Positions 1-64,000 of a DNA stretch of 64,000 nt are shown here, piece by piece (within the stretch, counting starts at the first letter, position 1; each line of letters begins with the position of its first letter). The notes under the pieces are model-generated. The model searched no databases and was not told where the DNA came from. It was given only the letters and a program-made list of their open reading frames with translations. Source of the DNA: Candidatus Micrarchaeota archaeon. Lineage in GTDB: Archaea > Micrarchaeota > Micrarchaeia > Micrarchaeales > Micrarchaeaceae. Both the position numbers and the translations under genes were made by a program. Where the stretch lies: positions 1 through 64,000 of the forward strand of contig DAHWIF010000008.1 of NCBI GenBank assembly GCA_027345565.1. Direction: 5' to 3'.

Positions 1-410
1 CCGGACACCGTCGGCGTGGGCTGCCTTGCGGTATGGAGCACGCTCTGCTCTGTCTGGTTTGCCCCAGACGAGTTCAGCATTACATAGATTACAGAGGTTA
101 TCAGCACAGGATATATCCCATTGCGCGGCGGCGTTGCGTTGAATTCAGAAACAGACACATACATGTATCCGGATTTGCTTACGCTGGGTGAAGAGGCGAA
201 GTTCGTTATGTTATTCACTTCCAGGGTGTTGTACGCTACGCCGCTTATGACAGAGGCTATGTCTGTTGCGTTTACGTTTTGTATATTCAGGTGCAGCACG
301 GATTTGGCGCTAGCGTTCGCGTAGAGAATCACGATGATAAGAGCCGCAACGATGGCAACTGCTACCAATGCGGTATACCTGTATGCGGCTTTTTTGTTTT
401 TCTTCGTTGA
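1..410 (-). CDS. membrane-anchored secreted protein (partial, runs off window start)
   Basis: Open frame STKKNKKAAYRYTALVAVAIVAALIIVILY... with basic N-terminus and a TM helix, open to position 1; start codon unclear. Confidence 0.5.
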
Positions 411-431
411 ATCGCCCTAGCACAGCTAGTA

Positions 432-1151
432 TCAACTGTTAGCGCTAGATATGAGAGAATTTATGTGCGCTGCTATGCCCATCAGATAGGATTGGTTCAG
501 ATGCGGCGTGCCTAGTGTGTTGAGCACCACGTAATAGTTATTGTTCACAAAGAGCAGCGTGTGCATGTTGAGACCATACACTTTGTATGAGAACACGGAG
601 GACATGTTGCCAACAGAGGCGCTAGCCTCTGCAGCGCTCGGGAAGGTGCTCTCTATTGCCTTAATCCCGGCTGTGTAGTTAGAGATTGCTGCTGCGTGGC
701 TAGGGGCAGCCTGGACGTAGAGGCCTACCGCAACCGGGGATGTTATGTTAGAATATTGCTGTGGAATCTGGATGGTTGTGTTCGGGGGCACTACCGCACT
801 GCCCTGCAGGATGGGCTGCATGAAGCTAAAGCCGTATTGCGCGGTGTATGAGGGAGAATAACCAGCAAGTGATGCGTTGTAGTATTCATATTGTGCTGGT
901 GCGGCTGGAACACCGAACAGCACATTTGATCTTTGCATGAGCGTGGGCGGTATATATGGAGATGTTGTCTTGGTTGGAGACCTTGTGACAGCTACAAGCA
1001 CCACCGCAATCAGTATTATCACTAGGATCACGCTGACTGCCTCTATCTTGGACCTCCTTTTGGAGCCTGACCCGAGATACGGGGCGGTTAGCGGAGCCGC
1101 AGGCGCGGCCTGGCTGTTGCCGCTTTGCGCTCCCGTATCGGTTGCATCCAT
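432..1151 (-). CDS. single-TM surface protein, hypothetical
   Basis: Basic patch, hydrophobic helix VSVILVIILIAVVLVAV and N-x-S/T sequons; 4 nt downstream of the Hint-pilin gene. Confidence 0.75.
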   Translation of the reverse strand: MDATDTGAQSGNSQAAPAAPLTAPYLGSGSKRRSKIEAVSVILVIILIAVVLVAVTRSPTKTTSPYIPPTLMQRSNVLFGVPAAPAQYEYYNASLAGYSPSYTAQYGFSFMQPILQGSAVVPPNTTIQIPQQYSNITSPVAVGLYVQAAPSHAAAISNYTAGIKAIESTFPSAAEASASVGNMSSVFSYKVYGLNMHTLLFVNNNYYVVLNTLGTPHLNQSYLMGIAAHINSLISSANS

Positions 1152-1155
1152 TCAA

Positions 1156-3177
1156 TCACGTTATAAGATAGCCATTCACTATCAGGTCTGCCGTCGGCGT
1201 GGTAATAGTGTCATATAGGGTGAATGTCCCGTTGAGCGTCTGTATGCTCGTAACAGGCACAGACGCGTTCTGGACTGGTTCGAAGAGCGTATCCCCGACT
1301 TTCAGCGTGGATGCGAAGGCAAGCTTGCCGTTTATGTACAATCCCTCGCCGCCGTCAACAATCAGCGCGCCGTTGTTTATTATTATCAGCTGGTGCGTCG
1401 TCCTCGGGTATATCTGCTCTAGCACTGTTGGAACAAGCTTGTTGGTATTCGTATCGTAGCCCAGTAGCACGGTTCCGGGTGCGAGCTGGCTTACCAATTC
1501 AGAGTTTCCGTTCGCCAGAGTAGCGACGCCGGATCCGGACACTGATGTTGTTGATGTAAACGCATCTATCAGGTATCCATTAGCTATGTAGTTGTTGTAA
1601 GGCGCGGCCAGGAAGTCATATACCGTCTGGGTCCCGACATTGTAATTAGAGGATATTGACGTTATCGTTATGCTCTTGCCCGTCAGCGGGTCGAATAGGC
1701 TGTCGCCTACCTTTGCATTTGATGCCAGGGTCCAATTCCCGTTTATAAGCATCGCCTCCCCGGCATCGACGGGGAGCATGTCGTTGAAGATGTACATATT
1801 GTCTGTCTTGCGCTGGATAACAGCGCTGACCACGCTGGGCGCAAGCGTATTTGCAGCGGGGTTGTAAGACATTATGACCATTCCGGCCCTAACCTGCGAA
1901 GCGGGTATCTCAGAGCCGTTTGCAAGCTCTATTAGCGCGCTGCCGTAGACTGAGCCACCACCACTGACCGTAGTGGAGATGGTTGGGGCTGTGGAGATGG
2001 TTGGGGCTGTGGAGATGGTTGGGGCTACGCTTGTGGTTGCTGAAGTGTACACTATTTCAGTGATTGCTATAGTGATTGTTACGGATGTTGTTGTTCGTAA
2101 TGATGCTAATACGGTGACTGTTGAGACAGTTGAGATTGTGGAGATGGTTGGGGCTGTGGAGACGGTTGTTGGGAGTGCTGTGACGGTTGGGGCTGTTGAG
2201 ATGGTTGTTGGGAGTGCTGTGACGGTTGGGGCTGTTGAGATGGTTGTGAATGGTGCTGAAGTGGTGGAGAGGGATGTGGATGCAGACAGGTATGTTGTGG
2301 TCGAGAGCGATGTGGATGATACCGATGTCGATGATACGTATGTTGTAGTGGATGAGACAGCCGCGGTGAACAGCGCTGTAAGCGTGGCGTTGCTTATCAC
2401 GGTTATCGTTGTGTTCTGCGATGTGTAAGGTGCGACTGTCAAGCCGTTCGTGCCCTGCCACGCTGAGAATACATAGCCTGATGGCGCTGCGGCATAAGCG
2501 GTATACTTGCCGCCCAATACGTGTATCGATGTCCCTGAGAGGTATCTCTGGCCGTTTATCGCTATTACGGTATTAACAGGGGTTGAAGCCAACGTAAGGT
2601 TGTACAGGACCTGGGACGTGAAGGAAAGGCTCTGGGTGGAGTAGCCGGCTGACGCGTAGGACGGGCTGGTGCATGCGATCGCGTTGCTTGTGCTGCACAC
2701 CTGATACTTTATGACAAATGGCAGGTTTACAAGTGATCCTACGGACGGCACCACATTGCCTGGTATGCTCGCCTGGCAGAGCATCTGCGACCCTTGCGGA
2801 ATCAGCGAGGGGCTGCATCCCCCGGTATAGTTGTTCGTGCCAGTAGAGCCCAGGTTGGTCGCCGTCACCACAAAGCCGTTTGCAGGTACGTAGATGTATG
2901 GTGCGAGGTTGTTGACCATCAGCACCCTGAACTCCGTGGGGATGCTCTTGTTCGGTGCGGGCGCCGTAAGAAGCGTCTGCTGGCACGGTATCAATGGCTG
3001 GACGTTGCACTGCGATGGAAGCACAGATGACGGCGCAGGCCTTGCTACAAACACCGCTATGATTACTATTATAACCGACAGTATCAGGATTGCCCATGCG
3101 TATGTGATAAGGTACTCTAGCGCTGACTGCTCCTTTTTTCCCTTCCTGCCCCTGCCACCTGCGCGTCGTTTGGGCAT
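1156..3177 (-). CDS. class III signal peptide (pilin-like) surface protein with InlB-B/Flg_new-like domain, S/T-rich stalk and two C-terminal Hint domains
   Basis: KKEQSALEYLITYAWAILIL N-terminus; GYVFSAW...ATLTALF Ig-like repeat; Hint motifs LANG, LKVGD, VYDF/LYDT, ANGYLI in two copies. Confidence 0.8.
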   Translation of the reverse strand: MPKRRAGGRGRKGKKEQSALEYLITYAWAILILSVIIVIIAVFVARPAPSSVLPSQCNVQPLIPCQQTLLTAPAPNKSIPTEFRVLMVNNLAPYIYVPANGFVVTATNLGSTGTNNYTGGCSPSLIPQGSQMLCQASIPGNVVPSVGSLVNLPFVIKYQVCSTSNAIACTSPSYASAGYSTQSLSFTSQVLYNLTLASTPVNTVIAINGQRYLSGTSIHVLGGKYTAYAAAPSGYVFSAWQGTNGLTVAPYTSQNTTITVISNATLTALFTAAVSSTTTYVSSTSVSSTSLSTTTYLSASTSLSTTSAPFTTISTAPTVTALPTTISTAPTVTALPTTVSTAPTISTISTVSTVTVLASLRTTTSVTITIAITEIVYTSATTSVAPTISTAPTISTAPTISTTVSGGGSVYGSALIELANGSEIPASQVRAGMVIMSYNPAANTLAPSVVSAVIQRKTDNMYIFNDMLPVDAGEAMLINGNWTLASNAKVGDSLFDPLTGKSITITSISSNYNVGTQTVYDFLAAPYNNYIANGYLIDAFTSTTSVSGSGVATLANGNSELVSQLAPGTVLLGYDTNTNKLVPTVLEQIYPRTTHQLIIINNGALIVDGGEGLYINGKLAFASTLKVGDTLFEPVQNASVPVTSIQTLNGTFTLYDTITTPTADLIVNGYLIT
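1970..2250. repeat. intragenic tandem repeats: 18-nt unit (TISTAP) x3 and 39-nt unit (TTISTAPTVTALP) x2
   Basis: gtggagatggttggggct repeated directly in the sequence. Confidence 0.85.
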
Positions 3178-3336
3178 CCCATCAGCTATATGGAAGATAG
3201 TGGATGTATTGTTATTTAAGCATTTGCATATGGCGGCGTATTCTCTGAATCGATAAAACTACAGAAAAACAATTAAACAACAAGGCCGGTCGGATTTACT
3301 CGACATTCTGCGCATTTACCAGATCTCAGCCTTTTG

Positions 3337-3936
3337 TTATCCGATTTGGACGCCGAATTTCCCCAATCTCCTTAGAACCTTCCTTTTTATATATGGGCTG
3401 CACCTTTTCAGGTATGCCATTAAAACATCCTTTCTCGCCCTTGCTGCTGCTTCCTCGTAGACATAATCCTCTACCCTGTAATTGAAGTAGACCAAGTCTA
3501 TGAGCGTCTTCTCTATGTCTGATACGGGGTAATAGAAATTCTGCCCTTTGGCATAGGAATAGCCGAAAAACATGCGCTTTGATATCTTGCTGACTGTGAA
3601 ATTTAGCCCGAAGGCCTTTCTTATGCCCCTCCTTACGTTCTTGGTAGTGACCACCTGGGGGTTAGCCTGCTGCGTCCATAGCCTGTGCTTTGTTAATGCA
3701 AATCCGAGCCCATAATAAAAAGGCGCGAACGGGAACCCCACCGTTTCCGTATCGTCGTATAGAGTGTAAGCGCCCTTCGTTATCTTGTAGGCTTTTCCGC
3801 TTTTGACCATCAGTCCCATAAATACCTTCGCGTATGTGCCTCTAGATCCCTCATACCTGAGAAATCTCGCCACATCATTTAAGGTAAAGGAGGGTGTTTT
3901 CCTGAACTCACTTAAAAAGTGGTTGACGTACTTCAT
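3337..3936 (-). CDS. type IV TA AbiEi-like antitoxin / transcriptional regulator
   Basis: N-terminal wHTH, KITKGAYTL, YYGLGFAL, VSDIEKTLID motifs; ATGA overlap with the toxin stop. Confidence 0.8.
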   Translation of the reverse strand: MKYVNHFLSEFRKTPSFTLNDVARFLRYEGSRGTYAKVFMGLMVKSGKAYKITKGAYTLYDDTETVGFPFAPFYYGLGFALTKHRLWTQQANPQVVTTKNVRRGIRKAFGLNFTVSKISKRMFFGYSYAKGQNFYYPVSDIEKTLIDLVYFNYRVEDYVYEEAAARARKDVLMAYLKRCSPYIKRKVLRRLGKFGVQIG

Positions 3937-4574
3937 ACGGAGCACCATCTTTTGAGGTAATCGACGATCTCTGCAAAGGATGGAACAGGACCGCTGTAGA
4001 CAAGCCGCTTCAGCACATTCTCGTCTTTGGGTTGAGGCATCTTTGAGAGGAACCTGAGGAGTGGTGGCGCTACCTTCCCCTTCTCCACCACAGATTTTGA
4101 CAGCACCATTATATCGTAGATGTCCCTGATCAGCCTCCTATCCAAATAAGCTTCCATCTTCTCCCCTATCAGCGCCTCTGGCCTTAACGCGTATATCTCT
4201 GTCCTTACCCCATCTACTCTCTCGTATTGGGCTAGCACACCCTTTTTCCTTGACAGTATCTTTACCTGCAGGGATATGTCCACCTGATCGTTTGATATAT
4301 CATAGTATATCGTGCCCCTCCGCTCTCTGTTGAATTGTATTCTTAGCCCGGATTGCACGATTCTGTTTACCAGTTGCTGGAGCCTTTGCTTCTTGTGGAC
4401 ATAGAGGTCTATGTCCTCGGAAAACCTTTTCCCGTTGTAGCACCTCCAGATGGCTGTTCCCCCATGGACCACCGAGCCTGCGGATTTGAATATTATCTTG
4501 ATTACATCGTCTTGCAGCCTGGCAACTCTCAGCTGCGATTCGCTATGTAGCTGGCTCTCTATGGGTTCTTCCAT
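3933..4574 (-). CDS. AbiEii/AbiGii-family nucleotidyltransferase toxin
   Basis: HGGTAI...RFSEDIDL, EK..A..DR..IRDIYD motifs; start taken at MEEPIES. Confidence 0.85.
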   Translation of the reverse strand: MEEPIESQLHSESQLRVARLQDDVIKIIFKSAGSVVHGGTAIWRCYNGKRFSEDIDLYVHKKQRLQQLVNRIVQSGLRIQFNRERRGTIYYDISNDQVDISLQVKILSRKKGVLAQYERVDGVRTEIYALRPEALIGEKMEAYLDRRLIRDIYDIMVLSKSVVEKGKVAPPLLRFLSKMPQPKDENVLKRLVYSGPVPSFAEIVDYLKRWCSV

Positions 4575-4825
4575 GGATATACCTAAGTAATATAATATTA
4601 TTACTTTGGTAAATCTTATAAATGTTGCTGTTGATGAGTGCAGGTAACAAAATTTTGTTACTTTGGCTAATCCGCTATTTGCTGGCAGCCCTGCGATATG
4701 GAGCCAGACGGAGCCGAAACAGAACAAGATATAAATATGTTCCTGGGAGAATATTACCTGCTTTGTTTTATGCACAGCCGGGCTATTGCCAGGCATTTCG
4801 TGAAAATTCCTGCTTGGAATTGGAT

Positions 4826-4858
4826 GCAGTCTTGAGGAATGGATAGAGGAACCAACGC
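4826..4858 (+). other. 5' strand of pre-16S processing stem with BHB (pairs with 7295-7326)
   Basis: GCAGTCTTGAGG-A-ATGG-ATA-GAGG pairs with CCTC-CCAT-AAT-A-CCTCAAGACTGC: 4-bp helix flanked by two 3-nt bulges. Confidence 0.8.
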
Positions 4859-5757
4859 ACAATTGGCTTTAAAAGCGGCCATTCCAGCCATCGACTCCAG
4901 TCGATGCTGCTGGAGGGCACTGCTATCAGATTTCGACAGCCATGCAAGTCGTCCCTTGCACCTGCAGGGGAGGCGTACGGCTCAGTAACACGTAATCAAC
5001 CTACCGCGGAGAGGCGGACAAAGTCGGGAAACTGACTGTAATACGCCGTAGGCTACGGCACCTGGAAGGAGCTGTAGCCGATAAGGTTGCGAATTGGAGC
5101 ATTACCGCTCCGCGATGGGATTGCGGCGGATCAGGCAGATGGCGGGGTAACGGCCCACCATACCGATAACCCGTAGGGGATGTGAGAGCATGAGCCCCGA
5201 GAAGGGCACTGAGACAAGGGCCCTAGCACTACGGTGTGCAGCAGGCGCGAAAACTCCACAATGCGCGGAAGCGTGATGGGGGGAATCTGAGTGGTCCACT
5301 TCGGTGGACCTTTTGCCAAGTATAGCAAGCTTGGCGAATAAGTGCTGGGCAAGACGGGTGGCAGCCGCCACGGTAATACCCGCAGCACAAGTGGTGTCCA
5401 CGATTATTGGGCTTAAAGCGCTCGTAGCTGGCCTGTGCCGTCTCATGTGAAATATTGGCGCTCAACGTCAATGCGGGCATGAGATACCCATAGGCTAGGG
5501 AGCGGGTGAGGTCAGGGGTACTCACGGGGGAGGGGTAAAATCCTGTAATCCTGTGAGGACCAACGGTGGCGAAGGCGCCTGACCAGAACGCATCCGACAG
5601 TGAGGAGCGAAGGCTAGGAGAACGAATCGGATCAGATACCCGAGTAGCCCTAGCAGTAAATTATGCAGACTCTGGTGTTGCAGGTGTCTTGAACGCCTGC
5701 AGTACCGTAGCGAAAGTGTTAAGTCTGCCGCCTGGGGAGTACGGCCGCAAGGTTGAA

Positions 5758-5784
5758 TTCGTGTGCCGTTCTACACGACAACAG
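5758..5784 (+). other. 27-nt ORF-less BHB intron in 16S after E. coli position 908
   Basis: Insert between GGTTGAA and ACTTAAAG; GTTG/CAAC helix, bulges AA^T and AG^A, inner hairpin TCGTGT/ACACGA. Confidence 0.9.
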
Positions 5785-6074
5785 ACTTAAAGCAATTGGC
5801 GGGGGAGCACACAAGGGGTGGATGCTGCGGTTTAATTGAATTCAACGTCGGAAATATTACCGGGAGCGACGGCAGTGTGAAGGCCAGACTAAAGATCTTG
5901 CCTGACGAGCCGAGAGGTAGTGCATGGCGACCGTCAGCTCGTGGTGTGAACTGTCCGGTTAAGTCCGGGAACGAGCGAGACCGCCATTGACAGTTGCCAC
6001 CGTCCCAGTGATGAGACGAGCACTCTGTCGAGACCGCCTCTGTTTAAAGAGGAGGAAGGAGGCGGCGACGATAC

Positions 6075-6919
6075 ACGGTGCTGAGAGACCATCAGACGTA
6101 ATCCACCAGGTCAGTAAGGTATTTATTAACTAGGTTAGTATAATACACACTATGCCAACAACAGAACTGACAGATAACGAGATAGCTAGATTGTTCAATG
6201 AAGTTGAAAAGAGGACAGCCAACTTCACAAACGTGCAACCGGAAATGCTAGTGGATAATCCAAAGTATGTACTGGTATTTAGGCTTGCGGCGAACATGTC
6301 TCAAAACCAGTTCGAGAGGTTCTTAGGCAGCAATTCAAAAAATACCAGCAAGTACGAATTAGGCAAAATAAAGAATATGCAAATTTCGACTGCTGAGCGG
6401 CTTGTACAGAAGATAAAGCCGTATTTGAAGCCTGCAAACAAAGAGCAGGTGATAAAGAGGTATGGATTGTCTAGAGCGGAATCAAACGGATGGTTTAAGG
6501 CTAACAGATACAGTAGCACTGCGCTTTTAGCACAGAGGAAAGGTGCAGCAGCGAGCCTGAGACTAAGAAGAACAAATCAAGAATCCGAAATAGAGAGGTA
6601 TCTCTCTAGAAAGAAGCAGGAATTCTTCATAAACTATCCGCTGAAGGAGAACATAATAGTGGATGTGTATATACCAAAGAAGAAATTGGCCATCGAATGC
6701 AAAGAGATAACATCAAGCTCTAGGAAGGAGCTGAAAGAGCAGATAAAGTTTCTCGCATTGCAGGGTTTTAAGATCAGGTACAATTTCAAAGATCTTACGC
6801 TTTGGGCATTAGTTAAAACTAACCAAAGGATAAAGGAAAATGACATTCAAGAGCTTCAAGCTTTTGACAAAATACTTTACGACCTGGATGAATTACGTCG
6901 GTCTTTCTCATCGATCGAA
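6075..6919 (+). mobile_element. 845-nt ORF-containing BHB intron in 16S at about E. coli 1197/1198
   Basis: CGAT/ATCG helix, bulges AC^A and AA^G, long inner stem 6076-6112 with 6881-6913; ligation restores helix 34. Confidence 0.9.
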
Positions 6920-6934
6920 GTCAGTATGCTCTGA
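6152..6934 (+). CDS. intron-encoded XRE-like HTH + PD-(D/E)xK (Vsr/DUF559-like) putative homing endonuclease
   Basis: FRLAANMSQNQFERFLG..KNTSKYELG HTH; RTNQESEI...IVDVYIPKKKLAIECK nuclease motif; AT-rich relative to neighbours. Confidence 0.75.
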   Translation: MPTTELTDNEIARLFNEVEKRTANFTNVQPEMLVDNPKYVLVFRLAANMSQNQFERFLGSNSKNTSKYELGKIKNMQISTAERLVQKIKPYLKPANKEQVIKRYGLSRAESNGWFKANRYSSTALLAQRKGAAASLRLRRTNQESEIERYLSRKKQEFFINYPLKENIIVDVYIPKKKLAIECKEITSSSRKELKEQIKFLALQGFKIRYNFKDLTLWALVKTNQRIKENDIQELQAFDKILYDLDELRRSFSSIEVSML

Positions 6935-7294
6935 ATCTTCCGGGCTACACGCGGCATACAATGGTCGGCACAATGGGATGCAACTCCGAAAGGAGGAGCC
7001 AATCCCCTAAAACCGACCTAAGTTTGGATTGAGGGCTGAAACTCGCCCTCATGAAAATGGAATCCCTAGTAATCGCATGTCACTATCGTGCGGTGAATCT
7101 GTCCCAGCTCCTTGCACACACCGCCTGCCACGTCACCCAAGTGAGGTCCTAGTGAGGCAGTATCTTCGGATACTTTCGAGTTAGGGCTTTGTGAGGAGGG
7201 CGAAGGCATAACAAGGTATCCGTAGGGGAACCTGCGGATAGATCACCTCGTAAAACTTTCTCTGAAAGTTTTATCAAAAGATGTGCAAAAGGAA

Positions 7295-7326
7295 GCGTTG
7301 GCCCTCCCATAATACCTCAAGACTGC
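7295..7326 (+). other. 3' strand of pre-16S processing stem
   Basis: Complementary to 4826-4858. Confidence 0.8.
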
Positions 7327-7388
7327 TTTTTTCATGGCATAGCGGAAGCCATGAATACGCTTATTAATTCTGAGCGAACAACAATACC

Positions 7389-7892
7389 GTGGCAGCTAAG
7401 CTGAAGCTATCGCCTGATATAAGCTACATGCTCGGCATATACAGCGCAAGCGATAGGAAGCTGCCTATGCGCCTTCATACTGCAAACAGCGAGATGCTTG
7501 AGCGCTTCATAAGGATAGCGGTTACGGACTTGGGCGTTGGGGCGAACAAGATAATGCTTGATGACGAAGGGGCATCGTTCTACAACTCGAGGCTGAAGAG
7601 GCTCTTCGACAGGGCTCTGGAGAGGAGGACGAAGACCTTCAAGTACCTGAACGATTATTCCGGAAGCTACCTTGCCGGCTTGTTCGACTGCATCGGCGGC
7701 TTCGACAGGAAGGGCATGTTCATAAGGAACCTGGAGGCGCACGACGCGCTCCTCATGGAGAACCTTGGCGTACACCTGAAGCACCAGGGCTCGAAGGCAT
7801 ACATAATGAATGAGAACGCCTTTGCGGGATTGATAAGCAAGCACAGCTCCACGCTTGGAAAAGTGAAGAGGCATGCCGGGAGAAAGCCATGA
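7389..7892 (+). CDS. degenerate double-motif LAGLIDADG-like protein
   Basis: SPDISYMLGIY and GSYLAGLFDCIGG motifs. Confidence 0.65.
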   Translation: MAAKLKLSPDISYMLGIYSASDRKLPMRLHTANSEMLERFIRIAVTDLGVGANKIMLDDEGASFYNSRLKRLFDRALERRTKTFKYLNDYSGSYLAGLFDCIGGFDRKGMFIRNLEAHDALLMENLGVHLKHQGSKAYIMNENAFAGLISKHSSTLGKVKRHAGRKP

Positions 7893-8523
7893 ATATATAA
7901 CGCCTGAGGAGATGCGGCTTGCGGAGAGGGACTCTTGGAAGAGGGGCATGACCGTTGAGCTGCTTATGGAGAACGCTGGGCGCGGGATAGCAAACGTGAT
8001 AGGAATAGATTTCGGGCCGCTGACAGGAGTTAAAATAGTGGTTGTGTGCGGCAGCGGCGACAACGGCGGCGACGGATTCGTAACAGCGAGGTACCTTGCC
8101 CAGGCAGGCGCGCGCGTCACCGTGATACTGCTCGTGAAGCCTGCGGAGATAAAGACGAACGAGGCCAAGGACAACTGGATCAGGCTCTCGAATGCGGAGC
8201 GGCTGATACTAGATAGCGCGGAGGAGCTCAAGAAGCACGGCAGCATCATGAATGACGCGGCTGTCGTAGTGGATGCCATATTCGGGACAGGCATCAGTGG
8301 AGCGATAAGGGAGCCAGCCGCAACTGCAATACGAATGATCAACGGGTCTCATGCGAAAAAGGTGTCTATCGACATACCGAGCGGTCTCGACCCAGGGACA
8401 GGTGAGGCGAAGGACCCAACGGTGATGGCGGACATGACCGCCACGCTGCACATGAAAAAGATAGGTCTTAAGGGCAACGGCAGGTACTCCGGCAGAATAG
8501 TAGTGATCCCGATAGGCATATAG
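7873..8523 (+). CDS. nnrE: NAD(P)HX epimerase (YjeF N-terminal domain)
   Basis: LMENAG, CGSGDNGGDG, VDAIFGTG, SIDIPSG. Confidence 0.92.
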   Translation: MPGESHEYITPEEMRLAERDSWKRGMTVELLMENAGRGIANVIGIDFGPLTGVKIVVVCGSGDNGGDGFVTARYLAQAGARVTVILLVKPAEIKTNEAKDNWIRLSNAERLILDSAEELKKHGSIMNDAAVVVDAIFGTGISGAIREPAATAIRMINGSHAKKVSIDIPSGLDPGTGEAKDPTVMADMTATLHMKKIGLKGNGRYSGRIVVIPIGI

Positions 8524-8527
8524 AGGA

Positions 8528-8980
8528 TTAGCTCAAACGAAGGTATTCCCGGAGCTTCTTTATTACCTCATTGTCGCTCTTGTGCCTCAGCACCCCTGCG
8601 GACTTTGCTATCGGAACGACCCTGTACCTTGATATCTCACGGTTTAGCCTTATCCTGCGGACATCCGACATCGCTATTCTCGATATGAAGTAGGTTACCC
8701 TCTTTCTCGCATCCCTGCCGTCTTTCCTGTAAACGTATTCCTTGACCGCTTTGAAGCTGGTGTCGATTTTAACATCAAGGCCTATCTCCTCCCTTATCTC
8801 CCGCTTAGCTGCTGCGATCTCGTCCTCGCCCGGCTCTAGGTGCCCCTTAGGGCCTATATCGAGGACCACTGGCTTCGATGGTCTGTGGTAGAACTTGTTG
8901 TTCTGCTCAAGGATAAGTATGCTTGGCGCTCTCGCGTCGGTTATCAGTACTATCGCTCCCGCAGAGCGCTCAATCGCCAT
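8528..8980 (-). CDS. Nudix hydrolase (Ap4A hydrolase-like)
   Basis: ERSAGA, PKGHLEPGEDEIAAAKREIREEIG Nudix box. Confidence 0.85.
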   Translation of the reverse strand: MAIERSAGAIVLITDARAPSILILEQNNKFYHRPSKPVVLDIGPKGHLEPGEDEIAAAKREIREEIGLDVKIDTSFKAVKEYVYRKDGRDARKRVTYFISRIAMSDVRRIRLNREISRYRVVPIAKSAGVLRHKSDNEVIKKLREYLRLS

Positions 8981-8997
8981 TCGCTCATCGTGCTTGA

Positions 8998-9504
8998 TCA
9001 GACCCTTCTTCCGCGGCGTCCACCAGGCCTCTTTGTCGTGTCAGTTGGTATGGGCGTAACATCCTCTATCTTATTGACTATGAGACCGCTCCTTGCCAGG
9101 ACCCTGACGACTGCGTTCGCGCCAGGCCCAGGGGTCTTCGCGCCGTGGCCGCCAGGCGCCCTTATCGATATGTTGATGTTGGTTATCCCCTTCTCTTTTG
9201 CGGCCGCAGCCACCTTGTAGGCAGCCTGCATCGCAGCGTACGGCGATCCCTCCTGCGAGTCTGCGTTCACCACCATACCGCCGCTGCCTACAGCGAACGT
9301 TTCAGAGCCACTGAGGTCGGTCAAAGTTATTATCGTATCATTCTTCGAGGAAAAGACGTGCGCGACAGCGATCCTCTCTGCGTGCGGCTTGATCTTCGGC
9401 TCCTCCATCGCCTTGGCTTCGTAAGAGACGTCCTTCGCCTTTGTTTCCTTCTTCACAGCCTGCTGGGCCTGCTTCTTCGCGTCATCTTTCTTAGCCATGA
9501 TCAT
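8998..9504 (-). CDS. rps11: 30S ribosomal protein uS11
   Basis: [32 protein letters not shown]. Confidence 0.97.
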
Positions 9505-10094
9505 CCCTCAGCGCTTTGCGGCTCTCCGGCCTGCTGCGCACCGGTAGCTGCCTCTCCATCTGCAGTTGGAGGCGCTGCCGCGTAGGTTGCAGCCGGTGAC
9601 CTTATCGCTTGCACCTGTATCTGTATGGGCTTATAATACCCGACCGCTTTCTCCTCTTCCAGGCTCACCATGTAGCCCGGCCTGTTGACCTTCCGTCCGG
9701 CTATCGATATGTAGCCATGGGTTATGAGCTGCCTCGCCTGCTTCATGGTCCTGGCTAGCCCTTTACGCATCACTATCGACTGCAGGCGCCTCTCCATGAA
9801 TACGCGCTCGTTGAGGTCCAGCAGGTCGTCAAGTGTGGCCCCGTCCTTGACTATGCCGAACTTGACCAGCCTTGCAATCATCGCACTCTCGTAATCCTTA
9901 GTGCCTGCGGTGCCGGAGAGGAATTCCCTCGCATTCCTTCGCACCCTTCCCACGCGCGTCTGCGCGATCCAGACCTCCTTCATGTTCTTAAGCCCGTACT
10001 CTTCCATGAGAGCGTTGTCAGAGGATATCCTATCGGAGCTCCAGATGTCCTTTGGCTTCTCGAATTTCCTTCGGTTCCTCTTAGCAGATCCCAA
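9501..10094 (-). CDS. rps4: 30S ribosomal protein uS4
   Basis: [21 protein letters not shown]. Confidence 0.97.
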
Positions 10095-10098
10095 TCAA

Positions 10099-10758
10099 TC
10101 ACTTCTTAGCTGCGGGCGCCGGCGCTGCAGCGGCTCCGCCCTTCTCCTGTTGAGCAGCCGCGAGCTGCTGCTTTGCCGCCTTCTTCATAACTCCGACCGT
10201 CGCACCAGTCCTGCCGGTGCTCCTCGTGTGCTGGCCGCGCACCTTCTGGCCATGCTGGTGCCTGTAGCCGCGCCATGCCCTTATCCCGACATCGCGGTTG
10301 ACATCCTGCCTCACTGCAAATGTGAGATCGCTGCCTATCAGGTGCGAATCGACTCCGCTGTCGGGGTTGTTCCTCCTGTTTGTCATGTACTTCGGTATGC
10401 CATGCTTCACGGGGTCGTTTATCACCGATTCTATTGACTCTATCTGCTCCTCGCTTAGCGACCCCAGCTTGGTGCTTTTCGGTATGTGGAATTCCTTTTC
10501 GACGACAAACGATACGGAATGGGCGAGGTTGCTGCCTACGCCCTTTATCTGCATCAGCGCCCTCTCAAGGCCGAGCTCGCCGTTGATGTCCTTGCCTCCC
10601 ATCCTTATTATCGAGGTGGCTGTCTTCTCATGCTGCGGCTTCGCCTCTTTCTTGTGCTGCCTCGGCTGAGAAGGCGGCGCTGCCTTCGGCTGCTCATTCT
10701 TCTGGGCTTCCGCCTTCTTTTCCTCCTTGGCTGCTGGTGCAGCTTGTTCGTCCGCCAT
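10099..10758 (-). CDS. rps13: 30S ribosomal protein uS13
   Basis: IKGVG, WRGYRH, VRGQHTRSTGR. Confidence 0.97.
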   Translation of the reverse strand: MADEQAAPAAKEEKKAEAQKNEQPKAAPPSQPRQHKKEAKPQHEKTATSIIRMGGKDINGELGLERALMQIKGVGSNLAHSVSFVVEKEFHIPKSTKLGSLSEEQIESIESVINDPVKHGIPKYMTNRRNNPDSGVDSHLIGSDLTFAVRQDVNRDVGIRAWRGYRHQHGQKVRGQHTRSTGRTGATVGVMKKAAKQQLAAAQQEKGGAAAAPAPAAKK

Positions 10759-10773
10759 GTTAAGCACTTAAGA

Positions 10774-10888
10774 CGCCAGGGCTGGGATATTCAGCTCTAA
10801 GGCATTTGAACCCAGACGGCTCCGAAGAGCCATACGCTTTCAGGAAAAATTTCCAGGCGTACGCGTTACCGGTTTCTGCCACCCTGGC
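10774..10888 (-). tRNA. tRNA-Ser(GGA) with two introns (37/38, 12 nt; 59/60, 17 nt)
   Basis: GCCAGGG/CCCTGGC acceptor stem, long variable arm, TTCA/TGAA BHB in the T-loop. Confidence 0.88.
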
Positions 10889-11152
10889 ATCTATCTATAT
10901 TATTCGCAACCATATTTAGAGGTTGTGATAGCCAAAGAGCTGACTTACGAGAGTATTGATGGATTAACGTTTAAATAGGTATCTATCGTTAGTTGAACCG
11001 AAAGGGAGGGCAGCCTTTCCGCTATGTAATCCCGTAGGCGGGATGGTTCAAGTTTGGCTATGTTTTCGAACCCTCCTGACAGGGAAGTGGCAGTTTGGTT
11101 CTTTACACTACCGCTACCATTACGGAGCTCATCTATATAAGAAAATAGGCTT

Positions 11153-11227
11153 CGGGTCTGGGGGGATTTGAACCCCCGACTTACAGGTTAAAAGCCTGCC
11201 ACTCTAGCCAAACTGAGTTACAGACCC
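11153..11227 (-). tRNA. tRNA-Lys(TTT)
   Basis: Cloverleaf GGGTCTG...GCAGG CT TTT AA CCTGT...TTCAAAT. Confidence 0.95.
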
Positions 11228-11268
11228 ATGGCTGATGTGATGATATTCTCTGTGAAGGATATAAAGCT

Positions 11269-12963
11269 TTAGACCCTGCTTGCCATGACCACTGTCTGCT
11301 TGTTCTTCGGCCTGTCAAGCCCCCATCTTTTAACCTTCTCAATGTCGACCTTGTGTTTCTTCGCTATTCTCTCCACAACCTTCATCATCGACCACCCGCC
11401 CAGGTAGATTATCCCAGCAGTGCCGTTCTTCACCAGCGCGTTGCCCTTGCTGTCCCTCCTTGCGTCCCTCATCGCCATCTTCGCCAGGTGCCTGTAGCTG
11501 GCGTAATAGACGGACATCTGCGCCTCGTCCAACGTTATTGCTGAGAAGGCCCTGTTCTTTATGAGCCCGAGCGGAACGTTCTGCATTGGCGTGACGGTGA
11601 ACTCGAACGGCCTGTCCGTGCCGTCTATCTTCGAGTCGCTCATCCAGTTTATCAACGCAACCGTGTCCCAATTATCTTCCGGGGTCTCGACCATCTGGCC
11701 AACCTGCACCGTGAAGGCAGGCCTCCAGTAGTACTTATTGAGGTTGTTCGTCCCCTTCCACACGATCTCCTGCCATGTGCCGTCCGACCCTATCTTCAAC
11801 GGCAGCGTCTTGTTCGGCATGTGCTTCTGCGCCAGCCTGTCGCTGCCAGTCTCCACCCCCACCTGCACGCCTATCCAATTTGATGGCGACGCTGCCACTA
11901 TCCCGGACAGCTTCTGTATCAATTCCGGGTACGCAGCCGGTATGGAGATCCTGCCGTGCGTCGGATTCATGGTCCTCACCCCGGGTATTGATTTTACGTA
12001 TCTGAACATATCCACAAGCGCCTCCTGGTTCGGCTCGAACTTCGCGTTGAGGTGCTTGTATGCGAATACCTCGTCCGTCTGCAGCCAGACGTTGGTCATG
12101 CCACCCTGCAAGTTCACCTTCGCCTCCTCGCCTATCCGCTCCGGCGAGTAGTATCTTAAGGGCCTCAACGTAACCTCGCAGAAGTCGCAGCCTATCCCGC
12201 AGCCCCTCATGGTCTCCACAAGGCCCATCATCGCAGGCCTTACTATGGTCGGGAGCTCGTCAAGCGTCGGAGCCCCCTTTGTCAGGCCCAGCTTCCTTGA
12301 GAGGAACTTGCTGTGATCATGGTAGCTCTTATGGAACTGCATGTCATAAGAGATGTATCCGCTTGAAAACAGGTTAGTGTCGATATTGCCGGTCGAGAGC
12401 TGCTCGAACACCTGCCTTGCAATGTCATCGCACTCCCCCTGCACCGCATAGTCTATGTTGTATGCCTGCAGCGCATCTGGATCTATGGTAAACTCCCAGA
12501 CGCCAGGGCCGCCGACGACCAGCTTCGCCTTCTTGCCAGCCCTGAGCGCGTTTATCTTCCCCATCAGCCTCTCCCACTCAACCTTTACCCAGGGCTTGTG
12601 GTTCACACCGAACAGCACGTTGTATGACATCGTCAACGGCCCCGTACCCAACGGGTCCATGGTCGATACGGCTATTATCTCTGTGTCATCCTTAATGAAA
12701 TTGGCGAGATAATCCTCATGCGGCACAGCTATATCCTCACGCCTTACGCCTGCCTTCAGTAGCGCCGCCTCTAGCTTTCTTATCGAATATGCTGCGAACC
12801 TCGCCTCTCCGTTAGGCAAAGCCGCATCCTGCGGCCCCTTGAGGAAGTAGTAGACTGACTTCGGCACGATCTCCGATGGCGCGCACGGCAGGAAGGTCAG
12901 CAGCGGGAAGTGCCTATAGTGCGCTACCAGCGTCGAATCAGATATAAGAACATATTTTGTCAT
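11269..12963 (-). CDS. B12-binding-like radical SAM protein
   Basis: RGCGIGCDFC (CxxxCxxC), VGGPG, GVETGS. Confidence 0.9.
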   Translation of the reverse strand: MTKYVLISDSTLVAHYRHFPLLTFLPCAPSEIVPKSVYYFLKGPQDAALPNGEARFAAYSIRKLEAALLKAGVRREDIAVPHEDYLANFIKDDTEIIAVSTMDPLGTGPLTMSYNVLFGVNHKPWVKVEWERLMGKINALRAGKKAKLVVGGPGVWEFTIDPDALQAYNIDYAVQGECDDIARQVFEQLSTGNIDTNLFSSGYISYDMQFHKSYHDHSKFLSRKLGLTKGAPTLDELPTIVRPAMMGLVETMRGCGIGCDFCEVTLRPLRYYSPERIGEEAKVNLQGGMTNVWLQTDEVFAYKHLNAKFEPNQEALVDMFRYVKSIPGVRTMNPTHGRISIPAAYPELIQKLSGIVAASPSNWIGVQVGVETGSDRLAQKHMPNKTLPLKIGSDGTWQEIVWKGTNNLNKYYWRPAFTVQVGQMVETPEDNWDTVALINWMSDSKIDGTDRPFEFTVTPMQNVPLGLIKNRAFSAITLDEAQMSVYYASYRHLAKMAMRDARRDSKGNALVKNGTAGIIYLGGWSMMKVVERIAKKHKVDIEKVKRWGLDRPKNKQTVVMASRV

Positions 12964-13044
12964 TGCAGGACCTCCGTTGATGAATTGTATATGCTACTGC
13001 GCAAAGCAACTCTCTGTATAATTTGGCGCAAATGTTTAAATAGG

Positions 13045-13359
13045 TTATTTTGCATCATCAAAAACCTCCCCGAAAGACCTGCAGAAGTACACCAGAGCAT
13101 GGCTCAAGCATCTCCTGCCGTGGGCTGTGAGCGAGTAGGTTATGATCCTGCCGCTCCTTGAGCCGTTAACTATGTTGGCCATCCTTAGCTCCTTCAGCGC
13201 CGGATACAGAGTGCCGGCTTTCGGCTTCTCCCCCCTTCTTTTGGCTATCTCCCTGGCTATCTCCTCGCCGTGCATCTTTCTTTTCGATAGCAGCCACATT
13301 ATCTGGAAGGAGAGCATGCCTCGCATGTCGCACCCGTACTTGTACCCCATTTCAACCAA
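13045..13359 (-). CDS. PadR-family regulator
   Basis: MHGEEI, GTLYPALKEL, YSLT..G. Confidence 0.88.
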   Translation of the reverse strand: MVEMGYKYGCDMRGMLSFQIMWLLSKRKMHGEEIAREIAKRRGEKPKAGTLYPALKELRMANIVNGSRSGRIITYSLTAHGRRCLSHALVYFCRSFGEVFDDAK

Positions 13360-13437
13360 TTACATATAGGACAACCGATATATTTAAATATTTGCCGAAC
13401 GTAATATATGATGTCCTATATAAGGACAGGTGAAAAA

Positions 13438-13632
13438 ATGCGAGGATATGGAAGATGCGGATGTGGCAGCGGCGGAGGGTGCGGATGCATGTGCGGAGCG
13501 TATGAGGATGCAAGGAGCTTCCTGACAAAGGATGAGAGGATAGAGGTCCTGTCTGAGTACAAGAAATCTCTGGAGCAGGAGGCAAAAGGCATAGAGGAGA
13601 GGATACAAGAGCTCAAGAAGAAAGGCAATTGA
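13438..13632 (+). CDS. small Cys/Gly-rich coiled-coil protein (DUF5320-like)
   Basis: CGCGSGGGCGCMC followed by RSFLTKDERIEVL coiled coil; GGTGA RBS; divergent from padR. Confidence 0.7.
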   Translation: MRGYGRCGCGSGGGCGCMCGAYEDARSFLTKDERIEVLSEYKKSLEQEAKGIEERIQELKKKGN

Positions 13633-13744
13633 TTATGCACAGGCGGCGCGCGCAAATTTGCGCCGCCGCGCCTATCCGTCCCCAAACCTTGTTTATGAGG
13701 AACATTTTTAAATAGGCATACCTATAGGTATTACTGGCGATTGT

Positions 13745-13882
13745 ATGGAAGCGTATTGCGTTAAGTGCAAGCAGAAGAGGGAGATGAAGGACGCAAAGCA
13801 GGTAACAATGAAGAACGGAAAGAAGGCAACTACCGGGTCCTGCCCTGTATGCGGCACGAAGATGTTCAGGATAGGAGGCTGA
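13745..13882 (+). CDS. small Zn-ribbon protein DUF5679 (missing from the ORF track)
   Basis: MEAYCVKCKQKREMKDAKQVTMKNGKKATTGSCPVCGTKMFRIGG. Confidence 0.88.
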   Translation: MEAYCVKCKQKREMKDAKQVTMKNGKKATTGSCPVCGTKMFRIGG

Positions 13883-13924
13883 CCGTCAGATTGGCGGTGG
13901 TCCGCCTTACCGTTAGGGCAGGGT

Positions 13925-14320
13925 ATGAGGAATAAGGGAGTCTTTGGCTACGAGTTGCTGCTCGACTGCTACCACTGCAAGCCAGAGGTTTGCGGGGAAC
14001 TGGACCATTGCTACAGCTATCTTGACAAGATGGTCGACTTCATAGGGATGAAAAAGCAGGCCCCGCCATCGATATTCAGGACAGACAGGAAGACCTTCCC
14101 GAGCAAGGCAGGGCTGAGCGGATGGGTGCCGCTTGCAGATTCATCGATAGTGATACACACGATGAGCGTGAGGAACTTCATATCGATAGACGTATACAGC
14201 TGCAAGGAGTTCGACCCGAAGAAGGTAATCGAGTTCACTAGGAGGTATTTCGCGCCAAAGAGGATGGACAGGCGGTTCATACTGCGCGGGAAGCGCTACT
14301 TCGCCGGCCAGACAAAATAA
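13925..14320 (+). CDS. speD: S-adenosylmethionine decarboxylase proenzyme family
   Basis: LLLDCY.C, GLSGWVPLADSSIVIHT, IDVYSCKEFD. Confidence 0.8.
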   Translation: MRNKGVFGYELLLDCYHCKPEVCGELDHCYSYLDKMVDFIGMKKQAPPSIFRTDRKTFPSKAGLSGWVPLADSSIVIHTMSVRNFISIDVYSCKEFDPKKVIEFTRRYFAPKRMDRRFILRGKRYFAGQTK

Positions 14321-14393
14321 ACGCAGCGTTTGGACGCGGGGAACCTGCCCGACCCAACTTACGGTTTTTAACAGGTATTGCGATCTGATAACA

Positions 14394-14915
14394 ATGATAC
14401 GCTACATCTCATCGAAAAATGCGAGGATAATGTTCGTGGGGATAAACCCGCATTATGGGTCGTACAGCCGCGGTGTCCCTTTCTCGAATAACAAGATGTT
14501 TTGGTACCTGCTGTGCCGTGCCGGCATAATAAACGAAGATGCCGATGACCTGAGAGACGATGTGAAACTGAAGATGATATATGAGAACAAGTTCCGGCAG
14601 GTATACAATCTTAATTTCACGAACATAATATCAAGGCCATCGCGTGACGTGTCCCAGTTGAAGCGCGGCGAGGAGATCGATGGCAGGAAAAGGATACTGC
14701 GCCTGATATCTGCGAATAAACCAAATGTCGTCTGTTTTATAGGGAAGGTCACTTACTCGAAGTTCATAGGCCATGGCAATTTTAAATTCGGTTGGCAAAA
14801 CGACATTTGCGGCTCGAGGGTATACGTGATGCACTTTCCGATAAGAGGCAGGGCGCTTGTCAGGGTGAGAGAGCTGAAGGAGATAGATAGGGCGACGACG
14901 CATGCCAAGAGATAA
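14394..14915 (+). CDS. mismatch-specific uracil-DNA glycosylase (MUG/TDG family)
   Basis: MFVGINP, N.FW.LL..AG, FTNI..RPS. Confidence 0.82.
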   Translation: MIRYISSKNARIMFVGINPHYGSYSRGVPFSNNKMFWYLLCRAGIINEDADDLRDDVKLKMIYENKFRQVYNLNFTNIISRPSRDVSQLKRGEEIDGRKRILRLISANKPNVVCFIGKVTYSKFIGHGNFKFGWQNDICGSRVYVMHFPIRGRALVRVRELKEIDRATTHAKR

Positions 14916-15426
14916 GCCACAGGTCTTTACCATAGGCCATTCTACGCGTAAGTTTAGCGAGTTCGTGAAGATACTTGAAGCGTACGAAATAGAAGAGGTG
15001 GTGGATGTACGCACTATACCGAGGTCGAGGGCCAACCCGCAATTCAACGAGAAAAGGCTTGCTGCGGGACTGAAACGGCACCGTATACGCTACATGCATA
15101 TGAAAGGGCTAGGCGGCCTGAGGCGACCTTCTAAAGATTCCGTAAATACGTACTGGTATAATGCATCATTTAGGGGCTTTGCGGACTATATGCAGACAAA
15201 GGAATTCAGAGATAACATAAATGCTTTGATGAAGGCGGCGAAAAGCCGGCGCTTGGCCCTGATGTGCGCAGAAGCTGTGCCCTGGAGATGCCATAGATCG
15301 TTAATAGCCGACGCGCTCACGGTAAGAGGGATTATGGTAAAGCATATTTTCAGCGCTACAAATGCGAAGGATCACGAGCTCACAAAGAGCGCAAAGGTAA
15401 GGAAGACGGATATAGTTTATAAATAA
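14902..15426 (+). CDS. DUF488 family protein
   Basis: TIGHS, VDVR..P.SR, LMCAEAVPWRCHRSLIAD. Confidence 0.9.
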   Translation: MPRDKPQVFTIGHSTRKFSEFVKILEAYEIEEVVDVRTIPRSRANPQFNEKRLAAGLKRHRIRYMHMKGLGGLRRPSKDSVNTYWYNASFRGFADYMQTKEFRDNINALMKAAKSRRLALMCAEAVPWRCHRSLIADALTVRGIMVKHIFSATNAKDHELTKSAKVRKTDIVYK

Positions 15427-15573
15427 TACCCGTATTGCCAAAGTGCGCTTAATGGACAACGTGGCACGTTACAGCAAAGGATAATCCTGAAGCGCATCAC
15501 CTGATGCACAAGATGTGCGTCAGGCACATCTCCGAAAGAGGGATTTAAATAACTTCAAATTAATGGTTGAATT

Positions 15574-16023
15574 GTGAGTTATATGGCTGGCCAGGACTAT
15601 ACGGTTACGATTTTGGTGGATAAAAGCCCAGAAGAGGTCTTTAGGGCCATCAACAATGTCCGTGGATGGTGGGATGGGAAAATCGATGGGGATACTGACA
15701 AACTCGGCGCTGTGTTTACGTATAAGTATGAAACTTTTCACAGTTCCAAGCAAAAAGTAACAGAGCTTGTGCCAGGTAAAAGGGTAGTCTGGTCTGTGAC
15801 TGAGGGCGGCCCAAAATTTACAAATGACAAAGTTGAGTGGAAGGGAACAAAGATTATATTCGAGATATCGAAGAAGGGCAGTAAGACTGAGATACGCTTT
15901 ACCCACCAAGGTCTGATCCCTAGATTAGAGTGCTATGACAGTTGCAGTAATGCATGGGGCTCTATAATAAGCGGCAGTCTAAAAAGTTTTATAACAACTG
16001 GTAATGGGAAGCCATTACAATAG
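15574..16023 (+). CDS. SRPBCC/AHSA1 (START-like) domain protein
   Basis: PEEVF.AI, VTELVPGKRVVW, EWKGT, C...W. Confidence 0.88.
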   Translation: MSYMAGQDYTVTILVDKSPEEVFRAINNVRGWWDGKIDGDTDKLGAVFTYKYETFHSSKQKVTELVPGKRVVWSVTEGGPKFTNDKVEWKGTKIIFEISKKGSKTEIRFTHQGLIPRLECYDSCSNAWGSIISGSLKSFITTGNGKPLQ

Positions 16024-16051
16024 GCACTATGGAGTATAACCTGAAGCACAT

Positions 16052-16123
16052 CGCCCGAAGCAGGGATCGAACCTGCGACCTACTGGTTAACAGCCAGTCG
16101 CTCTACCACTGAGCTATTCGGGC
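16052..16123 (-). tRNA. tRNA-Asn(GTT)
   Basis: GCCCGAA...ACTGG CT GTT AA CCAGT...TTCGATC. Confidence 0.95.
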
Positions 16124-16162
16124 TTATTCGTTTTGTGTACAACCATTTTAGAGCCTTTCTGT

Positions 16163-17023
16163 CTAGTGCCTGAAGATTAGGCTTATCAGGTACATCACGG
16201 CGTAGACCGGCTCGTAGACTATCGGGAAGGCGGTTATGCCGCTCCCTGTCGCGTAGTAGTCGTTCAGCAGCGTTGCTTGGGTTACTATCCTTACGCCGCT
16301 TTGCTTGTATATCAGCGGGCTGGCGACGGACTTGACGCTGATGTTGACATTGTATACACCGGGTTCTCCCAGCGTGACAGGGTAGGTGAAGGTCTCAGTA
16401 GTGTGGTGCAGCGCTATCACGCTCTGCGTTATGTTGTATGCCGGCAGGCCTGACAGGCTTATGAGGAAGAGGCTGTCGGACACCCCGGTATTGTTGATCG
16501 AGACGTAGATGTCGATAGGCGAGCCAACACCGACGTACGCCGTGCTGGGAGATACGCCGAGCTTGAAGACATCCGGCGTGACATTCACCTCTGCCACGAA
16601 CCTTAGCGCACCTAGCTTGGAGTAGTTGCCTACGTTCACGGCCGTCAGGTTGAACCGGTATGTGCCATTGGGAGCTGTAGCGGCCGGAGTTATCTTGACC
16701 GATAGCGTGGGGTTGTACAACGACGAGTTCTGCGCTATCCAACCATGCGGCAGCCCGGTCACGACTAACTTGTTCCATCCCAGGTTGTTTATCGCTCCGG
16801 TGCTGTTCGTCGTAGCCGCGGATATTGTGATGTAGAACGTCTGCCCGGGTCCGTCCTTGCCTATGTAGACCATGCTGTTCTGCGCATATACGGTAGTATT
16901 GAACGGCTGTATGACGCGCACGTAAGACGCGCTCGCGAGCTGCGGCAGCATCAGTGCAGCTACCATGAATATGAGAGCTAGCTCAAATACTGTGCTGATA
17001 CGCAACCGATCACTGAAATCCAT
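16163..17023 (-). CDS. secreted Ig-like protein with C-terminal membrane anchor
   Basis: Signal peptide (ASA), beta-rich repeats (GTYRFNLTA, INNTG), hydrophobic C-terminus. Confidence 0.75.
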   Translation of the reverse strand: MDFSDRLRISTVFELALIFMVAALMLPQLASASYVRVIQPFNTTVYAQNSMVYIGKDGPGQTFYITISAATTNSTGAINNLGWNKLVVTGLPHGWIAQNSSLYNPTLSVKITPAATAPNGTYRFNLTAVNVGNYSKLGALRFVAEVNVTPDVFKLGVSPSTAYVGVGSPIDIYVSINNTGVSDSLFLISLSGLPAYNITQSVIALHHTTETFTYPVTLGEPGVYNVNISVKSVASPLIYKQSGVRIVTQATLLNDYYATGSGITAFPIVYEPVYAVMYLISLIFRH

Positions 17024-17046
17024 TCAATCATTAGCTATTTAATTAT

Positions 17047-17595
17047 TCAAGTATAGGAGGTGCTGAACGATATCACCTGCTGGTCGGTCCTGTATGTGCT
17101 AGGAAGGCCCGAATACGTGTAATTCAGCCACACATAGCCTATGAACGTGGAGCTGAGCGGCCCAGATGCCGGCGCGTTGCCAGGCGCATCGTAGCAGTAG
17201 ACGCTGAACTGCGCAGGCATGTTGGAGAACAGCACAGTGCCAGGCGTGAAGCCGTTTGTAGGATAGTAGCTCGACGCTCCTATCATCTGCACATTGCCGT
17301 ACCTTGGCCCCACCCCGGTGCCGTTCACCTCGCTGGAGCAGCCTATGGCTGTTATCCTTATCGAGGATCCGATAGACTGCGATAGCAGGAACGTGAATGT
17401 GCCGTTAGACGCCATTATGAACGCTGCGCACGAAAAAGACGGTGCGGCGTTGCAGTACCTCGGCGCGAACTGTGGGGAGAACACACCGAGCTCGAATATC
17501 AGCGCCACTGTGACCGCAACCACCACTATCACTATCCCGTAAGACGTTAGGAAATCGATGGTTGACTGGGATCTTTTCGCACGTCCTTTGGCCAT
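17047..17595 (-). CDS. class III signal peptide pilin-like protein
   Basis: RAKRSQSTIDFLTSYGIVIVVV, CNAAPSFSC. Confidence 0.75.
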   Translation of the reverse strand: MAKGRAKRSQSTIDFLTSYGIVIVVVAVTVALIFELGVFSPQFAPRYCNAAPSFSCAAFIMASNGTFTFLLSQSIGSSIRITAIGCSSEVNGTGVGPRYGNVQMIGASSYYPTNGFTPGTVLFSNMPAQFSVYCYDAPGNAPASGPLSSTFIGYVWLNYTYSGLPSTYRTDQQVISFSTSYT

Positions 17596-17597
17596 CT

Positions 17598-18803
17598 CTA
17601 CTCATCCCTGCCATCCACGCTCTTGCCTACGTGGAGCCTCACTCCGTTAGCGTCCCTCGTTATCTTGATGTCAAGATTCTTAGAGCCGAACAGCTTCTGC
17701 AGCTCATCGTAGGTGTACGAGCCTGCGTTGCCGAAGCCACCGCCCCTGCCCTGGAGTATCTCGCTCCTCCTCTGCTTTATCTGGTCCCTGTCGGACTCTT
17801 CGTACTCGAGCGAGAGCTTCGGGACCTCCTTCGACTCGAACAGGCTGTCAATGCTCAGGTCTATCAGCTTGTAGCCCGCATCCTGGAATATGAACGGCAG
17901 CACGGCCGTGAACTCGTTGTTGACCTCCTCTATCACCGCCCCGACCTCATCCCCCTTCCCTACAAGGACGAACTCGTCGCTGTTCAGGAAGCCGACGAAT
18001 GTGCCAGGCCCTTTCGTCCTTACGGAATCCTGCAGCAGCTGGGATATCAGTCGGAGTATAACGACGCCGGCGTGCTCGCCGAACCTCCTTGCGTATGCGC
18101 CAAGGCCGCCTATCTTTAGGGTGCCTATCGTATACTGCGCGCCTTCCTTTATCGACCTCTCCACCTCCTTCGATATGCGCTCCTCGTCAGGCAGGTCTAT
18201 GAGCGCATCGAACCTCTTCCCCTTCTTCTTCAGGAATATCGTCACCAGCGTACGGAGCTCGTTTGGGTCGAAAGGCTTCTTTATGTAATAGTCGGCCCCG
18301 TACTTTATGCCCTTGAATCTGTTGCTGGTCGGGTCCATAGCACTTACCAGTATGACGACTATGTTGCTCGTGTTCGGGTCGCTCTTTATCGTCTGGCATA
18401 TGTCCAGGCCGTCCTTGTGCGGCAGCATGAGGTCCAGTATTACCAGCTCTGGCTTCGCAGCCCTTATCGCGCCTACCGCCTCGCCTCCGTCGTATATCTG
18501 GCCTATCTCGAAGCCCTTGCCTATCGAGAGCGCCATCAGCTTGCTTATGTTCTTGTCATCCTCTATTATGAGCACCCTCCTCGGGGAGTCCTCCTGGTTG
18601 AGCACGTAGTACGTGAGCACCCCGCCGCTGCTCCTGGACGCTATCAGCTTCGAATCCTCAAGCTCCTTTAGCGAGCCCTTAAGGTCGGGCTCAGAAACCC
18701 CTCTGCTGAACATCATGTCGCTCAGCTCGTTGTAGGTGAGCTGCTGCTTCTCGTTGACTAACGCCATTACCACTTCCTTTATAGGTACATTGCTTGCAGA
18801 CAT
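17598..18803 (-). CDS. response regulator: wHTH-REC-degenerate GGDEF-like domain
   Basis: LIIEDD, LDLMLPHKDG, SA, KPF receiver motifs; DALIDLP, RFG..AG..IL, FLNSDEF. Confidence 0.85.
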   Translation of the reverse strand: MSASNVPIKEVVMALVNEKQQLTYNELSDMMFSRGVSEPDLKGSLKELEDSKLIASRSSGGVLTYYVLNQEDSPRRVLIIEDDKNISKLMALSIGKGFEIGQIYDGGEAVGAIRAAKPELVILDLMLPHKDGLDICQTIKSDPNTSNIVVILVSAMDPTSNRFKGIKYGADYYIKKPFDPNELRTLVTIFLKKKGKRFDALIDLPDEERISKEVERSIKEGAQYTIGTLKIGGLGAYARRFGEHAGVVILRLISQLLQDSVRTKGPGTFVGFLNSDEFVLVGKGDEVGAVIEEVNNEFTAVLPFIFQDAGYKLIDLSIDSLFESKEVPKLSLEYEESDRDQIKQRRSEILQGRGGGFGNAGSYTYDELQKLFGSKNLDIKITRDANGVRLHVGKSVDGRDE

Positions 18804-18911
18804 CCGATCGCCGATGGGAATATCAACGTAAAGAATATTATGCTTTCCTTGCCGAGCCGGGATGCGGCATTAACCTTTTATAAACATTGGATTGTGATAT
18901 GTATTGATTTG

Positions 18912-19853
18912 ATGGTGCGCAGGCTGCACATCGGCTTGGCGGTAATCGTTGCTGTTGTGATAGCGGTAGCTATCGGCCTGTTCATAACGGTCGGCAGCGG
19001 CGCCATAAGCGTATCCGGCCCTACAACGCTAACTATTTCAAACACGCCTGCAGTGGTGAGGGTCAATGGCGTGCAGTACATAGTGCTGCTCCACGGCTCT
19101 GAACCGGCATCTAACATCGCCTATTTATACATAGGCAGGTCGCCGGTATACATAAACCCGGTCCTGAACGTGACGCTCATCCTCTACAACTCGACTAACG
19201 TGAACGCTGGCATGCACTCATATGCTGACATGCAGATAAAGCTCAACTCGCTGACGAACAGCAGCGCATCCATAACCATAACGCCGCTGCAGTCGTATCT
19301 CGATGAGCAGCCAACCTCCGGCAGGATACGCATAATCAGCCAGCAGGTGGTGTCAGCCTCCAATACCACCACGTCGGTAGCGAGGCAGACGATAGTCTCA
19401 ACCACCACCGTCCAGGCGACCACCCCAGAGCAGCGCATAGTCAACTACCTCAAGAACAATGAGTGGTACGGCCTCATGCAGAATTACACGACCGCTTATG
19501 CGAACACGGCCAATTGCACCCAGACGATATACAACAATGACTATGCAAAGCAGTATGGCAGGCTGCCGTCAGGGCCTACAGCATATGCTAACGTGACGGC
19601 GCAGGCGCCCTACCGCATGTCATTCGCTGTAACTAACGCAGGCAGCGGAAACTACAACGCAACGTGGTCGACGCTTTCGAACTCGTCACTCTCTTCGGGC
19701 CCGGTTCTCATACTTAATGTCAACCTGACTACGGGAAACATACTAAACACCACGATAGAGGGGATATTCAAGGACCTGAGCTACACGTCCCTGCAGGGAT
19801 CCCTTACTCAGGCACAGGCGTTCGGCAACGCGTGCGGCATACTAGTTGCCTGA
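18912..19853 (+). CDS. membrane-anchored secreted protein
   Basis: N-terminal TM helix, many N-x-S/T sites, T-rich linker. Confidence 0.75.
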   Translation: MVRRLHIGLAVIVAVVIAVAIGLFITVGSGAISVSGPTTLTISNTPAVVRVNGVQYIVLLHGSEPASNIAYLYIGRSPVYINPVLNVTLILYNSTNVNAGMHSYADMQIKLNSLTNSSASITITPLQSYLDEQPTSGRIRIISQQVVSASNTTTSVARQTIVSTTTVQATTPEQRIVNYLKNNEWYGLMQNYTTAYANTANCTQTIYNNDYAKQYGRLPSGPTAYANVTAQAPYRMSFAVTNAGSGNYNATWSTLSNSSLSSGPVLILNVNLTTGNILNTTIEGIFKDLSYTSLQGSLTQAQAFGNACGILVA

Positions 19854-22070
19854 CGGCTGCTTCTGCCTTCTAGCTTTCGGCTTTATCCTAAGGGTGAACC
19901 AGAACCTAGTGCCCTTGCCAGGCTGCGATTCGAAGGATATCTCGCCTCCATGAAGCTTGACCAGCTCCTTTGTTATTGATAGCCCAAGCCCGGTGCCGGC
20001 GCCGTCCTGCTTGACGAGGTCCTTCTTCGCCTGCACCTGGTAGAACTTCCTGAAGAGCCTGTGGCGGTCCTCTTCGCTTATGCCTATGCCGGTATCGATG
20101 ACATCGCACTGAACCTTGCCTTTTGTCCTCTTTGATATCTTGACAAGTATGCCGCCGCGCTCAGTAAACTTTATCGAGTTGCCTATCAGGTTCACGAATA
20201 TCTGTATAAGCCGGTTGGGGTCTGCCTTCACTGTCGGCACGTCGTATGCGACGTCCCACTTGAACGAGAGCCCTTTCTCCTCCGCCGATTCCTTAAGGGC
20301 GACTATGCTTGGGTTGTCCTGCATCGAATTCAGGTCTACGTCCTTCAGCTCCAGCCTTATCTTCTGCGCATCCAGCTTAGCAGAATCGAGCACCTGCTGT
20401 ATTATCAGCATAAGCCTATCGGCCTCATCCGATATCGTCTTTATGTACTGTTTCTGGTCGTTGTTTAGCTCTCCGAACTCGCCGCTGTAGAGCAGCTTTG
20501 CGAAACCTTTGATGTTTGTCATTGGCGTCTTGAGCTCGTGCGATATGTTGTATATGAACTGCGATTTCAGCTCCCCGGTAGACCTGAGCTGTTTCATCTC
20601 GCGCTCCATCTTGGACAGCGTCAGCTCCTTGTCATCCAGCCTCCTCTTCGTCAGCAGCTCCCGCACCACTATCACGTATTCGGAGTTGCCGTCCTGGTCG
20701 GTGAGGAACCTTATCGATTGTGTGCCTGGCACGGCTTCGCCATTCTTATTGAGCAGGTCCACGTACGAATTGTCAGGCTTGCCAAGGTTCCTTGCGTATG
20801 CCATATCCCTATCGACTATCGCCTGCTCCCTGTATATGCTGCGTATCTCCTTCCCGACAAGGTCCTCCCTCGCATAGCCGAGGATCGATTCGGTTGCCAG
20901 GTTGCATGAAGTGATGTAGCCCATGCTGTCCACCCTTATGACCATCTCTGCAGCGTTTGCTATGAAGTCGTTGAACCCTTCGCGAAGGTCCTCCACGTAT
21001 TTCTCCGCATCAGACCTCACAAACATTATGGAATACCCTCCTATGGACTTGGCCGCGGAATAATGCATCCTTATCGGATATCCGCTTATTGAGACCATGT
21101 CGGTCCTGCCTACCAGCTCTTTCCTTGCATTACCCTTCAATGACGCCATAAGGTCCTCGCGCCGCTTGTCGCTTATTATGTCTGTGATAGGCTTGCCCAT
21201 CATTATCCTGCGCTCGTAGCCAAGTATCTTCTCGAAATTGTCTGTCGCGTCGACCATATTAAGCAGGGCGTCGGTGAATATTATCATGGCGTCGCCGCTC
21301 TGCACTATCGACTGCATCGCGCCACGCGCCGCAGACACATCGGAGACGTCCTGGAGGGATATGTGGAGCAGCGCATCGCCCGCTTTGCTCACGGCTGCTG
21401 AGTACGCCCTGTCTGTTCCATTCCTCTCAACGGCTATCGTGCTTGTCGCTCCTGCCATTGATGCTAGCTTGCCGTAATCTACACCAAGCACGCTCTTTAT
21501 ATCGGAACCCTGCTGCATCATAAAATCCCCAATGGCCGCCTTGTTGGCCTTCACTATCTTTCCATCCGGCGAAACCAACATCTGCGGGTTGCCACTGTTG
21601 AACACCGCGTCGAAATATTCCGCAAGGCGGCCGCTCCTGCTCCTTTCTGCCTTGTAGGCGAGCGCGAAACCTATGAGCAGGGCGCTTACAGAGATATCTT
21701 GCACGACATCATCGGTGAACATGTTCTCTGTATGAGAGAGGACCTCCAGCATGGAGACGACCCTGCCGTCCGCGAGTATCGGCACGGCAGCATAGCTCCT
21801 GTATCCGCTGCTGCCGTAGCCTGCAAGCTCAGGCGACATCGAGTACTCGCTCAGGTTGTTGTCCACGAACGGTTTCCTCGTAGATATCAGCTGTGTGCAC
21901 ACGGCCGACCCATCAGAAACGCCGTCTATGTCCCTGATCGATACCTTTTCCACGCGATACGATTCCTTCACAAGCTCTGCGAAGTACTTTATCATCTCCT
22001 CCCTGGTCACGCCGCTGCCGGCTAGGGACGCGAGCCCGGCTACGAACCTGTTCGACGGAAGGCCTTCCAT
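19842..22070 (-). CDS. GAF/multi-PAS sensor histidine kinase
   Basis: ISHELKTP H-box, NLIGNSIKFT, DTGIGI, GTGLGL; start taken at MEGLPSN. Confidence 0.93.
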   Translation of the reverse strand: MEGLPSNRFVAGLASLAGSGVTREEMIKYFAELVKESYRVEKVSIRDIDGVSDGSAVCTQLISTRKPFVDNNLSEYSMSPELAGYGSSGYRSYAAVPILADGRVVSMLEVLSHTENMFTDDVVQDISVSALLIGFALAYKAERSRSGRLAEYFDAVFNSGNPQMLVSPDGKIVKANKAAIGDFMMQQGSDIKSVLGVDYGKLASMAGATSTIAVERNGTDRAYSAAVSKAGDALLHISLQDVSDVSAARGAMQSIVQSGDAMIIFTDALLNMVDATDNFEKILGYERRIMMGKPITDIISDKRREDLMASLKGNARKELVGRTDMVSISGYPIRMHYSAAKSIGGYSIMFVRSDAEKYVEDLREGFNDFIANAAEMVIRVDSMGYITSCNLATESILGYAREDLVGKEIRSIYREQAIVDRDMAYARNLGKPDNSYVDLLNKNGEAVPGTQSIRFLTDQDGNSEYVIVVRELLTKRRLDDKELTLSKMEREMKQLRSTGELKSQFIYNISHELKTPMTNIKGFAKLLYSGEFGELNNDQKQYIKTISDEADRLMLIIQQVLDSAKLDAQKIRLELKDVDLNSMQDNPSIVALKESAEEKGLSFKWDVAYDVPTVKADPNRLIQIFVNLIGNSIKFTERGGILVKISKRTKGKVQCDVIDTGIGISEEDRHRLFRKFYQVQAKKDLVKQDGAGTGLGLSITKELVKLHGGEISFESQPGKGTRFWFTLRIKPKARRQKQPSGN

Positions 22071-22175
22071 TCTAATACCAGATTTTGCAGTGAAGGAACT
22101 TTTGGGTATCTCATTAAATCTAAATGCGTGGAAAGTATTTAAACCTAGTTTGGGAGTTTTAGGTGGTGGAAGTGT

Positions 22176-22589
22176 ATGGGCAGGGACAGCGACCCTAAGG
22201 GGGGTAGCCTCCTGAAGAAGGCACAGAGGGACTTCGAGCTCGCCAGGCGAAGGAGGAACGCCAAGGAATTCGTGGCGGCATCGCTCCTCTACAACAGCGC
22301 CATAGAGCGCGTACTGCGCGCGCTTTTCCTCAAGAAGACGCACAGGAGCCCGCCGGAGAGGGCGTCGATAGCATACCTCACGACCATGACAGATCTCCCG
22401 CACGGCATAAGGGAGGAGCTGCTCTCCATAGAGGACGAGATGGCGGACGTGGTCGAGGAGGAGCTTGAGATAGAGCGTGCGGAGGAGGACATGCTGACAG
22501 GCGTTGAGGAGAGCCACGAGTACAACACTGTGCTGAACAAAGGGGCACTGGCTAGAAGGCTGATAAGCTACGCCTACGCAAAGCAATAA
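22176..22589 (+). CDS. HEPN-like domain protein
   Basis: LKKAQRDFELA...ASLLYNSAIERVLRAL resembles a HEPN N-terminus. Confidence 0.6.
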   Translation: MGRDSDPKGGSLLKKAQRDFELARRRRNAKEFVAASLLYNSAIERVLRALFLKKTHRSPPERASIAYLTTMTDLPHGIREELLSIEDEMADVVEEELEIERAEEDMLTGVEESHEYNTVLNKGALARRLISYAYAKQ

Positions 22590-22641
22590 GTAGTTTAACC
22601 GCAAAGCTAGGCTGGCATACCGGCAGGTGTGCAGTGCTTGT

Positions 22642-23298
22642 ATGGCAGCCGAGGAGGTCTTTCCGGGGGTTTACAGGATAGGCAGGTTGCTGGCCACCAG
22701 GAACATCACTCCGGGAAAAAGGGCATACACCGAGGAGCTTGAGATAGAAAACGGTGTAGAGTACAGGATGTGGAACCCGTATAGGAGCAAGCTGGCAGCC
22801 GCGATACTCAACGGGCTCAAGCATTTCGCATTCGGCGAAAAGAGCGGCGTCCTCTACATAGGCGCTGCTACCGGGACAACGGCAAGCCACATAAGCGATA
22901 TAATAAAGAACGGCAGCCTGTACTGCATAGAGCTCTCGGAGAGGAACATGCGCGAGCTGGTGCGGGTATGCGAGGCGCGAGGCAACATGCTGCCGATACT
23001 GGCCGATGCAAGATACCCGGATAGGTACGCCGATGCTGTTGAGCAGTGCGACATAATATACCAGGACGCTTCCGCCAGGGAACAGGCGCAGATGCTCAAG
23101 GCGAACTCCAGATTCCTGAAGCGCGGAGGCATCGCGTATTTCGTAATAAAATCGCAGAGCGTCGACGTCTCGAAGGATCCCAAAGTGGTCTTCAAGAGGG
23201 AGCTCGATCTGCTCAAGGATGAGTTCGACCTATTGCAGAAAGTTGACCTTGAACCCTTTGACAAGCTCCACATGTTCGCGGTGCTGAGGAAGAAGTAG
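22642..23298 (+). CDS. flpA: fibrillarin-like rRNA/tRNA 2'-O-methyltransferase
   Basis: YRMWNPYRSKLAAA, VLYIGAATGTT.SH, IYQD. Confidence 0.95.
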   Translation: MAAEEVFPGVYRIGRLLATRNITPGKRAYTEELEIENGVEYRMWNPYRSKLAAAILNGLKHFAFGEKSGVLYIGAATGTTASHISDIIKNGSLYCIELSERNMRELVRVCEARGNMLPILADARYPDRYADAVEQCDIIYQDASAREQAQMLKANSRFLKRGGIAYFVIKSQSVDVSKDPKVVFKRELDLLKDEFDLLQKVDLEPFDKLHMFAVLRKK

Positions 23299-23352
23299 CC
23301 CTGCAACGCGCACAGAGAAATTGCTAAATAAACCACTCCCTATATCTCATCG

Positions 23353-24174
23353 ATGGGGATCGGTACATACTCTAGCGCTTTGGAACTTGCTGAGAAGAGC
23401 GGCAGGCATACGACTTGCAATTATTGCGGTGCAGATACTCTGATTGTAGGGCGCGCTGGAATATGCAGCTGCTGCGAACTGCCTATCGCATCAGACACGG
23501 CCGCTGTGCACGGCGGCGCTCAGGCTCAGCCAGATATAGCTAAAGTAAAAGAGCTGGTCGAGGCAAACGATTATGATGGCGCAGCGAACGCATACGATGC
23601 ATTGTACAAAGAGAGCAAGGACCCGGCCTACCTTTACGCGGAGGCGCTGCTGCGCATAAGGCAGTCAAACGCCCAGATATCTGGGATAAGGTACGACAGA
23701 AGGGGTTTCATGGAGGAGAACGCTATCATGAGGGACAATGCGGCTAAGTTCGCATCTGCAGCCAGGGGCCTGCTCAACGACGCGATAAGCGCCTGCTCCA
23801 TTTACCTAGATGAGGAGCGGCCGCCGATAAGCGCGCTTTACCTCTCCTTCATATGCCACATAAAGCTCTCGAACCTCAGAGAGGCTTCCGTGCTTGCGGA
23901 AAGGATAAATGGCATCGACGGCTACCTGGGCGCATACTCCAGAATGCTGCTTGAGATCAACCTTTTGGAGCCGGGGCCGGCGCTAAAGGATGCGGAGCTG
24001 CTCCTCAAGCCAGATTCGTTCTCGATCAACGCCCTGTTCTACATAGCCATGGCGCTATTCGACACAAAGCGATACGGCGAGTCAAAAGCAGTGATAGAGA
24101 TGCTGCAGCAGCATATGCAGAACGGGCAGACGATGGCACTAGCTAACGAGATAGATGCCGCTATGCGCGTGTAG
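23353..24174 (+). CDS. Zn-ribbon + TPR-like protein
   Basis: CNYC/CSCC pairs followed by helical repeats. Confidence 0.65.
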   Translation: MGIGTYSSALELAEKSGRHTTCNYCGADTLIVGRAGICSCCELPIASDTAAVHGGAQAQPDIAKVKELVEANDYDGAANAYDALYKESKDPAYLYAEALLRIRQSNAQISGIRYDRRGFMEENAIMRDNAAKFASAARGLLNDAISACSIYLDEERPPISALYLSFICHIKLSNLREASVLAERINGIDGYLGAYSRMLLEINLLEPGPALKDAELLLKPDSFSINALFYIAMALFDTKRYGESKAVIEMLQQHMQNGQTMALANEIDAAMRV

Positions 24175-24248
24175 TGATGGATGGCCAGGACTCTAATAAT
24201 GACGGTGGTTGCCCCATCGAGGCAGTGGGGACTGCGCCCATCGGCTGC

Positions 24249-25955
24249 TCACTTTGATATGAAGATGAACTGCATCCTCTTCTTGTCATCGAGTATGCAG
24301 TAACCGAACCTCTCGAACTGCACTATCTCGTGCTCCTTCAGCCTCTCGGCGTAGCTCTCAACGTATCCTGATATTTTTCTCAGGCTGTCTGGGTTAAACC
24401 TGCCATCATCATTTACTATAGGCATCGGGACCAGCACCGTGCACTCCAGGTAGTTGCCGTCGGATACCCATTGGACTATCCTGCCTCCGGCACTGTTGTC
24501 GCTGGCGGCCTCTATGCTGCTGCCCTTCTTCATCACCTTTACGTCCATGAAGTCCTTCAGCCTTACTCCTGCGCCTGCTTCTATGCTGCTTGAGTCATCC
24601 CTGCTTATGTAGAAACACTCGCCAGTATCGTACTCTCGGAACCCGTAATCTTTTAATGGATGCAGCCTCAGCTTCGCCCTGGACCGCGCCGCTCCATTTA
24701 CAACCATCCTCACAGGGTCTGGCACGAAATAGAGGTGCTTTGCCGCAGTGTCTATCACCTTCTTGTTCTCCGCGAGCAGCGCATCAAGCGGTACTGTGCT
24801 GTCCGTCTTTGTCATGCCGAGCCTGAGCACGAAATTCCTTATCGCTTGCGGCATGATCCCCCTGCGCCTCAGCGCCATAACCGTGAGCAGCCTCGGGTCG
24901 TCCCAGCCCTGGAGCCTTTTCTCGTCTATTAGTTTCCTTATCTCCCTTTTCTGCGTTATGTTGCCCCTTATGTTGAGCCTAGCCTCTAGATGCATGCGTG
25001 GTATGCGCAGCCCAAGCGCAGCGAGTATCGCCCTGCTCTCCTCATCACGCAGCTCGTACTCCTTGCTGCGTATTATATCGGTTATTCCGTTGAGCGAATC
25101 CACTATTGGCGTATTGAAATCGTATGTAGGCCATACCCTGTACTTCTTGCCCGTCCTGTAGTGCGGCGTGTCCACTATCCTCATTATGACCGGGTCGCGC
25201 ATCGCAGTGTTATTCGATGCCATATCGCCTTTGAAGCGCACGGTGGCCTCCCCCTCTGCCACTCTGCCGTCAAGCATGCCCCCGAAGAGCCTCCTGTTCT
25301 CCTCCACGCTCTCCTTCCTATGCTCGCATCCGACGCCTAGGAACCTCCTCTCCTTCATCGTCTCCCTCGAGCAGGTGCATACGTACGCATTCTTAGCATC
25401 GATCAGCTGCTCAGCGTACTTGTACATCTCTGCGATGTGGTCGCTGGCATAGTATGTCCTGTCGAATTTCATGCCTAGCCACTCGTGGTCCTTCATCATC
25501 GAATCCACGTACTCCTGCCTGCACAGCTCCGGATCCGTATCATCGAAATACCTGTAAAACTTTCCATCGTAGATCCTGGATGCCTCCTCGCTAAGGAGCG
25601 CCTGCTTCACATGGCCTATATGCATGTAGCCAGTAGGCGCTGGGGATATCCTTGTCACGACATTGCCTTTTTCTGCGCCATCTATCCTGATGGTCGGCAT
25701 CGCGGTCTTCTCGGCTGTTTCGCGCTCTTTCTGCTCGAACTCGTCCTTGAAGCTGCTGTACTCCCTCTCTATCGCAGCGCGGTCCATGCCGTTTATCTTC
25801 GTGACCTCTTCGGATACAAGCCTCTTCAGGTCCTGGATCTTGACGTTTTTCGAATATGGTATGACCTTGCCGAGTACGCTGCCCTCGCTCGCTTTGCCGT
25901 AATCATGCGCGTTCTTAAGCGCGTACTTGCGTATTGTCGCGCCAATCTCCGCCAT
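24249..25955 (-). CDS. gltX: glutamyl-tRNA synthetase
   Basis: SPAPTGYMHIGH, FDDTDP, WPTYDF, GWDDPRL, QFERFG. Confidence 0.95.
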   Translation of the reverse strand: MAEIGATIRKYALKNAHDYGKASEGSVLGKVIPYSKNVKIQDLKRLVSEEVTKINGMDRAAIEREYSSFKDEFEQKERETAEKTAMPTIRIDGAEKGNVVTRISPAPTGYMHIGHVKQALLSEEASRIYDGKFYRYFDDTDPELCRQEYVDSMMKDHEWLGMKFDRTYYASDHIAEMYKYAEQLIDAKNAYVCTCSRETMKERRFLGVGCEHRKESVEENRRLFGGMLDGRVAEGEATVRFKGDMASNNTAMRDPVIMRIVDTPHYRTGKKYRVWPTYDFNTPIVDSLNGITDIIRSKEYELRDEESRAILAALGLRIPRMHLEARLNIRGNITQKREIRKLIDEKRLQGWDDPRLLTVMALRRRGIMPQAIRNFVLRLGMTKTDSTVPLDALLAENKKVIDTAAKHLYFVPDPVRMVVNGAARSRAKLRLHPLKDYGFREYDTGECFYISRDDSSSIEAGAGVRLKDFMDVKVMKKGSSIEAASDNSAGGRIVQWVSDGNYLECTVLVPMPIVNDDGRFNPDSLRKISGYVESYAERLKEHEIVQFERFGYCILDDKKRMQFIFISK

Positions 25956-26536
25956 CAGGTCACCTGTATGTTGTTGTCATATACGCGGCCATCCTGCAGC
26001 ACCAGAGCCTGCACGTTCACCGGAGTCTTGTAGCCTGTTGGCTTAAGCAGGCTGGACGGCACGGTGAAGTTGGTAATGTTCGTGTAGACGTCTATGGCAG
26101 TGCCGTAGTAGTAGAGCACGAACGCACTCGGTATGCTTATGACCTCGGTCCCGCCCAATGATATAGAGTTTTGGGGAAGAGAGCCGTATAAAGCCTCCTG
26201 TGCGGTATACGAAAGATTCCCGGTAGCGTAGACCAGAAAGCCTCCGGACGTCGGTATGAAATTGGTTATCGTGTTGTTCGCCTCCAGCTTTGAGAGCGTG
26301 CTGTTCAGCGCGTTGCCTGCGCTTTTATTTTCCAGGGTTATCGTGAGGCTGCTGCCGTATCCGGTGACGATGGCATTCACGCTGCCGAACACCGCATACG
26401 TGTTCTGCCTTATCGTAGTGCTGCTCGTAGGCGCCGCCCCGTTGCTGCCGAAAGCCGCATACGATGTCACGAACATTATGCCGACTACCAGCGCGCCGAC
26501 AAACAGCGTGAGCTTCTTCTTCCTCTCCGGCTCCAT
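25955..26536 (-). CDS. membrane-anchored hypothetical protein
   Basis: N-terminal TM helix; overlaps the gltX start. Confidence 0.7.
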   Translation of the reverse strand: MEPERKKKLTLFVGALVVGIMFVTSYAAFGSNGAAPTSSTTIRQNTYAVFGSVNAIVTGYGSSLTITLENKSAGNALNSTLSKLEANNTITNFIPTSGGFLVYATGNLSYTAQEALYGSLPQNSISLGGTEVISIPSAFVLYYYGTAIDVYTNITNFTVPSSLLKPTGYKTPVNVQALVLQDGRVYDNNIQVT

Positions 26537-26605
26537 GCTTACACTTTTAGATTAATCCTTATCTTTTTATACGTATTTAATCAATTATAAGCTATCGGTA
26601 ATATT

Positions 26606-27328
26606 ATGTCTTTCAAAGAAGGCGATTTCCTAGAGGTAGACTACAGCGCATGGGACACGGCAACCAACGAGCTCATCGCCACGACGGACGAGAAACTGGC
26701 GAAGGAGAAGGGCATCTTCAACAAGGACTCGACGTACGGCCCGGCGCTTGTCATCTTAGGGTCCAACAGCGTGATAAAGGGGCTCGATAGGGAGCTTCGC
26801 GGCATGAACCTCAACGAGCTGAAAAAGTTCGCGTTCAAGCCGGAGGACGCGTTCGGCAATAGGCACGAGGAGCTTGTGAGGGTGATGCCGCTATCGGACT
26901 TCAGGGCAAGGGACCTGAACCCGTACCCTGGGATGAGGGTCGAGGTTGAGAACATGGCCGCGACGGTGAAGAGCGTGAACTCCGGTAGAGTGGTGGTCGA
27001 CGCAAATCACCCTTATGCCGGCAGGGACATAACCTACGAAGTCAAGGTAATAAGGAATATCACGGAACCGGCGCAGAGGGCCGAAGCTCTTGGCAGGACA
27101 TATAACGTGAAGCCAAGCTCAGTCTCGATAAAGGGCAAGGAGATGATACTTTCGTATGACAGCAAGACCAGGAAGAATGCGGACTATTTTGTCGGCAAGT
27201 CGAGCTTGGTCGCATCGCTATTCTCGCTGATGAAGGATGTCGAAAAGGTGGAGGTGGTGGAAGATTACGAAAGGGCGGAGATCAGCAAGGAGAGAGAACC
27301 TAAGATGGCAGCGGACGGCAAGGAATGA
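26606..27328 (+). CDS. FKBP-type peptidyl-prolyl isomerase (long archaeal type)
   Basis: IKGLD, PEDAFG, VDANHPYAG. Confidence 0.93.
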   Translation: MSFKEGDFLEVDYSAWDTATNELIATTDEKLAKEKGIFNKDSTYGPALVILGSNSVIKGLDRELRGMNLNELKKFAFKPEDAFGNRHEELVRVMPLSDFRARDLNPYPGMRVEVENMAATVKSVNSGRVVVDANHPYAGRDITYEVKVIRNITEPAQRAEALGRTYNVKPSSVSIKGKEMILSYDSKTRKNADYFVGKSSLVASLFSLMKDVEKVEVVEDYERAEISKEREPKMAADGKE

Positions 27329-27389
27329 TTACTTCTTATACTTGTAGTAGCTCGCTGTTCTCCCATACCCGCAGTATATTTTGACCGCT

Positions 27390-27584
27390 TTAACCCTTTA
27401 TGTCGAGAGCGTATGTGCTGTTGACCTTCAGCCCCATCTTCTTCGCCACTTCGGACTTCTCTGCATTTAGTATGATTATGTAGCCCCCCATCTTGTCCGT
27501 CAGGTCCTTGGATCCGCAGAGCGGGCACGTATCCGTATGCCTTACCACAAGCCTGCAGTTCCTGCATGCCTTTTCCTCAGCCAC
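27390..27584 (-). CDS. spt4: transcription elongation factor Spt4 (RpoE2)
   Basis: KACRNC...CPLCGS, SEVAK..G; follows rpo7. Confidence 0.93.
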   Translation of the reverse strand: MAEEKACRNCRLVVRHTDTCPLCGSKDLTDKMGGYIIILNAEKSEVAKKMGLKVNSTYALDIKG

Positions 27585-27588
27585 AATA

Positions 27589-28179
27589 TCACTTCTTCCT
27601 TGAGCCTCCCTTCCTTGCCCTCGCCCTTGCGCTTGCCAGGTTTGCCCATTCGGGCCTGCCCAGGCCGTCTGGCTTCATCGTAAGCGCTACCTTCGAGTCC
27701 TTTATCGTGTTCTTCATGCTCACGGTCGAGACCTTTGCGTAGACGATGTCGCCCTTCTTCAGGCTTATGCTGCTCTTCCTTGATACGAACGCCTGGTTCT
27801 TCTTGTCAAAGGTTAGGAACTCTCCGGCAATCTGCGAGACGTGGACCAGTCCGTCCATCGGGCCTATCCTGACGAAAGCGCCGAATTCCACGAGCTCGGT
27901 AACCATCCCTGGAACGACCTCGTCAACCTGCGGCGTGTATGCGAGTATGTCGAACTGCGCCTCATGATGCGTTGCAGGATCACCTGGGTATATCATCCCA
28001 TCGCCTATGTCCCTTACATTGAATATGGCGACCACCACGCCCATGTCCTTGTCTATCCTGCCCTCGTATTTGTTCTGTATTATTGTGGTGGCTACCTTCT
28101 CTATGTCCTCTCCGAAGTACTCGGGCGGCATCTTGAACATGTCCTTTACGCTGTATATGCTGTACAATCTCTCACTCAT
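27589..28179 (-). CDS. rpo7: RNA polymerase subunit Rpo7 (RpoE1)
   Basis: PPEYFG, FGAFVRIGPMDGLVHVSQI S1 domain. Confidence 0.95.
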   Translation of the reverse strand: MSERLYSIYSVKDMFKMPPEYFGEDIEKVATTIIQNKYEGRIDKDMGVVVAIFNVRDIGDGMIYPGDPATHHEAQFDILAYTPQVDEVVPGMVTELVEFGAFVRIGPMDGLVHVSQIAGEFLTFDKKNQAFVSRKSSISLKKGDIVYAKVSTVSMKNTIKDSKVALTMKPDGLGRPEWANLASARARARKGGSRKK

Positions 28180-28559
28180 CTCCTTAGGGTTCCGCTCCTT
28201 GAAAGCTTGAAAACGTTCCTGTTTACCGACCTCACCTTCCTGAAAAGAGCTGTATCATTCGTTATGACGACTGTGTTATTATGCTTTGCGGCTGTGCTGG
28301 CGATCCAGGAGTCGACGCTTCCTCTATCTTTATGCACTTTAACATTTTTAACCCTTATCAGTGCGAGAGCCGCGCGAGCGGATGCTCCCCTTTTGCCCTT
28401 GTTCTTTGATATACCCGAAAGCTCGTCAAGTACGCCCCTTGATATAAGCACCTGTGCATTGAATCTCTTGTTTGCTATGCTGAAGACGTCCTTTTTGGCG
28501 GCTATGCCGAAGAGTATGCTGCTTGTGTCTACTATCACATTCTCCAAAAAACGCGCCAT
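28176..28559 (-). CDS. PIN domain protein (Utp24/Fcf1-like)
   Basis: VIVDTS, V.DEL, VD, VITND; conserved position upstream of rpo7. Confidence 0.85.
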   Translation of the reverse strand: MARFLENVIVDTSSILFGIAAKKDVFSIANKRFNAQVLISRGVLDELSGISKNKGKRGASARAALALIRVKNVKVHKDRGSVDSWIASTAAKHNNTVVITNDTALFRKVRSVNRNVFKLSRSGTLRR

Positions 28560-28924
28560 TACGCCTTTGTTTTCATCCTCTTTTTGACGACATCGAGCAG
28601 CACCACTGCGTTGTTGTGCCTATTGTCCCTCGCCGAATACAGGAAGGTGACCGGGTCTGCATTCTGCACTATCTGTATCAGCTTGTTGAGGGCGTTGTTG
28701 CCGTCCAGCTCCTTTTTGTACCGCTTCTTGAATCCCATCCACTTCTTCGGATCATGAGCGTACCACTTCCTCAGCTCTTTGCTCGGCGCGACGTTCTTTA
28801 CCCATATATCTATGTTGGACGTACTGTGCCGTATGCCTCTGGGCCAAAGCCTGTCGACGAGTATGCGCTCCCCGTCGGTCACGCTTATGGGCTCATACAC
28901 CCTCTTCAGCTTTATCATTTGCAC
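28559..28924 (-). CDS. DUF488 (YeaO-like) protein
   Basis: KRVYE, DG.RILVDRLWPRG, APS.ELRKWY. Confidence 0.9.
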   Translation of the reverse strand: MQMIKLKRVYEPISVTDGERILVDRLWPRGIRHSTSNIDIWVKNVAPSKELRKWYAHDPKKWMGFKKRYKKELDGNNALNKLIQIVQNADPVTFLYSARDNRHNNAVVLLDVVKKRMKTKA

Positions 28925-29056
28925 CGTTTAGTATAATCATGGTATGTTTTTAATCTTTGCTTGACATCGCAGGGAAACATCGCTTCTTCGCTTCCGCAAA
29001 AGAGAAAGTATTAAAAAAGAGACATGTTATACTTTGTTGGCGACTATGGTGATGGA

Positions 29057-29437
29057 ATGAGCATCTTCAACAAGCTGGGCGGTGTGCTGGGCACATCCAA
29101 GGAACTGGACGTAGAGGAGTACATGAATTCTGCTGAGATGGAGAATGTAGACGTTATGAACGAACCCGCAGACTTTTACATAAAGCCTGTTGCGCTGCAG
29201 CAGGAATCTGACCTTGCGCTCATAGAGGACGAGCTGCGCAGGAAGAATATCATACTGCTTAACATATCTGAGATGGCAAAGAGGCCGAACACGCTCAAGG
29301 GCATGATAGACAAGCTGAAGGACTATGTGCAGAAGACCAATGGCGACATAGCCAGGCTCGACGATGCAAAGATACTGCTGACCCCGACAAAGGTCAAGAT
29401 AATAAAGAGCAGGAAGGCGGCCGCACCGAAAAGATAG
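29057..29437 (+). CDS. sepF: cell division protein SepF
   Basis: NIILLNI, GDIARL...ILLTP..VKI. Confidence 0.88.
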   Translation: MSIFNKLGGVLGTSKELDVEEYMNSAEMENVDVMNEPADFYIKPVALQQESDLALIEDELRRKNIILLNISEMAKRPNTLKGMIDKLKDYVQKTNGDIARLDDAKILLTPTKVKIIKSRKAAAPKR

Positions 29438-29441
29438 GCGC

Positions 29442-30122
29442 CTATTTCCTGGGCGACAGCGCAACCGATATCGCGTTCAGCTCCTTTTTTGTTGGGGACG
29501 CCCTGCTTATCACGTGCTTCAGCGCCATAGACACCGCTCGCTTGTCCCTGATGTCCCTCCTTTTCAATAGAAATGCCTTTATCAGCCTGACGATTTTCTC
29601 CATGTCGCGGCTGTCCGCCGCATCGGGCCCTCCTTTCCATCGATTACCGGAAAAAACGTAAAGGAGTATCGCAAGCGCATGCGATATGTTCAGCGCCTGG
29701 TAATCCTCGTTTGTAGGTATGAAGACGCTGGCGTCGCACCCCGTGAGTTCCTCCTTCGTGAGGCCGGTGTCGTCCCTGCCTAAGAGCAGCGAGACCCTGC
29801 TTATCCCGTTCTTCCTGATCAGCTTCGCCAGCGATGCTGGCGTGTGCACGTTGTAGAAGGCCTTGCCGGTCTTCCTCCACAATGCGGTGGTGCCGACAAC
29901 GAACGTGCCTTTCGTCGCTTCCTTTATCGACCTTAGCACCTTCGCGTTCTGCAGCAGCTCCTTCGCATGCTTCGAGTATTTGATCGCCTCCTTGCCCTTG
30001 TAATCGCACCTCGGGCTCACGATGAACAGCCTCTCCACGCCGAAGTTCTTCGACACCCTGGCTATGTAACCAAGGTTCTGCTGGTACATCGGCCCGACTA
30101 CCACGACCCTTAGCTCGTTCAT
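29442..30122 (-). CDS. trmJ: SPOUT RNA methyltransferase TrmJ family
   Basis: NLGYIARV.KNFG, GRDDTGL, Y.ALNISHA. Confidence 0.88.
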   Translation of the reverse strand: MNELRVVVVGPMYQQNLGYIARVSKNFGVERLFIVSPRCDYKGKEAIKYSKHAKELLQNAKVLRSIKEATKGTFVVGTTALWRKTGKAFYNVHTPASLAKLIRKNGISRVSLLLGRDDTGLTKEELTGCDASVFIPTNEDYQALNISHALAILLYVFSGNRWKGGPDAADSRDMEKIVRLIKAFLLKRRDIRDKRAVSMALKHVISRASPTKKELNAISVALSPRK

Positions 30123-30868
30123 ATAAGCACCGCCAAAACCAGCAACCCGAGGAAGTTGACGAGGATGTGGGCTACTATTGACGGATAGAGCGAATCCTTC
30201 TTTATTCTTACATAGCCGGCGATTATGCCGAAGACGAACGCGGCTATCAGCTCCGATATCGAATTATACGAGAGATAATGGAGCACGCCGAAGAGCAGCG
30301 CGCTCAGTATTATTCCGGCCCACATCGCGTTCTTGTATGCCGCGGTGCGCTTGCCCACATTCTTCCGCCCAGACAGTATCACATTCCCTATGCCAGGCAC
30401 AAGGAATCCCCTGAAGAGTATCTCCTCATTTATCGGGGCGATGAAGACTGAGAAGAGCAGGAAGTAGAGCGGCAGCCCGCTGAACAGCTTAGCGACGTTG
30501 GTCGGGAGCTGCACGCCCGTTATGGCCTGGAAGAGCCCGAGCAGTATCTCAAGGAGGAATATGGCCGCGAATATGGCTATGCCGTAAGCTATGTATACAT
30601 TCTTCCACTGCTTCCTCGCCATGCCGAGCCTGGCTACAGCCTGCTTCAGGCCCCTGCCGCTGGCAAACAGGTACGCGATGGCAACGAACGAGAATACGAA
30701 CGACTGCGCTATAGACGCATACACCAGGTAGGCGCTCTCGCCAAGCTTCCCTGCAGCGTAAAGGCTGGACGTTTCGAAAAGCAGCACTATAAGGACAAGG
30801 AAGGTGACGTATACTGCATATCTTATAGGCCGCTCGTGCCTCGCGTTTCCCTTTTTGATCCGGGGCAT
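30119..30868 (-). CDS. CPBP (CAAX/Abi) intramembrane metalloprotease
   Basis: EEILFRG, FGVLH, AHILVN. Confidence 0.9.
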   Translation of the reverse strand: MPRIKKGNARHERPIRYAVYVTFLVLIVLLFETSSLYAAGKLGESAYLVYASIAQSFVFSFVAIAYLFASGRGLKQAVARLGMARKQWKNVYIAYGIAIFAAIFLLEILLGLFQAITGVQLPTNVAKLFSGLPLYFLLFSVFIAPINEEILFRGFLVPGIGNVILSGRKNVGKRTAAYKNAMWAGIILSALLFGVLHYLSYNSISELIAAFVFGIIAGYVRIKKDSLYPSIVAHILVNFLGLLVLAVLI

Positions 30869-30872
30869 GAGG

Positions 30873-31022
30873 CTATCCCTTCTTCTCATGACCTTTAAAC
30901 TCGGTGTAATGGCAGTTGCCGCACGAGAACCTATCCTGGTGCTCAGCCATCCTCCTTCCGCACTTTGGGCACACCCGCCCCGGCTTGTACTGCTTAGCCT
31001 GCTTCTGCCTCTTGTCGGCCAT
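30873..31022 (-). CDS. rps27ae: 30S ribosomal protein eS31 (S27ae), missing from the ORF track
   Basis: [25 protein letters not shown]. Confidence 0.93.
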
Positions 31023-31028
31023 AAATCA

Positions 31029-31391
31029 TCACTCCTTCTTCTCGGGCCCGGCCGATTCCGTGCCCTTTTCCTGCTTGGGCTCCTCTGCCTTTGCCTGCTC
31101 CGCTTTCGGCTTGCCCTTCTTTGATAAGCGTTCAATCAGGTACTTCGGCTCTGCACTGGCGATCTGCTCCTTTGATGCATACGAATGCGCCACCCCTGTG
31201 CTCCTCCTCATACCGAACTCCTGCTTCATCTGCGTTATTATCGTTGTTTCAGGGTCAAGGCTAAGCCTCTTGCAGAGCTCCCGCTTCACCTCGTCCCTCG
31301 ATGCGGTCTTGTCGTCCTGCACGACTGCGAACGATATCTCACGCCTCTTCGTATTCGGATTGCTCTTGTCTGATAGTATGCTTACTTCCAC
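31029..31391 (-). CDS. rps24e: 30S ribosomal protein eS24
   Basis: N...KRREI, T.SR.EV, FG, EPKYLIER. Confidence 0.92.
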   Translation of the reverse strand: MEVSILSDKSNPNTKRREISFAVVQDDKTASRDEVKRELCKRLSLDPETTIITQMKQEFGMRRSTGVAHSYASKEQIASAEPKYLIERLSKKGKPKAEQAKAEEPKQEKGTESAGPEKKE

Positions 31392-31395
31392 AGAA

Positions 31396-31800
31396 TCACT
31401 CGTTGCCCAACGTACGCGACAGCGCCCTCCTGCCCATCGCCTCCATGACCTCGACCGTCGCGCCTGGCTTCAGCTTCCCCATGAACTCATCGGTAAGCGG
31501 CAGTTCATAAACCTCATAGGTGTCCGAATCCATGAGCTGCGCAGTAGAGTCACCGACTGAGACCACCTGCGCCTTCTTCTTGGTTATCACAGGCGCTTCA
31601 ACATCTGCGCTGGACGGCTTGAGCAGCGTTTTCTTCTGCCCGTCGAACATTCCTATGCCTGTGACGCGCATCTTTGCCGATCCGTGCTTGCCAGGGGAGC
31701 TTGTCTCTATATCGACCACCCTGCACGGTATGCCGTCGATTATTATGTAGCGGCCTACCCTGACCTCTTTCATCGATACAATGGTCACCTCGTCCCCCAC
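31396..31800 (-). CDS. eif5a: translation factor aIF5A
   Basis: SSPGKHGSAK hypusination motif. Confidence 0.96.
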   Translation of the reverse strand: MGDEVTIVSMKEVRVGRYIIIDGIPCRVVDIETSSPGKHGSAKMRVTGIGMFDGQKKTLLKPSSADVEAPVITKKKAQVVSVGDSTAQLMDSDTYEVYELPLTDEFMGKLKPGATVEVMEAMGRRALSRTLGNE

Positions 31801-32009
31801 ATATTCACCTGCTTCATTCTAGTTTACAAGCCCGATTGGTAGCATCCCCACAACTTAAGTGGTGTGCTTCCAACAGCGGCATTCTGATTGGTCATCTTGA
31901 ACAACAGAAGGTAGTTCCTGATTAAAACTTATATACCTTCGCTAAGCCTTCATCCCAGCTTCAAATAGGTGGGCCTGGCCCATTGCATTATAGCTTGTCC
32001 GAATCGTGC

Positions 32010-33029
32010 TCAGATAAGCTCTAGGCTCAGGTCGGTTAGCGGTGGTGCGTTTCTGTCTATCCCTAGGCCGAATTTCGGGGTTACCCCTGTAACTATTGAC
32101 ATCACCCTTATCTGGTCGTTCAGCTCCGGAATCAGCCTTGCTCCGAAGATCACGTTAGCCCTTTCATCAAGGCCTTCTGTGACCCCCTGGCCTATCGCCG
32201 TCGCCTCCTGTATCGTAAGGGAGGTGCCGCCAGCCACATGTACAAGCGCACTCTTGCCTCCAAGCAGGTCTACATTCAACATCGGGTGGGTGAGCGTTGA
32301 TTTTATCGCCCTGTCGACCTTGTCATGCCCGCTTCCTGAACCAAGGTTTATCACAGCAGTCCCTGCGCTGCGCATCACAGCCCTCACATCCGCAAAGTCC
32401 AAGTTTATCAGGCTGGGCAGCATTATGGTGTCTGCGATGCCCTTTACGGCGTTGCACGCCACGCTGTCAACAAGCTCGAACGCCTTCTCCATAGGCAGAT
32501 TTGGTGCATAGCTCAGCACTCGGTCGTTCTCTATCACAACGGTTGTGTCTGCGTGCTTTCCCAGCTGCTGGAGCGACCAGTCAGCCTTGTTCTTCCTGCT
32601 CCTCTCCAGCGAGAACGGATAGGTCACGAATGCGACCACCAGCGCACCCTGCTCCTTGGCTATCTTGGCGACGACCGGAGCCGCGCCTCCGCCAGTGCCT
32701 CCTCCCATTCCTGCCGCAACGAAAACCATGTCGTAGCCCTCTATCGCCTCTGCTATCTCGTTCTTAGACGCTTCCGCGCATTTCTCCGCTACTTCGGGGA
32801 AGCCGCCGGCGCCAAGGCCGTGGGTTATATCCTTGCCTATCAGTATCTTCTTGTCCCCGTTGACTATTCCGAGGTGTTTTGCATCGGTATTGAGAAGGAG
32901 GGTGTCTGCGCTCCTTATGCCGTTCTTGTACAGCCTGTTGACAAGGTTGCAGCCCTGTCCGCCTACACCGACTACCGCAAGCTTAGCTACGAATTCCTCC
33001 CCGGAATGGTTTCCCAACATTGAATTCAC
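32010..33029 (-). CDS. ftsZ: cell division protein FtsZ (paralog B)
   Basis: GVGGQGCN, GMGGGTG, NLDFADV. Confidence 0.93.
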   Translation of the reverse strand: MNSMLGNHSGEEFVAKLAVVGVGGQGCNLVNRLYKNGIRSADTLLLNTDAKHLGIVNGDKKILIGKDITHGLGAGGFPEVAEKCAEASKNEIAEAIEGYDMVFVAAGMGGGTGGGAAPVVAKIAKEQGALVVAFVTYPFSLERSRKNKADWSLQQLGKHADTTVVIENDRVLSYAPNLPMEKAFELVDSVACNAVKGIADTIMLPSLINLDFADVRAVMRSAGTAVINLGSGSGHDKVDRAIKSTLTHPMLNVDLLGGKSALVHVAGGTSLTIQEATAIGQGVTEGLDERANVIFGARLIPELNDQIRVMSIVTGVTPKFGLGIDRNAPPLTDLSLELI

Positions 33030-33046
33030 CTAAATGCCAATGCGGG

Positions 33047-34111
33047 TCAGCCGATCATCTCAAGGTCGCTGTAAGACTCCTGCTTCTTCTCCTCCAGCCT
33101 CCCTACTATGCTCGCTCCCTTGACACCCGTCACTATTGCCACGATCTCGAGCTGGTCTTCGTAACCTGGGATTATCCTGGCGCCCCACTTAACGTTGGCC
33201 TTCTGGTCCATCCTCTCGGTGATTATCTCACCTGCATGGACTGCGTCGCCAATCGTAAGCGATGAACCGCCTGATATGTGGACAAGCGCGCCGCTTGCAC
33301 CCTCGAAGTCTACGTCAAGGAGCTTGTTCTTCAGCACTCCCTCGGCTGCAGAATTCACTTTGTCAGCGCCTCTTCCGGTCCCTACCGCTATGAAGCCTAC
33401 GCCTCCGCCTACCATTATGCTCCTCACATCGGCAAAGTCTATGTTTATCATGCTTGGCTGCGTTATTGTCCAGACAAGACCGCCTATCGCCTTGGCCAGG
33501 ACCGAGTCCGCCAGAGCGAATGCCTCGTTCATCGGCAGGTTCGGCACAAGCCTCACCAGGGTGTTGTTGTCCAGTATTATGACGCTGTCGCAATGCTTCC
33601 TAAGCTCCTGGATGCCCTCTTCCGCCTTCACCTTCCTTACCCTTTCGAGGTCGAACGGATAAGTTACCATTGCCACTACTATGGCGCCCTGCTCCTTCGC
33701 CACCTGCGCGGCTACGGATATGCCTCCTGTTCCCGTACCGCCTCCCATTCCACCGCACAGGAATACAAGCTGCGATCCTGACAGCGCCTCCTCTATGAGG
33801 TTCCTATCTATCTCTGCGGCCTTCCTGCCCATCTGCGGGTCGCCGCCTGCTCCGAGCCCTCTTGTTAGCGACTTTCCTATCAATACCTTCTTGATCCTGT
33901 CATCTATTATCTTGAAGTGCTGCGCATCTGTGTTAACAGCAACGAATTCGGTGCCCTTAACCCCGGCCTTTATAAGCCGGTTGACTATGTTGCAGCCAGC
34001 TCCGCCGAATCCGGCTGTAACAATCTTTATCTGCGAGGAACTAAAGTCTTCAGTTGGTGTCGTGCTGCTTCCGCTGGGTTGTCCCAATAGGTCGTTAACG
34101 AGGTCGCTCAT
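33047..34111 (-). CDS. ftsZ: cell division protein FtsZ (FtsZ2-like, paralog A)
   Basis: GGAGCN, GMGGGTGTG, PF.LER.R..KAEEG, NIDFADV. Confidence 0.95.
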   Translation of the reverse strand: MSDLVNDLLGQPSGSSTTPTEDFSSSQIKIVTAGFGGAGCNIVNRLIKAGVKGTEFVAVNTDAQHFKIIDDRIKKVLIGKSLTRGLGAGGDPQMGRKAAEIDRNLIEEALSGSQLVFLCGGMGGGTGTGGISVAAQVAKEQGAIVVAMVTYPFDLERVRKVKAEEGIQELRKHCDSVIILDNNTLVRLVPNLPMNEAFALADSVLAKAIGGLVWTITQPSMINIDFADVRSIMVGGGVGFIAVGTGRGADKVNSAAEGVLKNKLLDVDFEGASGALVHISGGSSLTIGDAVHAGEIITERMDQKANVKWGARIIPGYEDQLEIVAIVTGVKGASIVGRLEEKKQESYSDLEMIG

Positions 34112-34308
34112 TTTATCGCCTGCAATAAATGCAATAAATAGCTTTAAAAACCTTGTGCATCTGTTTCTGATAGTAGTAGTTTTAACTTCGGTGCTGAAAA
34201 CCCGCGCTTCATGAGATGGAAAAGACGTAAATTTTGTTCATCGCAGTATATGATTATTTACCATGGTCTATTTTGATTTACTTTTGTAATATTGATGCGT
34301 GTGGCTTT

Positions 34309-34962
34309 TCAGCGCGAAATGGTGTAGTTGAACAGGATAGAGCCTGATGAGTTAAGGATTACGTATTCCGAGTACGGGGCGCGCACGTTCGTATAGTTCA
34401 CAAGCCATATGTCGCTGAAGCTCCTGCCCGATGGCAATACGCTTTTGTTTGGCGTGAAGCTCTGGTAGTGCGATGCGTATACATTGGTGCTGTTGTAACC
34501 ATAGGTATTGACATAAACGACAAGCGCCGGGAAGGACGTATTGAACGACTTTGCTATCGCAATCTCTGGCGAGGTTATAAGGTACGTGTAGTACGGCAGG
34601 GAGGTGTTCGAGAGGCCGTATATTATGCAATGCTGCGTGTATAGGTTCGCCACGCTGGGCACCAGCCCTGTAGCCGGATAGTCGTACTGCTCGAGATACA
34701 CCGTTGGGCATGGCCTCGTGGCGTTGTACACCTGGCTCACGAACACGTTCCAGCTGCCTGAGGCCAGCGTAGATGGCGTTACATTTATCACATTTATCGT
34801 TGCGTTCGGATAAGCGAGCTTCAGGTCTCGCTGAACTACCTGTTGTGCCTGCGATGCCGAGAGCGGCCCTGACCTCGTGGCAGCATACCTGAAAACGAGC
34901 ACTCCGGCGAATATGATGATAAGTATCACGGCTCCGATTCCGACTTTGGCGAGAAGGTCCAT
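34309..34962 (-). CDS. membrane-anchored secreted protein
   Basis: N-terminal TM helix, many N-x-S/T sites. Confidence 0.72.
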   Translation of the reverse strand: MDLLAKVGIGAVILIIIFAGVLVFRYAATRSGPLSASQAQQVVQRDLKLAYPNATINVINVTPSTLASGSWNVFVSQVYNATRPCPTVYLEQYDYPATGLVPSVANLYTQHCIIYGLSNTSLPYYTYLITSPEIAIAKSFNTSFPALVVYVNTYGYNSTNVYASHYQSFTPNKSVLPSGRSFSDIWLVNYTNVRAPYSEYVILNSSGSILFNYTISR

Positions 34963-34992
34963 GTTACTGCGTCTCAGAATAAGAATTTATAC

Positions 34993-35934
34993 TTATCTGG
35001 ATGGGCCGAGCTCAGAGAGGTAGAGCAGCAGCGCCTTGTTCAGGAGCAGCTTGTTCGCCGCCTGCTCCCACACTATGCTCCGCGGGCCGTCCATCACATC
35101 GCTCGTGATCTCCACTCCCCTGTGCGCCGGCATGTCGTGCATCACAAGCGCAGTTTTTGCCGCATACGATAGCGCCTTCGCGTTGAGCTGGTACGGCGAG
35201 AAGAGTTTTATCCTCTCCTCCGCGTGCTTCTCCTGCTCCGTCTCGGAATAATCCTCGGACCCCTTTATGTGACCCATGTCAACATACGTATCGGTATAGA
35301 CGATGTCTGCATCCTCAAGCCCGCTCTCGACAGACGAATCGGTGTACACCTTGCTGTATTCCCTCGCCCTGTTGTAGTACAAGCTGTTAGGGGGGTTCTC
35401 GTTTGACGGGCCCACGAGCGCGACCTCGGCGCCGAGCTTGGCTGCGGTTATCATCAGAGAGTTGGCCACATTTGAGGCTATGTTTCCCATGAATGCGATC
35501 TTAGCGTCGCGTATGCGCCCGACGTGCTGCATTATTGTGTATACGTCCGCTAGCGCCTGCGTGGGATGCTCCGCATCTGTGAGCGCATTTATCACAGGCA
35601 CGCGCGATGCTGATGCCATCTCCACGAGTTGCTCCTGGCTGAACGTCCTTACGGCTACGAAATCGCAGTAGCTGCTGAGTATCCTTATCGTGTCAGATAA
35701 CGTCTCTCCGCCTTGCAGGTGGGTCATCTGGCTCTCAAGGTAGACGCTGTTGCCTCCTAGCTGGGCCATCGCTACCTCGAGCGATACGCGTGTCCGCAGC
35801 GAAGGCTTGTCGAACAGCAATGCGAGTATCGCATGCTCCTTTATCGTTATCTCGACCTTGCTGCTCTTGAGGTCGTCAGCTATCCTGAATATGTGCATTA
35901 TCTGGTCGCGCGACAGGTCATCTGCGCTTATCAC
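34993..35934 (-). CDS. argF: ornithine carbamoyltransferase family
   Basis: FDKPSLRTR.S, INAL...HPTQ, YTDT, MHDMPAHRG.EI. Confidence 0.85.
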   Translation of the reverse strand: MISADDLSRDQIMHIFRIADDLKSSKVEITIKEHAILALLFDKPSLRTRVSLEVAMAQLGGNSVYLESQMTHLQGGETLSDTIRILSSYCDFVAVRTFSQEQLVEMASASRVPVINALTDAEHPTQALADVYTIMQHVGRIRDAKIAFMGNIASNVANSLMITAAKLGAEVALVGPSNENPPNSLYYNRAREYSKVYTDSSVESGLEDADIVYTDTYVDMGHIKGSEDYSETEQEKHAEERIKLFSPYQLNAKALSYAAKTALVMHDMPAHRGVEITSDVMDGPRSIVWEQAANKLLLNKALLLYLSELGPSR

Positions 35935-35940
35935 GTTCGT

Positions 35941-36318
35941 TCAACCACCGAATATGGCGCCGATTCCGGCGTTGCCTCTGCTGTGCTCTTCCTCGACAGC
36001 ATCTATGAATCTTTTCTCATCCTCTTTCGACGCCCGTTTTACGCTCTTGAATTTATTCTTGAGCTTCTTTTCGGCACCGATCAGGAAATCCTCGCTGGCG
36101 TTTATGTATAAATAGAACTTATCATTGGAAAGGCCGAGCGACGCGCCGTCCCTGAGCATGAACTCCTGCCTTGAGAATATTACATTTGCGTCCTTGTCGC
36201 TGTTGAGCTTCTTCAGCTGCTCGGCGTCAAGGCTCTTGTCGAGATACGGGTCGTATTCTAGGAACTTCTTCAGCTCCTGGGATTCCGAGGCGCTGCATTC
36301 GTATACAACCGCGGGCAT
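35941..36318 (-). CDS. hypothetical protein
   Basis: Compact ORF in operon, ends GIGAIFGG. Confidence 0.75.
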   Translation of the reverse strand: MPAVVYECSASESQELKKFLEYDPYLDKSLDAEQLKKLNSDKDANVIFSRQEFMLRDGASLGLSNDKFYLYINASEDFLIGAEKKLKNKFKSVKRASKEDEKRFIDAVEEEHSRGNAGIGAIFGG

Positions 36319-36322
36319 CCGC

Positions 36323-36721
36323 TCAAGCCTCTAGAAGGAGCGCATTGACGCTGCCCTCCCTGCCAGGCCTGTTTGTCACCTGCGCCTTGCCAAACTCTGT
36401 ATTGATTATCGTGCCTTTCGTTATTATGTTCTGACGCGCGAAGTTCCTGTTGTCCTTTGACTCCAGCACTCCCTTTATCTTGACCTTCTTGTAGCCCTGC
36501 TTTGTCAGCAGGTTTGCATAGCTGGCGCTCTTCAGCACCATTGTCAGGCGGCCGCCGCGCCTCCTGTGCGCCCTGTAGGCGTTCTCCTCAGACATCTTAG
36601 TAGCAGAGAAGTAGCTCCCGATCTCGCTCCTGCGCTTGTCCCTTGATTTTATCCTTCGCTTGCCGTTGCCTGCGGCTTTTGTATGCGACCTGGAATGAAG
36701 CTGGACTCCAAACTGGCTCAT
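36323..36721 (-). CDS. rps8e: 30S ribosomal protein eS8
   Basis: R.RGG, RQNIITKG.II, VTNRPGREG.VNA. Confidence 0.95.
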   Translation of the reverse strand: MSQFGVQLHSRSHTKAAGNGKRRIKSRDKRRSEIGSYFSATKMSEENAYRAHRRRGGRLTMVLKSASYANLLTKQGYKKVKIKGVLESKDNRNFARQNIITKGTIINTEFGKAQVTNRPGREGSVNALLLEA

Positions 36722-37038
36722 TAAATCACGCGATTCGTGTTGATATCCTCCCGCCCATAAGCGGTATGGGCTCCCTCCGCATTTTGCAGAGGCCGTGTTT
36801 CATCTGTCAGCGAGACCAATCCCTTCCGAGACCTTTTGGCAGGGGTTATGGCGAACAGGCACGCACCCCTGGGAACCTATTTACTCGCAAGGTCTATCCG
36901 ACCCCGTTCCTCTTTGAGTATAATGTCGTCATCAATATTTATATGTCTTTTGTGGTTTTGCGCGGTTATCTCTCATCCCACCAATAAAGCGGTCTATCTA
37001 AAGAGGGAGCCGATTCATGCGGAGCGGCGTATGCAAGG

Positions 37039-38130
37039 TTATCTTACAAAAATCCTCTTCACGACCTTGCTCGGGCTGTCCATATCCCCGTGTTCGCTAA
37101 GGAACCCCTCGACACCCAGCATCCTGGCAAGCCTGAAAAGCAGCCGAGCGCCCCTCGGCCCTAGGCTGGAATAATATCGATGTATCGCCCTGTGCATCTG
37201 GAGGTCGGCCCAGTATCTCTTGCGCCACATCCTTTCGTACATAGAGAGCGGCGCGCCATTCCTGAGGTGGTTTATTATGGATTCTGCTGCTGTTTTGGCG
37301 CAAAGGGCTCCGAAAACAAGCCCGCCTCCTGTGGTCGCCTTGACCTGCCCGGCAGCGTCTCCGACGAGCAGCACATTGCCCTTGACGGTTGTTTTCCTAG
37401 CCTGGAGAGGTATCATGCTCGCCAGGCCGGATTCTTTCGTTGCGCCCCTTATCTCCTCTGATACGATATTGTTCTTTATGAACGTATTGAATACCGAGAG
37501 GCTGTTGCGCCTGGTGCGCATCCACTCTCCGATTCCGACCTCGAGGACCAATTCCGAATGCGGCACGGTCCAGCCGAAGAACCTCTTTGGCGCATCAGAA
37601 AAGAAAAGCTCACAAGAATGCAGATTGCGTACATCAGCGCCCGAATACTCCGCCTTGTATGTAAGAACATAATCATTTATCTCAGGGAAGCCGAACTGGT
37701 TTGCGACGCAGGATACCACTCCGTCCGCTCCTACGATTATCCTGTCGCGCGAGAGGTCCTTGAGCATATCCCTGTCGGCCTTTTTGCCGAGCTCTATTCT
37801 TGCGCCCTCATCTGCTGCCATTTTGGCGCACAGCCTGGCGAATATCTCCCTGTCGAGCACATACGCCTTGGTCTCCTTCGCCTTCACATTCAGCTTCTCA
37901 TCACCTGCGTAGAGTACAGCGCCATCTAGCGAATTGAGCACTGCGTCGCCGTAATCCACGCCTATGCTGGCCAAACCACCGACGGATACGATTCCTGATG
38001 CCTTGTTGGCGCCTTCTCCGATGCTTTTGCGAGCCTCATACACTGTAACTTCGACCCCATTCCTGGCGAGCTCCCTGGCGAGCACTAATCCTATCACGCC
38101 GCCGCCAACTATGGCGACCTCTCCATCCAT
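37039..38130 (-). CDS. geranylgeranyl reductase-family FAD oxidoreductase
   Basis: IVGGGVIG, GADG, LLVGDAAGQVKATTGGG. Confidence 0.9.
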   Translation of the reverse strand: MDGEVAIVGGGVIGLVLARELARNGVEVTVYEARKSIGEGANKASGIVSVGGLASIGVDYGDAVLNSLDGAVLYAGDEKLNVKAKETKAYVLDREIFARLCAKMAADEGARIELGKKADRDMLKDLSRDRIIVGADGVVSCVANQFGFPEINDYVLTYKAEYSGADVRNLHSCELFFSDAPKRFFGWTVPHSELVLEVGIGEWMRTRRNSLSVFNTFIKNNIVSEEIRGATKESGLASMIPLQARKTTVKGNVLLVGDAAGQVKATTGGGLVFGALCAKTAAESIINHLRNGAPLSMYERMWRKRYWADLQMHRAIHRYYSSLGPRGARLLFRLARMLGVEGFLSEHGDMDSPSKVVKRIFVR

Positions 38131-38195
38131 GTTTTCACCAGCCCCGAACGCTCAACAGTATTTAAACCTTCGCACATATAAATAGTAATACGTCG

Positions 38196-38546
38196 GTGTT
38201 TAAAACGGCAGCAAAACCAAAGAAGGCGAAGGACGGGATGATAACCAACCCTGTGATAAAGATAGAGAACATAGTTGTAAGCGCCGACCTGCACGCCGAG
38301 ATAGACCTCTACCTGCTGTCTAAGAAGGTGAAGGAGGTCGATTACGAGCCAGAACAGTTCCCAGGGGCCATATTCAAGATTGCTGAGCCGAAAGTATCGA
38401 TAATACTCTTCAAGAACGGCAAGATGATATGCACTGGCGCAAGCACCGAGGCGAACATAAAGAGGGCGCTGGATTATGCCGCGAAGGTCATATCGAAGTA
38501 TGTGATAGGGCCGTCTCCAGCAAAGGCGATAGCCCAGAAGTCATAG
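38196..38546 (+). CDS. tbp: single-repeat TATA-binding protein
   Basis: IENIVVS, YEPEQFPG, LFKNGKMICTGA present once only. Confidence 0.88.
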   Translation: MFKTAAKPKKAKDGMITNPVIKIENIVVSADLHAEIDLYLLSKKVKEVDYEPEQFPGAIFKIAEPKVSIILFKNGKMICTGASTEANIKRALDYAAKVISKYVIGPSPAKAIAQKS

Positions 38547-39677
38547 CCTCATTCCCCTTATCGCTGCGTCGTATCGCTTGAAGAAGGACTCCCACGACCA
38601 CGCACTTTTCGCGCTCTTGAGCCCTTCCCTGCCCATCCTGTCAGCTAGGCTCTCATCCTCAACGAGCTGCTGCATGCGCCTGGCCATCTCCATTTCGCTG
38701 CCGACCAAGAAGCCTGTGCGCCCGTGCTTCACGCTTATGGTAGGGCCGCCCTCATTAACGGATATGACTGGCTTGCCGCTCGCCATAGCCTCGAGCGGCA
38801 CAAGGCCCATGTCCTCCATAACTGAGGTAAACAGAACGGCTGTTGCTCTTGAATAGAGGTTTGCCTTCTCCTTCTCTGATATATCGGTTAGCACCGTGAC
38901 GCCGCCGACCTTCGCCGCCTGCCCCTTCACCTTCCTGTAGTAATTGTAATAGAACGGATCCTTCGAAGTCACTCCGCAGAGCACCAGCCTGTATCCCTTA
39001 ACGCGCTTCTTGAAGAGCTGGAACGCCCTTATAGCGTAATCCTGCCTCTTGTTTGGCGAGAACCTTGAGGGGTAGAAGAAGTATTTGCCGTCGCCGTCCC
39101 TCTTGAAATCCCTCCAATCGACGCCCGTTCCGACTATCGTAGCGCCCCTGTTGTAGTACTTCCTGATCCGTGCGAGGGTTATCTCGCTGTTTGTCACAAT
39201 CTTCTCTATCTTCTTGACTACACCCTGGTCCATTCCCTTCACTATCCTGGTGCCAAGCCGGTACACTGGCCTGGAGAGCGGGCTCCTCATCATCATCCTG
39301 TACTCATAAAGGTCGTAGACATCTCTCAGGGGCGTATGGCAGTGCCACAGCACCCTCTCATTGTTGTTCCTTATCCAGTGGCTTGGCCCAATGTGCGCGT
39401 TTATGAGGTCGTAGTCCTCTTTGACCTTGAAGTTGTAGAATGATAGGCCGTAGTCAAGCCCTTGCGACATCCTCCCATACGGAAGAACGCCGGTGAAGCC
39501 TCCCTTGCTTATCGTGCGCACATCGAACTCCTTGAACCCCTCATATGTCCTGTTCCTGTCATACTCTGCGGTGTATATCGGGGTATTGTAGTGCTGCGCA
39601 ATCTTCAGTATTGTGAACTCTGCGCCGCCTCTGAGCGTCAGGTTCGACTGCGCCAGAATCATCTTCAACCTGGGCAT
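38541..39677 (-). CDS. GT4 glycosyltransferase
   Basis: GGAE, SRF...KRQ, EDMGLVPLEAMASGKPVI. Confidence 0.92.
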   Translation of the reverse strand: MPRLKMILAQSNLTLRGGAEFTILKIAQHYNTPIYTAEYDRNRTYEGFKEFDVRTISKGGFTGVLPYGRMSQGLDYGLSFYNFKVKEDYDLINAHIGPSHWIRNNNERVLWHCHTPLRDVYDLYEYRMMMRSPLSRPVYRLGTRIVKGMDQGVVKKIEKIVTNSEITLARIRKYYNRGATIVGTGVDWRDFKRDGDGKYFFYPSRFSPNKRQDYAIRAFQLFKKRVKGYRLVLCGVTSKDPFYYNYYRKVKGQAAKVGGVTVLTDISEKEKANLYSRATAVLFTSVMEDMGLVPLEAMASGKPVISVNEGGPTISVKHGRTGFLVGSEMEMARRMQQLVEDESLADRMGREGLKSAKSAWSWESFFKRYDAAIRGMRL

Positions 39678-39739
39678 AACACGATAGATACGGATGTAAG
39701 CTATAAATATGGAGCATCAAGATACTATAGGCTGGTTTT

Positions 39740-41035
39740 ATGGATCTGGGCGAAGGCCTGAGAAAGGCGATAGCTAGGCTCAAGCACGCCACCATCATAG
39801 ACGCAAAGACGATAAGGGAGTTCAACAAGGAGCTGCAGAAGAGCCTTCTAGGAGCGGATGTCGACGTTGCGCTTGTGCGCGATTTGACCGGCAGGATAGA
39901 GGAGAAGGCGTTGAAGAGCAGGCCGCCTCCCGGAGTTGCTCCGACAGACTACATAACCAATATAGTCTATGAGGAGCTGGTGGCCCTGATGGGGCAGTCG
40001 TATGAGCCAAAGCTCAAGAGGCAGAGAATACTGCTCATGGGGCTCTACGGATCTGGCAAAACAACCACAGCAGCGAAACTGGCCAAGTACTACCAGGACA
40101 GGGGGTTGAGCGCGGCGCTGATCTGCTGCGACGTGTCCAGGCCTGCGGCCTACGAGCAGCTGGAGACGCTGGCGAAACAGGCCAACGTATCGTTCTTCGG
40201 TAAAAAGGGCGAAAAGGACGCTGCGAAGATAGCGAAGGAGGGCATCGAGAGGTTCAAGGATAAGCAGGTTGTGGTGTGCGACACTAGCGGCAGGAATGCG
40301 CTTGACGGGCAGCTGATAGAGGAGCTGAAGAGGGTTTCGGGGGCCTTCAAGCCCGACGAGAAGGTAATGGTGATAAGCGCAGACATCGGCCAGGTGGCTG
40401 GCAGGCAGGCGGCGCAATTCAACAGCGCCGTGGGGGTTACTGGGGTGATAGTGACAAAGATTGATGGATCTGGCAAGGGGGGCGGTGCACTGAGCGCAAC
40501 AAACGCCGCAAGGTCTATCGTGATGTTCATAGGCACCGGAGAGAAGCTGGCAAACATAGAGCCGTACAGGTCTGACAAGTTCATAGGTGCACTGCTCGGA
40601 GTGCCAGACATGGCCGGGCTCATAGCAAGCGTGCAAAACGCGGTGAAAGAAGCACAGATAAAGCCTGAAGAACTAGAGATGGAGGTGCTGAACTTCGAGT
40701 CATTTTATGCACAACTGAGGGCGATGGGCAAGATGGGCCCTTTGCAGAACATATTCGGCATGATGGGCGCCGCCGATGTCCCTAAGGAGATAATGGAGCA
40801 GGGAGAGGAGAAGCTTAACAGGTACAAGGCGATAATCGGATCTATGACAAAAGAGGAAAGAAGCGACGAGCGCATACTCCACAATCCAAGAAGGATAAGG
40901 AGGATAGCGAATGGCAGCGGCACTACCGAGAAGGAGGTGCACCAGCTGATTTCCGATTTCAACAAGATGAGGAAAATGTTCGACAACCTGAAGAACGACA
41001 GGTCGTTCAGGAAACGCTTTGCTAAGATGATGTGA
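39740..41035 (+). CDS. srp54: signal recognition particle protein SRP54
   Basis: GLYGSGKTT, DTSGR, TKIDG..KGG, M-domain SMT..ER. Confidence 0.96.
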   Translation: MDLGEGLRKAIARLKHATIIDAKTIREFNKELQKSLLGADVDVALVRDLTGRIEEKALKSRPPPGVAPTDYITNIVYEELVALMGQSYEPKLKRQRILLMGLYGSGKTTTAAKLAKYYQDRGLSAALICCDVSRPAAYEQLETLAKQANVSFFGKKGEKDAAKIAKEGIERFKDKQVVVCDTSGRNALDGQLIEELKRVSGAFKPDEKVMVISADIGQVAGRQAAQFNSAVGVTGVIVTKIDGSGKGGGALSATNAARSIVMFIGTGEKLANIEPYRSDKFIGALLGVPDMAGLIASVQNAVKEAQIKPEELEMEVLNFESFYAQLRAMGKMGPLQNIFGMMGAADVPKEIMEQGEEKLNRYKAIIGSMTKEERSDERILHNPRRIRRIANGSGTTEKEVHQLISDFNKMRKMFDNLKNDRSFRKRFAKMM

Positions 41036-41072
41036 AAGCAAAAAATAGAAATAAAACTGTGGGGGAGACTAA

Positions 41073-41123
41073 CTATCTCCTCCTTTTTCTTGTTGCCTTC
41101 TTTCTCTTCATTTTTCTTGCCAT
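41073..41123 (-). CDS. putative 16-aa Lys/Arg-rich peptide
   Basis: MARKMKRKKATRKRRR with upstream GTGGATGA and a TATA-like element. Confidence 0.45.
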   Translation of the reverse strand: MARKMKRKKATRKRRR

Positions 41124-41248
41124 TTCATCCACTTTTATAACCCCTCATATGATAAGTATTTAAAATAATATCCGGATATAACTACTGGAGATAAACAAAA
41201 ACAGATTTTAGCCATATTTATTTACCGAAATACACAACTGTGTATCTG

Positions 41249-42352
41249 ATGACCGACAAAACCGAATCGCTGACGACAAAACTTGAGGAGCTCACCGGGG
41301 AGTACAAGAAAACGAAGTACAACAAGGCCACAAACCTGCATCTTGGCATGCTGCGTGCGAAAATCGCGAGGATAAAAAAGGAGATAGTGGCGTCAGGCAG
41401 GAAGAAGCACGGTGAGGGGTATTTTGTGAAGAAGAGCGGCGATGCGACCGTTGCGCTGGTGGGCTTCCCGAGCGCAGGAAAATCATCTCTGATAAACGCG
41501 TTAGCAAACACAAGGTCAAAAACGGCGCAGTACGCCTTCACGACGACTACAGTGATACCTGGCACGATGGTGTATAATGATTCCCATATACAGATATTTG
41601 ACCTGCCCGGCTTGATAGAGGATGCGCACCTTGGCGCGGGTAGGGGCAGGATGGTCGCCACGGCGCTGAAGCCGGCAGACCTCATAATCTTCGTAGTGGA
41701 TATAAACAACCTGGAGCAGTTCGACAGGCTCCTCACAGAATTCCGTGCGCTTAGGATATGGATAAACGAGAGAAAGCCATCGGTGCAGATAAGCGGGAGG
41801 CCTGCCGGCGGGCTCAGGATCGAAACGAATAGGTCCGGCATGTCAGACAGCTATCTGGAGGAGATACTGAAAGGTCTAGGCATCCACAACGCAGTAGTTT
41901 CAGTATGGGATAGGGTAGGTGAGGACGCGCTCATCGACATAATCGCAAACAGGGCGCAATACATGAAGGCAATCGTGGCGCTGAACAAGATAGACACCAG
42001 GGATGATTACCGCGCGGTGGCCGATTCGCTCTCAAAGAAATATGGAATCGTCGTCATACCCGTAAGCGCGACAGAGAAGACGAACATAGATAGGCTCAAA
42101 GCCGAGATATACGATGCGCTTGACATAATAACGATATACCTGAAACCTAGGATCGGCGAGGGAACACATCCGATGGTGCTGCGGAGGGGCGCGACCGTGG
42201 GCGATGCGGCTAGGAAGTTCCATGCGCAGATAGTCGACAGGCTGAAGTGCGCGCAGGTATCAGGCAAGAGCGCAAGGTTCGCCAACCAGAAGGTCGGCGT
42301 TGCGCATGTGCTGGAAGACGGTGACACAATAACGTTCATCAAGGAGAGATGA
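41249..42352 (+). CDS. DRG/Rbg-family GTPase with TGS domain
   Basis: GFPSAGKS, YAFTT, DLPG, NKID, TGS C-terminus. Confidence 0.93.
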   Translation: MTDKTESLTTKLEELTGEYKKTKYNKATNLHLGMLRAKIARIKKEIVASGRKKHGEGYFVKKSGDATVALVGFPSAGKSSLINALANTRSKTAQYAFTTTTVIPGTMVYNDSHIQIFDLPGLIEDAHLGAGRGRMVATALKPADLIIFVVDINNLEQFDRLLTEFRALRIWINERKPSVQISGRPAGGLRIETNRSGMSDSYLEEILKGLGIHNAVVSVWDRVGEDALIDIIANRAQYMKAIVALNKIDTRDDYRAVADSLSKKYGIVVIPVSATEKTNIDRLKAEIYDALDIITIYLKPRIGEGTHPMVLRRGATVGDAARKFHAQIVDRLKCAQVSGKSARFANQKVGVAHVLEDGDTITFIKER

Positions 42353-42413
42353 TTCCGTATTTATGGAATAACATTAAATAACCTTTCAACGTTATTTTAT
42401 CATCAGTGAAGCC

Positions 42414-42857
42414 ATGGCGATAAAGTACTGGGAGTTCGAAGACGCGCCGCTCAAGGAGAAGCTGAAGGGCGTTAACGTGAAGGACATAGCAAGGCTCTTC
42501 TACGACAACGAAACTGAAGCCTACAGATTCGCGACGCTGCTGCTTGAGGTTAAAAGGAAGCGTTCGCTCAGGCTTAAAGACGTTCCGCAGAACATACCTG
42601 TAGCTACAGCTAAGAGGTACCTCGACTTTGCCGTGCAGCTTGGCATCCTCAAGCACGAGAGCGGCGCTTACGAGCTGACCGACAGGTTCTCAAAACCATT
42701 CAGGAACATCGCCACCTACATAAAGACATGGATGGAGAGCACGGCAGATGAGGACCTTGCGGTAGAGTTCGCTAACGCCAGGATAGAAAAGCAATCCAAG
42801 AGAGGGGGCAGGCCTGGCAGGGCCGCAGCCGCAGAGAGTGCAGGCGCTAGCAGCTAG
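42414..42857 (+). CDS. hypothetical wHTH-like protein
   Basis: TAKRYLDFAVQLGIL...YELT. Confidence 0.7.
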   Translation: MAIKYWEFEDAPLKEKLKGVNVKDIARLFYDNETEAYRFATLLLEVKRKRSLRLKDVPQNIPVATAKRYLDFAVQLGILKHESGAYELTDRFSKPFRNIATYIKTWMESTADEDLAVEFANARIEKQSKRGGRPGRAAAAESAGASS

Positions 42858-42897
42858 GTTTTTTATATATAGCATGCAAAGAGGTTTGGGGGATTTT

Positions 42898-44079
42898 ATG
42901 TCGAAAGCGCCGTTGACCATAGGAGCGGTGGTCGTAATAGGGATAATCATAATAGCAGCGGTATTCGTCTTGACAAGCCAGCCGCATCCTACACCTACTA
43001 CTACAGTAACGATAGCGCCTAGCTCCAGCGGCAACGTACGCACGCCTGTGATGATCACCGATCCGGCGCAGGTTGCATCAGGCACAACCGCCCTGGTGTT
43101 CACGTACTCGAACGTGCAGGTCAATGACACCACCATATCAGGATCCACATGGGTGAACGCCAACGGCAGCGGAAGCGTGAATCTAATAGCAATACAAAAC
43201 ATGACGCAGGTAATCGGCTACGCGAGCGTGCCTGCCAACTCTACAATAAGCGCATTCAGACTCAACATAACAAGCGTCATGATAACAGTTAACGGCACAA
43301 CTTATCAGGTGCCGGTTTCCAGCAACATGGTGACGATACCGGTATCTGGCAGCCAGAAGGTGGTCGCCGGGTCTGGGGTCCTTCTCGATTACACGCCGAC
43401 CGTCTCACCCGCATTCAGCAATAACGCTACCGTATTCGTCAGGGTTCCGGCGGCAAAGGCAGCGATCGTGTCTGGGATAAATTCGACGCTAGCTGCAGAT
43501 ATAGGCGCAACTGTGCCCATAAGCGCCGGGGCGCTTGCTGTGATAGCGGCCGTGACGCCGACCGTGAACATAACGTCCGCTTCGCTTTCTGCGCAGGGCA
43601 ACTCTACGCTGCTTACGCTTGTTGTGAAGAACAATGGAAACCAGAGCACGGTGATAAACACAGTGAATGTCTTTGGGGCGCAGAGGGTGCGTGCGGTCGC
43701 CTCCGTGAGGGCAGGAGTGAACGCATCGCTTGCGACTAACGTCAATGCTGCGCTATCAGGAGGCCTGATAGGAAAGTCACGCGTTCAGCTCGAGCTGGGC
43801 GCAAATGCGCTTGTGGGGGTTGGACACGCGATAGGCAGCTATGGCATGCAGACATTCTCGGTAAGCCCGTCAGGGTCCTTGGTATTTGTGTCAAGCCTGT
43901 CTGATGTGCAGAGCGGCATCACGCTCGCCCCAGGCGCATCGGCAACCCTGGTATACAACTCCACTGCGATGTACAACAACGGCACGTTCACCACGCTGCC
44001 GGTTGCCGGTGCGGCATACCGCATCACCGTAGTTGGGTCGACCGGGGCATTCGCTTCTACGATCGTGAAGGTATCGTGA
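42898..44079 (+). CDS. membrane-anchored surface protein (DUF4382-like)
   Basis: TM helix, P/T linker, VMITDP, beta-rich body. Confidence 0.7.
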   Translation: MSKAPLTIGAVVVIGIIIIAAVFVLTSQPHPTPTTTVTIAPSSSGNVRTPVMITDPAQVASGTTALVFTYSNVQVNDTTISGSTWVNANGSGSVNLIAIQNMTQVIGYASVPANSTISAFRLNITSVMITVNGTTYQVPVSSNMVTIPVSGSQKVVAGSGVLLDYTPTVSPAFSNNATVFVRVPAAKAAIVSGINSTLAADIGATVPISAGALAVIAAVTPTVNITSASLSAQGNSTLLTLVVKNNGNQSTVINTVNVFGAQRVRAVASVRAGVNASLATNVNAALSGGLIGKSRVQLELGANALVGVGHAIGSYGMQTFSVSPSGSLVFVSSLSDVQSGITLAPGASATLVYNSTAMYNNGTFTTLPVAGAAYRITVVGSTGAFASTIVKVS

Positions 44080-44104
44080 AGGGCGTCGAGCTTTGAAATC
44101 TTCT

Positions 44105-44214
44105 CGGGCCCAGCGGGATTTGAACCCGCGACCTTCAGCTCTCTTCACTTATTCAGACTTCTCTCAAAAGTTTGTTAGAAGGCTGTCGCTCTATCCAAGC
44201 TGAGCTATGGGCCC
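44105..44214 (-). tRNA. tRNA-Arg(TCT) with canonical intron of about 35 nt
   Basis: GGGCCCA stem, ACAGC CT TCT A, intron ending GAAG-AG, TTCAAAT. Confidence 0.9.
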
Positions 44215-44238
44215 ATCGTGAATAATGAGAAGCAAAAG

Positions 44239-45195
44239 TTAATAACGCATCATCTTAATGCCGTCTTTAGTATCCACTCCAAAGAACCTTTTCGTGTTTG
44301 CAACGAGTGCCTCCGCCACCTGCTCGAAAGGCATCTTCTTTATCCCGGCTATGTACCTGATGGACTTCTCGACTGACTTGGGGCTCTGCCCAACCACTGG
44401 CGAATCGCTCTCGGCCATCAAGTTCTCAATTGGCATCATTGCGATGACCCTTTTCCTCTTTGATGACTCTATCGGCGGCACGGATATCATATAGCCGCGC
44501 TTAAGGACGGCTCTCGCCTCCTCCACGCCTCCCTCAAAGAAGTGCAGATGCACCCTCTTTGCATCCTTTTCCGCAAGGAAGTCTAGCACATCGTCGATCG
44601 CATTCCTGGCGTGCACAGATACCGGCAGCTTTAGCTCATCTGCGAGGTCAATAAATCTCCCGAATACCTTCTTCTGCCGGGCGATGTTGCGCGGGCCTCC
44701 CCCTATGGAATAATCAAGGCCTATCTCGCCTATCGCAACTATACGATCTATGCTCTGCCTTGCAAGGCCGATGTTGAACTCAATCTCCCTCTCGAACGCG
44801 CTTTCATCCATCGCCAATGCGTGCTCCGGGTCCACGCCCACGGCGCCGAAGACATTCTTGTTGTCTGCGATCTCAAGCGTCTTTATGTTCGATGGCGTGT
44901 CAACCCCGTCGGTTATTATTGTAGAGACCCCGTAAAGCACAGCGTCGCGGATCACAGCAGGGTCGCTCAGTATGCTCAGGTGGCAGTGCGCATCCGCCAT
45001 CTCCACTACGCTCTTCTGCAACGTTTCCCGCTTCTGGAGAAGCTGCCTGGTCTGCATATACACACGTTGTGATATCCTCCCCGGCATAAAGGCCGAGGCT
45101 CCCTGTTGTCCTGATGGTATGCTCTTTATTACATGATATGGTTCGTATGCGGCCCTACTCACCAGCGCCTTGAAAGGCTGGATTTCTTGAGCCAA
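44239..45195 (-). CDS. tatD: TatD-family hydrolase (start uncertain)
   Basis: DAHCH, IGEIGLD, VHAR, LH, ESDSP. Confidence 0.9.
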   Translation of the reverse strand: MAQEIQPFKALVSRAAYEPYHVIKSIPSGQQGASAFMPGRISQRVYMQTRQLLQKRETLQKSVVEMADAHCHLSILSDPAVIRDAVLYGVSTIITDGVDTPSNIKTLEIADNKNVFGAVGVDPEHALAMDESAFEREIEFNIGLARQSIDRIVAIGEIGLDYSIGGGPRNIARQKKVFGRFIDLADELKLPVSVHARNAIDDVLDFLAEKDAKRVHLHFFEGGVEEARAVLKRGYMISVPPIESSKRKRVIAMMPIENLMAESDSPVVGQSPKSVEKSIRYIAGIKKMPFEQVAEALVANTKRFFGVDTKDGIKMMRY

Positions 45196-45252
45196 CGTTT
45201 ATATACTTAAATGTGAGCAATATTATTAAGCTAATCTTTTTAGGTATGCGGG

Positions 45253-46359
45253 ATGTACACCAAGTATTCTAAAGCAAGGAGGAAAAAGTCTAGGGCATAC
45301 AACATAATACTTGCCGTAGCGGTAGTTGCCTTCGTGATCATATCGCTCTATCAGCGTACAGTCATAACGTCGCTCTCAAACCAGAATGCAAGGCTGTCGC
45401 AGCAGTACGCGACACTTGCGAACCAGATAAATAGCACGGCCCCCGGACAGCATGTCAGCTATCCAGCATACAACATTAAGAGCCAGTTGCCTGCTCCGCC
45501 GACTAACTTGTCCAGCTATCCGATCATAACGCAGAACGGTACGTTCGGCGATAGGCTTACCCATCTTAACGCACCGCTGAACAGCACAGACCTCTCAATA
45601 ATAAACAATGCACCGGATTCATACTTCGAGACAGCTGGAGAGATGCTGCTCAACGGGACGCTGAACAACAGCGTAGGGACTTCTCCGTTAAAGGTGAACA
45701 ACTTTGTTGTGAACGGAAAGCCCTCTGTCATCTATTATGGAAGCATAACGTGCGTTTGGTGCGGCGAGAACAGGTGGGCGATGGCCCTTGCTCTGAGCAG
45801 GTTCGGCAGCTTCTCCCGCCTTTATACGGGCTACAGCAGCCTGGGCGACAGCGACGTACCTACATTGTACTGGAGGCCTGTCGAATACAACGCATCTACG
45901 GTCAACCCAGGCAGCTTCTACAACAGCAGCTACATCAACTTCCTGCCTATAGAGGACATCAACCCGATAACTGGCGGATTCGATCTTAATCCGTTCTCGA
46001 AGGTGCAGAAGATACTTAACGGGACAGGGATACCAGCGTACATAGACGCATTCAATTACATACTGCAGATAAATACGTTCGGCGGCACGCCGTATACGAT
46101 ATGGGGCATGTACGTTGTAAGCGGCGCAGACGCTATTGACTTCGGCAACGGCGCGCCTACGGGCTCCACACTGCCGCTCACTGACATGACCCACGCACAG
46201 ATATACTCGCAACTTGCGCACCCTGCTACTCAATTCGCCTGGACCGAATATGCGGGAGCGGACGTCTATGTCGCCCTGATGTGCAGCAGCATCGGCAACA
46301 ATGCCTCGGTGTGCTCGCTTCCCGTCATACCGAAGATAGAGAGCCTTATGGGTGTGTAG
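45253..46359 (+). CDS. DUF929-like thioredoxin-fold membrane-anchored protein
   Basis: NGKP.VIYYG...CVWC..NRWA..LALSRFG.F. Confidence 0.8.
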   Translation: MYTKYSKARRKKSRAYNIILAVAVVAFVIISLYQRTVITSLSNQNARLSQQYATLANQINSTAPGQHVSYPAYNIKSQLPAPPTNLSSYPIITQNGTFGDRLTHLNAPLNSTDLSIINNAPDSYFETAGEMLLNGTLNNSVGTSPLKVNNFVVNGKPSVIYYGSITCVWCGENRWAMALALSRFGSFSRLYTGYSSLGDSDVPTLYWRPVEYNASTVNPGSFYNSSYINFLPIEDINPITGGFDLNPFSKVQKILNGTGIPAYIDAFNYILQINTFGGTPYTIWGMYVVSGADAIDFGNGAPTGSTLPLTDMTHAQIYSQLAHPATQFAWTEYAGADVYVALMCSSIGNNASVCSLPVIPKIESLMGV

Positions 46360-46849
46360 CTTGCGGCCATCAGACATCGGCAGGGCACTAGTGCGCGTAT
46401 ACAGGCCGCCGTACATAGCGCTCAACGTGGTTGTAGCTGTCATATACTACCTGATCTTCACCTACCTGATACGTTTACAGAACTACGGGGTGCTGCTGAT
46501 AACGATACCAAAGTTATTGATCTACGCGCTTGTCATAACGGCGTCGATGATGTTCACGATAGGCGTATTCACGCTGAGGAACACCTCAAAGGGGCGCCTC
46601 GGCGCCTCGGCAAGCACGGCTGGCACGTTTGCCACCATCTTTGCCGGAGTCATATCGGGATGCGGCTGCTCGGCGCCGCTGCTTTACGGAATAACCGCAT
46701 TCGGCCTCAGCATAGTGGAGGTGTCGGCCGCCAACGCATTCATAGTCAACTACTCGATAGGGATAGTGGCTGCGCTTATAGCCATCAACGTCATCCTGAT
46801 AGCCTACAGCTCATGGAAGCTCTCTGTCAGGCTGAAGAGTAGACGCTAG
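46352..46849 (+). CDS. 4-TM membrane protein with GCGC motif
   Basis: Hydrophobic helices, SGCGCSAP; overlaps the previous gene. Confidence 0.72.
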   Translation: MCSLRPSDIGRALVRVYRPPYIALNVVVAVIYYLIFTYLIRLQNYGVLLITIPKLLIYALVITASMMFTIGVFTLRNTSKGRLGASASTAGTFATIFAGVISGCGCSAPLLYGITAFGLSIVEVSAANAFIVNYSIGIVAALIAINVILIAYSSWKLSVRLKSRR

Positions 46850-46887
46850 GAACAAGCTTTTATTAACTAAGCTGCAAAAGACAGAGT

Positions 46888-47928
46888 ATGGCGCAGGGGA
46901 AACGCAGATTGCGTGGCGCGCGCAGGGCTACGCAGCTCCAGAAACAGGTTACCATAATAGCCCCGCATCAGTACCTTAAAGGGAGCGAGAGCATTCTGAT
47001 AGAGCGGATACTCAACAGGGAAGCATCTGAAAGAGTGCCTGAGAGCGCTGTCCTCTTCACATCGCTGCTTGCAAACCTTACACCAAGCCTGTCCGACTTG
47101 AGCAGAAGGTCGGGGATGCGCGTAGGCAGGCACCTATACTCGATGCTGAGCGATTCGAAAGGATACCTTTTGTATGAGGAATCGATAGGCGACCTTATGA
47201 AGTTCTTCGAAAACGCGGGATACACTGGCGTAACGTACAGCGTATTCCCAGACAGGCTCGACATGCGGATGTACGACAGGTCGAAGGAGTTTCTAGGCAT
47301 CAACCTGCATTCGTTCGAAGCGGGCGTCATATCGGGCTTCGCCACCGCGTCGAGGAAGCAGTATATAGACGTTGCGGAGCGCGCGTGCTCAAACAACGGC
47401 TCTGATTCGTGCGTCTTCTCTTCAAAATATGACGTCTATATGGAAAAGGGGCACGGTGACGCCAAAGCGGCGATACACAGGTTTGTGGAGCACATCGCCA
47501 GGCAGGCCGTCAAAGCTGAGAAGGAGGGCGAATTGCGTGCATCTCCAGAATACCGCAGCCTTGCGATGTCAGCAGTGCTTGAGAGGCCTTATCAGGATGA
47601 GATAAGGCATGTGGCATCGTACATAGGCAGCGGGCTGGCGTCAACGATATTCACTGGCAGGGCAAAAATAGCAGCAAAGACCGCCTCGGCAAGAATTGAA
47701 CGGGTGATAAGGCTGCTCGGTATCGGCAAGGCAAGCGTTAAAAGCCTTAGTCCCATAAGGATTGATGTTTCGTTCGACAGGATGCACTCGAGGAGCGAGT
47801 TTGTCGACCTCTCTATCGCGCTAATTAATGGCCTTCTGAAGAACCATGTCGCCGATGGCGCAACAGTAACAAGAGTGGCCAGGCGTGGCGCGTATCTAAT
47901 GAGGATAAACGGAAAAGCGGCAGAGTGA
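46888..47928 (+). CDS. V4R domain protein
   Basis: FEAGVISG, E..C...G...C.F. Confidence 0.75.
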   Translation: MAQGKRRLRGARRATQLQKQVTIIAPHQYLKGSESILIERILNREASERVPESAVLFTSLLANLTPSLSDLSRRSGMRVGRHLYSMLSDSKGYLLYEESIGDLMKFFENAGYTGVTYSVFPDRLDMRMYDRSKEFLGINLHSFEAGVISGFATASRKQYIDVAERACSNNGSDSCVFSSKYDVYMEKGHGDAKAAIHRFVEHIARQAVKAEKEGELRASPEYRSLAMSAVLERPYQDEIRHVASYIGSGLASTIFTGRAKIAAKTASARIERVIRLLGIGKASVKSLSPIRIDVSFDRMHSRSEFVDLSIALINGLLKNHVADGATVTRVARRGAYLMRINGKAAE

Positions 47929-47939
47929 ACGGTGGGTAG

Positions 47940-49409
47940 ATGGCACTGGAGTTCATGGATAGAATCTCGAGATTCATACCGACGATACGGGGCCCTGCCA
48001 CTCCGCTCTCGCTTAGAGAGAAGATGTACTGGACGGCCGGTATACTCGGAATATACTTCCTGCTCTACAACACCTATGCGATAGGCATCAATCAGCAGGC
48101 GATAACGCAGCCGCTGCTCCAGCTGATAAGCATAATATTCGCTGCGAGGATAGGCAGCGTCATAACAGTAGGGATAGGCCCGATAGTGCTCTCAAGCATA
48201 GTGCTGCAGCTGATTGCCGGTTCTGGGATATTAAAAATGGACATGAACGATACCGCGCAGAGAGCGCGTTTCCAGACCCTGCAGAAGCTGGCTGCTATAG
48301 TCATCGCCGTCGTAGAGTCTGCGATATTCGTGGTGACAGGGTACGTGCCTGCGGCTTCAAGCGCTGTCGTGGGGCTGGTGGTGTTGCAGCTCGCAATAGG
48401 AGCCATAATGATAATCTATCTTGACGAGATGATGACGAAGTACGGCATAACTTCAGGAATAAACGTCTTCATAGCTGCGGGAGTGTCATACGCGATAGTG
48501 GCCGGCACTTTTGGTATATTGATACCGGAGGCGATAGCCGCCGTGCAGGCGGGAGGCGCATCGGCCATACCTAACGCCATGCTCGCATTCGGGCCCCTGT
48601 TCTTCGCGATACTGGTTTTCCTTGTCAGCATATACGCCTATGAGATGAAGATAGAGCTTCCGCTCTCCTTCGAGCAGCTTAGGGGCGTCGGCGGCCGGCT
48701 TCCGATACCGTTCCTATATGTCAGCGTGCTCCCTGTGATCCTGGCATCATCGCTAGAGCTTAGCGCAACGGTATGGCTTCGGTTCCTCGCTAACGTTAAA
48801 GGGTCGCTTGCAGGGCTCGCCAAGTTCTTCGCGCTGTACCAGCCCGTTGGCACTACCGGAGGCGGCACAGCGCTCCAGCTTAATGGCGGCATTGCATATC
48901 TGATATCACCGACATTCCCGCTCCCGTACTCGGCCAACTATGGCGGGATAGGGGGATACAGCACCTATTTCACGTACCTGGCGACGCACTCTACCCAGCT
49001 CTTCCTTCCGTGGGGCGGCTTTGTGCTCGTACCGGAGTGGGTGCATGTGATAGTATATACTGTCGTGCTCGTCATACTATGCATAATCTTCGGAAAGTTC
49101 TGGGTCGAGATGACTGGGCAGAATCCGAAGAGCATATCGGAGCAATTGGGCGACATGGGCTGGCAGATTCCAGGGTTCAGGAGGGATCCAAGGATAGTAG
49201 AGGGCATACTTAATAAGTACATACCTACCATAACCGTGCTTGGCAGCATATTCGTAGGCCTGCTAGCTGCACTTGCGACCCTTACTGGAGCGGTAGGCAC
49301 AGGAATGGGCATACTGCTCACAGTCGGCATAATATACATGCTCTACCAGCAGCTCGAACAGGACAGGCTGTATGAGACATACCCGATATTGGAGAAAATA
49401 GCGAAGTAG
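47940..49409 (+). CDS. secY: protein translocase subunit SecY
   Basis: GIGPIV.SSI, GI.SGI..FIA, IPGFRRDPR, GTG.GILL.V.I. Confidence 0.96.
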   Translation: MALEFMDRISRFIPTIRGPATPLSLREKMYWTAGILGIYFLLYNTYAIGINQQAITQPLLQLISIIFAARIGSVITVGIGPIVLSSIVLQLIAGSGILKMDMNDTAQRARFQTLQKLAAIVIAVVESAIFVVTGYVPAASSAVVGLVVLQLAIGAIMIIYLDEMMTKYGITSGINVFIAAGVSYAIVAGTFGILIPEAIAAVQAGGASAIPNAMLAFGPLFFAILVFLVSIYAYEMKIELPLSFEQLRGVGGRLPIPFLYVSVLPVILASSLELSATVWLRFLANVKGSLAGLAKFFALYQPVGTTGGGTALQLNGGIAYLISPTFPLPYSANYGGIGGYSTYFTYLATHSTQLFLPWGGFVLVPEWVHVIVYTVVLVILCIIFGKFWVEMTGQNPKSISEQLGDMGWQIPGFRRDPRIVEGILNKYIPTITVLGSIFVGLLAALATLTGAVGTGMGILLTVGIIYMLYQQLEQDRLYETYPILEKIAK

Positions 49410-49523
49410 TCAGAGCTCTCCGACCCTCCTCTTCTGCGCCCTCTTCAATCTCTTCCTGCGCTTCTTCTTCCACTTCCAGCGCATTCTTCCCTTCTTCTTC
49501 CATTTCCTAGGTATGCTGCCCAA
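49410..49523 (-). CDS. rpl41e: ribosomal protein eL41/eS32 (missing from the ORF track)
   Basis: TTG start; GSIPRKWKKKGRMRWKWKKKRRKRLKRAQKRR. Confidence 0.85.
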   Translation of the reverse strand: MGSIPRKWKKKGRMRWKWKKKRRKRLKRAQKRRVGEL

Positions 49524-49603
49524 ACGCCAACACCGCTTATCCATGAAACGATAACATATATTAAACTGACGAGATTAAATACCTAGTGTAGCAGGTATCC
49601 AGC

Positions 49604-50668
49604 ATGAAGCGCTTCGCTGTCACAATAATTGTGATCATAATAATAGCGGCCATACTCGCGTATGTAGAGAGTGGATTCCTACTTACGCACCATACCCTAA
49701 CCACATCTGTCACAACGACAGGGACGGTGGCAACAACGATAAGCGGTGTGCCAGTCACAACAAGCATAAACAGGGGGACCTTATACGACTGCTATTCATA
49801 CACGTTGTCTGTGAACAAGACAAACAACACAACGCTGGCCCACTGCCTGCTTACCACCAATTCAATAGGCATATGGGCCGCGGCTGGCGATGCGAATACC
49901 GCACATCTCCTTGTGGTCGGGGCAAACAACGGAACGTACGTCAACCAGACAATAGACTACAACTGCACAACCTTCCTGACAGAGCTTACCGGACCAAAGC
50001 AGGTATACAATATAACGTTCACAACTGGAGCGGGCGGAGGAAGCTGTGGCCCATCCATGCTCGTATTCAACTCGACTACATCCCCTCCTCAGAAGGCGTA
50101 CAATTTCGTATATAACGGCAACTTCTCCAACGGCCAGTACTCCGGATGGAACGCATCTGGAGCCGGGTTCGGCACAAAGCCGTTCAACATCACGTATGCG
50201 AACAACGCAATAGTAAAGTGCTATCTCAGCTCGCCGTGGAACAGCTCGCCCGGGCCGTATGTGGCCAGCACATACAGGTGCGGCACGCAGACCGCGCCAG
50301 GCAACCTTACATCTTCGCCGTTTGTCGTCAACAAGCCGTTCCTGAACTTCAAGATAGTGAGCAACCCGCACGGTAACATATACGTTGAGATACTGAACAA
50401 TGGCAGCCCGGCCATACTGGCGGCTTACAACACGTTCAACCTCTCTCTCCCCAACTCGACAATAAAGAACAAGAATGTCACTACATCGATATTCAGAAAT
50501 GCGACAATACCGCTGACAACCGTAGCAGGCAAGGTGGTGAGGATAAGGCTTGTGTCTAGCTCGGTAGGCACCCAATACTTCATGCTTGCTGGAGGGTTCC
50601 ACCTTTCTGACACGCCGAACCAGCAGCGCGGCATACTGATCAACCTGACAATTTACAACTCCACTTGA
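49604..50668 (+). CDS. secreted/surface glycoprotein with beta-sandwich domain
   Basis: TM helix, T-rich linker, NGNFSNG..SGW motif. Confidence 0.72.
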   Translation: MKRFAVTIIVIIIIAAILAYVESGFLLTHHTLTTSVTTTGTVATTISGVPVTTSINRGTLYDCYSYTLSVNKTNNTTLAHCLLTTNSIGIWAAAGDANTAHLLVVGANNGTYVNQTIDYNCTTFLTELTGPKQVYNITFTTGAGGGSCGPSMLVFNSTTSPPQKAYNFVYNGNFSNGQYSGWNASGAGFGTKPFNITYANNAIVKCYLSSPWNSSPGPYVASTYRCGTQTAPGNLTSSPFVVNKPFLNFKIVSNPHGNIYVEILNNGSPAILAAYNTFNLSLPNSTIKNKNVTTSIFRNATIPLTTVAGKVVRIRLVSSSVGTQYFMLAGGFHLSDTPNQQRGILINLTIYNST

Positions 50669-50702
50669 GTAGCACATCCAGCTCGCGGTGCGCATGTACG
50701 AG

Positions 50703-51215
50703 CTATTCCTTCTTCTCCTTCTTCTCGATGAGGCGTCTGCCTATCTCCTCCCTATTCTTCAGGTTCTCCATTATGGTCTGCAGGTCTTCTGGTTTCAGCA
50801 CCTTTTCCAGTATGTACCGTGAGTAATCGGTCGAGAACTGCGACACGTCCAACAGCGCCGATTGGAGGTCCCAGACGTTTACGTGCAGGTCCTTATGCGG
50901 CTTAAGGACCTCGACGCCTATAGGCGCATACTTGAACGCTATTATGATGAGGTTCCTGAAGCTCTCGAACAGGACGTGCACTGCCGCGCTTGTTATATAG
51001 TACTTATCATGCTTTATCGGCTCCTCTATGGCGCCGTAGCAGTAGACGACTCCGGGCTCCTTGAGCAGGCGTTCGTTTATTAGATCTACGAGCAGGGGCT
51101 GCAGCTTGTCCTTCTCTTCGCTCTGCATATCGAAGTAGAATTTGACCAGTATGCCTCCCTTTGCCACCTTCTCTTCAGTCACTCTCTCGAGCTCCGATTT
51201 TGCCATCTTTATCAC
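50703..51215 (-). CDS. hypothetical protein
   Basis: Coupled to hisS; KYAP..VEVL.P. Confidence 0.75.
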   Translation of the reverse strand: MIKMAKSELERVTEEKVAKGGILVKFYFDMQSEEKDKLQPLLVDLINERLLKEPGVVYCYGAIEEPIKHDKYYITSAAVHVLFESFRNLIIIAFKYAPIGVEVLKPHKDLHVNVWDLQSALLDVSQFSTDYSRYILEKVLKPEDLQTIMENLKNREEIGRRLIEKKEKKE

Positions 51216-52477
51216 TTACTCATCGCGGCGAGCGCCTCTTCTGGTGCCAGCACCGACTCATCGCCGCTTACCAGATTCCTAAGCTTCAGCTTGCCAGCCT
51301 GCTCCTCAACGTCGCCTATGATAGCGGCATATCCGAACTTGAGCGAATTCGCATAAGACAACTGGTTCGATATGTTTCTTGTCGATAGGTTTATATCTGT
51401 AGCTATACCTTTGTCGCGGAACCAGTTCGCAACCTTCAGCGCATACTTGTAGTTTGACTCCTTGACGTTTATTACGAATAGCTTTGAGTATGTCTGCTTT
51501 GGGGACTCTGAAAATCCCATCATGTCAAGCAGCCTGTCTATCCCTATGGATGCGCCTGTCGCTGGCAGGCTCTTCCCAGAGTAGAGGCCGATGAGCTTGT
51601 CGTACCTTCCGCCTGCTCCCAGCGCGCTCTTCTCGCCTTCGGTGCTCGCAATCTCCATCACCATGCCGGTGTAGTAATCAAAGCCCCGCACGGCTGAGAA
51701 GTCGAGCTTTATTGCTCCATTTATGCCGTAAGACTCGGCGAGCGCTATGGTGGACCTGAGCTCATCAACCGATCCGCTCTTCGAGGCCGTAGCCGCAAAA
51801 TCGAGTTTCTCATCGTTAGTTCCTTGCATGTTTATCAGGTCGTCTATCCTGCTTATCTGGTCCCTGTTCAGGCCGATCGATTCCAGCAGGTCCACCACCT
51901 TGTCCCTGCCAAGCTTGTCCAGCTTGTCGATGGCCCTGAGCACCTCCATGAACTGCTCGCTTTTTACGCCGAATGAAGTGATCAGAGAATCCATCATCGC
52001 ACGGTTGTTTATCCTTATAAAATATGATATGCCGATCTCATCAAGGGCCTTCGCTACGGTGGATATCACCTCCGCATCAGCGTAGACGGTATCGCCACCG
52101 ACTATGTCGACGTCAGCTTGCGTAAATTCGCGGTAGCGCAGTCTCTGCGGCTCCTCGCGCCTCCACGCCTTGCCTATCATGTATCTCTTGAACGGCAGAG
52201 GCAGGCCCTGATGCATGGCTATGTACCGCGCTAGCGATACGGTGAAGTCATACCTAAGTGCGAGGTCGTCGTTCTTTGTCTCGAAGATGAGCTTGGTGTC
52301 CTCGCCTATCCCACCTTTTGCCTTGAGCACCTTCACAGACTCGAGAGTGGGCGTATCTATCGTAAGGAAGCCGTATCTCTGGAAGACGCTCTCTACTTTT
52401 TTCAGGAGCTCGTTCCTGAAGAGCGCCTCATTAGGCAGAAGGTCTCTCATCCCTCTTGGGAATGGTACATCAGGCAT
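51212..52477 (-). CDS. hisS: histidyl-tRNA synthetase
   Basis: PRGMRD, LRYDFT, REFTQ.D.D, RGFDYYTG, GGRYD. Confidence 0.96.
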   Translation of the reverse strand: MPDVPFPRGMRDLLPNEALFRNELLKKVESVFQRYGFLTIDTPTLESVKVLKAKGGIGEDTKLIFETKNDDLALRYDFTVSLARYIAMHQGLPLPFKRYMIGKAWRREEPQRLRYREFTQADVDIVGGDTVYADAEVISTVAKALDEIGISYFIRINNRAMMDSLITSFGVKSEQFMEVLRAIDKLDKLGRDKVVDLLESIGLNRDQISRIDDLINMQGTNDEKLDFAATASKSGSVDELRSTIALAESYGINGAIKLDFSAVRGFDYYTGMVMEIASTEGEKSALGAGGRYDKLIGLYSGKSLPATGASIGIDRLLDMMGFSESPKQTYSKLFVINVKESNYKYALKVANWFRDKGIATDINLSTRNISNQLSYANSLKFGYAAIIGDVEEQAGKLKLRNLVSGDESVLAPEEALAAMSK

Positions 52478-52698
52478 AACCATCAACTCCGCATCCATCA
52501 GGATACTCATATTCATCTATACTGGTTTTAATAGATATGCCATAGGCTGGCATGAGGAATAGCAATTCGCAAGAGGATATGGCCTTGGCTAGCATCAGGC
52601 GCCCTCCTGGCGCGCTGCGTGTTGGCTAGCCATCACTCTCACTTCTTATTAATACACCGATCAAGATATTAAAGTCTTCTGTGCAAGCGTTCTAGAAG

Positions 52699-53019
52699 TC
52701 ACAGGTTCTTATCAATCCACTTCTTAAGCGCTTCCTTTGGGATCGCCCCGACATTCATCGCCTTAAGCTCGCCCGCCTTTATCAAAAGCGTAGTAGGTAT
52801 GCTCATTATGTTGTACTTCTTGGTTATGGCCTCATTCGAATCCGCATCGACCTTCACGAATTTTACCTTTCCCTCGTAATCCGAGGAAAGCTCCTCGAAT
52901 ATGGGACTGAATAGGCGGCAGGGCCCGCACCAGGACGCCCATATGTCTATTACAGCAGGTATCTTCGATTTCATCACTTCCTCATCGAAGGTCGAGTCCG
53001 TCACGTCGGTTACGCTCAT
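52699..53019 (-). CDS. trxA: thioredoxin
   Basis: WCGPC, SIPT. Confidence 0.96.
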
Positions 53020-53177
53020 TCATTCACCACAATAGATACCAATTCAGCTGTTAAAGATTAAAAAGGTGCGTGTTATGCCATGGTAACCTTTTTATTGCTT
53101 GCAAGCCAGAATAGCACAATGATGATAATGCACTACGCTGAGCCCATGGCTGTGAAGACGATCTTGAGTGCTGAACC

Positions 53178-53405
53178 ATGCGGGATGGTGCATTGACAAG
53201 AATACCTAAAATTGCAATAAAGAGGATAATAAGCAGGAGGGGATCTGTGAGGCTGACGGACAAGGCAGCCGAATCACTCTCTACGATATTGGAGAGCAAG
53301 GCGAGGAAGATAGCCAAGTACGCGGCGGCACAGGCTAAGAAGAACGGTAGAAAGACGGTGCTCAAGGAGGACATAGACTCGTACAGACTGAGGTTCGGCG
53401 ATTGA
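53178..53405 (+). CDS. archaeal histone
   Basis: P..AIKRI, A...GRKTV..EDI. Confidence 0.9.
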   Translation: MRDGALTRIPKIAIKRIISRRGSVRLTDKAAESLSTILESKARKIAKYAAAQAKKNGRKTVLKEDIDSYRLRFGD

Positions 53406-53939
53406 GTGAAGGTTGGAATGGCGATTAGCGGCACGGGGAGGGTGCGGATAGATTACGATGATTGCGGCGCAAGGAGTACCGTGCTCTTCGAGCCTGTCGG
53501 AGATAACGTGCTGGAGAGCAGATTCGACAAGACCGGAAGCATAACTAATCAGAGGCTTATTGGCATCAAGGACACGCGTAGGGCTGCGGAAGATTTCGTT
53601 GTCGGAATTGGCGCGGACGTTGAGATGCAGCAGTACAGGGAGGTGACGTTGCAGAAGGAATGTCCGAAGTGCGGGAATATGCCCCTCTCCAGGTATATTG
53701 ATACGCTTCAATCAACTGCCAAAGCGCCGGTCATGCCGCTGTACCTGTGCGGGAGATGCAACACCAAGAGCTACTACCTTACCGATGAGTACTTGGGGAA
53801 CCTTGTTCGCGACAACAAGGCCCTGTTCAACGCCTCTGAGCTCTCAGAGTTGGGCAGGGACGAGAAAACGTTCATGGAGGAGCTGAGAGCATACATAATA
53901 AGAATATTTGCATCTCAAAGGATTATGAATATCAAGTGA
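53406..53939 (+). CDS. hypothetical Zn-ribbon protein
   Basis: CPKCG and CGRC; start uncertain. Confidence 0.65.
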   Translation: MKVGMAISGTGRVRIDYDDCGARSTVLFEPVGDNVLESRFDKTGSITNQRLIGIKDTRRAAEDFVVGIGADVEMQQYREVTLQKECPKCGNMPLSRYIDTLQSTAKAPVMPLYLCGRCNTKSYYLTDEYLGNLVRDNKALFNASELSELGRDEKTFMEELRAYIIRIFASQRIMNIK

Positions 53940-53943
53940 TGGA

Positions 53944-54183
53944 ATGGCTATTCTGCTTTCTGAACTATACGGCAAAGAGATTATAACGAACGAGGGAAAG
54001 AAGATAGGTATGGTAGAGGATGCTATACTGGATTTTGAGAACGGCAAGGTGGCCAACCTTCTTCTGATAAAGGCGGAGCAGCTCACGAGGAGCGACAACA
54101 CTGCGATGCTGCTTGCGAAGAACAGCGTAAAGTACGAGCGTGTAAAGAACGTATCAGAGAGCATAATAGTGGGCAGCAAGTAG
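53944..54183 (+). CDS. PRC-barrel protein (CdpB-like)
   Basis: LSELYGKEIITNEG..IG.V.D. Confidence 0.88.
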   Translation: MAILLSELYGKEIITNEGKKIGMVEDAILDFENGKVANLLLIKAEQLTRSDNTAMLLAKNSVKYERVKNVSESIIVGSK

Positions 54184-54315
54184 CTAGTCGGTCTTCACCT
54201 CTCTTGAGAGGTTCGGCCTGCTCTTCACTATCACCCTTGAGCCGCAGTACTGGCACCTTATGAAATTGTCAAGCTGCTTTATCTTCTTCCCGCAGTGCAC
54301 GCAAACGTATGCCAT
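54184..54315 (-). CDS. rpo12: RNA polymerase subunit Rpo12 (RpoP), missing from the ORF track
   Basis: MAYVCVHCGK...IRCQYCGSRVIVKSRP. Confidence 0.92.
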   Translation of the reverse strand: MAYVCVHCGKKIKQLDNFIRCQYCGSRVIVKSRPNLSREVKTD

Positions 54316-54319
54316 GATA

Positions 54320-54676
54320 TCATCTCTTTTTCTTTAGCCAGCCCACAAAATCGTTGTGTATCTGCGATGCTGCGGTGTCTATCACCCTGATGGTCATCTT
54401 GCCGCCGTAGTGCTCGTCGTCCAGCTCCAGCACTGGCTTGTATTCCTTCATCTCGGTATAGTGCACCTCCATCCAGTGGATCTTCCCCTTAAAGTAGTCC
54501 TTCATTATGTCGTCCCCCATCGGCGCGGAAGCGAAGCTGAAAAGCACGCCTGAGCACCAGTAGAGCGGCAGCGTGACGCCCGGGGTTATCCTCTCCCTTA
54601 TGAGATCCTCCAGCGGGACCTTCGCCACATCGTGCACAACCAGCGTGTGTATTGGTTCGTAAGATATCTCTACCAT
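54320..54676 (-). CDS. conserved hypothetical protein
   Basis: Between eL43 and rpo12; ISYEP, LYWC.GV.F. Confidence 0.75.
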   Translation of the reverse strand: MVEISYEPIHTLVVHDVAKVPLEDLIRERITPGVTLPLYWCSGVLFSFASAPMGDDIMKDYFKGKIHWMEVHYTEMKEYKPVLELDDEHYGGKMTIRVIDTAASQIHNDFVGWLKKKR

Positions 54677-54918
54677 TATCTCCTCCTAGCATAATCAGAG
54701 ACGAGCCTTCTCGCAACCTCTCCTGCTGCTGTTGTCATAGTATAGGCGCCTCCTGCGTACGTCGCCCCGCAGTGCCTGCACCTCCATATGCTCGTGCCTA
54801 TCCTCTTGACGGCATCCCTGCCGCACATCTCGCACTTGTACAGCGCGCGCTTCTGCTGCTTTACCGCTGCGTGTCTCTTCCTTACCCTCGCCCCGTATCT
54901 TATGCTTGCGTTTGCCAT
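54676..54918 (-). CDS. rpl37ae: 50S ribosomal protein eL43 (L37ae)
   Basis: RYG...RK, VKR....IW.C..CG...AGGAY. Confidence 0.95.
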   Translation of the reverse strand: MANASIRYGARVRKRHAAVKQQKRALYKCEMCGRDAVKRIGTSIWRCRHCGATYAGGAYTMTTAAGEVARRLVSDYARRR

Positions 54919-54922
54919 GTTA

Positions 54923-55702
54923 TCATGCGCCCATTACGTGCCTCTTGAGCTCATCGTGCTTCTTCATCGCCATTTCAGCCATCTCCTCTACCTCTTTAAC
55001 GGAGAAACTGCCGCCCAGACCCTTCTGCATCGCGCGTATGAACTTGCCGTCAGTGGCTACTGTCAGCCTCGCTGAGGCCGCATTCTCCTCGTTTCCGCTC
55101 GGATCGAGCAGCATCCCGCCGTTTATCTTGGTGAACGTTGCCGATGTCACGATATTATCTATCTTAAGCTCTTTAACCCTTTTCTCCCTCACCTCTGCCC
55201 CGTTCTCATACTCTGGCATCTTGGTGCAGGCGAGCGCGCTCATCGCAGCAAGGCAGCTCGCATCGAAAAGGTTGCCATCGTAGTTCAATACATAGATGTC
55301 GACATAGACATTCCACGCCTTGCCCTCCTCTATGAAAAGGCTGGCCATATCGACGCATTTGCCTGCGCGTATGCCCCTGTCCACGACCCTGGCCAACTCT
55401 ATCGAGCTTGGGCTGGGCGGTCCGGCCTCATACTCTGCAGATGCGAGCGGAAGCAACTCCGCCGACATCGCGAGCGTGCCCTCATTCGGGGTGTCCGACA
55501 TCGGCTCTCCGAGAATTACCTTGACGCCTGCGAGGACCCTGGTGTTGCCAAGGTCAACCTGAGCAGATCCTTCCGCATTTTCTATAACGTTCTTGGCCAC
55601 CTTTATGCTCCTGAAGTCGGAGACTTTCCTTGAGTCCTCCCTGAGGCCCTTGGATAACAGCTCCTTTATGTACCCGCTCTTTATATCTCCTATAGCTTCC
55701 AT
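54923..55702 (-). CDS. rrp42: exosome subunit Rrp42
   Basis: AEGSA.V.LG.T.V.AGVK, IELARVVDRGIR. Confidence 0.95.
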   Translation of the reverse strand: MEAIGDIKSGYIKELLSKGLREDSRKVSDFRSIKVAKNVIENAEGSAQVDLGNTRVLAGVKVILGEPMSDTPNEGTLAMSAELLPLASAEYEAGPPSPSSIELARVVDRGIRAGKCVDMASLFIEEGKAWNVYVDIYVLNYDGNLFDASCLAAMSALACTKMPEYENGAEVREKRVKELKIDNIVTSATFTKINGGMLLDPSGNEENAASARLTVATDGKFIRAMQKGLGGSFSVKEVEEMAEMAMKKHDELKRHVMGA

Positions 55703-56449
55703 TCAAACACTCTCGTATTTCTCCGCTACCCTTGTATAGACGCTGCGGAGCGCATCTCTCTGCACCTTGCTGATCGTCTTGCCGGACGCTATCGCCATCT
55801 CCATGGCCCTGTGCAGCTCCTCTGCTGTGTACTCGCCGTCCATCTGAAGCAGCAGTATGTTATTGTTCCTGGGCGATATCGCCATCGGCATGTCAGAGTC
55901 AGAGTAATTGTCCTCCTTCATGTTGAGGTCCAATATAAGGTGCTCCCCGATCTTTCCGACAGACACGGCGTATATCAGGTCCTTCATGTGTATGCCAGCT
56001 CCTGCAAGCGCCACGGCCGCCGCGGTTATGCCGGCCGCTCTTGTGCCTCCGTCGCTCTGGAGTATCTCTATGAATATGTTTATCATGCTTCCGGGAAACT
56101 CGTTCAGCAGAACTACGTTCTCGAAAGCCTCCTTCGTCACTTTCGATATCTCGATTGCACGCCTGTTCGGGCCGGTCCTTCCGTGGTCCTCTAGGGACGA
56201 GAAAGGCGCCATCTGGTACCTGCATTTTATTATAGCTCTAGTAGGGTCTGCCATGTGCTTCGGCTGCGTCTCTGTGGGCCCGTATACAGCTGCGAGCACC
56301 TTGTTCCTGCCCCACTCCAAGTATGCTGATCCATCAGCGTTCTTCAGCACGTCAGCCTCGATCTTCAACGGGCGCAGCTCGTCCATTGCGCGGCCGTCAA
56401 GCCGCTTCCCATCTACAATCAAATCCGGTCTGTTAGCCTTTGATGCCAT
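55703..56449 (-). CDS. rrp41: exosome subunit Rrp41
   Basis: RLDGR..DELRP, ADGSAY.EWG, DGGTR. Confidence 0.95.
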   Translation of the reverse strand: MASKANRPDLIVDGKRLDGRAMDELRPLKIEADVLKNADGSAYLEWGRNKVLAAVYGPTETQPKHMADPTRAIIKCRYQMAPFSSLEDHGRTGPNRRAIEISKVTKEAFENVVLLNEFPGSMINIFIEILQSDGGTRAAGITAAAVALAGAGIHMKDLIYAVSVGKIGEHLILDLNMKEDNYSDSDMPMAISPRNNNILLLQMDGEYTAEELHRAMEMAIASGKTISKVQRDALRSVYTRVAEKYESV

Positions 56450-56453
56450 ATAT

Positions 56454-57059
56454 TCACCTTGATCCGTTTTCCATAAGTTTCTTTATGCGTTCCGTAAGGC
56501 CTGGCACGTGCGCCTCTTCCTGCACTGTCAGTATCGCCTTTGTGGCAAGCGCTATGTCTCCTCCCTTTAACCATATCATGCCGTTCTTGCCAACCACGAT
56601 GTTGCTTTTCGCCTTATCCGCTATCTGCTTTATCATCGTATTGTCCCGGCCTATTATCCTCGGTATCTTCGCCGGCTTTACGCTGACGAGCGTGCCACCG
56701 GAGAGCAGCCTGGGATAACTCAGTATTATGGTGCGCCTCTCCTCTATATCCTTAACTGTCGCCTCCACGACATCTCCGACCTTGAACGAGAACCTCTCGA
56801 ACTTGCCGCCTATTATTATGCTCCTTCCGTGGAACTTCAGGTCCACCTCGTACACGCTATTTTTCGCGGATGTGACTATGCCTACGACAGTGTCTTCTAT
56901 GCGGGGGCTCCACACGCTCTCCAGCGGGACTATGGAGAGCGGCTCCCTCTCGATCATGCCAAGCACCATCGAATAGGTCTTCCCATCTTCGATATATGTG
57001 TAGTTGCTCCTGACTGGCTTGTCAGAGACAAGGTCGCCTGGCAATATAATCTCATTCAT
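56454..57059 (-). CDS. rrp4: exosome RNA-binding subunit Rrp4
   Basis: S1+KH, KIPRIIG, VGKNG.IW. Confidence 0.92.
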   Translation of the reverse strand: MNEIILPGDLVSDKPVRSNYTYIEDGKTYSMVLGMIEREPLSIVPLESVWSPRIEDTVVGIVTSAKNSVYEVDLKFHGRSIIIGGKFERFSFKVGDVVEATVKDIEERRTIILSYPRLLSGGTLVSVKPAKIPRIIGRDNTMIKQIADKAKSNIVVGKNGMIWLKGGDIALATKAILTVQEEAHVPGLTERIKKLMENGSR

Positions 57060-57063
57060 CGTA

Positions 57064-57765
57064 TCAGCTCTCTAAAAGTTTTGTTTCGGCCCTTCCCTGC
57101 GTTGCCTTGTTTATCCTATCGAAGAACTCACTCTGCATACCTGCGGGGAACTCGAGGGTCGCCTGCAGGGAGCCATCCTGCAGCCATTGCTCAGACTTGA
57201 GTCCGTACTGCTTGAGCATGCCGAAGCACCTGTTGGCGTACTCTGCGGGTATGGTCACGCTTATCCTGGCGTTTGTGAACTTCAGCGGCATGACCGCGCT
57301 AAGCTTTTTCACTATCTCATCTATCTGCTCGTTGGCATTCTTGAACGGGTCTATCGCCACCTTCGCCTCCCTCATCGCATTCTCGATCCTCATTGGAGGA
57401 TTCGGTGCGTTTGTCCTGGGGTCTATAGAGTTCTTCGCTATCACCGCGATTATCTGCTTCCTCTTGTCTTCAACGAGCCGGTTCCTCTGCTCCGTTGTTA
57501 TCGGCACATTGCCTTTCTTCAGTATGGCATCTACCACCTTCGCCAGGTCGTCCGTGCCGAATACCTTCTTTATCTTATCGCTGTTCTGCCTCTCTCCCTT
57601 TTTTGCGTCCTTGAATATCTCCTCAGCCTCAAGGACCCTGAGCGGGTCGGTTATCTTGCCGATTATGTAGTCGTGAGCGAGCTCCGAATCTACGAATATC
57701 TCGAACTCCGAGCCATCCCTTTCGTACTTTGCTATGACTGTCTTAGAAGAAGCCATGTCCTTCAC
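57064..57765 (-). CDS. ribosome maturation factor SBDS
   Basis: [27 protein letters not shown]. Confidence 0.93.
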
Positions 57766-57797
57766 GATCCTATTAGAATAGTAAGAGAAATATCAAA

Positions 57798-58496
57798 TCA
57801 AAGATACTTAGATACCTTGTCAGGAGACATCATCGAAAAACCATCCTTCCTTGTTATCGTTGCTATGTCGATGCTGTTCTCGTTTATCTGCTGCTTGTCA
57901 GCCACTTTCTTGATTATCTTCACGCCGAGCGCCAAAGCCTCCTCAGTGCTTATGTCGTCGCTGTATTCCTTTGTGAGCATCTCGTCCGCCACGATCTTTC
58001 CAGACCCTATCGCATCGGCCTTGTAGCCAGCGATAGTGGCCCCCGGGTCTATCTCGTAGAGCCTGGGCTCCTTGTCGATGCCGCCTATCAGCACGGATAT
58101 TGCGTATGGCCTTATGCCGCCATACTGCGTTGCGAGGAGGAGCTCCTCGGAAATGTCCCTGGATATGCTCTCCACGGATTCGGTCTCGTTGTATACCATC
58201 CTATGGGTCTGCGTCTTGCTCCTCATTATGTTGATCAGGTGCAGGCCGTCTGCCACTATGCCGCTGTACGTCACCCCTATATAAGAATCGATGCGGAATA
58301 TCTTCTGCACGCTTGCTGGCACTGTAAGCGGCGCGGTTATGTTCTTGTGGGCCACGAAAACTATGCTGTCCTTCGTCGCCATCCCTATCGATGTTGCGCC
58401 CTTTTTGACAGCCTCTCTTGCGTATTCTACCTGGAAAAGCCTGCCGTCTGGAGCGAACATCACGCCCCTGTCGTATGCTGTCTGTTGCGGATACAT
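57798..58496 (-). CDS. psmA: proteasome alpha subunit
   Basis: YDR....F.PDGRLFQVEYAREAV. Confidence 0.96.
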   Translation of the reverse strand: MYPQQTAYDRGVMFAPDGRLFQVEYAREAVKKGATSIGMATKDSIVFVAHKNITAPLTVPASVQKIFRIDSYIGVTYSGIVADGLHLINIMRSKTQTHRMVYNETESVESISRDISEELLLATQYGGIRPYAISVLIGGIDKEPRLYEIDPGATIAGYKADAIGSGKIVADEMLTKEYSDDISTEEALALGVKIIKKVADKQQINENSIDIATITRKDGFSMMSPDKVSKYL

Positions 58497-58570
58497 CTTC
58501 ACACCATAAACTAAAGTCAATCAGGTAAAGCAGTCAAACGAAATAGCGTATTATAGTTGGGCATATAAGC

Positions 58571-58885
58571 TTATATTCGTTTCTTTTTGAGCGCCCTGAT
58601 GGTCCCCGAAGCTCCCAGGGTGTAGAAGTACGCGTCTCGTCCTCCAACCTTCTTGACAAGCGCGAGCGCGGCTATCACCTGGCCACAACCCGCGAGGCTG
58701 GTCCTCATTATGAAAGTTTTGTCGCTGAGGAACTCGAGTATTCGGGGGTTGGCTCGATGGAAATTGGATTCGCCTATGCAGCGCATTAGCGATATGCGGA
58801 GCGCTGTCGCGAATTCCTCCCTTTCCTGTTCGGTAACAGCATAGCCTGACTCTACAGTTATATACCTGCGCTTTTCCCGCATCAT
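58571..58885 (-). CDS. rnp2: RNase P protein Pop5/Rpp14
   Basis: REKRRYI, SGTIRAL. Confidence 0.88.
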   Translation of the reverse strand: MMREKRRYITVESGYAVTEQEREEFATALRISLMRCIGESNFHRANPRILEFLSDKTFIMRTSLAGCGQVIAALALVKKVGGRDAYFYTLGASGTIRALKKKRI

Positions 58886-59400
58886 CAGACCACCAGCCTG
58901 CGATTGGCCTCGCTTATGCTCTTCCTGGCGTAGCCCTCATCAGCACCCATGAGCTTCGCAAGCTCTACCATCTGCATGTAGGAGCACATGCTGCTCCTCG
59001 ACCTTGCGAGGGTCACGAAAGCGACGTCAACGCCCCCTTTCCTAGCACTTGAGAGCAATCGTCCGGCCTTGAATATAGCATGTGACCTCCTCAGTCCGTA
59101 AAGCTCCATTATATCGGATAGCGATATGCAGAGAGCAACCCCATTGTCTGCCAATGACGAGATTAGCTTCTTATCCGCTTCCATCTCTTTCAGGTACACG
59201 GCCGAGACGCCCATGTTCACAGCCTGTATCAGCTTGCCGGCAGGCCCACTCGCTATTGCTTTCCTCTCCTTCCCGACGCCACGCTCCTGAAGATCCACAA
59301 ACGCTATGCTCTCCGGTATCACGCCGATCTTCGAGAATCCAAGCCTCGACTCCAGGTCGCTGTCGATGTTGCACGAGCTGAAAACAACGTCATAGTACAA
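58885..59400 (-). CDS. rnp3: RNase P protein Rpp30-like
   Basis: Position in the exosome superoperon; truncated TIM-barrel-like motifs. Confidence 0.7.
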   Translation of the reverse strand: MYYDVVFSSCNIDSDLESRLGFSKIGVIPESIAFVDLQERGVGKERKAIASGPAGKLIQAVNMGVSAVYLKEMEADKKLISSLADNGVALCISLSDIMELYGLRRSHAIFKAGRLLSSARKGGVDVAFVTLARSRSSMCSYMQMVELAKLMGADEGYARKSISEANRRLVV

Positions 59401-59408
59401 AGGAGCAC

Positions 59409-60626
59409 CTACGAAGCCTCCCCGTCGTGCTCAGGCACTCCGAAAAGGTCTTTCTCAAGCACATCGCGCGTCTTCTTGGTAGGCACCAAAAGCTTGACAA
59501 GCTTGGTGTGGCCGCGTATTCCCTTGCCCGATTCAAAAGCCGCTATCAGGCCCTGCATCTCAAGCTCAGACAGGTATTTCCTGTACCAGCGCTCGCTCTT
59601 CGGCTCCTTCTTCATGCTCTCGCATATTGACCTGTAGCGGTTGTAGACCTCCCCGCTGAACAGGTAGGTGTCTACGCCATCGGTGAGTTTCTTGTACGTG
59701 CCGCCGCTCTGGGTGAGCAGCGCAACGGAATATAGCACAAGCTTCTGGTGCTCCGGCAGCGTCCCTATCAGCTCGTAAACGGATTCGTTCTCTGCCATCC
59801 TGACGCCATCCTGCGCCTCCTTCATCGTTATGGCAGAGAGCTTACGCTCTTCGCTGAGCTCACCGGCCCGAACAAGCACCTTGAGCGAGAATCGTGCATC
59901 GCCGCCCTCCTTCGCCGCCTGCGCGGCTATGTAGTGCAGCACCTCGTCGCTCGCGACGCCCTTCTTGAAGCCGATTTCCGCCCTTTCCTTTATTATCGCA
60001 TAGAGCTCTGTGGCATAATACGGTGGGAAGACGAGCTCTGTCTCGTAAAGCGCAGAGAGGCTCCTCGGATCGAGGTCCTCCTTGAAGGAAACTCTGTTGG
60101 ATATGCCTATCATCGACACCCCTCCGGCCTTTATGTCGCTGTTTATCCTCGTGAGCGTGTATATCAGGTCGTCCAGGTCCTTCACCATGTCGAGCTCGTC
60201 TAGCACAGCGACGAATATCTTGCTGTCCTCTTCGACCCAGTTCCTAAGCCTTTCGTAGAGGTCGACCGCGCCGTACCCCCGCTTCGCATATGTAGGCAGG
60301 TGGTCGCTTGTCACCTTTGCCAGGACCTTGAACCTCGAGTTGTATATCCTGCAGTTTATGTAGGATATCCTCGCCTTCGTATTCGGTATCTGCTTTATCT
60401 CCTCTATCACATAGTTGACGCACGAGGTCTTCCCGGTGCCTGTCTTCCCGTATATGAAGAGGTTCCGCCCCCTGTCACCCTTGAGCGACGGGGCGACTGC
60501 GCGCTCTATGCTGTTTATTTCCTTCTCCCTGAACACAAGCTTCTTCGGGGTGTAATGCGGCGAGAGAGCCTCTCGGCTCAGGAATATTTTTGATTCGCCA
60601 AGTAGGTCGTTAAGCGTTTGCATCAT
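59409..60626 (-). CDS. cdc6: Orc1/Cdc6 replication initiator
   Basis: YGKTGTGKT, LDELD, FPPY, GDAR, wH C-terminus. Confidence 0.95.
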   Translation of the reverse strand: MMQTLNDLLGESKIFLSREALSPHYTPKKLVFREKEINSIERAVAPSLKGDRGRNLFIYGKTGTGKTSCVNYVIEEIKQIPNTKARISYINCRIYNSRFKVLAKVTSDHLPTYAKRGYGAVDLYERLRNWVEEDSKIFVAVLDELDMVKDLDDLIYTLTRINSDIKAGGVSMIGISNRVSFKEDLDPRSLSALYETELVFPPYYATELYAIIKERAEIGFKKGVASDEVLHYIAAQAAKEGGDARFSLKVLVRAGELSEERKLSAITMKEAQDGVRMAENESVYELIGTLPEHQKLVLYSVALLTQSGGTYKKLTDGVDTYLFSGEVYNRYRSICESMKKEPKSERWYRKYLSELEMQGLIAAFESGKGIRGHTKLVKLLVPTKKTRDVLEKDLFGVPEHDGEAS

Positions 60627-60715
60627 GGCACCTTACAACGAGCATGTGAGATACTCGTTTCAGGTTTAAAAAGACTCTGTAGTTGTAGAGAGATAAAGCT
60701 ACACTTGGCTGGAGT

Positions 60716-61024
60716 TCAGACCAGCTGCCTCTCCCTGAGCTTACTTATGTCCATCGCGCTGTACCTCCAGACTATGTCCCCCCTGATATCGCTCTGCACA
60801 ACCCACGGCCTGACTATGACAACATCGTTCTCCTTCACCCAGAAACGCCTCCTGAACCTCCCGGGTATTGAACAGAGCCGCTGCTTCCCGTCGCTGCACT
60901 CGACGAAGAATTTAGTTGCGCCTGCCGTCTTCACCACCGTGCCGATGACCTCGCCCTGTTCCGGGAGCTTAAGCTTGTACTCGACCGGCGCGCCCCTTCT
61001 CTCATCAACCCCGCTTTTTCTCAT
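60716..61024 (-). CDS. eif1a: translation initiation factor aIF1A
   Basis: C.DGK.RLC.IPG, D.V.V.PW, GDIVWRY. Confidence 0.95.
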   Translation of the reverse strand: MRKSGVDERRGAPVEYKLKLPEQGEVIGTVVKTAGATKFFVECSDGKQRLCSIPGRFRRRFWVKENDVVIVRPWVVQSDIRGDIVWRYSAMDISKLRERQLV

Positions 61025-61031
61025 GGTATCG

Positions 61032-61448
61032 CTAGTAGTGCTTCACGCCGTAGCGCGAGCCGCATGCCTCGCAAACTAGATAGAACATGCCGCGGCCTGC
61101 TCCCTCAAGCCTGGTGTCCGGCTTGTGGCATTCCCTGCATATGACATAGATCTCGAAGTAGCGCTGTATGCGCTTGTCCATGTCAGCGGCCTGGAACCTT
61201 CCGCTTATCACCATGCGCTGCTCCTCGATTCCTACAGGCACGGCAAGCTCCCTGCTTATGTACCTCGCTATCTCCTTCGGGTCCCTCCTCGCCTTGTCGG
61301 CTATGACGCTTATGTTCCTTATGATCGTCTTGTTCCCCTGCACTATCGAATCGACCTTCGGTATCACGAAGTCTGAGCTCTCGCTGGAAATGATGTGCGC
61401 CTTGTTGAAGGCACGGTCCAGTAGCGTCATGTACTCTTCGTCGCTCAT
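61032..61448 (-). CDS. eif2b: translation initiation factor aIF2 beta
   Basis: Y..LLDRA, YVIC.EC..PDT, CEACG. Confidence 0.95.
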   Translation of the reverse strand: MSDEEYMTLLDRAFNKAHIISSESSDFVIPKVDSIVQGNKTIIRNISVIADKARRDPKEIARYISRELAVPVGIEEQRMVISGRFQAADMDKRIQRYFEIYVICRECHKPDTRLEGAGRGMFYLVCEACGSRYGVKHY

Positions 61449-61535
61449 GCTAAATCCTCTCATTATGCTTACGCGGTCTAGATATATAAACAGATTAGAA
61501 GGTGAACATATTTAAATTCGGGACTGGCTATATCT

Positions 61536-61795
61536 GTGGCAGATAGGCTGGAGGCTAAGGGTCTCCAATCCGCAAATCCCTTTTGGCGGGCCAATGCCGT
61601 CCGAGTGCCATGCATCTGTGCCGGACCTGCGCTGAAGCGTAGACGTCCTGCCCTATGTGGTAGCTTACTATGTGAACCGGGCCAGGCCGGAAGGAGCAAC
61701 CCTAAGCACGGCAAAGCTATGCTCTTAGGATACAGGGCCGAGCCAAAGCGCAGACCATCCTTCATAGATGCAGAGCGCAAGGCGGCTTCTGCCAC
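61536..61795 (+). ncRNA. ffs: SRP (7S) RNA
   Basis: Helix 8 motif CCAGGCCGGAAGGAGCAACC; terminal stem GTGGCAGA/TCTGCCAC; upstream TTTAAA. Confidence 0.9.
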
Positions 61796-61827
61796 TTATA
61801 AAAGGATTGTGTGGCAAACGATAATGG

Positions 61828-61913
61828 GCCGGGGTCGCCTAGTGGTAGGGCGGCAGCCTGCTAAGCTGTTTAGTCAGAAATGGCTTCCGCGAGTTCGAAT
61901 CTCGCCCCCGGCG
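61828..61913 (+). tRNA. tRNA-Ser(GCT)
   Basis: GCCGGGG stem, GCAGC CT GCT AA GCTGT, long variable arm, TTCGAAT. Confidence 0.93.
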
Positions 61914-62010
61914 AATGCTTAAGGAAGCGCACTGAGACGTTTATCGCATCCCTCGTCTCGCGCATCATAATGATTAATAAAACTGTGTGCTGTTTGTAAA
62001 GCGTGGTTTG

Positions 62011-62697
62011 ATGGCAATAAAGTTATGGCAAAAGCTTCTTGCTGAGGCGCTTGGCACGTTCCTGCTGCTTTCTGTCGGAGTCGGTGCAGTGATATCTGCT
62101 GCGGCGTTCCATGTTGGCGGAGTCTCCATATTAATCGTCGCGCTCGCATTCGGGCTTGCGCTCGGAATAGCGGTTACGGCTGCGCTCTACATATCTGGAG
62201 GACACATTAACCCAGCGGTGACGATCGGGATGCTTGTAGCGCGCAGGATAGGCGTGGGCGACGCGATAGCCTACATACTCGCGCAGATAACAGGGGCTAC
62301 AATAGCGATACTTGTGCTGATGGCGGCCCTGCCCGCGCACCTTGGCGTGGCTGCGAGCTGGGGGCTCCCCGGTCTGGCCTCTGGAATAACCGTACCTGAG
62401 GGCATAATGATAGAGGCGCTGATAACCTTCTTCCTTGTTTTTTCTGTATTCATGACAGCGGCAAATGAAAAGATAGCGTCGAGGATCGGCGGCCTTGGCG
62501 TAGGACTCACGCTGGTGGTACTTGTGCTCTTCGCTGGCCAGTTCACCGGCGCTGCCGCGAACCCGTCGGTTTTCATGGGCCCTGCGATAGCGTCCGGCAA
62601 CTTCGCGAACTGGTATGTTTACTGGATAGGCGATCTTGCGGGCGGTATAATCGCGGCGCTGGTATGCGGGTATGGGCTCCTTAGAAAAGGAAGATAA
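62011..62697 (+). CDS. aquaporin (MIP family)
   Basis: AEALGTF, SGGHINPA, second NPS motif. Confidence 0.93.
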   Translation: MAIKLWQKLLAEALGTFLLLSVGVGAVISAAAFHVGGVSILIVALAFGLALGIAVTAALYISGGHINPAVTIGMLVARRIGVGDAIAYILAQITGATIAILVLMAALPAHLGVAASWGLPGLASGITVPEGIMIEALITFFLVFSVFMTAANEKIASRIGGLGVGLTLVVLVLFAGQFTGAAANPSVFMGPAIASGNFANWYVYWIGDLAGGIIAALVCGYGLLRKGR

Positions 62698-62823
62698 CGC
62701 AGTTCACCATGCTCAGGCATAGCCCGCCGAAAGGCATCGTGATGAATGCCCATTGCGTGCATTACCATACACTAAAATAAGCCATGCACGGATAAAATGC
62801 CCGGGAACTGGCCAATTAGATAG

Positions 62824-63297
62824 TCAGCCCTTGACCCTTATCTCATGCCGGATTATGCTCTTGTTGCCTTCATCGAAGTAGAAATCAGCGTCGAACCTAT
62901 CGCGTCCGAGCATGTGAGGAATCCAGTGCCTATCATCCGCCCACATATCGCTTACTGGAAGCCCGTTGATTGGGAACCAGCGGAGCTCCCCGTTGTCGTC
63001 ACTTTTTTCCAGCAGCTTGCCAGTGAACTTACTGGTGGAAAAGAGATGGACTGCAAAATCAATTTCGTCCTTCCCGGAGTTGTGGAAGTTCAATACACCG
63101 TGGTAGAAAAGGTCGCTCACTAGCAGTCCGGACTCCTCAAATGCCTCCCTAACGGCGTTCTGCGCAGGCGTTTCCCCGTTGGTTATCTTGCCGCCTACGC
63201 TGTTCCATTTGCTCTTGCTTATGCCCCTTGTCGATCTCTTCAGCAAAAGGCTGTCTCCGTTGAGTATGACCACCAGCGTGGCGAAGGTGGTCATCAA
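62824..63297 (-). CDS. Nudix 8-oxo-dGTPase-like
   Basis: KWN..GGK, VRE..EESG, MWADD..W. Confidence 0.88.
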   Translation of the reverse strand: MMTTFATLVVILNGDSLLLKRSTRGISKSKWNSVGGKITNGETPAQNAVREAFEESGLLVSDLFYHGVLNFHNSGKDEIDFAVHLFSTSKFTGKLLEKSDDNGELRWFPINGLPVSDMWADDRHWIPHMLGRDRFDADFYFDEGNKSIIRHEIRVKG

Positions 63298-64000
63298 TAC
63301 CAGCCGCGCGCCTTCATCGCCTTTGCTACGCGGTCGACAGCTATTATGTAGGCCGCCATGCGCGGATTTATCTTCTCGCCTTTGTTCGCATACTCATTCT
63401 GCATGGCGATGGTGTCGTTGAACGACTTCGTTATCTTCTTGTCGAGCTTTGCGTAGAAAAGGTCGGTGTCCCAGTAATCTCCGGTTATGTTCTGCACCCA
63501 TTCGTAATACGAACCGATCACGCCCCCGGAATTTACAAGGAAGTCCGGCAAGTCCAGTATCTTCCTCTCAAAGAGTATCTTCGTTGCTTCCGGGGTGACC
63601 GGCCCGTTGGCAAGCTCCAAAAGAAGCTTGCAGTTTATCCTGTCGGCGTTGTCTGCCCTCACCTGGTTCTCTATCGCCGCCGGTATGAGTATGTCCACCT
63701 TGAGCTCAAGCAGCTCCTCGTTTGACACCTTCTTCGCTCTCTTGCCCTTGTAGCCCTGCACCGTGCCAGTCTTCTTCTTCGCCTCGTCAAGCTTCGCCAG
63801 GTCGAGCCCATCGGGGTCGTAGACCCCGCCTTCGGAGTCGCTTATCGCGACGACCTTGGATCCCATGACCTCCTTCGAAAGAGTGTATGCATATCTACCT
63901 GCGTTGCCGAACCCCTGCACGGCTATGGTAGCTCTCCTTGGATTTATCTTCAGCATCTTAGCAGCTTCACGCATCACGTACATCCCACCCCTTGCAGTGG
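63294..64000 (-). CDS. gdhA: glutamate dehydrogenase (C-terminal part, runs off window)
   Basis: QGFGNAG, PAAIEN, ELANGP, PD.LVNSGGV..SY.EW. Confidence 0.93.
   Translation of the reverse strand, partial: TARGGMYVMREAAKMLKINPRRATIAVQGFGNAGRYAYTLSKEVMGSKVVAISDSEGGVYDPDGLDLAKLDEAKKKTGTVQGYKGKRAKKVSNEELLELKVDILIPAAIENQVRADNADRINCKLLLELANGPVTPEATKILFERKILDLPDFLVNSGGVIGSYYEWVQNITGDYWDTDLFYAKLDKKITKSFNDTIAMQNEYANKGEKINPRMAAYIIAVDRVAKAMKARGWY

Follow-up and report, generated by a model that had tools for sequence, protein, structure and literature searches.

An HTH and PD-(D/E)xK-like protein encoded in a bulge-helix-bulge intron of a Micrarchaeota-like 16S rRNA gene: a putative homing endonuclease

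Introduction

What kind of protein is encoded by an intron that interrupts helix 34 of an archaeal 16S rRNA gene, and does this protein spread the intron that carries it? The question is raised by a locus of a Micrarchaeota-like (DPANN) archaeon, contained in a stretch of DNA of 64,000 nucleotides that was analysed as a whole and is designated here as the window. Positions 6075..6919 of the window are probably a mobile archaeal bulge-helix-bulge (BHB) intron in 16S helix 34, whose open reading frame (ORF) encodes a homing endonuclease. The ORF is of a type previously unlinked to archaeal introns and is most likely the spreader of its intron.

The endonucleases of archaeal BHB introns are described in the literature searched as LAGLIDADG enzymes. 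Names in use for those of rRNA BHB introns from Thermoproteales and Desulfurococcales (16S/23S) are I-DmoI, I-PorI and I-ApeI. A homing endonuclease with a PD-(D/E)xK core, I-Ssp6803I, is found in a cyanobacterial tRNA group I intron. According to the available text of PMC3384342, the PD-(D/E)xK enzymes are one of six structural families of homing endonucleases. The Vsr-like/EDxHD enzymes are described in the accessible parts of PMC2677866 and PMC3239194 from inteins and from group I introns of phages and bacteria.

In the portion of PMC4496867 that is available, the intron loci of archaeal 16S genes are given as 374, 548, 722, 781, 803, 901, 907/908, 919, 978, 1093, 1205, 1213 and 1391. Hypothetical ORFs within 16S inserts are also reported for the Micrarchaeota, namely in ARM-1 (at E. 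coli 1093) and in ARMAN-2 (UNLARM2_0643), and the available text of PMC8784108 gives their function as unknown.

Host gene and intron boundaries

The features of the locus are collected in Table 1. The host 16S gene is broken at two places, 5758..5784 and 6075..6919, and the Rfam scan displays an insert block of ~850 nt near position 1109-1130 of the RF01959 model. A 27-nt mini-intron without an ORF is present in the same 16S gene.

Table 1. Features of the intron-bearing 16S locus, in window positions
Feature	Position	Strand	Remarks
Archaeal 16S rRNA gene (host gene)	4894..7251	+	Rfam RF01959 (SSU_rRNA_archaea), 1212.8 bits, model 1-1478
5' BHB half	6066..6081	+	h CGA 6066-6068; central strand CGAU 6069-6072; bulge AC^A 6073-6075; h' CGGUGC 6076-6081
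BHB intron, 845 nt, helix 34 3' strand	6075..6919	+	E. coli 16S 1197/1198; junction read from sequence
Target-like motif copy 1, GGTCAGTA	6109..6116	+	5' of the TATA box; also in the closing stem with the intron 3' end
TATA-like box TTTATTA	6122..6128	+	24-30 nt 5' of ATG 6152; candidate intron-internal promoter of archaeal type
Target-like motif copy 2, GGTTAGTA	6133..6140	+	3' of the TATA box and 5' of the ATG, at the expected transcription start
ORF, 260 aa	6152..6934	+	Inside the intron; ATG 6152; stop TGA 6932-6934 and last 4 codons in exon 2
N-terminal helix-turn-helix domain, residues ~30-91	6239..6424	+	Five helices in AlphaFold; HTH_3 in relatives
C-terminal PD-(D/E)xK-like domain, residues ~139-259	6566..6928	+	Conserved motif, AlphaFold and ESM-Atlas neighbours
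Motif codons	E144 6581-6583; D171 6662-6664; E182 6695-6697; K184 6701-6703	+	
3' BHB half	6908..6923	+	h' UCAUCG 6908-6913; central AUCG 6914-6917; bulge AA^G 6918-6920; h UCA 6921-6923

The boundaries of the intron, the covariation of its BHB and the intron-less alleles of close relatives are observed directly. Exon 1 ends with C6074 and exon 2 starts with G6920. A genome of the same genus (G112) carries the intron-less allele GGAGGCGGCGACGATAC|GTCAGTATGCTCTGAAT, which is identical to the joined exons of the window, and aligns without a break across 6074|6920 with 7 mismatches in 797 nt of exon 1 and 6 in 332 nt of exon 2. The joined exons agree with the Rfam consensus ACGgcAG|GuCAG. In 29 distinct 16S sequences, the 1060:1197 pair is C:G in 22 and G:C in 7, with no exceptions. 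By the intron-less allele, the Rfam consensus and this pair, removal of the intron restores the conserved host RNA.

A reading of the locus made from the sequence alone (hereafter the sequence-only reading) had set the intron at 6075-6919, which is exact to the nucleotide. It had also proposed a BHB (CGAT/ATCG, AC^A, AA^G) at 1197/1198, now backed by the empty allele of the same genus and by covariation, and a covariant C1197:G1060 pair, which all 29 sequences bear out.

Alignment to one E. coli 16S copy places the insertion at 1197|1198, a number that is possibly off by one given that this reference copy has 1541 nt and a 1-nt gap between 1114 and 1391. The gap was set after 1207 from the landmarks C1192, A1196 and G1198, which are assumed here to hold. 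The claim that 1197 is not a known site agrees with the available text of PMC4496867, where it is absent from the 13 archaeal 16S intron loci. A description of the 1197 site or of the ORF family was not found in the literature searched, and subscription journals and supplementary tables (PMC4496867, PMC6125680) may list more sites.

Bulge-helix-bulge structure and splicing

The folding of the intron region is far better than that of shuffled sequences (z = -9.7). In 18 distinct homologous junction contexts, the 4-bp central helix between the two 3-nt bulges is paired in 72 of 72 cells, with compensatory changes that give three pair types at two positions (CGAU/AUCG, CGGC/GCCG and CGCU/AGCG are among the helices found). 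The geometry of two 3-nt bulges on opposite strands and a 4-bp helix is retained in all 18 distinct junctions. The intron-intron helix h' is paired in 103 of 108 cells, and each of its positions displays 2-7 base combinations. The outer helix h, between the exons, contains only 1-2 bp (A-U in 18/18, G-C in 11/18 and a third pair in 1/18), and the BHB is therefore relaxed and dependent on an endonuclease of broad specificity. A long closing stem, in which the leader including motif copy 1 pairs with the intron 3' end, is indicated by the fold and by the homologue flanks.

The EndA protein of the genome has 386 aa, aligns along its whole length with PDB 4fz2 (E 2e-165) and, judged from its sequence, is a three-unit epsilon2 splicing endonuclease of the ARMAN-2 type. 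EndA enzymes of the epsilon2 type cleave non-canonical introns, as reported in the accessible parts of PMC3239211 and PMC5829648. The RtcB ligase is also encoded in the genome (548 bits, E 2e-165). We infer that the intron is excised in vivo. The end of exon 1 in the pre-rRNA would pair with the intron 3' end to form the 4-bp helix between two 3-nt bulges. After cleavage at AC^A and AA^G by the host epsilon2 EndA, the exons would be joined by RtcB, and the C1197:G1060 pair of helix 34 would be restored.

Contigs of the RNA run X15 bridge 6074->6920 with sides of 18-27 nt, and the same joint occurs in the DNA runs X1 and X2. The joint in the RNA contigs is inseparable from intron-less relatives and was counted neither for nor against splicing or expression. 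The zero cover over 6116-6895 in the RNA runs X15 and X16 was treated in the same manner. An intron variant with the ORF deleted occurs in the DNA run X2.

Intron-encoded protein

The ORF is under purifying selection, with a dN/dS of 0.13-0.22 in five homologue pairs, and its homologues amount to 108 cluster representatives at E<=0.001. Relatives were found in the genome contigs by a profile scan; a single-sequence scan of the same contigs found none. The members of the family are named in public databases as XRE/HTH transcriptional regulators or as hypothetical proteins. No Pfam family gives a hit above threshold for the window protein. Identity as a LAGLIDADG endonuclease was rejected, since the Pfam LAGLIDADG models have no match at E<=10 in the window protein and none among 45 family members.

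The AlphaFold model of the product has a pLDDT of 92 and contains two domains. The N-terminal domain is, by sequence and model, an XRE-like HTH, with helices at residues 30-35, 39-46, 51-58, 64-70 and 78-91. Pfam HTH_3 (PF01381) matches 21 of the 45 family members at E<=0.01, the window protein itself being below threshold. The HTH_3 cut-off of 23 bits is exceeded by some relatives (e.g., P0009 at 24.6 bits), and HTH_3 is the sole Pfam family above its cut-off in any member examined. The HTH-type hits of the window protein are weak, such as MqsA_antitoxin in Pfam (E 0.098), and the NCBIfam search of the ORF gave weak HTH matches only. The HTH of MBF1 (PDB 2mez) matches the family profile at E 0.056.

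In the C-terminal domain, helices (H) and strands (E) follow in the order H142-153, E159-165, E168-174, E179-186, H191-211 and E216-223. These form an alpha-beta-beta-beta-alpha-beta core with E144 on alpha1, D171 on beta2, and E182 and K184 on beta3. Among 22 intron-borne copies, which are 20-54% identical to the window protein outside the motif residues, no change occurs at Q143, E144, D171 or K184, and 21 copies retain E182. A reading of the domain without catalysis is hard to hold because E144, D171, K184 and, but for one copy, E182 persist despite such low identity. Distant family members lack the ExK element and have GCK, ETT, AIL and similar residues instead; to judge from these residues, some of the distant copies may be inactive or differently arranged.

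The structural neighbours of two family members in the ESM-Atlas, to be taken as leads only, are PD-(D/E)xK, DUF559 and restriction-enzyme proteins with TM 0.55-0.70. The families represented are PDDEXK_11, DUF559, SfsA, CoiA_nuc, DpnII/BanI, AbaSI-like and phage DUF559 proteins. With hhalign, the nuclease domain matches DUF559 at 65% probability (E 5.9e-5) and one single DUF559 ORF at 17%. Weak DUF559 matches occur in 6 of the 45 family members and weak DpnII-MboI matches in 2 of them, and the PHROG group 'homing endonuclease' gives a weak match (E 3.3e-4). Sequence and profile searches of the PDB with the nuclease domain retrieved nothing significant, AF1548 (1y88) being the best relevant row at E 1.1. 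A word-indexed profile search with the same domain retrieved only members of its own family and no annotated nuclease. The DUF559 model (PF04480) has no hit at E<=10 in the window protein and finds nothing in this genome. Membership of Pfam DUF559 was rejected: the window protein stays below the cut-off, and its ECK segment aligns with IFAD, so that the third catalytic element differs from that of the D...(F)ADG..H type active site.

The sequence-only reading had described the ORF product as an XRE-type HTH joined to a PD-(D/E)xK nuclease and not a LAGLIDADG protein. The last point is supported by the Pfam result, and the PD-(D/E)xK assignment by the conserved E, D and ExK residues, which the model places on the helix and strands where they would be expected. 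The XRE-type HTH is recovered through HTH_3 in 21 of the 45 relatives, the window protein itself remaining sub-threshold. The residues of the proposed T..E, VD and ECK elements are all present; the active-site spacing is D-x10-E-x-K and not VD-x9-ECK, and the Vsr/DUF559 likeness goes to the superfamily level only. As far as it concerns the sequence, the sequence-only reading is borne out in all its parts.

Distribution and probable mobility of the family

Homologous introns of 796-853 nt are present in 20 loci. At all 21 loci covered by the Rfam scans (11/11 and 10/10), the ORF is located inside a 16S gene; the loci L025-L030 stand outside these scans, and the 16S context of L025-L028 is taken from flanking conserved sequence. 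The rRNA-intron context of the homologues, which the sequence-only reading had proposed as a check, thus holds at every scanned locus. Relatives reside in a canonical BHB intron at ~1362/1363 in six loci and at ~265 in one more, so that the family occupies no fewer than three intron sites in 16S genes (1197, ~1362 and ~265) and is sporadic in Micrarchaeota-like genomes.

Full-length ORF hits were obtained in 15 of 401 sampled genomes of the phylum, 9 of the 15 being at 1197 by flank reading. The empty 1197 site pattern is found in 180 of the 401, a count that includes three genomes of the same genus and takes in G198 and G029, both unpublished. The ORF is embedded in the intron (21/21 loci), and the host gene can do without it, as the ORF-deleted variant in X2 indicates. 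One copy of the family is decayed and contains stop codons. This copy and the ORF-deleted variant fit the cycle of gain, decay and loss of homing endonuclease genes.

For recent transfer between lineages, no clear outlier was found in the comparison of ORF and exon identities (r = 0.44, 153 pairs). The identity of the ORF tracks that of the exons, and transmission is therefore largely vertical. The genome apparently contains a single 16S gene, and homing would consequently need the exchange of DNA between cells.

From the conserved motif, the model and the distribution, we infer that the ORF product is a homing endonuclease, acting through site-specific DNA cleavage. The protein would recognise the uninterrupted rDNA ...ACGRYAS|GTCNGTATG... 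through its N-terminal HTH. The PD-(D/E)xK domain, with E144, D171, E182 and K184, would cut the empty site, and the intron would be inserted when the cut is repaired from a copy that bears it. A new putative family of homing endonucleases in archaeal BHB introns is the best reading of the sequences and models.

Leader of the ORF

The TTTATTA box that the sequence-only reading had located upstream of the ORF is present at the distance given in Table 1. A regular expression detected a TATA-like box in the leader of 13 of the 18 homologous introns; it missed the TTTATTA of the window and the same box in L007, as well as L003 and L008, which are A/T-rich by eye only.

The 8-mer G[GC]T[CT][ACT]GTA occurs in 32 copies in the 18 leaders (1123 nt) versus none in the remaining 13669 nt of the same introns. 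Paired copies, 21-25 nt apart, are found in 14 of the 18 leaders, and 15 of the 18 loci have a copy that agrees with their own target at >=8/10. The operator-like sites inside the 1197-class introns overlap the candidate promoter region of the ORF and resemble the putative homing site. The RNA stem with the intron 3' end is another explanation for motif copy 1. By analogy with I-TevI, the arrangement suggests that the HTH represses its own promoter through the two 8-mers flanking the TATA box; the same HTH would then read both the empty rDNA site and its own TATA promoter. In the leaders of the 1362 class, palindromes were first thought to be exon-2-like, and this claim of target mimicry was dropped (0/6 at >=8/9).

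Significance

A broader proposal may tentatively be put forward. The HTH and PD-(D/E)xK family could represent unrecognised homing endonucleases, the first non-LAGLIDADG ones in protein-spliced archaeal introns, with several targets in DPANN 16S genes. Their HTH could also be autorepressing through two mimics of the homing site, in which case the strategy of I-TevI would have been invented a second time, independently.

If a second, unrelated enzyme family does serve these introns, introns spliced by proteins take up mobility genes no less freely than those of group I. A function would also be provided for ORFs that puzzled the describers of Micrarchaeota 16S genes. In practical terms, 16S surveys and the assembly of rRNA genes from DPANN archaea can be distorted by an insert of 845 nt at 1197/1198 and by those near 265, 908 and 1362. 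For studies of specificity, a putative nuclease that is compact, guided by an HTH, directed at a long rDNA target and possibly self-limiting is a potential scaffold. Repression of archaeal transcription could be studied in a simple setting on the candidate operators that mimic the target on either side of the TATA box.

Alternative explanations

The ORF product could be only a DNA-binding regulator of XRE type that acts on its own promoter or on host genes, its nuclease-like domain serving for dimerisation or binding and the intron being inherited vertically with no homing. This explanation is unlikely. It accommodates the database names, HTH_3 as the sole Pfam family over its cut-off, the operator-like repeats on either side of the TATA box, the correlation between ORF and exon identities and the loss of the ExK residues in distant relatives. 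However, the near-complete conservation of E144, D171, E182 and K184 at such divergence is hard to explain in a protein without catalysis. The family is also found solely inside rRNA introns in the Rfam-scanned loci, at three different sites, and near-identical relatives carry intron-less alleles.

An RNA-directed product, aiding the folding or excision of a relaxed BHB intron as a maturase-like helper or as a nuclease of rRNA processing, is less probable still. Some LAGLIDADG proteins from other introns act as maturases, a helper is conceivable given the weak outer helix of the BHB, and the ORF overlaps the 3' splice site. On the other hand, HTH_3 domains and PD-(D/E)xK cores are typically DNA-directed. 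The genome already has an EndA of the epsilon2 type, which the cited texts credit with the cleavage of non-canonical introns, and both the ORF-deleted variant in the DNA run and the ORF-less mini-intron imply splicing without an intron-specific protein.

There is very little probability that the insert is an intervening sequence cut without ligation (a fragmented 16S) or retained as an expansion of the mature rRNA: the joined form of the RNA contigs is indeed also found in DNA contigs of the same communities, whereas the canonical 3-nt/4-bp/3-nt geometry with its compensatory changes, cut sites that restore a conserved covarying pair of helix 34, the presence of RtcB and the improbable tolerance of 845 nt in the neck of the decoding centre all argue for a spliced intron. 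Equally improbable is a selfish addiction or defence module, restriction- or toxin-like, sheltering in a spliced-out region with no role in intron mobility; restriction families (DpnII/BanI, AbaSI-like) and phage DUF559 proteins are among the structural neighbours and DpnII-MboI hits occur in two members, but the ORF fills the intron with no methyltransferase or antitoxin partner, and the strict tie to specific rRNA sites, together with the target-like motifs, points to site-specific homing.

Comparison with known systems

As a putative homing endonuclease, the window protein can be set beside several described systems. The intron resembles the archaeal rRNA introns with LAGLIDADG ORFs, which, in the available text of PMC4496867, are bounded by a BHB, excised by the tRNA splicing endonuclease and several hundred nt long. 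They likewise carry one endonuclease ORF, are sporadic among relatives and have short ORF-less forms (same part of PMC4496867). It differs from them by the HTH and PD-(D/E)xK-like ORF, by the 1197 site and by a DPANN host with an epsilon2 EndA.

The window protein would share with I-Ssp6803I the restriction-enzyme core of PD-(D/E)xK type. Unlike I-Ssp6803I, which belongs to a self-splicing group I intron, it has a separate N-terminal HTH and resides in a protein-spliced archaeal intron. The nearest neighbours of its nuclease domain in sequence and structure are of the Vsr-like/EDxHD type (I-Bth0305I) and DUF559. Alignment with DUF559 brings the T..E helix and the beta2 Asp into register, whereas the third element, opposite the IFAD segment, is a classical E-x-K, which sets the window protein apart from both DUF559 and EDxHD.

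I-TevI, from the td intron of phage T4, is a modular endonuclease and autorepressor, and a sequence like its homing site overlaps the promoter of the intron-internal ORF, as described in the accessible part of PMC2988022. The window protein is similar in having two domains, a putative nuclease linked to an HTH-containing DNA-binding domain, and a leader sequence that resembles the putative homing site. In I-TevI, the nuclease is a GIY-YIG domain at the N-terminus, and the gene lies in a phage group I intron under a bacterial-type promoter. The window ORF, in contrast, has the reversed domain order, an archaeal TATA box as candidate promoter and two direct-repeat sites.

The insert ORFs of ARM-1 and ARMAN-2 come from the same phylum and also lie inside the 16S gene, a comparison that rests on their description in the available text of PMC8784108. 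According to the same text, the site is 1093, and the insert, with 522 bp, is shorter than the intron of the window.

The intron at position 1197 of the 16S rRNA gene

The small-subunit rRNA gene is a single Rfam match that exceeds the 1478-position archaeal model in length by about 880 nt. Its alignment to the model shows two insertions, one of them small, near position 854, the other of about 850 nt, near 1109-1130. A bulge-helix-bulge (BHB) intron at E. coli positions 1197/1198 is nearly certain. In the sequence, exon 1 ends with ...GGCGA-CGAU-AC at 6074 and the intron starts with A-CGGUG; the intron ends with ...CAUCG-AUCG-AA at 6919 and exon 2 starts with G-UCAG. CGAU (6069-6072) pairs with AUCG (6914-6917) in a 4-bp helix that has a 3-nt bulge at each end (AC^A and AA^G), the inner helix CGGUG/CAUCG runs on into a long closing stem, and the outer exon-exon helix has two base pairs only. 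The fold of the whole region has a z of -9.7 against shuffles. The bases differ at the junctions (5' C/A, 3' A/G), so the insertion point is unambiguous.

When the exons are joined in silico and aligned to E. coli 16S, the last base of exon 1 is 1197 and the first of exon 2 is 1198. The E. coli reference copy has 1541 nt; landmarks 515, 907, 1052 and 1100 keep their standard numbers and 1392 and 1492 each fall short by one, which puts its absent base somewhere between 1114 and 1391. This base is assumed to lie after 1207, only since the landmarks C1192, A1196 and G1198 fit unshifted.

Features in and near the 16S rRNA gene (window coordinates unless a locus is named)
Feature	Position	Strand	Remark
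Archaeal SSU rRNA gene	4894..7251	+	Rfam
27-nt mini-intron	5758..5784	+	same 16S gene; E. coli position 908
Leader motif, first copy	6109-6116	+	
TATA-like box	6122-6128	+	
Leader motif, second copy	6133-6140	+	
Intron ORF, 260 aa	6152..6934	+	last four codons and stop in exon 2
167-aa ORF	7389..7892	+	just downstream of 16S; contains YLAGLFDCIGGFD
ORF at ~265 site, genome G312	L062 (G312:C55:2500-6200), about 1966-2820		

The boundaries 6075-6919, proposed in the sequence-only reading, are confirmed by an intron-less allele. The same-genus genome G112 carries GGAGGCGGCGACGATAC directly followed by GTCAGTATGCTCTGAAT, identical to the joined exons, and its 16S gene aligns without a break over the junction of 6074 and 6920 (mismatches at 7/797 nt of exon 1 and 6/332 nt of exon 2). 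The uninterrupted-site pattern matches in 180 of 401 sampled phylum genomes, a count that takes in the unpublished G198 and G029, on which alone no claim depends. The C1197:G1060 pair, offered earlier in support of the junction, covaries in 29/29 distinct 16S sequences (C:G in 22, G:C in 7) from 15 interrupted and 14 uninterrupted genes.

Introns at the same site are found at 20 loci, with lengths of 796-853 nt. Across 18 distinct junction contexts, pairing of the central helix is complete (72/72 cells), with the compensatory variants CGGU/ACCG, CGAU/AUCG, CGGC/GCCG and CGCU/AGCG and also G-U forms. In the inner helix 103/108 cells are paired, and each position shows two to seven base combinations; the outer helix is weak (pairs in 18/18, 11/18 and 1/18). 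The BHB motif is therefore real and selected, though its exon side is relaxed. The genome (600 kb in 16 contigs, 84% complete; the window is contig 15) encodes the ligase RtcB and a 386-aa splicing endonuclease, EndA, of three-unit type that matches the ARMAN-2 enzyme over its full length (PDB 4fz2, E 2e-165). EndA of this epsilon2 type cleaves non-canonical introns, according to the available text of PMC3239211 and PMC5829648. The host is treated here as a Micrarchaeota-like DPANN archaeon.

Contigs of the mine-drainage metatranscriptome X15 join 6074 to 6920. The same joint appears in contigs from the DNA runs X1 and X2, the anchors being 18-27 nt, and intron-less relatives in the same communities account for it equally well. 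In X1 there is also a DNA contig of 917 nt that equals the window over 6033-6949, so both alleles coexist there. A DNA contig of X2 (window 6033..7232; a related strain with 35 differences) carries the intron without 6121..6704; about 261 nt are left and most of the ORF is gone.

The intron-encoded protein

The ORF is a real gene, as indicated by dN/dS values of 0.13-0.22 in five homologue pairs, by 108 cluster representatives matching at E<=0.001 and by a confident AlphaFold model (45-sequence alignment, mean pLDDT 92, pTM 0.67). The window protein has no Pfam match above threshold. Among 45 full-length relatives, Pfam recognizes HTH_3 in 21, HTH_19 in 15, DUF559 in six (best E 2.9e-4) and DpnII-MboI in two. 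In public records the family members are named 'hypothetical protein' or 'XRE-family/helix-turn-helix transcriptional regulator'. Some longer relatives of 400-675 aa (P0027, P0032, P0033, P0038 and others) have two to four tandem N-terminal HTH copies.

The modelled N-terminal domain has five helices (residues 30-91), followed by two linker helices. The modelled C-terminal order is H142-153, E159-165, E168-174, E179-186, H191-211, E216-223, H229-234, E240-242, H245-259. Nucleases of the PD-(D/E)xK type carry a Glu on the first helix, an Asp on the second strand and (D/E)xK on the third. Q143, E144, D171 and K184 are invariant in 22 intron-borne copies (20-54% identity to the window protein) and E182 is present in 21, the remaining one having Gln; in the model the motif residues map to the first helix, to the second of the long strands and to the third strand. 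The residues of the VD-x9-ECK motif described earlier are present, but the spacing is one longer, D-x10-E-x-K.

Structural neighbours of the ESM-Atlas models of two members (labelled PDDEXK_11, DUF559, SfsA, CoiA_nuc and restriction endonuclease; TM 0.55-0.70) serve as leads only. The domain alignment matches eight DUF559/Vsr proteins by hhalign (65% probability, E 5.9e-5), with the T..E helix and the Asp paired and ECK falling opposite IFAD. From sequence and model, the C-terminal domain is read here as a putative PD-(D/E)xK-type nuclease, kin to the DUF559/Vsr-like families but outside them. An architecture of HTH plus PD-(D/E)xK-type domain is very likely, and at the sequence level the earlier interpretation holds as a whole.

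Comparison with known introns and enzymes

In the available text of Jay and Inskeep (PMC4496867), the archaeal 16S intron loci are 374, 548, 722, 781, 803, 901, 907/908, 919, 978, 1093, 1205, 1213 and 1391, and their ORFs are LAGLIDADG enzymes. Site 1197 is absent among them. Partial texts of two other studies describe group I introns in LSU rRNA of Micrarchaeota and at SSU/1498 (Nawrocki et al., PMC6125680) and, in a cultivated Micrarchaeota, a 522-bp insertion at 1093 (Sakai et al., PMC8784108), whose hypothetical protein, of unknown function, is weakly similar to an ARMAN-2 16S-gene protein. Full-text searches of the main text of open-access articles find neither the 1197 site nor an HTH plus PD-(D/E)xK protein of archaeal introns described. 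The homing endonucleases I-Ssp6803I (PD-(D/E)xK) and I-Bth0305I (Vsr-like/EDxHD) belong to bacterial or phage group I introns and inteins, as far as the sources available in part tell, so the enzyme class is not new in kind. What appears to be new is the family, together with its domain design and its occurrence in archaeal introns spliced by proteins.

Distribution and probable homing

ORF searches return five loci among one-genome-per-species contigs and seven among metagenome contigs; in the phylum sample, 15 of the 401 genomes have 16 strong matches between them. The ORF lies inside a 16S gene in 21/21 Rfam-scanned loci (11/11 and 10/10), and the family is linked to rRNA introns at several sites. 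By flanks read by eye, nine of the 15 genomes are of the 1197 type and six of a 1362 type. More distant members (L021, L022 and L025-L028, e.g. L025:1399-2271) lie in a canonical BHB intron of the helix-43 loop, at E. coli ~1362/1363 in all six loci, with h UCGCUUG/CGAGCGG, central helix UCAC/GUGA and bulges CA^A and AA^U. This site is likewise not among the loci given in the available part of PMC4496867.

The 16S gene of genome G312 (L062, L020) has at least four insertions: besides the 1197 intron there is a second family copy in the 5' domain, and two further inserts lie at the 908 region (~690 nt) and close to window-equivalent 5858 (~155 nt). The second copy interrupts the loop GGUAACG/GCUCACC at E. 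coli ~265, and its protein has D...GCK in place of D...ECK. In G031, a decayed nuclease-domain fragment with TGA and TAA stops (L018 946..1140; G031:C3:14803-14997) sits within an insertion of 371 nt; the 16S gene concerned, which is interrupted there at window-equivalent 5823/5824, also has an intact 1197 intron. The 1197 site is empty in several genomes of the 1362 type, and the intron is lacking in 3/3 other genomes of the window's genus with the region assembled.

In the known life cycle of homing endonuclease genes, close relatives differ in having or lacking the gene, copies decay, ORFs are lost and new conserved targets are taken up. The pattern of this family, together with its several sites, fits such a cycle. 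ORF and exon identity are correlated (r = 0.44), which counts against easy lateral spread. On these sequence comparisons, active homing by the 260-aa protein is likely.

The leader and its possible role in autorepression

From the 5' splice site to the ATG, the leader has the conserved order GGTCMGTA, TATA-like box, GGTCMGTA, ~12-19 nt, ATG. The pattern G[GC]T[CT][ACT]GTA occurs in 32 copies in 18 leaders (1123 nt) and in none in the other 13669 nt of these introns; 14/18 leaders have paired copies 21-25 nt apart. The motif equals the empty target spanning the insertion point (slash), G/GTCNGTA. A leader copy agrees with the locus's own target at 8/10 or more positions in 15/18 loci, equalled by 0-116 of 2000 shuffles. 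The first copy also pairs in an RNA stem with the intron 3' end, and compensatory changes are visible in the flanks.

The HTH would bind the rDNA target and also two operators bracketing the archaeal TATA box. I-TevI shuts off its own promoter via such an operator (PMC2988022, available text), and binding of target and bracketing operators would fit this logic by analogy. In the leaders of the 1362 class, target likeness is significant in 0/6; they have palindromes past the TATA-like box, e.g. TCACCGG...CGGTGA in L027. Autorepression by target mimics, taken jointly with a new homing-endonuclease family in archaeal BHB introns, is a tentative proposal from sequence and analogy that falls somewhat short of probable.

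Other elements in and near the 16S gene

The mini-intron lies at a known archaeal intron locus. Folded by hand, its BHB is complete, with h AGG/CUU, central helix GUUG/CAAC and bulges AA^U and AG^A, around the hairpin UCGUGU-GCCGUUCU-ACACGA. It is present with one substitution in G112 and absent in the same-genus G161 and G194 and in locus L007, which read GGTTGAA/ACTTAAAG.

No LSU rRNA match is found by Rfam in window 1..20000, and the next gene is YjeF_N (7873..8523). The 16S and 23S genes are adjacent in several relatives, unlike in this genome, where the rRNA genes appear unlinked. The 167-aa ORF has no Pfam match at E<=0.01. Its YLAGLFDCIGGFD is taken to resemble a LAGLIDADG motif, and the ORF may be an endonuclease gene, either free-standing or a remnant. 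In the same-family genome G246, a 236-aa protein (L045:1141-1851) ends in a genuine DUF559/Vsr-type domain, which scores 30.1 bits and so passes the cut-off, and has N-terminal basic repeats that may resemble NUMOD3-type DNA-binding motifs; it may be another mobile endonuclease in such genomes.

Follow-up and report, generated by a model that had tools for sequence, protein, structure and literature searches.

A stand-alone one-repeat TATA-binding protein gene in Micrarchaeota and its proposed role in a two-chain TBP

Genes and features at the locus

The window, i.e., the 64,000-nucleotide stretch of a Candidatus Micrarchaeota contig that was analysed, carries an open reading frame (ORF) at 38196–38546 on the plus strand. 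This ORF is called A and has 116 aa when counted from its in-frame GTG. The genes and signals at the locus are as follows.

37039..38130, minus strand: divergent FAD-dependent oxidoreductase gene, the conserved upstream neighbour (Pfam FAD_binding_3, DAO, Lycopene_cycl; homolog in 50/64 A-type loci)
38159..38167, no strand assigned: TATA-like box TATTTAAAC in the 65-nt divergent intergenic region (seen in the sequence and conserved in orthologs)
38176..38184, no strand assigned: second TATA-like box ATATAAATA, about 25 nt before the ACG (seen in the sequence and conserved in close orthologs)
38195..38198, plus strand: GGTG, a Shine-Dalgarno-like motif 10 nt before the ACG, which contains the in-frame GTG 38196 (genome-wide spacing; orthologs)
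38205..38546, plus strand: coding sequence of A from the proposed ACG start to the TAG stop, 113 aa (ORF list; Pfam TBP E 1.8e-25; start placed from orthologs)
38256..38501, plus strand: single TBP repeat from strand S1 to helix H2, which holds Asn22, Phe52, Phe69 and Thr77 (ACG numbering) and the stirrup YEPEQFPG (Pfam match; 64-row alignment of A)
38541..39677, minus strand: convergent family-4 glycosyltransferase (GT4) gene, the conserved downstream neighbour, with a 6-nt overlap with the stop of A (Pfam Glycos_transf_1, E 7e-31)

The PF00352 repeat of TATA-binding protein (TBP) covered residues 21–102 of A and profile positions 2–85 of 85 in one stretch only, with a score of 89 bits against a cut-off of 22.9. 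A has one repeat and not the two tandem repeats of a TBP. The NCBIfam models of full-length TBP matched A over half of their length, the N half about as well as the C half, and the scores were 84–88 bits against cut-offs of 181–270. The first-pass annotation had described one intact TBP repeat with the motifs NIV, YEPEQFPG and LFKNGKMICTGA and with both DNA-kinking Phe residues. The whole PF00352 repeat, every one of the motifs and both Phe residues were present in A, and the Asn and Thr contacts were retained as well. The same annotation held that A is boxed in without room for a second repeat. This description was accurate, for the oxidoreductase gene ends at 38130, 65 nt before the ORF, and the last 6 nt of the ORF are shared with the GT4 gene. 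Full-length orthologs at this locus had been named as the finding that would speak against a stand-alone half-TBP. They were looked for, and a second repeat-bearing ORF was found at 0/57 orthologous loci (L032–L088; flanks of about 4 kb on either side, or as far as the contig reached). The 57 contigs belong to Candidatus Micrarchaeota, except for a few evidently mislabelled bins. The observation of a stand-alone half-TBP at 38196–38546 is confirmed.

In the Logan contigs of the probable source sample, the word depth rose about ten-fold (from about 15 to about 150) at 38346–38440, inside the conserved TBP core. This rise shows that the sample contains several TBP genes of Micrarchaeota whose core words are identical. 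No RNA run with the stretch was found, and contigs from two metatranscriptome runs of the same study gave no match to 37000–39700; neither result bears on expression.

Start codon and upstream signals

The comparison of orthologs indicated that A probably begins at the ACG codon at 38205–38207 and not at the GTG at 38196. The start was placed there because of the pattern of ACG, ATG and stop codons in the orthologs, the spacing of the GGTG motif and the out-of-frame position of the GTG. The arrangement GGTG-N5/6-ACG was in frame at 37 of 65 distinct A loci. The ACG position was occupied by ATG in three loci and by ATA in one, and an in-frame stop immediately preceded the ACG codon in 12 loci. 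The conserved N-terminus of the A orthologs (T-A-[AS]-K) starts at the ACG codon, and many A loci have no ATG, GTG or TTG until the middle of strand S1. The GTG at 38196, which was the start called first, belongs to the GGTG motif, and many orthologs have it in another frame.

The position of GGTG before the first ATG of long ORFs in the window's genome (102 occurrences, 712 ORFs) had its peaks at −9 (36) and −10 (13). Among the A orthologs, GGTG lies 9 nt before the ACG in 38 loci and 10 nt before it in 11 others, which is the usual Shine-Dalgarno spacing of the genome. The upstream pattern at loci L031–L088 was GGTG(A/T)T followed by 3–4 nt and ACG. The 16S 3' end, which is needed for the anti-Shine-Dalgarno reading, was not found in the window's assembly. 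We also weighed, and rejected, a programmed frameshift that would begin at the out-of-frame GTG; most orthologs have no slippery sequence there, and initiation at ACG is simpler. ACG would be a non-canonical initiation codon conserved across one archaeal family, and gene callers would misplace the start of A if this codon is used.

TBP genes in the window's genome and across Micrarchaeota

The window's genome (G000) has 600 kb in 16 contigs and is 84% complete. The count of TBP homologs that had been proposed as a check gave two one-repeat genes and zero two-repeat genes. The Pfam search returned exactly two TBP repeat matches, which were on different contigs and each in an open frame of 111–126 aa, and no two-repeat TBP was found by this search in the assembly. 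The absence of a full-length TBP rests on the complete relatives, because G000 is only 84% complete. The second one-repeat gene, called B, is a 104-aa ORF on the minus strand of contig C11 (G000:C11:20787-21101); it is unlinked to A, and the two proteins are 46% identical. The genome also has one ordinary TFB gene with two cyclin repeats. TATA-like hexamers were 6–12 times enriched at −48 to −18 of the ORFs of G000. Only 2 of the 20 top enriched hexamers were palindromic and the others were ordinary TATA-like words, so that the search for a palindromic bias of the TATA boxes in G000 was uninformative.

The window's genome and 40 relatives were compared, and two TBP matches at unlinked places were found in 23 of the 25 genomes of the window's family (f1). 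One of the remaining f1 genomes (57% complete) had a single match, and the other (G021) had two single repeats and a canonical fused ORF. The single-contig genomes G010 and G020 have two unlinked genes each, and no further TBP repeat was found in them even at E ≤ 10. A and B are far apart in such single-contig genomes, e.g., by 115 kb in G010. A canonical two-repeat ORF beside single repeats was seen in 2/41 genomes, i.e., at L003 (G021:C43) and L130 (G029:C77, a 3.7-kb contig). These two-repeat TBPs are of the FPGL..R and SGK type and fall outside the Micrarchaeota repeat clade; they look foreign and may be mis-binned or horizontally acquired.

The search was extended to the class with 121 genomes that were at least 85% complete, counting also the window's genome (84%) and the unpublished G104, on which no conclusion depends. 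No other class was found in the phylum. Exactly one TBP repeat was present in 54 of the 121 genomes. The single-contig genomes G032 and G035 had one repeat each, and no other repeat was found in them at E ≤ 10. Two-repeat genes occurred in 29/121 genomes (families f5, f10, f13, f14, f16 and f19), with adjacent repeats in one ORF of 187–223 aa wherever the matches were listed. Another 36/121 genomes had two or more matches, either in separate ORFs or among matches listed in part. The Pfam search found no TBP repeat in 2/121 genomes. These were G057 (f9, 93% complete, 9 contigs) and G085 (f4, 91% complete, 7 contigs), where an assembly gap or sequence divergence is possible. In about half of the sampled Micrarchaeota, the sole TBP homolog is a one-repeat protein of about 100 aa, which could form the TBP saddle only as a homodimer. 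The homodimeric symmetric TBP that had been suggested at first is hence strongly implied for the relatives with only one such gene, and A itself may form A:A or A:B.

Within family f8, the genomes of one genus carry two or three genes for one-repeat TBPs (G065, G071, G074, G116 and G122). Three unlinked single genes are found in G065:C1, and G071:C62 (L155) has two in separate ORFs 1 kb apart. The tandem single genes of f8 are a possible intermediate between the single and fused forms.

Sequence constraint and function-bearing residues

Conservation and dN/dS within Micrarchaeota, which had also been proposed as a check, were evaluated on an 81-codon core. The median pairwise dN/dS was 0.055 for A (516 usable pairs with 0.1 < dS < 2, of 1596) and 0.087 for B (53 usable of 136 pairs), and the contact residues were kept. 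Both A and B are under strong purifying selection. N22, F52, F69 and T77 of A were invariant or nearly so in the 64-row alignment of A. Among 80 Micrarchaeota one-repeat proteins, the Asn was kept in 79, each Phe in 80 and the Thr in 77. We take these positions to correspond by homology to N69, T124, F99 and F116 of the yeast protein, and their roles in minor-groove contact, DNA kinking and TFIIB/TFB binding are presumably those seen in the yeast and Pyrococcus complexes.

The exact YEPEQFPG was present in 80/80 Micrarchaeota single-repeat proteins, compared with 9/134 canonical N repeats and 65/137 canonical C repeats. The YEPE stirrup of the canonical C repeat is assumed here, from yeast genetics, to be the binder of TFB/TFIIB. 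On sequence alone, A has such an acidic stirrup. Furthermore, A has a highly conserved signature of its own, with I for F/Y at the start of S1, NIVV, DLHA, IILF and, in H2, YAAKVIS. The f1 B protein has diverged in the S1 interface strand, where VNIVANTALN replaces the ENIVASADLG of sole single-repeat proteins. The main gene of the f3 genomes that also carry A has the same sequence as where it is the sole TBP, and its S1 strand has not diverged like that of f1 B.

Synteny and phylogeny of the repeats

B is adjoined by L21e, Rpo4-like and DUF655-like genes, and L21e was found at 14/17 B loci. L21e was likewise the neighbour of 14/15 main single genes of f3, of 19/22 single genes of other families and of all fused TBP genes examined (10/10). 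A is adjoined by GT4 at 62/64 A-type loci and at 5/6 A-like loci of the sister family f3. According to FastTree (400 repeats, 83 columns) and IQ-TREE (134 repeats × 83 columns), the Micrarchaeota repeats form one clade apart from the canonical N and C repeats, and this clade includes the single repeats and both repeats of the fused Micrarchaeota genes. The SH-like support of the clade was 0.97 in FastTree. In IQ-TREE, for which SH-aLRT/aBayes values on the best tree reached are given, it was 59/0.80, with the two repeats of one further protein inside. Within the window's order (99.7/1), the A-type repeats (f1 and the second gene of some f3 genomes) were apart from the B group, and f1 B nested inside the f3 main single repeats (94.8/0.999).

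By gene neighbourhood and repeat tree, B is orthologous to the one-repeat gene that related genomes carry as their only TBP, and A is an accessory paralog. No genome examined had A in the absence of B (or the main gene). The split TBP with a partner elsewhere that had been suggested at first was right about the partner, since B was found on C11. It does not hold in the sense of one gene divided into its N and C halves; A and B are instead paralogous one-repeat genes, and both score as neither N-type nor C-type.

Origin of the one-repeat state and of the fused genes

Canonical profiles sorted held-out repeats correctly in 33/37 cases for N and in 36/37 for C. A scored 102.8 bits with the N profile and 103.1 bits with the C profile, and the median difference for the Micrarchaeota repeats was +0.6 bits, i.e., there was no preference. 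Scored by segment, the single repeats were a mosaic, with an N-like H1, a slightly C-like stirrup and other segments that were neutral. An origin of the single repeats as a clean chimera of an N head and a C tail was rejected on account of these segment scores. In the best tree, the N|C split had the Micrarchaeota repeats on its N side (89.9/0.995). The AU tests rejected neither the three-clan tree (p = 0.305) nor the tree that joins Micrarchaeota and C against N (p = 0.271).

The identity between the N and C repeats was 43–76% (median 59%) in the fused Micrarchaeota TBPs, compared with a median of 38% (n = 132) in canonical TBPs. In the fused genes of f5, f10, f13 and f14 (L117, L120, L121 and L126), a central stretch of about 90 nt was 97–100% identical in DNA between the repeats, and the flanks were 30–80% identical. 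Such near-identical central stretches are a signature of intragenic gene conversion. The clustering of N and C repeats by lineage was not accepted as a sign of independent fusions, because gene conversion yields the same picture. The pattern suggests that unequal recombination between homogenised repeats would be a simple route between the single and fused forms in both directions.

A secondary origin of the one-repeat state seems more likely than a relic, because other archaea, including the DPANN-labelled closest full-length relatives, have fused TBPs. The opposite reading is that the one-repeat Micrarchaeota TBP is the surviving form from before the duplication, that the ancestral archaeal TBP was a homodimer and that the N–C fusion found in all other archaea and in eukaryotes came later. 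The separate Micrarchaeota clade, the lack of N/C differentiation and the three-clan topology are all compatible with a relic, which we nevertheless regard as quite improbable. Even if the one-repeat state is secondary, Micrarchaeota offer a natural living example of the homodimeric stage, and they show that the repeat was duplicated anew, giving A and B in trans and the fused forms in cis.

Two other repeat arrangements were encountered. The metagenomic proteins P0001 (272 aa), P0002 (376 aa) and P0010 (702 aa) have three or four TBP repeats per chain. A Methanoregulaceae MAG (L094, 3588–4276) has its TBP as two overlapping one-repeat ORFs, which is probably a frameshift of the long-read assembly and not a true split.

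Structural models of A and B

The model of the A+B complex had an ipSAE of 0.78, compared with 0.19 for the best of 3 controls. The ipSAE mark was reached by 58/80 solved complexes and by 2/110 mismatched pairs in calibration, and these counts are only a rough guide because custom alignments were used. The contact agreement between model runs was at least 91%, and the pLDDT of the partner was at least 86. The predicted interface consists of the antiparallel S1 strands (A16–31 with B9–29) and the H2 helices, which is the packing of the canonical TBP repeats. The A+B model reproduces the TBP saddle and supports pairing as a likeness to solved TBPs, memory of which may explain its pass. Its score gives no preference for the heterodimer over the homodimers, since only A+B was modelled. 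In the AF2 monomer of A, the S1 residues 7–29 had pLDDT values below 50 and the other residues had values of 76–84. The low-confidence S1 strand of the lone chain resembles an interface strand without its partner, a weak pointer to pairing.

Proposed two-chain TBP and alternative explanations

The reading that we prefer, with a probability of roughly 0.7, is that A is a working subunit of a two-chain TBP whose partner is most likely B. Each chain would supply one TBP repeat, and two chains would pair via their antiparallel S1 strands and H2 helices into the ten-stranded saddle that is built by the two fused repeats of canonical TBP. Each chain would bring one Asn/Thr pair to the dyad, one DNA-kinking Phe pair and one acidic YEPEQFPG stirrup for TFB. 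A would have arisen as an accessory paralog within the window's order. The most likely partner of A in the window's genome would be the unlinked B on contig C11, and the ortholog of B in related Micrarchaeota would have to act as a homodimer where it is the sole TBP. We infer that A dimerises, binds TATA, recruits TFB and takes B as its partner, and A:B is only weakly favoured over A:A. In the f3 genomes with both genes, the main homodimer probably still works, because the main gene keeps the sequence of a sole TBP beside A; in these genomes, A may have a specialised role or may not be needed. Initiation at ACG would point to a lower output of A than of B, and such an imbalance agrees poorly with an obligate 1:1 heterodimer.

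The A:A homodimer could instead be an alternative TBP isoform that serves a subset of promoters or some conditions, with B:B as the general TBP. The genome would then resemble haloarchaea, which have multiple TBP paralogs. In the relatives that carry a single gene, a one-repeat Micrarchaeota TBP is evidently sufficient by itself, and A keeps all DNA- and TFB-contact residues, its own conserved signature and its own conserved locus; moreover, the main gene is unchanged in the f3 genomes that also carry A. However, only a single TFB gene is available with which initiation could be diversified, every examined genome with A also has B or the main gene, and the divergence of the f1 B strand S1 from ENIVASADLG to VNIVANTALN would be expected if B had co-adapted to A. 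We therefore consider a separate A:A isoform unlikely. The modulator of TBP that had also been suggested at first would stand outside the initiating TBP and would cap B or compete with it, either as a heterodimer of altered DNA affinity or as a decoy for TFB. Its accessory nature, its absence from many related genomes and the sub-stoichiometric synthesis suggested by the weak ACG start would suit A to such a role. A decoy would be free to lose the Phe, Asn and Thr residues, yet these were near-invariant in the 64 A sequences at a dN/dS of 0.055, which makes the modulator very unlikely.

An artefact, i.e., a truncated pseudogene, a mis-assembly across the conserved core or a frameshifted full-length TBP, was also weighed. 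The Logan contigs of the probable source run break at 38346–38440 and no single contig spans A, but the three contig pieces tile with zero differences. The arrangement of the oxidoreductase gene, a one-repeat A and GT4 recurs in independent MAGs, including long single-contig genomes. In addition, the strong purifying selection on A and the missing second repeat at every one of the 57 orthologous loci speak against an artefact, and its probability is negligible.

Significance and comparison with known systems

TBP is a textbook pseudo-symmetric protein that is thought to descend from a homodimer. The one-repeat Micrarchaeota TBP has an ordinary fold, and its architecture and distribution are unusual; one-repeat TBPs are the rule at a conserved locus in Micrarchaeota. 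Three states are seen at the same conserved locus within a single archaeal phylum, namely a lone one-repeat gene, a pair of unlinked one-repeat paralogs and fused genes with gene conversion. The direction of archaeal promoters is set by TFB and the BRE, and this would hold for the two-chain TBP as well. With natural proteins, it can be tested whether a perfectly symmetric TBP binds TATA and recruits TFB, how the promoter direction is set when the TBP stirrups are identical and how asymmetry rises after duplication. The public annotation of these proteins is 'hypothetical protein' at NCBI and plain TBP at JGI. No report of a one-repeat TBP as the sole TBP was found in the openly accessible literature searched. 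In the text available from each, a comparative paper on DPANN lists TBP merely as present (PMC8407392), and a 2026 poxvirus paper mentions a hypothetical monopartite TBP prototype (PMC12917281).

Canonical archaeal TBP of known structure (1mp9, 2z8u, 1pcz, 1ais and 1d3u) shares with A the repeat sequence (E 3e-37 to 4e-34) and the predicted fold. The identity between A and the repeats of solved TBPs was about 40–50%, with 56–70 bits per repeat. A keeps the Asn, the Thr, both Phe residues and the acidic stirrup, and its predicted two-chain saddle has the same S1–S1'/H2 packing. Canonical TBP has two fused repeats, whereas A has one repeat per polypeptide that is neither N-type nor C-type, and the lineage signatures FPGAI.K and LFKNGK of A take the place of FPGL..R and F.SGK in the canonical repeats.

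DPANN archaea such as Nanoarchaeum have split genes. In these systems, one function is likewise obtained from two unlinked genes in a reduced genome. However, the split genes are different halves of one ancestral gene, whereas A and B are paralogs that each carry the same module. The fused Micrarchaeota TBPs (f5, f10, f13, f14, f16 and f19) share the repeat clade and the signatures of A and B and the L21e locus of B, but they carry two repeats in one chain, with gene-converted central stretches.

Precedents are the TbpA of Halobacterium and the proteins of about 95 aa in Thermococcales, which are described, in the text available from Brindefalk et al. (2013; PMC3597702), as stand-alone single-TBP-domain proteins and not as mis-annotated halves. 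The same text states that these Euryarchaeal monopartite proteins occur alongside full-length TBP, that TbpA is non-essential and that the Thermococcales proteins, whose function is unknown, have diverged strongly from TBP (PMC3597702). Full-length TBP did not accompany the one-repeat genes in G000, G010, G020, G032 and G035, and A is not strongly diverged from TBP. Judged by that description, A and B are set apart from the Euryarchaeal monopartite proteins, because they resemble canonical TBP closely (89 bits to Pfam for A) and no other TBP homolog was found in their genome.
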